Part shown: piece after piece, positions 1-27,297 of the stretch
Position numbering within the stretch: position 1 is the first letter of the stretch
Layout of the letters: each line of letters opens with the position of its first letter
IMG/VR virus record: IMGVR_UViG_3300027805_000068
Coordinates: 1 to 27,297 of that record
Length of the DNA: 27,297 nt
Source of the DNA: a virus
Lineage: Duplodnaviria; Caudoviricetes
Reading direction: 5' to 3' (one strand)
Program-made: the position numbers and the translations under genes
Notes under the pieces: model-generated
What the model saw: only the letters and a program-made list of their open reading frames with translations
Told to the model about the DNA's origin: nothing
Databases searched by the model: none

Positions 1-2
1 CG

Positions 3-893
3 GCTCCGGCCGCAGCGGCAGTTGGTTTGATTATGGGCGGAACTGATGCTGTCGCAAGAAGTAGCCTCATTCAGTACATAGATATTGCGACTACAGGAAA
101 TGGTAGTGATTTCGGAGATTTGCTTGCGGCAATCAACGACCCCGGCGTATGTTCGTCTAGTACCCGATCAGTTATTGGTGGTGGATTTTTACAATCTACA
201 AGACAAAATGTTATTCAGTACATTGAATTTTCAACGACTGGATCAACAGCAGATTTTGGAGATTTGATTGCAGCTAACAACGGGTTAACTGCGTGTTCTT
301 CAAGCACAAGAGGTGTATTTGCTGGCGGAAGCATTCCCGGTAACACTAATGTAATTCAATATGTAACGATTGCTTCCACTGGAAATGCAACGGACTTTGG
401 TGATTTGTTAGTGGCAAACGGCGGTCTTGCTGCTTGTGCTTCCACCACTCGCGGTATTTTTGCCGGTGGATTTACAAGTGTTGCTGTAAACGTCATCCAA
501 TATATCACTATTGCATCTGCTGGAAATTCAACTGACTTTGGCGATTTAACGGTTGCTAGGAGGGCTCTTGCCGGTTGTTCGTCTAGCACTACGGGAATAT
601 TTGGCGGTGGAGTTTCTGGCGCAACTCAATACAACACCGTTGACTACATCACTATTGCTTCTGCTGGAGATGCTACAGACTTTGGAGATTTAATAGCCGC
701 AGCACATTCTCTTTCTGCTTGCTCCTCTACAACACGAGGAATTTTTGCTGGTGGAGAATTAGCCGCGTCTGCACCAACCAATGTTATTCAATACGTTACT
801 ATTGCATCTGCTGGAAATACCACTGATTTTGGCGATTTAATGCAACCTTTAAGGCAATTAGCCGCCTGCTCAAACGCCCACGGAGGACTCTAA
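3..893 (+). CDS. Kelch-like six-repeat beta-propeller protein, probable tail fibre/receptor-binding or virion surface protein (5'-truncated)
   Basis: Frame is open from position 3 (APAAAAVGLIMGG...), so the true start probably lies upstream of the window. Six ~47-49 aa repeats of STRG(I/V)FAGG...NVIQY(I/V)TIAS.GN..DFGDL......(A/G)CSS with the Kelch-like GG dipeptide; located upstream of lysis/tail genes. Confidence 0.75.
   Translation, partial: APAAAAVGLIMGGTDAVARSSLIQYIDIATTGNGSDFGDLLAAINDPGVCSSSTRSVIGGGFLQSTRQNVIQYIEFSTTGSTADFGDLIAANNGLTACSSSTRGVFAGGSIPGNTNVIQYVTIASTGNATDFGDLLVANGGLAACASTTRGIFAGGFTSVAVNVIQYITIASAGNSTDFGDLTVARRALAGCSSSTTGIFGGGVSGATQYNTVDYITIASAGDATDFGDLIAAAHSLSACSSTTRGIFAGGELAASAPTNVIQYVTIASAGNTTDFGDLMQPLRQLAACSNAHGGL
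30..875 (+). repeat. Six tandem ~141-147 nt coding repeats (DFGDL blades)
   Basis: DFGDL occurs six times at regular spacing; nucleotide motif gaYttYggNgatttR repeats. Confidence 0.9.
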
Positions 894-1723
894 TGGACTT
901 AGTTGCTCACACCCCGTATTCCAACTTGCCGGTAGCAAAGCCGGAGTACAACTTGATGTTGAAGAACATCGAGGACCGGATGCCCGCCGTTGTTCAGGAT
1001 ACGAGCAACTTCCACAAGTCGCACTCGCAGTTCATGCAGGTGACGTTGGACGTTACGGCTATCACGCCGATCCGCTCCATCAAGCACACGTTGGCCGAGA
1101 TTGAGCGCACCAAGATGGCGCTGCAAGAGGCGTACATCAACCTGAAGAAAAAACAGATTGAGAAGCGCCGCAAGGAAGCTCAGTTGCCCAACGTCAACGA
1201 CGAGTTTGACCGCGAGATGCTGGAAGTGGAGATCATGGAGATTAACACGCACACCGAGAATGCCCAGAACGCGGTGCATGGTGCGGTGCGTAAGATGAAC
1301 TTCCTCGTGAACCAGCACAAGAACCTGCTGGAGAAGGTTGGCAAGGACCAGATCACCGAAGAAGACTACGAGCGCGAAGAAGCTCGGTATCACATCATGA
1401 CCTGCATGAAGCAGGCGTTGAACGCGGCTCGTAGCCGTGGTGGTGCTATCGACGAAGGCAACCTGATCTACCTGTTTGACCTTGGTATCAACGCTGCTCA
1501 AGCCCAAGCCGAAGTCATTGCGTACTTGCGTGTTGAGGCTGAGTTGATTGAGCAAGGCAAGGCCCCGACGCACGAGATGACTCTGCGCTGGCTGGAGGCT
1601 TGTGCCGATAAGTGGCAGGACGATCCGTCCAAGTTTGCCGCCCGTCGTGGTTTTGAGGTGTTTGACCGCTCTTCGCTGACCAATGCTCTTCCGGCTCCGG
1701 TCAAGGAACCCGAGGCAGCGTAA
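893..1723 (+). CDS. Phage hypothetical protein with central coiled coil
   Basis: 276 aa; TAATG stop/start overlap at both ends; charged helical stretch (LAEIERTKMALQEAYINLKKKQIEKRRKE); C/G-ending codon bias. Confidence 0.8.
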   Translation: MDLVAHTPYSNLPVAKPEYNLMLKNIEDRMPAVVQDTSNFHKSHSQFMQVTLDVTAITPIRSIKHTLAEIERTKMALQEAYINLKKKQIEKRRKEAQLPNVNDEFDREMLEVEIMEINTHTENAQNAVHGAVRKMNFLVNQHKNLLEKVGKDQITEEDYEREEARYHIMTCMKQALNAARSRGGAIDEGNLIYLFDLGINAAQAQAEVIAYLRVEAELIEQGKAPTHEMTLRWLEACADKWQDDPSKFAARRGFEVFDRSSLTNALPAPVKEPEAA

Positions 1724-2448
1724 TGCACCTGTTCGTCGGCACTCCCTGTTATGGCGGCATGATGTGTACCGAATACACGCAGTCGCTATTGGGCTTGAAA
1801 GAAGCCTGCATCAAAAACAACCTAGAACTAACTTGCATGTTCTTGGGTAACGAGTCTTTGATTCAGCGGGGTCGCAACACGATTGCTCACGAGTTCTTGA
1901 AGACCAATGCCTCGCATCTGATGTTCATTGACGCAGACCAGAAGTTTGTGCCTAACGACATCGCTCGGATGATCAAGGCAGGTAAGGGCATCATTGGTGG
2001 TGCGGTGCCGATGAAGGGCATTAACTGGGATCGGGTGCGGGATGGCGCACACCAGAATCATCCCCGACTTGATTTGCTAACCGGCATTTTTAACGTCAAT
2101 CACCTGCCCGGTCACAGCATGGTAGACCCCAACATTCCCTTCCAAGTGAAGCATGTGGGTACGGGGTTCATGCTGATTGCCCGTGAGGTGTTTGAGAAGT
2201 TAAAGCCTCATGTCGGTTGGTACTTCAAGGACGGCGAGCGGCACTACGACTTCTTCAAGGTGCAGAACGTCAATAACGAATTGCTCTCCGAAGACTACAA
2301 CTTCTGCCACATGTATCGCTCCAATGGCGGTACGGTCTGGTTGGCTCCGTGGTGTGAGCTAGGTCATTTTGGAGCGCATTGTTTTAACGGTAAGTATTCA
2401 GAGGTGAACGCAAATGGCAGTGCACAATTGCATAAAGTATCGGCTTAA
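1723..2448 (+). CDS. Phage GT-A fold (GT2-like) glycosyltransferase / nucleotide-diphospho-sugar transferase
   Basis: N-terminal LFVGTPCYGG, ESLIQRGRN, DxD motif in LMFIDAD, VGTGFMLIAREVF, SEDYNFC catalytic-base motif, terminal LGHFG. Confidence 0.8.
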   Translation: MHLFVGTPCYGGMMCTEYTQSLLGLKEACIKNNLELTCMFLGNESLIQRGRNTIAHEFLKTNASHLMFIDADQKFVPNDIARMIKAGKGIIGGAVPMKGINWDRVRDGAHQNHPRLDLLTGIFNVNHLPGHSMVDPNIPFQVKHVGTGFMLIAREVFEKLKPHVGWYFKDGERHYDFFKVQNVNNELLSEDYNFCHMYRSNGGTVWLAPWCELGHFGAHCFNGKYSEVNANGSAQLHKVSA

Positions 2449-2764
2449 CCCCAACGGCACCGTGCCGTCATTTCTGTGTCTACACCCCGAAGGTGTAGGC
2501 GGCATGTATGGCGTTGCCTCTCCCGGTACGACCCAGCACGATGACACCGTCTTCGTGGGCCTTCAAGAACCCGGCACTTCCGGCGAGTTTGAGGTTGTTC
2601 CGACTCAGGCTGACCTTGAGGCGTATCTGGCCGTGGTTGGTGCGAACTGGACGGAGCTAGTAGACCCGAACGACCCGACTGGAGAAACCAAGCCGTTTGA
2701 TCCGGTCGCTGCCGCGAAGTGGGTGTGGGATCGCAAAGTGGCGCTTGATGCTGCGGGAGCGTAA
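2414..2764 (+). CDS. Hypothetical phage protein (116 aa)
   Basis: SD-like GAGGTG upstream of the ATG; overlaps the GT gene by 35 nt and ends 2 nt before the holin start; fills the operon gap. Confidence 0.75.
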   Translation: MAVHNCIKYRLNPNGTVPSFLCLHPEGVGGMYGVASPGTTQHDDTVFVGLQEPGTSGEFEVVPTQADLEAYLAVVGANWTELVDPNDPTGETKPFDPVAAAKWVWDRKVALDAAGA

Positions 2765-2766
2765 TC

Positions 2767-3252
2767 ATGATGACAATGATCTCAACCTTCCTGTCCTTCT
2801 TGGCAGGTGGGCTACCCAAAATCCTGCAAATCTTCCAAGACCGGCAGGACAAGAAGCATGAGCTAGCTTTGGTCGCTGCTCAAAAGGAGCGTGAGTTGGC
2901 TCTTGCCGAACGAGGCTTCATCGCTCAGGCACGGGTAGAAGAGATCAAGCTGGAGCAGGTGCAGGTTCAGTCCGCAGCCGAAGAGCGCGTAGCCCTGTAT
3001 CAGCACGACATGGAGATTGGCAAAGGCGCAAGCCAGTGGATGATCAACCTCCGCGCCAGCGTCCGTCCGGTCGTGACCTACATCTTCGTACTGGAACTTG
3101 TTGCCATCAACATTGCCGGGGTCTGGTACGCCTACAACACGGGTGTGCCGTTTGCCGCTGCGATGGCAGAAGTGTTCTCGGATGACGAGATGCTGATCCT
3201 GTCTTCAATTATCGCGTTCTGGTTCGGGACACAGGCTTTTGGCAAGAAGTGA
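2767..3252 (+). CDS. Holin (GTA-type 3TM holin-like)
   Basis: N-terminal hydrophobic helix, coiled coil (DKKHEL), W...LRASVRPVVTY followed by two TM segments, C-terminal IIAFWFG...KK; immediately upstream of the lysozyme (GTGA overlap). Confidence 0.8.
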   Translation: MMTMISTFLSFLAGGLPKILQIFQDRQDKKHELALVAAQKERELALAERGFIAQARVEEIKLEQVQVQSAAEERVALYQHDMEIGKGASQWMINLRASVRPVVTYIFVLELVAINIAGVWYAYNTGVPFAAAMAEVFSDDEMLILSSIIAFWFGTQAFGKK

Positions 3253-3737
3253 AAGTCAGCCCCGCTGCCATCCAGATGATCAAGCACCACGAAGGGGTGA
3301 GGACTAAGCCTTACCGCTGCCCGGCGCTTTTATGGACGGTTGGCGTGGGCCACGTGATTGATCCAAAACACACCGCTATCCCATTTAATGAACGCAAAGA
3401 TCTACCGATACCCGCAGGCTGGGACCGGGTTCTCACGATGGACGAGGTGGACCGGATACTTTCTCAAGACCTTGGCCGGTTTGAGCGTGGTGTGGTTCGA
3501 CTTTGCCCTGCTGCTGTTGGCCGTCAGGGAGTCTTTGATTCTCTCGTCAGTTTTGCCTTCAACGTGGGCCTTGGCAATCTCCAACGTTCTTCCCTTCGGA
3601 TGAAGATCAACCGGGGCGAGTTTGAAGAGGCGGCTGACGAGTTCCTGAAATGGACGAAGGCTGGTGGTAAAGTACTGCCGGGATTGGTAAAAAGGCGCAA
3701 CGACGAACGGGCGTTGTACCTGTCAGGGGTTGTCTAA
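3249..3737 (+). CDS. Endolysin, GH24 phage lysozyme (muramidase)
   Basis: IKHHEGVRTKPYRCPALLWTVGVGH carries the E-x8-C/D-x5-T catalytic triad; FDSLVSFAFNVG; KWTKAGGKVLPGLVKRR..E..LYL. Confidence 0.95.
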   Translation: MKVSPAAIQMIKHHEGVRTKPYRCPALLWTVGVGHVIDPKHTAIPFNERKDLPIPAGWDRVLTMDEVDRILSQDLGRFERGVVRLCPAAVGRQGVFDSLVSFAFNVGLGNLQRSSLRMKINRGEFEEAADEFLKWTKAGGKVLPGLVKRRNDERALYLSGVV

Positions 3738-6025
3738 TGCCACTTCAGAAACTAGAACTCCGCCCCGGCGTTAACCGCGAATCAACTAGCTACGCCAACG
3801 AGGGTGGCTTCTTCGCATCCGACAAGGTGCGTTTTCGATCTGGCTACGCTGAAAAACTGGGTGGCTGGCAGAACATTAATTTTGCCTATACGTACAAAGG
3901 TGTAGCGCGATATCTCTGGAACTGGGTAACGGTTGTTGGTCAGAATCTTCTTGGCGTTGGTACTAATCAGAAAGTCTACGTAGAACTGGGCGGTGAGTTT
4001 TACGACATTACCCCACTCGCGTCATCTGTAACTCTTTCTGCTAATCCGTTTAGTACGGTGGCAGGCAGTAAAGCCGTTGAAGTTGGAGCCACTGCACATG
4101 GTACGTCTATCGGTACGTACGTCACTTTTTCAGGTGCGACGGCGGTTGGTAGCCTTACTTTAAACGGTGCGTTTGAGGTTGCTTCAGTCCCAAGCGCCAA
4201 TTCGTATGTCATTTATTCACCCACTGCGGCTGGTTCGACGGCTACGGGTGGCGGCTCTTTAGTCGTTGCTCAATACGATATTGATGCAGGTAATGCTGTC
4301 TATACCACCCAAGTTGGCTGGGGCGGTCCTCCGTGGGGTAGTGGTGGTTGGGGTTCAGCATCTCCTGCTGGCATCCCGATGCGGCTCTGGTCGATGTTTA
4401 ACTACGGCGATGACCTGATATTTGCTGAGCGTAGCGGTGAAATTTATTTTTGGACTAAAGACACTACTACGTGGGCACGAGCGGTATCGCTTGAAGACAA
4501 AGCCAACACGGTAGAGAAGACAGCAACTACGGCTACGGCTGCTTCTGGCGCTGCAACTATTGTGGTGGCTGACGCCACAGGCATTAACACTGGCTCTGTT
4601 GTATCAGGTACGGGCATTCCAACGGGTACTTTTGTAACTGCCGCTTGGACGGGTTCAACGTCTGTCACGCTTTCGGCAGTGATCACGGCCACGCTCACGG
4701 CTTCCGCCGTTTCTTTCAGTTTTGCGGGGCGTCATGTCCCCAACGAAACTAATGTCATCATCGACTCGCCCGTAAACGAATTCACGATTTGTATGGGTTC
4801 GACCCCGTACGACCCGACTAATTTCAACACGGTATTTAATCCGCTTCTTGTACGTTGGTCAGATCAAGGTAATCCGTACGAGTGGGTGCCTGAAGTTACT
4901 AATCAGTCTGGTGAGCAAACTCTGTCTCACGGCTCGTTTATCGTAGCTACGCAGAATACTCGTCAGGAAATTCTAATTTGGACTGATACCGCCATCTTCT
5001 CTATGCAGTACATTGGACCGCCGTTCGTGTGGAACTTTGTACTGTTAGATCAAGATATTTCTATTGCTTCGCAGAATGCAGCGCAAACGGTCAATAACGT
5101 CACGTATTGGATGGGTCGTGACAAGTTCTTCATGTATACGGGTCGCGTAGAAACGCTGCCTTGCACCCTTCGTCAGTTTGTCTATAACGACATTAACTAC
5201 GATCAACTTGATCAAGTTTGCACGGGCAGTAACGAGGGCTTCAATGAAGTCTGGTGGTTCTACCCGTCAGCCAATAGTTTTATTAATGATCGCTATGTGA
5301 TCTATAACTATCTTGAGCGTATTTGGTATTACGGCAATATCAATCGCACGGCGTGGTCCGAGCATACCCAGCGTAACTACCCAATCGCAGCGTTCTCTAT
5401 TCAGACTTCGTATCTAGCTACGTCGATTGATTCATCCATTACGACTATTGCCTTGGTAGATGCTGCAACGTACCCGTTAAGCGGTACGGTTACGATTGAT
5501 TCTGAGCAAATCACATACGCCAACATCGTTAACAATACTCTTACTGGATGCGTACGTGGCGCGAACTCTACCGTGGCTGCGTCTCATACTCAGTACACCG
5601 TTGTCAGTCTCAAGATTCCAAATCAAATCTTGTTGCATGAAGTTGGCAACGATGATGCGTCGGTCAATCCGCCTGTGCCGATTGAAGCGTTTATTGAGTC
5701 GTCAGATTTTGACATCCAAGACGGTCAGAACTTTGGCTACGTCTGGCGCATCCTACCCGACTTAAACTTCACGGGATCAAGTGGGGCCAATCCGTCTGTA
5801 ACGCTGACCGTTAAACCTCGTCAGAATTCAGGCAGTAACTACACCGCTGCCGATACGCCGACCGTTACCCGAACATCGGTAATCCCGATTCAACAGTACA
5901 CTGGTCAGGTCTATACCCGAGTGCGTGGTCGTCAGATGGCGTTCCGTGTGGACTCAACTGATCTCGGTGTGGCGTGGCAGATGGGCATGATGCGTATCGA
6001 CGTTAAACCGGATGGACGCCGATGA
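3737..6025 (+). CDS. Phage tail hub/stabilisation protein (P22 gp10 / tail tubular B-like)
   Basis: 762-aa beta-rich protein with PLLVRWSDQ, NQSGEQTL, EILIWTD, YWMG..KFFMY.G.V..LPC, EVWWFYPS and C-terminal RVRGRQMAFR...W..G.MRID..PDGRR, typical of podophage hub proteins; sits before the ejection genes. Confidence 0.75.
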   Translation: MPLQKLELRPGVNRESTSYANEGGFFASDKVRFRSGYAEKLGGWQNINFAYTYKGVARYLWNWVTVVGQNLLGVGTNQKVYVELGGEFYDITPLASSVTLSANPFSTVAGSKAVEVGATAHGTSIGTYVTFSGATAVGSLTLNGAFEVASVPSANSYVIYSPTAAGSTATGGGSLVVAQYDIDAGNAVYTTQVGWGGPPWGSGGWGSASPAGIPMRLWSMFNYGDDLIFAERSGEIYFWTKDTTTWARAVSLEDKANTVEKTATTATAASGAATIVVADATGINTGSVVSGTGIPTGTFVTAAWTGSTSVTLSAVITATLTASAVSFSFAGRHVPNETNVIIDSPVNEFTICMGSTPYDPTNFNTVFNPLLVRWSDQGNPYEWVPEVTNQSGEQTLSHGSFIVATQNTRQEILIWTDTAIFSMQYIGPPFVWNFVLLDQDISIASQNAAQTVNNVTYWMGRDKFFMYTGRVETLPCTLRQFVYNDINYDQLDQVCTGSNEGFNEVWWFYPSANSFINDRYVIYNYLERIWYYGNINRTAWSEHTQRNYPIAAFSIQTSYLATSIDSSITTIALVDAATYPLSGTVTIDSEQITYANIVNNTLTGCVRGANSTVAASHTQYTVVSLKIPNQILLHEVGNDDASVNPPVPIEAFIESSDFDIQDGQNFGYVWRILPDLNFTGSSGANPSVTLTVKPRQNSGSNYTAADTPTVTRTSVIPIQQYTGQVYTRVRGRQMAFRVDSTDLGVAWQMGMMRIDVKPDGRR

Positions 6026-6621
6026 CCGTTGCTCGCGGTGTAGTGCCACCAAACTTGCCGGTTGCTCCGACTGATTATCAAGTTCGATATCAGGATCAGT
6101 TAACCAACATCCTGCGTTTGTTTTTTAGCCAAATCGCTAATCGGGTTAATTCCCCGACCGCACATGCTTCGTACTTTGACACCACGACGCAGGCGAACCC
6201 GGTAGCCGATGCCGTCAACTTATTTACTTATAACTCGGTTGTTACTCAGCAAGCCGTCATTCGTGGCGTACCCACATCTAGAATATTTGTTGCCCAGACG
6301 GGTATCTATAACTTTCAGTTCTCGGCTCAGTTGGACAAGACTGGCGGCTCGGCTAGTGCGGTTTACATCTGGCCTCGTATTAATGGGGTGAATTTGCCGG
6401 ATTCGGCTACTAAGATTGTCATCGACGGTCCCAACAACGAGATCGTGGCGGCTTGGAACTTTGTGCTTGTGCTAGAAGCCAACGACTACTTTGAGTTGGC
6501 TTGGCAATCTTCCGATACTAACGTGATCATCCCGTATGTAGCGGCAAGTGGGAATATCCCGGCCATTCCGTCCATCATCATGACCGTCACTTGGGTATCG
6601 AACTACGAAGCCAATGAGTGA
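6022..6621 (+). CDS. Tail-associated protein: N-terminal helix plus C1q/TNF-like jelly-roll domain (tail needle/knob candidate)
   Basis: N-terminal LPVAPTDY..RYQDQLTNILRLFF helix; C-terminal pattern SRIFVAQTGIYNFQFSAQL...IW.RING...VLVLEANDYFEL resembles C1q/BclA-CTD; ATGA overlap with the hub gene. Confidence 0.6.
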   Translation: MTVARGVVPPNLPVAPTDYQVRYQDQLTNILRLFFSQIANRVNSPTAHASYFDTTTQANPVADAVNLFTYNSVVTQQAVIRGVPTSRIFVAQTGIYNFQFSAQLDKTGGSASAVYIWPRINGVNLPDSATKIVIDGPNNEIVAAWNFVLVLEANDYFELAWQSSDTNVIIPYVAASGNIPAIPSIIMTVTWVSNYEANE

Positions 6622-6627
6622 TACCAT
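6619..6627 (+). promoter_or_regulatory. Possible extended -10 element (TGaTACCAT) upstream of the ejection-protein genes
   Basis: Matches TGnTAnnnT at the start of the largest intergenic gap (35 nt) of the + strand block; no -35 match. Could be chance. Confidence 0.2.
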
Positions 6628-6656
6628 CTGTACAAATTTAACCCCGTGGGGGGATT

Positions 6657-9467
6657 ATGTATAACGACGCGCCCGAGGCAGGCTTAGCCTCCCTTCTTGC
6701 TTCCCGTGGCCGGAACGGTGATTCCGTGCTTGTTCACATGGCTCCCGAGGAGGTCCAAGGGCTTCAGGCTCTTGCGATGGCGCACGGCGGTGAACTAACC
6801 ATCAACCCCGATACGGGGCTTTACGAAGCCAATATCCTTAAGAAGTTCCTGCCCATGATTGCAGGCGCGGTCCTTAATACTGTCGCGCCGGGAGTAGGCG
6901 GGGCGATTGGTAAGTTTTTTGGGTTGTCTGGCACGGCTGCCAGTACGCTTGGCACGGGGCTGCTGGTTGGCGGTGTTACCGGCCTGATTGAGGGTGACCT
7001 GAAGAAAGGCTTGATGGCAGGCATCGGAGCTTATAGCGGTGCCAACCTTGCCCAGTCGTTGCAGGGTGCTTCTGTTGGGGCAGGCATAGAGCCTGAAAGA
7101 GTTTCTGCCGAAGAGCTTGCCAAGACCAATCAGGCTATGGAGGCCGCTAAGCAGACGGTCGGAGCTAAACCTGTATATAACCCCACTGGAGACGCTGAGA
7201 AAGTAGGCATCGACTTCTTTCAGTCCGCCAATAAGTTCAAAGGTACGCCCACTGTTGGCGATCTAGATATCGGTCGTCAGGCCATTGCTACGGGCGCTAC
7301 CACGCCTGATCAGATACTTGATTTCACCAAGTCGGCTAACGTCTTCAAGGGTACGCCGACACCAATGGATTTATCCACAGGCCGAGCAGCCAACATTGCT
7401 GGCACGGGTATGAGGGGTGTGGGCGAAGGAATCATGTCTCTCGTGCAGTCTCCGCAATCTCGCGGAGCATTTATTGATCGGTTGGGTGGTGGTTTCCAAT
7501 CTAATCTCGGTCAAAGCGCGTCAAAATACGCGACTTTGATGGGTGTTTCCGATGCCTTTACCCCTGAATACAAAGCCCCTTCGGGGCCGGTAAGCGACGA
7601 CTATATTTACATATCGGGCGGGTTCAATCCGATGTATAGCTATGGCCGTGAGCATAGTTATTTCCTGCCGGGTAAGTACTACAAAAAGACTAAAGAAGGT
7701 CTTGTGCCGTACAACCCCTACGCAATGGCACCGGGATATGCGACAGGCGGTCCTGTCCAAGCACCTGATCAGAATATGAATCAACCGCGTTCAATCCCGC
7801 ATCAGAACGCAACGTTTCCCTATCCCAACCAAAATTACCCCTTATCAACCGTAACAGGTACGTCGTATCCTGCTATGCAGGCTGGTAGTGCGCCGCAGCC
7901 GCAAGAAATCATTGGAAATTACGAACCGAACGTCAATCCGTATACGGGTGAGCAGCAGTTTGCTGACGGCGGTCCGGTAGAGGATGAGGAGGACAGACCT
8001 CCGGTAGGCGTTGCACCGCCTCCGCCTAATCCGTTTGCTCAGCCCACTGAGCCGGTGGCTAACCGACCTCCGCCTCCTAGTCCATTCGCTCAGCCCGCTG
8101 TGCCGGTGACTAACCCACCTCCGCCTCCGGAGCCGTCACCGCCTTCTCCGTTGACATTACCTCAAGACGGTCCTCCGAACCCGTTTGCTGCTCAGCGGCA
8201 GCGGTATGTGGATATGCTGAATGCTCCGCCCCCGGCTCCGGTTGATACCAAGCCGACGATGGACTATTTAGACCAACTTAGCCGTCGGGCACGGCAGCCT
8301 GAGTTTATGGTGTTCCCGCCGGGTGGTATTACTGGCGGTACGGGTGGAGGTACGGGCGGCACAGGCGGTACCGGTGGCGATAAAGGTGATAAGGGCGACA
8401 AGAACGAACCCGGTGGTGGTCGAGGTGGTCGTGAGACTGGAGGTGGCACTGGAACCGGTAGTGGTTCTGGTGGTGGTACGGGCGTTATTGGCGGCGGTAC
8501 TGGAACGGGTACGGGTGGTACTGGAACGGGTACAGGCGGTACTGGCCCCAAGACCGGCGGCGGTCCTCCGGGTACGGGCAAAGACGAAGGCGATGCTGAT
8601 GAGAATCAGGACGACGTTGAAGACGCCGAGAAGGAAGACGATGACAGCCTTCTTGATAAAGCCAAGGGCAAGTTCATGGAGTGGTTTGATAAACGCTTCC
8701 GTGATCCGTACGGTCTTGTCGGCACGGCTATTGGTCTTACCGGTGCCGGTATGCTTGGCACTTGGGCGTGGGACAAACTAACTCCAAACATCAAAAAGTT
8801 CTTTGCAACACCTGAAGGTTTGACCGAAGCACAGCAGCTTGAGATTGAAGAGGCTGTTCGCGCTCAACTTGAGGAAGAAAAGGCCAAGCAAGAGCAGGCT
8901 GCAAAAGACAAGGAAAAACAAGATAAAGAAAACGAAGGTCGTACTTCTCGCAGAGAAAACCGTGGCGGCGAAGGCCGTGGCGGTGCGGGTGTAGGCGGCG
9001 GAGCAGGAGGCGGTGGCGGATTTGGTAGTGGCAGTCGTAGGGGTGTAATTACGATTGAAGAAGACGTACTACCTGCACGTAAAGGTGGCCGTATCCGCGC
9101 TATGCAAGCGGGTGGTTTGCCCACGCCTCCTAATCCCTACGGCGCTGCTGTGGGTGAGGACTACAATTTTGGCTTTGCTCAAGGCGGTATGCCCGAGTAC
9201 AAGGCTGGTGGTAAGTTGTTAGATGGTCCCGGCGACGGGATGTCCGACAGCATCCCTGCGGTAATTCGCGGTAAGGGTGTACAACGTGCTGCGTTGGCAG
9301 ATGGCGAGTTCGTCATCCCGGCTGATGTGGTATCGCATCTCGGTAATGGCTCAACTAAAGCGGGAGCCAAGAAACTTTACGCAATGATGGATCGTATTCG
9401 TCAGGCACGGACGGGCAAGACTAAACAAGCCCCCGAAGTAAAAGCCGACAAATACATGCCTGCATAA
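6657..9467 (+). CDS. Internal virion/ejection protein with low-complexity insertions and tape-measure-like C-terminal motif
   Basis: N-terminal GRNGDSVLVHM...GG.LTINP.TGL.EA, Gly-rich hydrophobic hairpin, Pro-rich and Gly/Thr-rich tracts, C-terminal GPGDGMSDSIPA...LADGEFVIPADVV; occupies the P22 gp7/gp20/gp16-equivalent slot after the hub. Confidence 0.7.
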   Translation: MYNDAPEAGLASLLASRGRNGDSVLVHMAPEEVQGLQALAMAHGGELTINPDTGLYEANILKKFLPMIAGAVLNTVAPGVGGAIGKFFGLSGTAASTLGTGLLVGGVTGLIEGDLKKGLMAGIGAYSGANLAQSLQGASVGAGIEPERVSAEELAKTNQAMEAAKQTVGAKPVYNPTGDAEKVGIDFFQSANKFKGTPTVGDLDIGRQAIATGATTPDQILDFTKSANVFKGTPTPMDLSTGRAANIAGTGMRGVGEGIMSLVQSPQSRGAFIDRLGGGFQSNLGQSASKYATLMGVSDAFTPEYKAPSGPVSDDYIYISGGFNPMYSYGREHSYFLPGKYYKKTKEGLVPYNPYAMAPGYATGGPVQAPDQNMNQPRSIPHQNATFPYPNQNYPLSTVTGTSYPAMQAGSAPQPQEIIGNYEPNVNPYTGEQQFADGGPVEDEEDRPPVGVAPPPPNPFAQPTEPVANRPPPPSPFAQPAVPVTNPPPPPEPSPPSPLTLPQDGPPNPFAAQRQRYVDMLNAPPPAPVDTKPTMDYLDQLSRRARQPEFMVFPPGGITGGTGGGTGGTGGTGGDKGDKGDKNEPGGGRGGRETGGGTGTGSGSGGGTGVIGGGTGTGTGGTGTGTGGTGPKTGGGPPGTGKDEGDADENQDDVEDAEKEDDDSLLDKAKGKFMEWFDKRFRDPYGLVGTAIGLTGAGMLGTWAWDKLTPNIKKFFATPEGLTEAQQLEIEEAVRAQLEEEKAKQEQAAKDKEKQDKENEGRTSRRENRGGEGRGGAGVGGGAGGGGGFGSGSRRGVITIEEDVLPARKGGRIRAMQAGGLPTPPNPYGAAVGEDYNFGFAQGGMPEYKAGGKLLDGPGDGMSDSIPAVIRGKGVQRAALADGEFVIPADVVSHLGNGSTKAGAKKLYAMMDRIRQARTGKTKQAPEVKADKYMPA
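7212..7400 (+). repeat. Diverged 108-nt (36-aa) tandem duplication
   Basis: DFFQSANKFKGTPTVGDLDIGRQA (7212) versus DFTKSANVFKGTPTPMDLSTGRAA (7320). Confidence 0.8.
7995..8582 (+). repeat. Pro-rich (PPPPNPFAQP-like) and Gly/Thr-rich (GGT/GTG) low-complexity coding repeats
   Basis: PPPPNPFAQP, PPPPSPFAQP and PPNPFAAQ, followed by GGTGGGTGG... and a twice-repeated ggtactggaacgggtac. Confidence 0.85.
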
Positions 9468-9479
9468 TCGGGAGCGATA

Positions 9480-12347
9480 ATGGCTACTCCTCAAATTAGT
9501 GAACAAATACAAACCACTTCGAACATTCCGGAGTGGATGAAACCCTATGCGATGGAATTGCTAGGGAAAGCACAATTTCTTTCCAACCAAGGCTATCAGC
9601 CTTACGCAAGGCCAAAGTTAGACGCTAAAGGTAACCCTGTACTGGACGCGCAAGGTCGTCCGGTCATGGAGCCTATTCAGCGTTTAGAAGATTTCAGCCC
9701 ACTTCAAAGACAAGCATTTCAGAACATTGCTGGGATGCAGACTGCTGACCAACTTAGGCAGGCGACAGGTCTTGCTGGTCTTGCAGGTGTCGATGCTTCG
9801 CGGCTCTCGCGATACGATCCTGCCGCTGCTCAAAACTTTTACAATTCCCCTGAATTCCAGAGGATGCAGACCGAATTTGAGCGCGTAGGTGCTGCTCCCA
9901 CTACATCGTTTCAGATGGAAGGTCCGGGGGACGTAAGAGCGCAAGAACTTGAACGCTTGCAAATGCAGGGGCCGCGAGATGTTACGGCTCCATCTGACTT
10001 TGAGCGTATCCAGCAGCAGGCTTTGCAACAGTATCAAATGCGGGGACCGCAACAAGTCTCTGCACGTGATTATGATGCTATTGGGGTGCAAGCCCCGCGT
10101 GATATTTCTTCAGAGCGTGTTCAAGCCGCTCAAATGGCGGGTTTGCCGAGCGTTGCCGCAGCGCAGGCTGCCGCTGCCCGAATGGGGCCAGTGCGTGATG
10201 TTACTGCTCAGCAGTATGCCGCGCCCACGATGGCAGACTTTGAAAGAGTTTCTGCTCCCGCAGGTTACGAAGCAGAACGCGTTGGTGCTTATTCGTACGG
10301 CCCATTGCGGATGGACCCGGTTGATCGCGTAGCTGCGGAACGTGTACGTGCAGGTCAGTTACAGGCTGCTCAATCAGGGTTTAGGCCCGAACTTAGCGCA
10401 TATCAACTAACTGGCCCAGAACGAGTAGCGGCTGAGCGTTTTGGCCTTGGCTCCATGATGGAGTATATGTCGCCCTACATGCAGGGCGTTGTGGAGCGTC
10501 AAAAACAAGCGGCGACCCGTGACTACATGCGTGGTCTCCCGGCGTTGGGTGCGGCGGCTGCTCGTGCCGGTAGTCGTGGCGGTACTCGTGAAGCGTTGCT
10601 TCAGGCAGAGGCCCAACGTGGGTTGGCTGAACGCCTTGGTGATATTGAAGCGCAAGGTCTCCAACAGGCTTACCAACAAGCTTCAAGTCAATTTGGTCAA
10701 GACCGCGCTGCTCAAATGCAGGCTGCATTGGCTAACCAACAGGCGGGTCTCACGACGGGACAACAGAATCTGGCCGCTCTGTTGGGCGTTCAGGAGTTAG
10801 GGACTCAGACCGGACTGCAAGTTGCACTGGCAAATCTCACCGCCGAACAACAGGCGCGAGTGCAGCAACAGGCAAACATGCTCCAAGCGCAAGGCATGAA
10901 TCAACAATCTGCGCTTCAGGCTGCATTGGCTAACCAGCAAGCAGACTTGACTGTGGGTCAACAAAACCTTGCCGCAGAACAATCGCGTCAGCAGTTCATG
11001 GGACAGCAGAGCCTTCAGGCTCAACTGGCTAATCAACAGGCCAGTCAACGTGCCGCTGAGTTCCAAAGACAGCAACAGATGCAGGCTTCGCTTGCTAACC
11101 AGCAAAGTGGCCTCACGGTCGGTCAGCAGAATTTGGCTGCACAGTTGCAGACGATGGGGCTTAACGCTCAGCAAGCAATGGATGCTGCGCGTCTTAATCA
11201 AGCCGCTGATCTTACGATTGGGCAGCAAAATATGTCTGCTGAACAGCAGGCAGCACTGGCTAATCAACAGGCCCAGATGGAGGCTCAACGTCTCAACCAA
11301 GCGGCGGGGCTTACCGTTGGTCAGCAGAACTTGTCAGCAGAACAGCAGGCTCGACTGGCTAATCAACAGACTGGGTTGCAGGCGCTCCTTGCTAATCAGC
11401 AGGCGGGTCTCACAACGGCGCAGCAAAATGCTCAACTTGAGCAGGCTCGTCAGCAGTTCTTGAGTCAGCAGGGTCTTGAGGCTCAACGTCTTAATCAGGC
11501 GGCGGGACTTACTACTGAACAACAGAATTTGGCTGCGCTGCTACAGACGCAGGGACTTAGCGCCCAGCAAGCAATCGAAGCAGCCCGTCTTAATCAAGCC
11601 GCTGGTTTGCAGACAAACCAGATGGGACTTCAGGCTGCACTGGCTAACCAACAGGCTGGACTTACTACTGGTCAGCAAAACTTGGCCGCGTTGCTCCAGA
11701 CTCAAGGGCTTGGCGCTCAGCAGAATTTGCAGGCACAACTTGCCAACCAAGCAGCACGGCAGCAGACGGGTCAAACCAACCTTCAGGCGTTGATTAACCA
11801 GTCGCAGTTTGGTGCGGGTCAGGGTCTCCAAGCCCAGCAGATGAACCAGCAAGCCCAACTTCAGGCTCAGCAACAGGCTTTGGCTCAGTTGTCGCAGGCC
11901 AATCAGTTCAGTCAGCAGAACGCTGCTCAACGCGCTCAGTACGGTCTGGCCGGTGCGAACCTTGCCGAGCAGTCCCGTCAGTTTGGTGCTGGCTTGGGTA
12001 TGCAAGGGCTTCAGCAGCAGTTGGCCGCTGCCGGTATGCTAGGTAACTTGGGTCAGCAGCAGTATCAGCAGCAGATGGGTATTAATGCTGCCCAACTGGG
12101 CGCTGGCGGTCAGCAGCAAGCGTTTGGTCAAGAACTGCTCAATATGCAGTATCAAGACTTCCTTAACCAGCAGCGCCTGCCGTATCAGCAGTTAGAATTT
12201 ATGTCGGGCATCTTGCGTGGTCTCCCGGCAACGGGTCAGACTCAGACAATGTATCAGCAGCCGGGTAGTATGTTCGGTCAGATTGCTGGTATAGGCATGG
12301 GACTTGGCAGTTTGTTTGGCGGGTTCGGCCAAACTACGGGGAAATAA
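9480..12347 (+). CDS. Gln/Ala-rich ejection (DNA pilot/transfer) protein with hendecad repeat array
   Basis: GGAG SD; scaffold motifs IPEWMKPY...YQPY...FSPLQRQA, YMSPY.Q.VV, YQDFLNQQRLPYQQLEFMSGILRG and a C-terminal Gly-rich hydrophobic tail; 403-aa 11-mer array. Confidence 0.75.
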   Translation: MATPQISEQIQTTSNIPEWMKPYAMELLGKAQFLSNQGYQPYARPKLDAKGNPVLDAQGRPVMEPIQRLEDFSPLQRQAFQNIAGMQTADQLRQATGLAGLAGVDASRLSRYDPAAAQNFYNSPEFQRMQTEFERVGAAPTTSFQMEGPGDVRAQELERLQMQGPRDVTAPSDFERIQQQALQQYQMRGPQQVSARDYDAIGVQAPRDISSERVQAAQMAGLPSVAAAQAAAARMGPVRDVTAQQYAAPTMADFERVSAPAGYEAERVGAYSYGPLRMDPVDRVAAERVRAGQLQAAQSGFRPELSAYQLTGPERVAAERFGLGSMMEYMSPYMQGVVERQKQAATRDYMRGLPALGAAAARAGSRGGTREALLQAEAQRGLAERLGDIEAQGLQQAYQQASSQFGQDRAAQMQAALANQQAGLTTGQQNLAALLGVQELGTQTGLQVALANLTAEQQARVQQQANMLQAQGMNQQSALQAALANQQADLTVGQQNLAAEQSRQQFMGQQSLQAQLANQQASQRAAEFQRQQQMQASLANQQSGLTVGQQNLAAQLQTMGLNAQQAMDAARLNQAADLTIGQQNMSAEQQAALANQQAQMEAQRLNQAAGLTVGQQNLSAEQQARLANQQTGLQALLANQQAGLTTAQQNAQLEQARQQFLSQQGLEAQRLNQAAGLTTEQQNLAALLQTQGLSAQQAIEAARLNQAAGLQTNQMGLQAALANQQAGLTTGQQNLAALLQTQGLGAQQNLQAQLANQAARQQTGQTNLQALINQSQFGAGQGLQAQQMNQQAQLQAQQQALAQLSQANQFSQQNAAQRAQYGLAGANLAEQSRQFGAGLGMQGLQQQLAAAGMLGNLGQQQYQQQMGINAAQLGAGGQQQAFGQELLNMQYQDFLNQQRLPYQQLEFMSGILRGLPATGQTQTMYQQPGSMFGQIAGIGMGLGSLFGGFGQTTGK
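10734..11942 (+). repeat. 33-nt (11-aa) period array: 26 x 11 aa + 1 x 18 aa + 9 x 11 aa
   Basis: Manual parse: NQQAGLTTGQQ / NLAALLGVQEL / GTQTGLQVALA / NLTAEQQARVQ ...; 1209 nt = 403 aa = 35x11 + 18. Confidence 0.92.
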
Positions 12348-12350
12348 ACA

Positions 12351-14048
12351 ATGATCGGTCCAGTTAGCGGTACGGGTCGTGCAATGATGGCCTCACTTCA
12401 GCAGGCCATGTCCAAGGGTATGCCGCCTGATCAGGCAATCCAGTACGTCAAGAGCATGGCTACACAAGGCGTTGCTCCGATGACGGATCTGTATGCAATG
12501 GTCAATCAGTTTGAACGACTGAAGCAGCAGCAAGTTAAGCCGCCCCAGACGCCGCCAACGATTAAAGATCAGTTGAATATTCTGGATCAGCAGCAACAGA
12601 TGCAGCGTGACACTACCGACCGCAGCGGTGGGCTTGGGGGTTTAGGTGGCCCGACTAGTTATGCTGGTGAAATGGGTAATCAACTTATGGATCGTGGCCT
12701 TGGCGCGATTGACGCTGGCCGTATGGAGTATCCGCAGTTTGCTGGCGGTGGCGTGGTTGCGTTGGCTGCTGGTGGCGACCCTGACGACTACGAACAAATC
12801 TACGGTCGGTTGAAGGGTTCTAAATCTGTTCTTGGTATGTTCCCCAGTGTCAGTGCTGAGAACCTAGAGTTCTTGCGCGACCCTAATAAGTTTTCTACTG
12901 AAGAAGTGGCGCGTCTATTTGCTATTGCTTTGAGCAAAGAAGACATGAATACAGCCAATCCTCTCTACAGCATATTACGACAGAGAGGCATATCTGACGC
13001 CGAGTTAAAAAATATTCAAAGGCAGACCCGTGCTGGTGTACGTGGCGTACAAGGGGCGATGGCAGATGAAGCCGAAGCCGCCAAGTTCCAAACTCTTCGT
13101 ACTGGTCAAACCACGGCACCTCCTGTAACTACTGCCCCCTCTGCCGGTACACAAGCGCCGCCTCCTGACGTTGCACCACCTATTGCCGCTGCACCTAATC
13201 CGTTTGCTGGACTTGGGTCAGTATCTGGCGATTTCAGTAAGTCGCGTGATTTCCTCAGTCAGTTGTCTGCTTCCAAGAAGAGCGATGCTGACCTGACAGA
13301 AGAACAGCAGATTGAGAAGTTAGAAGCTCTCAATAAAAAGTACGGCATCGGTAAGGCCGATGAAGAGTACGGCAAGTATCTTGAGCGTCGTGAAGGCGAG
13401 GCTGGTAAACAACTGGCTGAAGACCGTCGCATGGCTCTGGCTCAGGCTGGCTTCGCTATGGCGGAGGCTGCTTCTCGTCGTGGCCGTGAACGTACTGGGT
13501 TCCTTGGCGCTGCCGCTATCGGCGGTACAAAGGCTGCACAACTTATTGACAAGGCTGTACGTGAGAACCGTGCATTGAAAGACCGCCTTGCTGAGAGCCG
13601 CATGGCTTTGGCTCAGTCACAAGAAATGCGTAAGGCAGGCAACATCAAGGAAGGCTTGGCGTTGCAGCGTTCGGCTAAGAAAGACTATGACGCTACGCTG
13701 GCTGCCATTGCTCAGAATGAGCAGAACATTTCTGAACTGATGACTCGTGAGCGCGGTATGGACCGTCGCACTATGGCTCAGATTGGCGCTCAAGAAAGAA
13801 GTACAGCCGCGCAAATTACTTCTCAAAGAGAAGACCGTGAAGCTGCTCGTGCCGCTGAAACAGACTACCGTAATGCACTTATTGGGCTTAAGCGCGAAGA
13901 ACTTGGTATTAAGAAAATGGCTGAGATAGCCATGATACCCGACAAGGAACAGCGTGAAAAAGCGTTACAAGAAGTGCTTAAAAGTTTAGCGGGTGGTGAA
14001 GAAGCGATGACCGGCGTTGAGGATTTGCTTGCCAAGTACGGTAGGTAA
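12351..14048 (+). CDS. Internal virion/ejection protein (alpha-helical, coiled coil)
   Basis: 565 aa; PPQTPPTIKDQL, FAGGGVVALAAGG, ALAQAGFAMA...GFLGAAAIGG amphipathic segment, long charged helices; syntenic between ejection proteins. Confidence 0.7.
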   Translation: MIGPVSGTGRAMMASLQQAMSKGMPPDQAIQYVKSMATQGVAPMTDLYAMVNQFERLKQQQVKPPQTPPTIKDQLNILDQQQQMQRDTTDRSGGLGGLGGPTSYAGEMGNQLMDRGLGAIDAGRMEYPQFAGGGVVALAAGGDPDDYEQIYGRLKGSKSVLGMFPSVSAENLEFLRDPNKFSTEEVARLFAIALSKEDMNTANPLYSILRQRGISDAELKNIQRQTRAGVRGVQGAMADEAEAAKFQTLRTGQTTAPPVTTAPSAGTQAPPPDVAPPIAAAPNPFAGLGSVSGDFSKSRDFLSQLSASKKSDADLTEEQQIEKLEALNKKYGIGKADEEYGKYLERREGEAGKQLAEDRRMALAQAGFAMAEAASRRGRERTGFLGAAAIGGTKAAQLIDKAVRENRALKDRLAESRMALAQSQEMRKAGNIKEGLALQRSAKKDYDATLAAIAQNEQNISELMTRERGMDRRTMAQIGAQERSTAAQITSQREDREAARAAETDYRNALIGLKREELGIKKMAEIAMIPDKEQREKALQEVLKSLAGGEEAMTGVEDLLAKYGR

Positions 14049-14050
14049 AA

Positions 14051-17000
14051 ATGGCTACGCTTAACCAAATTGCTACTGCGTTACGCAGAGCAGACGCGGC
14101 TGGAGATGTCGAGGCCGCTACGCGATTAGCCGCTGCTTATCGTAAGTTAGAAGATGACTTAAAAAGCCGGTTTGAACCTCCCAAAGAACAGGCGGGTTTT
14201 ACTGGCGCATTTAAAGACGCTGTCACTACGCTTGGTCTAACCGACGAGGCTGCGGCATTTGCCGCCAATCCTACGGAAGAGAACCGTGCGGCTTTCCTCA
14301 AGGCTGCTGAGTCCAAGTACAAATCAGTTGGCGGGTTCGGTAAGGGCGAGAACTGGGAAGCCTTCAAGGAACTACTTGGTGGTTCGCTCGGTGCATTGGT
14401 TGCGCCTCTCGGTGCGGGTGTTGTTGGCGGCATACCGGGTTTTGCTGGTGTAAGCGGCGCTCAATACGGCATCCAAAATCTGCGCCGTCAGGCTGAAGAA
14501 CAACAGGCTGCTGCTGAAGCAGGTGAAGCCGTTCCCGAGTTGTCACTTGGTAGGGCCGCTGCCGCAGCCACTGGACAGGCCGCGTTAGATGTTGTTCCCG
14601 GCGCGTTAATCCTGCGTGGGTTAAGCAAGTTTCCGTTGGCGCAAGGACTCATGGCTGAAGGCACCGCGTCTCGTCGTGCTGCCGATGTACTTGCCGACGC
14701 TTTTGCTAATGAGAAACTGTCTCTAAAGGGTAACGTCGTTAAGGGCGTTGGTCTTGGCGTTGCCTTTGAAGTCCCACAAGAAATTGCTCAACAGGCTTTG
14801 GAACGATGGCAAGCAGGTCTGTCTTTAACAGACGATGAGGCCAAGGAAGAATTTAAGCAGGCTGCGATTGGCGCGGCTGTTCTCGGTGGTGGATTTGGCG
14901 CTATCGGTGGGTATGGTGCCTATCGTGGTGTGCAGGCAGAGAAAGCCAAAGAGATTGAAGATGCTCGGTTGAAGGCTCTTGCTGAAGAAAGAGAACGTGC
15001 TGAGATTGAAGAGAGTTTGTTTGCGGCACCCGCTGAAGGTGGAATACCCGCTGAATTCCTTGAACAGGCTCGACGCCGTGAGAGCGATGACATCGCTCGT
15101 AGTTTGCTTACACGTCCTACTGAAAGCGGTATTCCTTACGAACTTCTTGAAGAACCAGAACAGCGTGAAGCGCGTTTAGAAAACGAAGCCGTTCAAGAAG
15201 AGCGTCGTCAATACAGTGCACGAACATTGCGTGAAGCTGCCGAGGCAGAAGCTCTTGCACCTCGTGAAGATGAGGGCGCTCCATATTTCCCGCCTGAAGA
15301 ACAGGTAGAAGAGGATTTATTTCCGCCCAGTGCTGAAGCTCGTGCTGGCCTAGAGTTCCAGCAGGGTGAGCGGTTGATGGGTGACGAGGACATACTGGAG
15401 GGACTTGGTGCGCCTACCGAAAGTGGCATCCCCGGTTACATGTTTGAGCCACAGGCTCCGTCTACCGAAGGCGTACTTGAAGGACTAGGTGCGCCTACCG
15501 AGAGCGGCGTTCCTGCCGAAATGTTTGAGCCGACCCCGCGAGAGTTGGCTCTTGAAGTTATTCAAGTAAGCCCGACTATTAAAGCTATTGCCCAAGCGAC
15601 CGGACTCAATCAACCTAAAGCTGCTGCGTTGATGCGGCAGTTTGTGGACGAGGGGATCGTTGAGCAAAAAGGTAATAAGTTTAGAGTCGTTACTACCGAG
15701 GCTGCCGCTGAGCCGGAGGCTACCGATGTATCAGGCCCAACAGTTACTACTACAGAGACTGACACTGGAGCAGGTGGAAGAAGCACTGACCTGTTTACAT
15801 TGGGATCGCCAGCCGGAGAACTTGGTGCTCCGCCAGCTAGAGGCGCAGGACTGGATACTGCTGGCGACGTTACTGAACGGGTTGATGACCGAGAAAGAAA
15901 TGTACCCGCTGCATTAGAACCTCTTCCTACATCAGAGCCGCCTCCTACATCAAAGCCTCCTTCTGCACTGGAGCCGCCCCCTGCACTAGAAACAACGGGT
16001 GTCCTTGAAGGGCTAGGTGCGCCTACCGAGAGCGGTTTGCCGCCTGACATGATTGAGGGCTACACCGCCGAACGTGCGCGTGTGTCTGACCTGCGTACTC
16101 GTGCACTTGATTTCATCCGCGAGACTGGCAAGGGCAGTGCGCCTGATCTTCAAAAGGCGCTTGATATCCCGTTGTCTGAAGCCAAGACGTTGCGTAGCGC
16201 GTTGCTTGGTACGGGCGCTGTAGTTCAAAAGACCAACGTCAAGGCTGCTAAAACGGCGGGCCGTAGTTACTTTGTCACTGAAGGAACTTATACACCAGAT
16301 ATTACTGAGCGTGCTGCTGGAGTGGAGCGCACGACTGAGAAAGTTGACAAGTTAAGTAAACGACAGATTAGAGAGCAGCGCACTAAACAAGCCATAAGTC
16401 GTATGGGCATGGCTCCGTACGTTGAAGAAGAGACAGTGCCAGAAGCAGAAAGCCGTCGTCGTGAAATGGATGCGGCTGCTGAACTTGAAGCCAAGACTGA
16501 ACGCAAACTGCCTCCTACCCTTAGCCCAGATATAGGCAAGGGCGAGTACGGGCTTAGATACACAGATCCGGAAGGCGCTACCGTATACCGTGCATACCCT
16601 TCTGTGGGTGAGCGTAACGAGGCTCGTGCTCAGATTGCCAACGCTGGCGGTAAAGACATCGCTACCTTCTCGCGTATGGCGGAAGCCACTAAGTTTGAAC
16701 TTGATTACGCAAGGCGCGTTGCAACTCCCGCCATGAACAAAGCACAAGTACAGCGTGCTGTTCAGGGTATTCGTGCGGGTATGTCCAAGCTTAAAACACA
16801 GCTTGGTCTCTTTACTGAGGAAGAAGCGCCCACTCCGCAAAAGCCGACGCCTAAAAAAGTTACGCAAAAGGAACTTGTTGACTATGCCAAGCAAGTCATT
16901 GTGCAGGTGCGTGATGCGGGCAAACTCAAGAAATATTCGCGCCCAATTAGAGAAGTTCTTGATGCAGTAGAGCGCGGCGATACTGATCTCCGTGCCGAAT

Positions 17001-20000
17001 ACAAACGGCTGCAAAGGATTGAGACACGCCTTGAAACGGAAGCCTACGAAGTTGGTGAGGCTAAGCAGGCTCGGTTGGAGCCTTCCGAAATTGAAGGAGT
17101 TGAGGAAGCCGGAATAGAGTCTGCTGATGCAGCGATAAAGGAGCGTGACGAGTCTTACGCGCCGCTCGACTTCCGCAAACTTAGATTTAAGCGCGTACGT
17201 AATCCTCAAATTGACACGCCTCAATTTAAAAATTGGTTTGGGGAAAGTAAAGTTGTTGATAGCAACGGAGAACCACTCGTTGTTTATCACGGCATGCCCG
17301 GAGAATTTGAAGGGGAAACTTTATACAAATCAAAATACGGGGCTTTGGGGGAGGGCATTTACTTCACGAGTGACCCTGAAGCTGCGAGTCGCTTTGCGGC
17401 CGGGCTTAGGGGTTCAAGAGTTGGGGAAGAACCAAAAGTCCAAGGAAACGTAGTTCCGGCATATTTAAAAATCGAAAGGCCGTTTGATAACAACTTTTTT
17501 GTTGGAAACAAAGACTGGCAGGGATGGCTGGCATCCCTCATTGAATCAAAATTAAAATACAGCCCATCTTATTATGGGCCGTTTGGTCGCGCATACGCAC
17601 AAGACTTGCTGAATGATCTTAAGAATGGAGAGGCCACAGTAAAGGATGCGCTTTTCTTCCCGGTTGGCGGAGGCGAAACGCAATGGGGGAAAGACCTTCT
17701 TGATGCCGTAAGAAGTGCAAATTACTTCGATGGAATAATCCTAGAAAAATCTCAAAAAGGATTTGATGAATACCTTGTATTCGACAACAGCCAGATAAAG
17801 TCAGCAGTTGGTAACGTAGGTACGTTTAGCCGAGAAGATAATCGAATTCGGTTCCAAAAGCTCCGCAGCGAAACAATCGGGATGAGTGCTGACAATGTCA
17901 GGACTCTAGTTAGTAACATCATCTCCGGTTGGCGTAACCCACCTAACTTTGTTGTCGTGCAGAGTTATCTTGATCTGCCGTCAATAGAAGGGGCTGACCC
18001 CGAGACGTACGCAGACTCTATCGGTATCTCTATTGGCAATGATGTCTACATCATCGCTGATAACGTGCGTTCGCCACGGGATCTGAAGGCCACGGTATTC
18101 CATGAATCCCTAGGTCACTACGGTCTTGCACGGTTGTTCGGTGAGCAGCTTTTCAAAGTCATGCTCGATATCTACAACAGCAACCGTGCGATTGCAGCCG
18201 ATGCCGATGCGTGGCTTGAAGAGAACCCGAACACGTATCCTGAATCACAATTCACACGGGATGAGCGTCGGGCGCTGGCAGTAGAAGAAATCCTGTCGGA
18301 GATGTCCGAGGCTGGTCCGATTCAGAACATGAAGTGGCGCGCTGCGTTCAATCGCGTGGCGGCTTTGATCCGCAAGTTTGCTCGTGCGCTTAGTCAGTTG
18401 GTGGGCAAGAACCTTGCCTACAGCAACACCGAAGTGACTGACATCATCACGCAAGCGCACAACATGGTCATTAGCGGAAGGACTCAGCTTGTCCCGCGTC
18501 AGGACAACATCCGCTATATGAAAGCGAAACACAGAAAGATATTAACCGATGCCATGCGTCGGGTTCAGAGCGGTGCGCCAAGCGCGACGAAGGAGATTCT
18601 GGAAGGCAACATCAACGCCTTGGATAACCTTCCTAGTCGGATGCGTTCTTTCAAGCTCAGCACGTTCTCGCTGCATCACCTAATGCAGTTGTACGAGAAG
18701 TATGCACCTGCCTTCCGTCGTCTCAACATACTCGTTGAGCGCATGGCTAAAGACGCCTCGGATCTTATGGTTGAGCATGAGAAGAAAGCGTTTAAGTACC
18801 GCGAGGTCTTGCGTAACAATCCTAGATTTATTGATGCGTTCAACCAACTAGCTAACGACATCAATATTTCACAGACTCCGTTGCTTGCCGAGCAGTTAGA
18901 CAACAGAGGTAACTTCCTACGCTTTGTTCCTGATCAGGCTGTGATCCAGAGGATGCGTGGTATCCCTGCGAATAGCGCCGCGTACAACGCGCTGTCTCCA
19001 GAGGACAAGGTACTGCACAAGGCGGTGCAAGACTTCTCTGCGCTTCCTGCCGATATGCAGGCAATGGTGGCGGATGTATTTGGCGACTACCGTCGGTACG
19101 GCGATACTGCGTTCCAAGCCAAGTTGGAACAGTTCCTGAATGTCCTGCCGCCTAACGTGGTGGCTGCGATCCGCACCAAGTATCAAGGCAAACGCCTGAA
19201 GTATTACTTGCCGCTGCGTCGTGAAGGCACGTACAAACTAACTTATAAAACTCCAGACGCCAAAGATGTAAGCGAGTTTTACGAAAGTAAAGCGGCGTGG
19301 GAAGTAGGTAAAGAAAAAGCCGCCCGTGCAGGCGGGGTGGGTATGTCTGATGAACCAATTATCATCAGAGAGAATACGTACGAAAATGGACGACCGCCGA
19401 CCGGCTTGCTGAAAGAACTCAGTGACAATGTGGCAGAGGCACTGAGTGCTGTTAATGCCTCTACGCAAACTATTAACGATACCCAACGAATAATTTTTGA
19501 AACCTTTGTAGATTACATGCCGGGTTCGGCAGGAAACGACCTGCGACAAGACATGAGTTCTCGTCAAACGTGGGTATTTAACGGCGTTACTTACTACGGT
19601 CGTCTTGGCTATAACGAAGATGTGGTTGGTGTGTACGAGTCCTCCGTGCCGAGGATGCTCTATCGCATAAACGCGATGAAGTACACGATGCCGCTTGAGA
19701 AAGTTAAAGAGAAAATTAGCGAGCAATTAAAAACTTACGTTAATAATAAAGGCGCTCCGCAATACGCAGGCGTGCCTGATATCAGCACGGATTACGTAAG
19801 TGACTTGCAAAGCGAAGTCGAAGACCGAATCAGGTTTGCCAAAAACCCGTTTTATTCGGGTTACGTATATACGTTGTCCAAGGCAAACTACATCTACAGT
19901 ATTGCGCTGAACATTTCGTCTGCGCTTATCAACACGACCATCATTCCCATGATGGCTTGGCCTACTCTTGCTGCCAAGTATGGCGTGATCAATGCAAGTC

Positions 20001-21475
20001 GGGCTGTGTCGCAGGCAATGGGGATGTTCTTCCGTAATGCGTTCCGCGACCCGGCTACGGGTAGGTTGACGTTTAATCAGAACCCGTCGTTTGGTAACGG
20101 GCTGCAAAATCAGACCGCTCCGCATATGCAGGAGTTCGCTCAACTGCATCGTATGCTTGAGATGCGCTCGGTTACGGGTACATCGGCTGAACAAGAATTA
20201 CAGCAGGCACAGAACATTAACGTGCCCGGCTACGAGGGTTTAAGCGCCAAAGCAAACCTTGTGATGAGTTACGCTTTCCGTAGTTCGGAACGTATGAACC
20301 GTGAGGTCACGGCGCTTGCTGCCTATATGTTGGCTCGTAACATTGACGCTAACGGACAGAAGTTTGATCCGAACCGTGGGCAGGCAAGTGTCGGCAGAGC
20401 AACCGAAGATGCCATCCGTCTGAACTATGACGTGAACGGCGCTACGCTGCCTGAAACTAACAGCGGTCTGTACCAGACTGACATTGGTCGTATCGTGTTG
20501 ACGTTCAGAACCCACGCTCTGAACATGATCATCAACCTTGCCATGACGTTTAATCAGGCGGTTGAGAAGATCAACGTTAACGAACCAAACGCTGCTAACC
20601 GTAAACTGCTGCGCTCAATCGCCAGAAAGAAATTGCTGTATGTCTTTGGCTCGACGTACATGCTGGCAGGTATCAAGGGCTTGCCGCTCTTCGGTGCAGC
20701 CGAGGTGCTCGCGTCGATGCTCATGGGTGACGATGACGAGCCGTACGATCTTGAGCAAGAAGTGCTTGATGCAGTAGGCACGTTAGGTTTGAACGGCCCG
20801 ATCAACGAATTGCTTAACGTAGACATTGGTTCCAGAACGGGCTTTTATGGTCTTCTCTGGCGCGATGATCCAAAGCGGCTTGCCGAAGTTGGTATACCGG
20901 TTTACATAATGGAGCGCATTGCTGGCCCGACGTATGGCCTTGTTGAGGCAGCGCGGCGTGGGTTCAACGACTTCGCTGAAGGAGATATACAACGAGGATT
21001 TGAAGCAATTCTTCCTGCACCCCTGCGTAACCCGCTAAAGGCTATGCGATACGGTATAGAAGGTGCTTTAACTAGAGATGGTTTGCCTATCGTTGAGGAC
21101 GTTAGCGCCTACAACTCCATGATGCAGATACTAGGCTTTGCCCCGGCAGATCTGGCCGTGGCTCAGTCACAGCGCGGTGCGACGTACGAGATTGGCGAGA
21201 AGTTGAAAAACCGTCGTGTCGCTCTCTTGACTAACTTGTATGCGGCACGGAAGGCGGGGAACGCAGAGGCGGTAGAAAAAGCAATGGATGACATCCGGTC
21301 GTTCAACGAAGCCAATCCTGCCTACCGTATTAAGGGCAGCACTCTCCGCAAATCTTACGAAGAACGTGAGCGCCGTGCTCAACAAGCAGTTGGTGGAGTG
21401 TTCCAGCCAAGGAGCTTGCGTATCGCTACGTCTGAATACATGGCTGATTTGGACGAGGAAGAGGGGCTGCTCTAA
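14051..21475 (+). CDS. Large polyvalent internal virion protein (2474 aa): Gly-rich hydrophobic N-region, two winged-HTH domains, ADP-ribosyltransferase (ART-PolyVal-like), HExxxH metallopeptidase (MPTase-like), PLxRFG-like/LPD C-terminal region
   Basis: TPQFKNWFG.SKVVD.NGEPLVVYHG...G.GIYFT...GNVVPAYL...DGII...EYLVF...QIKSA.GN.GTF (17216-17857); VFHESLGHYGL (18101) plus downstream AVEEILSEMSE; YYLPLRREGTY (19202); last gene of the virion block. Confidence 0.85.
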   Translation: MATLNQIATALRRADAAGDVEAATRLAAAYRKLEDDLKSRFEPPKEQAGFTGAFKDAVTTLGLTDEAAAFAANPTEENRAAFLKAAESKYKSVGGFGKGENWEAFKELLGGSLGALVAPLGAGVVGGIPGFAGVSGAQYGIQNLRRQAEEQQAAAEAGEAVPELSLGRAAAAATGQAALDVVPGALILRGLSKFPLAQGLMAEGTASRRAADVLADAFANEKLSLKGNVVKGVGLGVAFEVPQEIAQQALERWQAGLSLTDDEAKEEFKQAAIGAAVLGGGFGAIGGYGAYRGVQAEKAKEIEDARLKALAEERERAEIEESLFAAPAEGGIPAEFLEQARRRESDDIARSLLTRPTESGIPYELLEEPEQREARLENEAVQEERRQYSARTLREAAEAEALAPREDEGAPYFPPEEQVEEDLFPPSAEARAGLEFQQGERLMGDEDILEGLGAPTESGIPGYMFEPQAPSTEGVLEGLGAPTESGVPAEMFEPTPRELALEVIQVSPTIKAIAQATGLNQPKAAALMRQFVDEGIVEQKGNKFRVVTTEAAAEPEATDVSGPTVTTTETDTGAGGRSTDLFTLGSPAGELGAPPARGAGLDTAGDVTERVDDRERNVPAALEPLPTSEPPPTSKPPSALEPPPALETTGVLEGLGAPTESGLPPDMIEGYTAERARVSDLRTRALDFIRETGKGSAPDLQKALDIPLSEAKTLRSALLGTGAVVQKTNVKAAKTAGRSYFVTEGTYTPDITERAAGVERTTEKVDKLSKRQIREQRTKQAISRMGMAPYVEEETVPEAESRRREMDAAAELEAKTERKLPPTLSPDIGKGEYGLRYTDPEGATVYRAYPSVGERNEARAQIANAGGKDIATFSRMAEATKFELDYARRVATPAMNKAQVQRAVQGIRAGMSKLKTQLGLFTEEEAPTPQKPTPKKVTQKELVDYAKQVIVQVRDAGKLKKYSRPIREVLDAVERGDTDLRAEYKRLQRIETRLETEAYEVGEAKQARLEPSEIEGVEEAGIESADAAIKERDESYAPLDFRKLRFKRVRNPQIDTPQFKNWFGESKVVDSNGEPLVVYHGMPGEFEGETLYKSKYGALGEGIYFTSDPEAASRFAAGLRGSRVGEEPKVQGNVVPAYLKIERPFDNNFFVGNKDWQGWLASLIESKLKYSPSYYGPFGRAYAQDLLNDLKNGEATVKDALFFPVGGGETQWGKDLLDAVRSANYFDGIILEKSQKGFDEYLVFDNSQIKSAVGNVGTFSREDNRIRFQKLRSETIGMSADNVRTLVSNIISGWRNPPNFVVVQSYLDLPSIEGADPETYADSIGISIGNDVYIIADNVRSPRDLKATVFHESLGHYGLARLFGEQLFKVMLDIYNSNRAIAADADAWLEENPNTYPESQFTRDERRALAVEEILSEMSEAGPIQNMKWRAAFNRVAALIRKFARALSQLVGKNLAYSNTEVTDIITQAHNMVISGRTQLVPRQDNIRYMKAKHRKILTDAMRRVQSGAPSATKEILEGNINALDNLPSRMRSFKLSTFSLHHLMQLYEKYAPAFRRLNILVERMAKDASDLMVEHEKKAFKYREVLRNNPRFIDAFNQLANDINISQTPLLAEQLDNRGNFLRFVPDQAVIQRMRGIPANSAAYNALSPEDKVLHKAVQDFSALPADMQAMVADVFGDYRRYGDTAFQAKLEQFLNVLPPNVVAAIRTKYQGKRLKYYLPLRREGTYKLTYKTPDAKDVSEFYESKAAWEVGKEKAARAGGVGMSDEPIIIRENTYENGRPPTGLLKELSDNVAEALSAVNASTQTINDTQRIIFETFVDYMPGSAGNDLRQDMSSRQTWVFNGVTYYGRLGYNEDVVGVYESSVPRMLYRINAMKYTMPLEKVKEKISEQLKTYVNNKGAPQYAGVPDISTDYVSDLQSEVEDRIRFAKNPFYSGYVYTLSKANYIYSIALNISSALINTTIIPMMAWPTLAAKYGVINASRAVSQAMGMFFRNAFRDPATGRLTFNQNPSFGNGLQNQTAPHMQEFAQLHRMLEMRSVTGTSAEQELQQAQNINVPGYEGLSAKANLVMSYAFRSSERMNREVTALAAYMLARNIDANGQKFDPNRGQASVGRATEDAIRLNYDVNGATLPETNSGLYQTDIGRIVLTFRTHALNMIINLAMTFNQAVEKINVNEPNAANRKLLRSIARKKLLYVFGSTYMLAGIKGLPLFGAAEVLASMLMGDDDEPYDLEQEVLDAVGTLGLNGPINELLNVDIGSRTGFYGLLWRDDPKRLAEVGIPVYIMERIAGPTYGLVEAARRGFNDFAEGDIQRGFEAILPAPLRNPLKAMRYGIEGALTRDGLPIVEDVSAYNSMMQILGFAPADLAVAQSQRGATYEIGEKLKNRRVALLTNLYAARKAGNAEAVEKAMDDIRSFNEANPAYRIKGSTLRKSYEERERRAQQAVGGVFQPRSLRIATSEYMADLDEEEGLL
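15020..16058 (+). repeat. Five dispersed (L)EGLGAPTESG(I/V/L)P-type repeats plus a 4 x 18-nt EPPP tandem (15917-15988)
   Basis: FAAPAEGGIPAEF, LTRPTESGIPYEL, ILEGLGAPTESGIPGY, VLEGLGAPTESGVPAE, VLEGLGAPTESGLPPD; the nucleotide core ggtgcgcctaccga is identical in three copies. Confidence 0.85.
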
Positions 21476-21672
21476 GCCACCCGCCACACTCTAACGCCAA
21501 GGTGTCCATCCTTGGACGCGGCATAGGCTTTCACCTTGATGCCGTGTGCCTTGGCGCGAGTGTCTACTATATAAATCAAACCGGCTGGACGGACGGTGGG
21601 GATGAAGAACGAGTCCCCAACGTCCATACCTTGAAAGGGAAAGATCCACTCAGGTTCGATCAACTTTTCCAT
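21472..21672 (-). CDS. Small conserved phage protein (FPF..M.VGDSFF.P...GVRVWR family), putative DNA-binding
   Basis: Recognisable recurrent phage motif pair; overlaps the primase end by 23 nt; last gene of the - strand block. Confidence 0.75.
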   Translation of the reverse strand: MEKLIEPEWIFPFQGMDVGDSFFIPTVRPAGLIYIVDTRAKAHGIKVKAYAASKDGHLGVRVWRVA

Positions 21673-24490
21673 CAGCGATCAGTTTCTCTACTAACTCTTT
21701 AGGATTGCTTAGCTTAAATGCGTAGCATCTAATGCCGTTAAGTGTGCCGCCTTTCCATCCTGTACCGAGCCGCTTCTTCTCCTCAACCTTGAGCAATACG
21801 CCTTTCTTGTCCAAGGTGTACCGCATCTCCTCGGTGCTGACTTTGCACTCTAGGGCGATAAAGTCGTTAAACATCTTGGTCGGCACGTACATCATGGAAG
21901 TATCTAACTCCATACGTCCCATCAACGGGCCGTATATCTCGGACGTACTGACACCGTCGTTAAAGATCAAGAAGCCACGATGGTTGTTATTAAAGTACTC
22001 GGTGATGAGAGATTCATAATCAATCGTCTGTTCTTTGACGGTCTTATCCCGCACCATGATCGACTGCAACATCACGGCATTGAAGATACGCTCGATGTCG
22101 TAGTTAACAATTCCCGCCTCGTTAGCAAACTCAAGCCCTGCAAATGATGCAGAGGTAGAGTTCAAAAAGAAGCGATGCGTGATGTCATTACCAAACCCAG
22201 ACTTCTTGATGCGGTCTTTCCACTTGGCAATGCACGCTTCGATCTCGTCATCTGTCAGAGTCACTAGGTACTTGATGTACTCACGCCCTGCCCATCCATA
22301 GTTGGTGTTAAACGGGTCAAATATCAGATCACCTGCGTCAGGGTTGTCCTCAAGGTACTTCGGCCTAACGATTCGGTACTCCATGTAACGCGCCAACTCA
22401 CCAGTCGGGTTGCGCTTTGTGGCAAACAACTTATCCATCATCGACTCGTTTGAAGTCCAGATAGATATCAACGCTGCGCTCAACTCCATCTCACGCTCGG
22501 CGTTAACGCTTGCCTGCATACGTATCTTGCCCTTGCCTTGGGAGATAGAGTGAATCAGGTTGGACAGTTCCTTCGGGTCTTTGTCCTTTACCTCGTCGAT
22601 GCCAAGCAGGATGTTCTTCAGGTTCAAGGCACGTTGCACGAATGCGTTATCGGTTGACTTGAAGATGCTGGCCTCAGCCGGTGACGCCCAGACACTCACA
22701 CCCGCAAGTAACGCACCGGTCTTGGCAGCGCCTGTGTTACCGGTATAGCAGAACGTCATGCCCTTCGTAGAGCAGTACTTCATTAGAGGAGAACCGAACG
22801 ACATCCCCACCACGAAAGCGTGCATCTCAAATCCAACACGGTTGAGTTCCCCTGCACACTCCTTCCACTTCTCGTAGGAACCTTTCGGAGCCATCATCTT
22901 CGCCACGCCCTTCACAAGCGGTGACGTAGCGGCCTTCTTCTCTACACCCCTTTTATCAATCTCAATCGCGCCAAGTACGAACGCGCTGTTATCTTCAGCC
23001 CATCCCATCTGACCACGAACAATGTCGGCAGCGCCCTGCGCCTGTAAATAGTGTGCCCATTTAGTCATGTAATCCACCAACATCGGCCATAACTTTTGTG
23101 ACGGAGGTGCAATGCCCTCCTTACCCAATGCTTTCTTAAACGTATCAAGCGAGTTGATGGCTTCAAACGGCATATCAAACTCACGCACCTCGTGCGGCAT
23201 AACAATCCGAACTACGTAAATCTCACCGCCGTTTGTGCTGTACTTGCGCTTGATGGGAAAGAAATCATTATTCGACAACAGTATCGGATCTGGCTGGTGT
23301 CGTGATCCATCCTCGTCAACTTCAGCGGGAGGCAGGTAATAGATGCCCCCGTTCTTACCACGTACAAACGGCTTCAGGTACGTTGGGAAGATTGGAACCT
23401 CTTGGGGATTCTCCGCGACCCGAACTGAGTCCTCCTCGGAAATCTCTTCGACGGTTGGTGCTTCGGCGAGTCTTCGTCCGACTGCCAGAGGGTTTGTGAT
23501 ACGTCCTCTGAAGGGGCAGCCGTCGCAGCCACCGGGGTTGAGGTCATTAAACTTCTCGCACGAAAAAGGTTTTCCATGCGCTTGATTAGCCTTCTTAACG
23601 GTATGGTCATGGCTGTACTCCGGGTGGTCCTCCGACATCAAATGAATCGCTGTCTCCCAGTCTGTGCAGTGACGAGCGATAGATAGCCCTGCGTACCACA
23701 GTGGTTCTTCCAACGTGGCAGCGTTCGTCAGAATGTTCTTGATCTGAGCGCACCCCTGATCGCTCAGACTCTTCTCAGCAATATCTTGGAACACCGTCTC
23801 GTAGTTGTCGTACTTGACGATCTTCTTCGTATCCTCGTCTAGACCTCGCGGCAGGATGTCGAATATAGAACTCGGCTCTTCCTCTGCCTGCCCCAAGTAA
23901 GTCTTGAACTCTTCGTAAGACCACTCAGTAAAGTCCGTATCAAGCAGGCGTGTCTGTAGTGGCGGATCAGTTTTGTAATTCAATGAGTCTGGGCAGCGCA
24001 AGATACGAGCCATGTCAGCCGTAACTGCCGGGTCAATCTTGATGTGATCCAGACACAACTTCTTAAACCGTGTGGCATAACCCTTCCACTCGGCACTCGG
24101 TACGTCCTGATCCAGAATCCAATACGCATGGATACCACCACCCGAATCCACCCTGACAGGTGGAGGCAGTTCCGCAATACGGACAAAGTCATCTAGTGCA
24201 GCAAGGGCTTCTTCCTTGCTTGCATACTTCTTCGGATTGTCTGCACCAACATCCAGATCAATGAAGAAGGTCTTGCAGTACGAAGCGCAATCGGCCTTCC
24301 TACTACGTTGGCTAAAACTATGAAGTGCTACGAATACATTTAACTCGCTCTCTTGTAATCCTTTAACACATTGATCCAATTCGCTGAGCGACTCTGCAAA
24401 CCGATGGTAGGTTCGACCATCTCGGTCGATACCGGCTGCACAGTACAGACCCTGCGACGGTAATGCTTTCTCGTAAAATTCTTTTTGCAT
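21650..24490 (-). CDS. DNA primase-helicase: N-terminal AEP/RepB-like primase, Cys cluster, C-terminal DUF927 ATPase/helicase
   Basis: FFIDLDVG (DxD), VDSGGGIHAYW (SGxGxH), D.ARILRCP.SLNYK, CEKF...CDGCPF, QMGW, Walker A variant GNTGAAKT, Walker B LGIDE, GKGKIRM, TSN, NYGWAG. Confidence 0.88.
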   Translation of the reverse strand: MQKEFYEKALPSQGLYCAAGIDRDGRTYHRFAESLSELDQCVKGLQESELNVFVALHSFSQRSRKADCASYCKTFFIDLDVGADNPKKYASKEEALAALDDFVRIAELPPPVRVDSGGGIHAYWILDQDVPSAEWKGYATRFKKLCLDHIKIDPAVTADMARILRCPDSLNYKTDPPLQTRLLDTDFTEWSYEEFKTYLGQAEEEPSSIFDILPRGLDEDTKKIVKYDNYETVFQDIAEKSLSDQGCAQIKNILTNAATLEEPLWYAGLSIARHCTDWETAIHLMSEDHPEYSHDHTVKKANQAHGKPFSCEKFNDLNPGGCDGCPFRGRITNPLAVGRRLAEAPTVEEISEEDSVRVAENPQEVPIFPTYLKPFVRGKNGGIYYLPPAEVDEDGSRHQPDPILLSNNDFFPIKRKYSTNGGEIYVVRIVMPHEVREFDMPFEAINSLDTFKKALGKEGIAPPSQKLWPMLVDYMTKWAHYLQAQGAADIVRGQMGWAEDNSAFVLGAIEIDKRGVEKKAATSPLVKGVAKMMAPKGSYEKWKECAGELNRVGFEMHAFVVGMSFGSPLMKYCSTKGMTFCYTGNTGAAKTGALLAGVSVWASPAEASIFKSTDNAFVQRALNLKNILLGIDEVKDKDPKELSNLIHSISQGKGKIRMQASVNAEREMELSAALISIWTSNESMMDKLFATKRNPTGELARYMEYRIVRPKYLEDNPDAGDLIFDPFNTNYGWAGREYIKYLVTLTDDEIEACIAKWKDRIKKSGFGNDITHRFFLNSTSASFAGLEFANEAGIVNYDIERIFNAVMLQSIMVRDKTVKEQTIDYESLITEYFNNNHRGFLIFNDGVSTSEIYGPLMGRMELDTSMMYVPTKMFNDFIALECKVSTEEMRYTLDKKGVLLKVEEKKRLGTGWKGGTLNGIRCYAFKLSNPKELVEKLIADGKVDRT

Positions 24491-24504
24491 ACGCGCCTAC
24501 AGAT

Positions 24505-24533
24505 AAAAAAGGCGGGGCAAAAGCCACCCCGCC
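24505..24533 (-). terminator. Rho-independent terminator
   Basis: Minus strand reads GGCGGGG-tggcttttg-CCCCGCC-TTTTTT: perfect 7-bp GC stem followed by a U6 tract, 23 nt after the HTH gene stop. Confidence 0.85.
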
Positions 24534-24556
24534 AAACCGAGAACCACTAGATTAAA

Positions 24557-24865
24557 TCAGAGTGGTCCTCCTACCATATCAGCCAGATACATCTTCGCGT
24601 CAATATTAGTTTTGGCAGGGAGTACTCCCTGTTCCATATCTTTCTTGACGAGGTCGATGAAGGCTTCAACCGTTCTGCGCTTCTCCTCACGTATGTACTG
24701 TCCACGGAACCACGCATAAACCGTGGTCTTGGATACTTCTAGTACTCTGGACACGTGTACCGCAGGAAGATTGGCATCTACGCAGATTCTGCCAAGTTGA
24801 ACTCCCAAGCGGTTCGGGTCAGCGTCCCGTAGTTCAAGCAGGAACTTATCACCGTATGACCGCAT
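24557..24865 (-). CDS. HTH DNA-binding protein (XRE/Cro-like)
   Basis: LPAVHVSRVLEVSKTTVYAWFRG helix-turn-helix pattern; strong SD TAAGGAG. Confidence 0.8.
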   Translation of the reverse strand: MRSYGDKFLLELRDADPNRLGVQLGRICVDANLPAVHVSRVLEVSKTTVYAWFRGQYIREEKRRTVEAFIDLVKKDMEQGVLPAKTNIDAKMYLADMVGGPL

Positions 24866-24874
24866 GGGAACTCC

Positions 24875-25738
24875 TTACTTCTTCGCCCACTTCTTGACAA
24901 CGTCAGAAACGTCACCAGAGGGGGCGGCTTCAGTCTTCTTGTTAGCACCACGCAACTTCGGCTCATCGTCCATCGCTGCCTGACCAGTAACGACGGAACC
25001 TGTCGGCACAGCAACAGCCTCGTCAGTCTGGAACACAGTGAGTTTGATCGCGTTCTCAGCCGCTGCCGATTCACGCTGCCGCATGATGGCATCAACGTCA
25101 CTCTCAGGTACAACACCAACAGGCGAGAACAACAGCTTCGGTACAGGCGACTTGGTGTCAAACTGCATACGAGTGACGACGCGACCTGCGCTGATCTCGT
25201 TGTCAGCGAGTTTCTGGATGTACGGACGGAACGGCCACTTGCCGCCTTCTTCCTTACCAAAGCACGAGGTGGCAGGCAGAACCAACTGCATGACATCCCC
25301 TGCCGGGTCATTCGGCAGAACGACCGCCGTACGCCACGACAAACGACACGCTGTGCCGCTGCCGCCTTGACCAGAACCCTTCACAGAGAACTGACACTGA
25401 TCACAAGCCGATGCTTGAGGATTCTTAACTTCCGGATCAGGAGTCTTGGAGTTGGATGACCAGCAAACAGGAGCGATCTTCTCGCCTTCCTTGTATGCAC
25501 CGGAGTAGTACTGACGGCTTGCCGTGTGTGCCATACGGACAAAGACCACGTTCATGTGGCGATCTTCGATAGCACCAATCTCTTTACCGCCAGACATCTT
25601 ACGGAACACGCCGCCCTTGATGCTGATGCGCTTCGGAAGGTTGCCACCGCCACCGGCTACTGCGCGGGTATCGTCGTCTACGCCACGGGGAAGTGTGGCG
25701 AGTTCGCTCTTCAAACTTGCAATGATATCGTTACTCAC
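24875..25738 (-). CDS. Conserved phage replication protein, putative Zn-binding ssDNA-binding/annealing protein
   Basis: GTG start with GGAG SD; KRISIKGGVFR; four Cys (PVCWS...CDQC...ACR); beta-rich core; flexible C-terminal tail ending in WAKK; lies between helicase and primase. Function is inferred. Confidence 0.55.
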   Translation of the reverse strand: MSNDIIASLKSELATLPRGVDDDTRAVAGGGGNLPKRISIKGGVFRKMSGGKEIGAIEDRHMNVVFVRMAHTASRQYYSGAYKEGEKIAPVCWSSNSKTPDPEVKNPQASACDQCQFSVKGSGQGGSGTACRLSWRTAVVLPNDPAGDVMQLVLPATSCFGKEEGGKWPFRPYIQKLADNEISAGRVVTRMQFDTKSPVPKLLFSPVGVVPESDVDAIMRQRESAAAENAIKLTVFQTDEAVAVPTGSVVTGQAAMDDEPKLRGANKKTEAAPSGDVSDVVKKWAKK

Positions 25739-25743
25739 TTTAT

Positions 25744-26139
25744 TTACTCCTTGTTTGCTCTACGTACTGTGACACCGAACTCCCGCATCACATTCACTCC
25801 CGGTGGGAGTCCATCACCCTCGATGTCTTTAAGGTGCTGTTTGAAGTTGCCTTGATGGATGCGGCGCTCAAGCAACTGAACTGCTTCATTATCTAACACG
25901 TACTTATAAAACCCATCCCAGTCTTGGCAGAAGAAGCGTTCGTTAATCTTACGCATCACCGTACCGTGACTAGTCTTGATGCTGTCGGCATTGATTGAAT
26001 TACAAACCTCAAGCATCGCCGTCTCTAACTTCATCATGTCTTCTTTTAACAGAGCATCTTCCGCTTCGTACTTTTGTTGCAGCCGTTCGCGCTGTGTACG
26101 TAGGTTCAGATACGCTTCAACTAATTCTTCTGTATTCAC
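25744..26139 (-). CDS. Conserved small phage replication-module protein (N-terminal coiled coil)
   Basis: GTGA overlap with the helicase stop, GGAGG SD; coiled coil followed by IKT..GTV...DWD.FY.YV...LLERRI.Q...PPGVN. Confidence 0.75.
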   Translation of the reverse strand: MNTEELVEAYLNLRTQRERLQQKYEAEDALLKEDMMKLETAMLEVCNSINADSIKTSHGTVMRKINERFFCQDWDGFYKYVLDNEAVQLLERRIHQGNFKQHLKDIEGDGLPPGVNVMREFGVTVRRANKE

Positions 26140-27296
26140 ACTTCCTCCACTTCATCCAACTCTTGTTTGTACAGATCGACTATCTTTTGATGACTGTCTA
26201 CCTTACCTTGCAGCATCGAATACATCTTGCGCTCAACATCCGAACCTTGCAGATGAACCACGGTCATCTTGTTCTTCTGTCCAACGCGCTCGATACGTCC
26301 AATGCACTGCAAATATGTCTCTACACTCATGACTGGCGACCAGAACACAATCGTGTCAGCAGCCGTTAGCGTGATGCCATGCGCTGCCGATTGAGGCTGA
26401 ATCACTAGTACTCGCGGATCTTCCATCTTTTGAAACTGATCAATGATTACTGACCGTTCTTTCGCACCGACCGAGCCTTGAATCACCGCGCTCGTTAGTC
26501 CTTCGTTGGTCAAAAATTTCGTGATCACATCAATAGTATGGAGGTACGGAACGAATATTACAACCTTATTTGTAGTTTCGTCTAGAACTTCTTTCAGGAT
26601 GTTAAGGCGTGGCGAGACATCAAACTCGATTACTTGATGCTTGTCCGTGTACACCGCACCGCCTGATATCTGTAAAAGTTTTTGTATCGACGCCGCTGCA
26701 TTGACAGCAGAAATCTGTTGCCCCGCTGCTTCAATCAGCATCTGACTTTTGAGCGTCTTGTAATACTTACTTACCTGAGCACTAAGCGGAGCGATTCTCG
26801 TTTGGTACGTAAGTGTCGGTAAATCAAGGCATTCTTGCTTGGTGTATCTAACAGCCGGTTGCAGTGCCGAGAAGACTTGCAGTTTGTAGTCGTGTTTGGG
26901 CAGCCACTTGAACCTGCTGACTTGATACATAACTTTATCTCGCCATGCAGTAGAGAACTTTGGCACACGTTGGGGCGAGACCAATCGCGCTAAGCCAAAC
27001 GCATCAAGCGGTGACTGTGATGCAGGAGTACCCGTCATCATCCAGAGCCACGTGTCGGGTGTCATCAACTTGGCTAACGTCTTCCACCGTTTAGTGCTGA
27101 CGGTTTTGTATGCGTTGGCCTCGTCAATAATGATCAAGTCAAACTTGGCGGCAAGCAGTTCGTTGAAGACTACGTGTGTACCGTCGTAGTTAATGATCGT
27201 GAAGTCGTAGTTCTCTTCCAGAATCTTCTTGCGTTTGTTGCTCGTGCCGTACGCCACGCCGCAAGTGCGGTGCATAGCAGTCTTAAAGATGTCGGC
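26136..27296 (-). CDS. SNF2-family (SF2) DNA helicase/ATPase, N-terminally truncated by the window edge
   Basis: IINYDG, motif II IIIDEA, motif III MMTGTP, KLLQISGG, motif V SAAHGITLT, motif VI QCIGRIERVGQ; frame stays open to the window end (ADIFKTAMHR...) and Walker A lies outside the window. Confidence 0.92.
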   Translation of the reverse strand, partial: ADIFKTAMHRTCGVAYGTSNKRKKILEENYDFTIINYDGTHVVFNELLAAKFDLIIIDEANAYKTVSTKRWKTLAKLMTPDTWLWMMTGTPASQSPLDAFGLARLVSPQRVPKFSTAWRDKVMYQVSRFKWLPKHDYKLQVFSALQPAVRYTKQECLDLPTLTYQTRIAPLSAQVSKYYKTLKSQMLIEAAGQQISAVNAAASIQKLLQISGGAVYTDKHQVIEFDVSPRLNILKEVLDETTNKVVIFVPYLHTIDVITKFLTNEGLTSAVIQGSVGAKERSVIIDQFQKMEDPRVLVIQPQSAAHGITLTAADTIVFWSPVMSVETYLQCIGRIERVGQKNKMTVVHLQGSDVERKMYSMLQGKVDSHQKIVDLYKQELDEVEEV

Positions 27297-27297
27297 C

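Follow-up and report, generated by a model that had tools for sequence, protein, structure and literature searches.

Two repeat arms, probably one helical and one extended, co-vary in mirror order in a predicted ejection protein of a tailed phage

The 955-aa protein encoded in the window, as we call the whole 27-kb virus record analysed here (43% complete), very probably folds back around a central tip as a hairpin, judged from sequence co-variation, with one arm helical and the other extended. The arms change length in step, 16 residues against 33, across about 400 relatives and around an invariant core. At a probability of roughly 0.6, and by analogy with P22 gp7 and T7 gp14, a ring of such strand-plus-helix hairpins would extend the tail from the hub to the outer membrane. 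What would be new is the bracing of a helix by an extended strand that keeps exact register with it, an architecture that we did not find described. Coordinates are collected in Table 1.

The repeat array, at 10734-11942 on the + strand and aa 419-821 of the protein, translates without a stop into 403 residues, arranged as 26 units of 11, one 18-mer and nine further units of 11, exactly the layout given in the first-pass annotation. Its composition (Q118, A81, L57, N32; zero Pro and zero Lys) likewise agrees with that account, and Asn is the first residue in 25 of the 35 hendecads and in the 18-mer. Identity autocorrelation, measured against 300 composition shuffles, gives z values of 4.0 at lag 11, 15.0 at lag 33 and 12.3 at lag 66; since lag 33 far exceeds lag 11, the working unit of the array is 33 aa, built of three different hendecads. 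Of the two peaks anticipated, that at 11 is thus present beside a stronger one at 33, and the strongest hydrophobicity period is 2.20 rather than 3.67. The value 2.20 is an alias of the second harmonic of 3.67 and points to a helix that packs on two faces. The array is thus confirmed, yet it makes up only half of the structure and is part of a longer protein, a wider scope than was first drawn.

Copies of the repeat have diverged to 48% DNA identity at lag 99. For the window an assembly artefact was considered and ruled out, because no exact internal DNA repeat exceeds 19 bases and other copies agree: contigs from two lake runs span 9365-11820 (X2) and 10433-11845 (X3) with one difference each, although either run could be the window's own source, and an IMG/VR copy has equal length and 22 differences. 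The contig comparison took in four of 24 listed runs. The array stretch is present in 20 runs from 18 studies of lake, freshwater or drinking water.

Table 1. Features of the ejection locus and of the 955-aa protein in the window
Feature	Position	Strand	Basis
Tail hub, 762 aa, phrog_3287 (family of Pseudomonas phage Bjorn gp59)	3737..6025	+	Profile match
936-aa ORF, conserved upstream neighbour	6657..9467	+	Locus comparison
Predicted ejection protein (PHROG 4287 family), 955-aa ORF holding the array	9480..12347	+	Relatives' phrog_4287 matches
N-terminal block, aa 1-108, conserved, short helices	9480..9803	+	Antiparallel coupling with aa 850-900; helices in two relatives' models
Extended N-arm, aa 109-324, Pro-containing 16/11/9-aa repeats (MxGPxxV type)	9804..10451	+	Autocorrelation, co-variation, coil in models
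Sole 9-residue N-arm unit, aa 169-177, mirror partner of the 18-mer	9984..10010	+	Linear arm map
Core, aa 325-406, length-invariant helix-turn-helix hairpin	10452..10697	+	Spacer constancy, coupling, model
Core hairpin tip, ~aa 360-370	10557-10589	+	Coupling and model
Helical C-arm, ~aa 407-871, including the array (aa 419-821) with its 33-aa period	10698..12092	+	Repeats; helix in relatives' models
18-mer (11+7), aa 705-722	11592..11645	+	Translation, arm map
Conserved C-terminal block, aa 872-919	12093..12236	+	Coupled with N-terminal block
565-aa ORF, periplasmic-tunnel-protein slot (inferred from order)	12351..14048	+	Locus comparison
Gly-rich, moderately hydrophobic tail, aa 928-950	12261..12329	+	Hydropathy
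2474-aa polyvalent protein, largest-ejection-protein slot	14051..21475	+	Profile searches

On the other side of the core lies an N-arm with a repeat of its own, unrelated to that of the helical arm: its autocorrelation peaks at 16, 32 and 48, its repeat periods are 16 and 11, and its Pro content is 8%. The core between the arms is rigid in length, with a spacer of 38 in 225 of 225 proteins. Near its C-terminus the chain carries a Gly-rich tail that contains the protein's top 19-residue hydropathy (1.24) and that may serve as a membrane anchor, while the core is the presumptive hub-binding end.

The C-arm varies in steps of the hendecad. Its length modulo 11 falls in a single class in 201 of 241 proteins, seven below it in 24, seven above it in 11 and elsewhere in five. 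Of the 49 changes between sister tips of the core tree, 38 are multiples of 11 (34 of these also multiples of 33), six are 11k+7, two are 11k+4 and three are of another size; the expectation that homologues would differ by multiples of 11 or 18 is therefore borne out, eight of the remainder involving 7 or 18. In the window the C-arm spans 465 residues between anchors, the second longest among 301 proteins (range 35-513, median 161).

N-arm length follows C-arm length closely (Spearman 0.97), with a Theil-Sen slope of 0.485, equal to 16/33, in 225 of the 241 proteins, and the correlation in the IMG/VR set reaches r 0.99 (63 unique of 87 matches). Tree contrasts share their sign in 200 of 214 cases at a median ratio of 0.485; the least-squares contrast slope of 0.37 is lowered by outliers. 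Among 51 changed sister pairs, 40 lie within 4 residues of 16:33, with matched steps of 16/33, 32/66, 48/99 and 64/132, and 11 are unmatched. The rule N = 16/33 C - 9.7 places 271 of 301 proteins within 5 residues, with an SD of 1.0, and leaves 30 with unmatched arms, several off by 25, 32 or 74 residues. Applied unchanged to 142 fresh representatives, which may include a few repeats of earlier loci, the preset rule fits 103 of the 119 with all anchors to within 3 residues.

The arms also correspond in mirror order. For three motif pairs the N-arm count equals the C-arm count in 205, 213 and 223 of 225 proteins, respectively; in most of these both motifs are missing, and 23, 40 and 3 proteins carry both at equal counts. 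Paired motifs move outward from the core together in both arms. A linear arm map, anchored on one coupled pair (313-426), puts the window's NQxAxL hendecads on or beside GPxxV-type units and the 18-mer on the sole 9-mer. In a unit-specific test of 148 proteins, antiparallel pairing scores 13.1, 14.9 and 11.0 bits versus 5.1, 6.7 and 7.7 for the best parallel pairing, with a peak at slope 0.485. This test was devised after the result of an earlier proline-phase test was known, which, on a pattern that mixed unit types, did not discriminate between the two pairings (antiparallel 0.33, best parallel 0.41, background 0.25).

Residue coupling, computed on 245 register-aligned sequences from which those with unmatched arms were excluded, reveals two groups of antiparallel pairs, one at the core (350-381 to 313-426), the other joining the termini (61-897 to 91-861). 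Within the core hairpin the coupled pairs are 350-381, 342-386 and 331-395; those of the N-terminal block are 61-897, 68-891, 71-883 and 91-861, joined in a second, new sequence set by 86-868, 80-881 and 68-894. In the first set 18 of the 20 top long-range pairs fall on hairpin tracks drawn post hoc; with the tracks fixed, 18 of 20 again fall on them in a fresh set of 106 new sequences, at a background of 4%. Direct coupling is confined to the arm ends, the middle of the array not being covered. Plain mutual information on the gapped alignment gave mostly noise.

Because the arms co-vary at 16:33 in mirror order and the coupled pairs run antiparallel, we read the chain as a fold-back hairpin. 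A folded-back hairpin had been offered initially as one option for the array; the fold-back stands, but it belongs to the whole protein and runs through the N-arm, not the array alone. These data bear also on a reading in which the array by itself forms a phiX174-H-like barrel or acts as a tape measure, with the N-terminal region as no more than a slack linker. The hendecad geometry and amide-rich face do resemble H, which shares 11/3 helices and a Gln/Asn-rich face (PMC7354561). A slack linker, however, needs a minimum length, not a match at SD 1.0 with paired unit types, and the gene sits in a podophage ejection cassette; largely refuted by the unit-specific mirror test and the fresh-set coupling, this reading is very improbable. 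H is moreover a protein of an ssDNA microvirus, a 170 A decamer with only three hendecads and no partner strand, unlike the tailed-phage context of the window (hub, lysozyme, helicase, primase), and serves as an analogy only.

Structure prediction agrees with the division into parts. In AlphaFold2 models of two short relatives of the window protein the N-arm is coil, the C-arm helical and the core a helical hairpin, at low global confidence (pTM 0.26 and 0.39; N-arm pLDDT <50). A PDB sequence search with alignments A1 and A2 returned no match at E<=10, and Foldseek of both models against the PDB none at E<=0.001; against BFVD it returned uncultured-phage or unnamed proteins. The weak fold match between the core and T7 gp14 (7ey7_A; Z 8.2, rmsd 4.6, 91 aligned) is tied with generic unrelated hairpins.

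The length ratio itself carries geometric information. Equal span for both arms gives 33 x 0.1485 / 16 = 0.306 nm per N-arm residue, and a polyproline-II or extended strand rises by ~0.31 nm per residue. On an 11/3 wheel the array displays Leu and Ala stripes separated by ~164 degrees, the Gln face lying in between and the Asn/Gly face opposite; hendecad positions 3 and 7 hold 39 Gln/Asn among 70 residues and zero large hydrophobics. Such a pattern would suit a wide barrel whose lumen is lined with amides and whose outer groove takes the strand. The first estimate, of a helical array about 60 nm long, is supported.

The protein is in all likelihood an ejection protein, because of its relatives' matches to one family and its gene slot, and the ejection role proposed at the outset is upheld on both counts. 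The 955-aa protein itself has no PHROG or Pfam match at E<=0.001. In profile searches phrog_4287, 'DNA ejection protein', is matched by eight of nine shorter relatives and by 10 of 10 further members, seven of them from cultured phages, at E values from 6.5e-91 to 0.0095, and membership of the window protein in PHROG 4287 is predicted through these relatives. Cultured members are Sinorhizobium phage phiM5 gp27, annotated as detected in virions, HTVC023P gp81, DSL-LC04, MinM2, GB2A gp064 and CRP-901 gp33; Bruynoghevirus-like gp56 also belongs to the family, and Bjorn gp56 matches it at 4.5e-16. Pa223 gp56, which bears the same number, is the proposed outer-membrane channel of that phage (10.1101/2025.06.11.659172). 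A tblastn search with P0221 as query reached no cultured phage, whereas a shorter family member did reach some. The family comprises 2,950 clusters at 50% identity (E<=1e-30).

PHROG 4287 members share with the window protein the core, the turn motif, the outer blocks and the gene slot. They differ in reach: seven cultured relatives measure 89-197 residues from tip to outer block, about 14-29 nm, against 535 residues and about 79 nm in the window.

The window reads, in order, lysozyme, hub, 199-aa ORF, 936-aa ORF, 955-aa ORF, 565-aa ORF and 2474-aa ORF. In the 71 loci that carry all anchors the genes follow the same order, as far as the contigs extend: hub, small ORF, 936-aa-like ORF, an optional ~140-aa ORF, the family gene, a mid-size ORF and a giant ORF. 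The ~140-aa ORF often lies directly upstream of the family gene; of 10 tested, two match acetyltransferase profiles and three the family of Bjorn gp57. In 13 of the 71 loci the 565-aa-type ORF is fused to the family protein. The nearest cultured relatives of the hub are DSL-LC04, MinM2, the pelagiphages HTVC023P and HTVC027P and roseophage CRP-901. Profile searches of the window, a record only 43% complete, found helicase and primase and no tape-measure match among podophage-type neighbours.

Measured against the P22 order (gp10, 26, 14, 7, 20, 16), the family gene occupies the gp7 slot, as Pa223 gp56 does. The likeness to P22 gp7 extends to fold-back topology, a central turn, a Gly-rich hydrophobic C-end and Gln/Asn-rich arms. 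In its structure, gp7 folds back with residues 90-126 in the hub and the C-end in the outer membrane, and its dodecamer is an extracellular channel (10.64898/2026.09.03.749273). P22 gp7, however, is a 229-aa protein with two helical arms that crosses a gap of about 6 nm. The family protein has one extended arm, is helical in both halves of the hairpin only at the core and outer blocks, and has a stalk up to tenfold longer. Searches for sequence homology to P22 gp7 (PF25688, phrog_598) found none, a profile comparison giving 0.3%, no better than shuffled controls; one P22 gp7 search returned near-identical gp7 copies only. An ESM Atlas match of 0.88 to a cluster that is 18% P22_gp7 is a lead only. 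By analogy, the protein is best described as a member of PHROG 4287 that may work like gp7 or gp14, and is not classed as gp7.

T7 gp14 forms two antiparallel helices as an ejected hairpin (PMC11784390), and Peru-2 P2_38 is likewise presented as an ejected hairpin (10.64898/2026.06.25.734500). Both place a two-armed hairpin in the nozzle with both arms helical, in contrast to the extended N-arm here. P22 gp7 and T7 gp14 are the nearest working models and displace phiX174 H and the tape measure, which had been put forward first. The portions available of the DEV, N4 and Pa223 papers (PMC10925440, PMC13434306, 10.1101/2025.06.11.659172) and of PMC10386132 contain no such arm pairing, and a search of the open literature, with subscription journals outside its scope, found no paper that describes arms of ejection proteins varying together.

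In the tail-extension model, the C-arm would be a continuous 11/3 helix rising 0.1485 nm per residue, with the N-arm running along it as an extended polyproline-II-like strand at 0.306 nm per residue, each hendecad type facing its own N-arm unit type. The Leu stripe (positions 2, 6, 10) and the Ala stripe (11, 4, 8) would pack on neighbouring helices, the Gln face (3, 7) would line the lumen and the Asn/Gly face (1, 5, 9) would receive the strand. By analogy with P22 gp7 and T7 gp14, the hairpin tip may dock in the hub with both ends at the membrane, about 6-12 copies may build the wall, and the downstream 565-aa protein may carry the channel onward. The model gives the window protein an array about 60 nm long and a reach of about 79 nm between tip and outer block. 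Paired duplications at two gene sites would reset tube length. Arm length is independent of the lengths of the hub, upstream and downstream genes (rho 0.10, -0.08, -0.09; n 47, 31, 48), so nothing shows what would keep the virion 70-80 nm from the membrane.

All the hairpin evidence would apply as well to a tube of the same build lying inside the envelope, in a wide periplasm or a thick wall without an outer membrane, and ending in the inner membrane. A long receptor-binding part to match was not identified, and three of 15 genome-bin matches are Actinobacteria bins, which agrees with that placement. The 15 bins, however, span unrelated phyla, are probably mis-binned phage contigs and yield no host; the gene occupies the slot of the outer-membrane protein, followed by the tunnel-slot gene, and cultured members infect Gram-negative hosts. 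We leave the internal placement a small chance.

The hairpin may instead be real without forming a tube wall, either as a low-order coiled-coil stalk or harpoon anchored in the membrane, or with the N-arm as a built-in chaperone that blocks helix assembly in the capsid and is released on ejection. The models place the N-arm without confidence, the arms of the 30 exceptions do not match, and ejection proteins refold between stored and ejected states (PMC11784390), all of which would agree with such a role. Stripes ~164 degrees apart and a Gln face, however, suit a wide barrel over a trimer, the termini coupling agrees with the ejected topology of gp7, and the unit-by-unit match fits a fully stretched pair of 70-80 nm, hard to hold in a capsid. 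We regard a stalk or chaperone as unlikely and retain the tail-extending tube as the preferred reading.

The suggested link to an S-layer found no support: the one member from an S-layer-bearing host (n=1), that of Caulobacter phage GB2A, is short.

Tentatively, and somewhat short of even odds, short-tailed phages would build an extendable tail from a single-chain helix-plus-strand zipper with 33:16 gearing, about 14 to over 80 nm long, a podophage counterpart of the tape measure tuned to the depth of the host surface coat and a modular nanotube whose length is readable from sequence. The gp14 class, the channel protein that podophages eject first, is described as the most size-constant of the ejection machine, at 181-240 aa (PMC8954989); here a channel class of that kind bears a helical arm varying from 35 to 513 residues. 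How two sites within a single gene, separated by 300 to 2,000 bases, expand in step is an evolutionary question. If the structure is a tube, short-tailed phages could grow, after binding, a tail as long as that of some long-tailed phages, the gap that an uncultured phage bridges would be readable from its sequence, and the 16+33 module would allow tube length to be tested directly against the host envelope in harmless systems amenable to culture.

The family gene, which encodes predicted DNA ejection proteins (PHROG 4287), and the downstream 450–565-aa part form a single fused gene in 13/71 loci (L007, L008, L025, L040, L047, L063, L065, L069, and L089, among others), suggesting joint action of the two proteins. 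All fused proteins (19/19; e.g., L007, L025, and P0099) carry the motif (F/Y/M)A-x-GG-x-(V/I) after the family C-end; it also recurs in the 936-aa window ORF upstream of the family gene, with three strict matches, and in the 565-aa ORF downstream. This motif is a possible protease site or packaging signal.

Some family members terminate in a C-terminal Peptidase_S74-type chaperone tail (motif in 4/301), a domain usually associated with trimeric fibres. The carriers include the relatives P0027, P0046, and P0057 and a protein of locus L111, and a Pfam search matched this tail in P0057 and in gp27 of the cultured Sinorhizobium phage phiM5. Within the window, the 5'-open ORF, composed of repeats, lacks a Pfam match and is possibly a receptor-binding part.

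Coordinates of the features discussed here
Feature	Location	Description
5'-open ORF	window 3-893	made of ~47-aa repeats
936-aa ORF	window 6657-9467	
565-aa ORF	window 12351-14048	
2474-aa protein	window 14051-21475	ART-PolyVal domain, aa 1070-1259; DarB-like C-terminal region
Family member with Peptidase_S74-type tail	L111:6566-7972	
CRP-901 gp33 (roseophage), family member	L112:13392-14777	own repeat units in both arms

In P0015, P0039, P0106, P0173, P0209, and P0001, the arms are unmatched, and the difference to a close relative amounts to complete units (0/66, 25/0); these proteins represent either paired-duplication intermediates or assembly errors. P0011, P0030, P0031, and P0037 carry a 74-residue excess on the N-side, which in P0011 is a repeat-free insertion close to the N-arm start.

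In roseophage CRP-901 gp33, the N-arm contains five repeats of 12–13 aa and the C-arm five of 18 aa, an expansion separate from that in the rest of the family and built from other units. This suggests more than one origin of paired arm growth, the gearing in CRP-901 gp33 being a different one.
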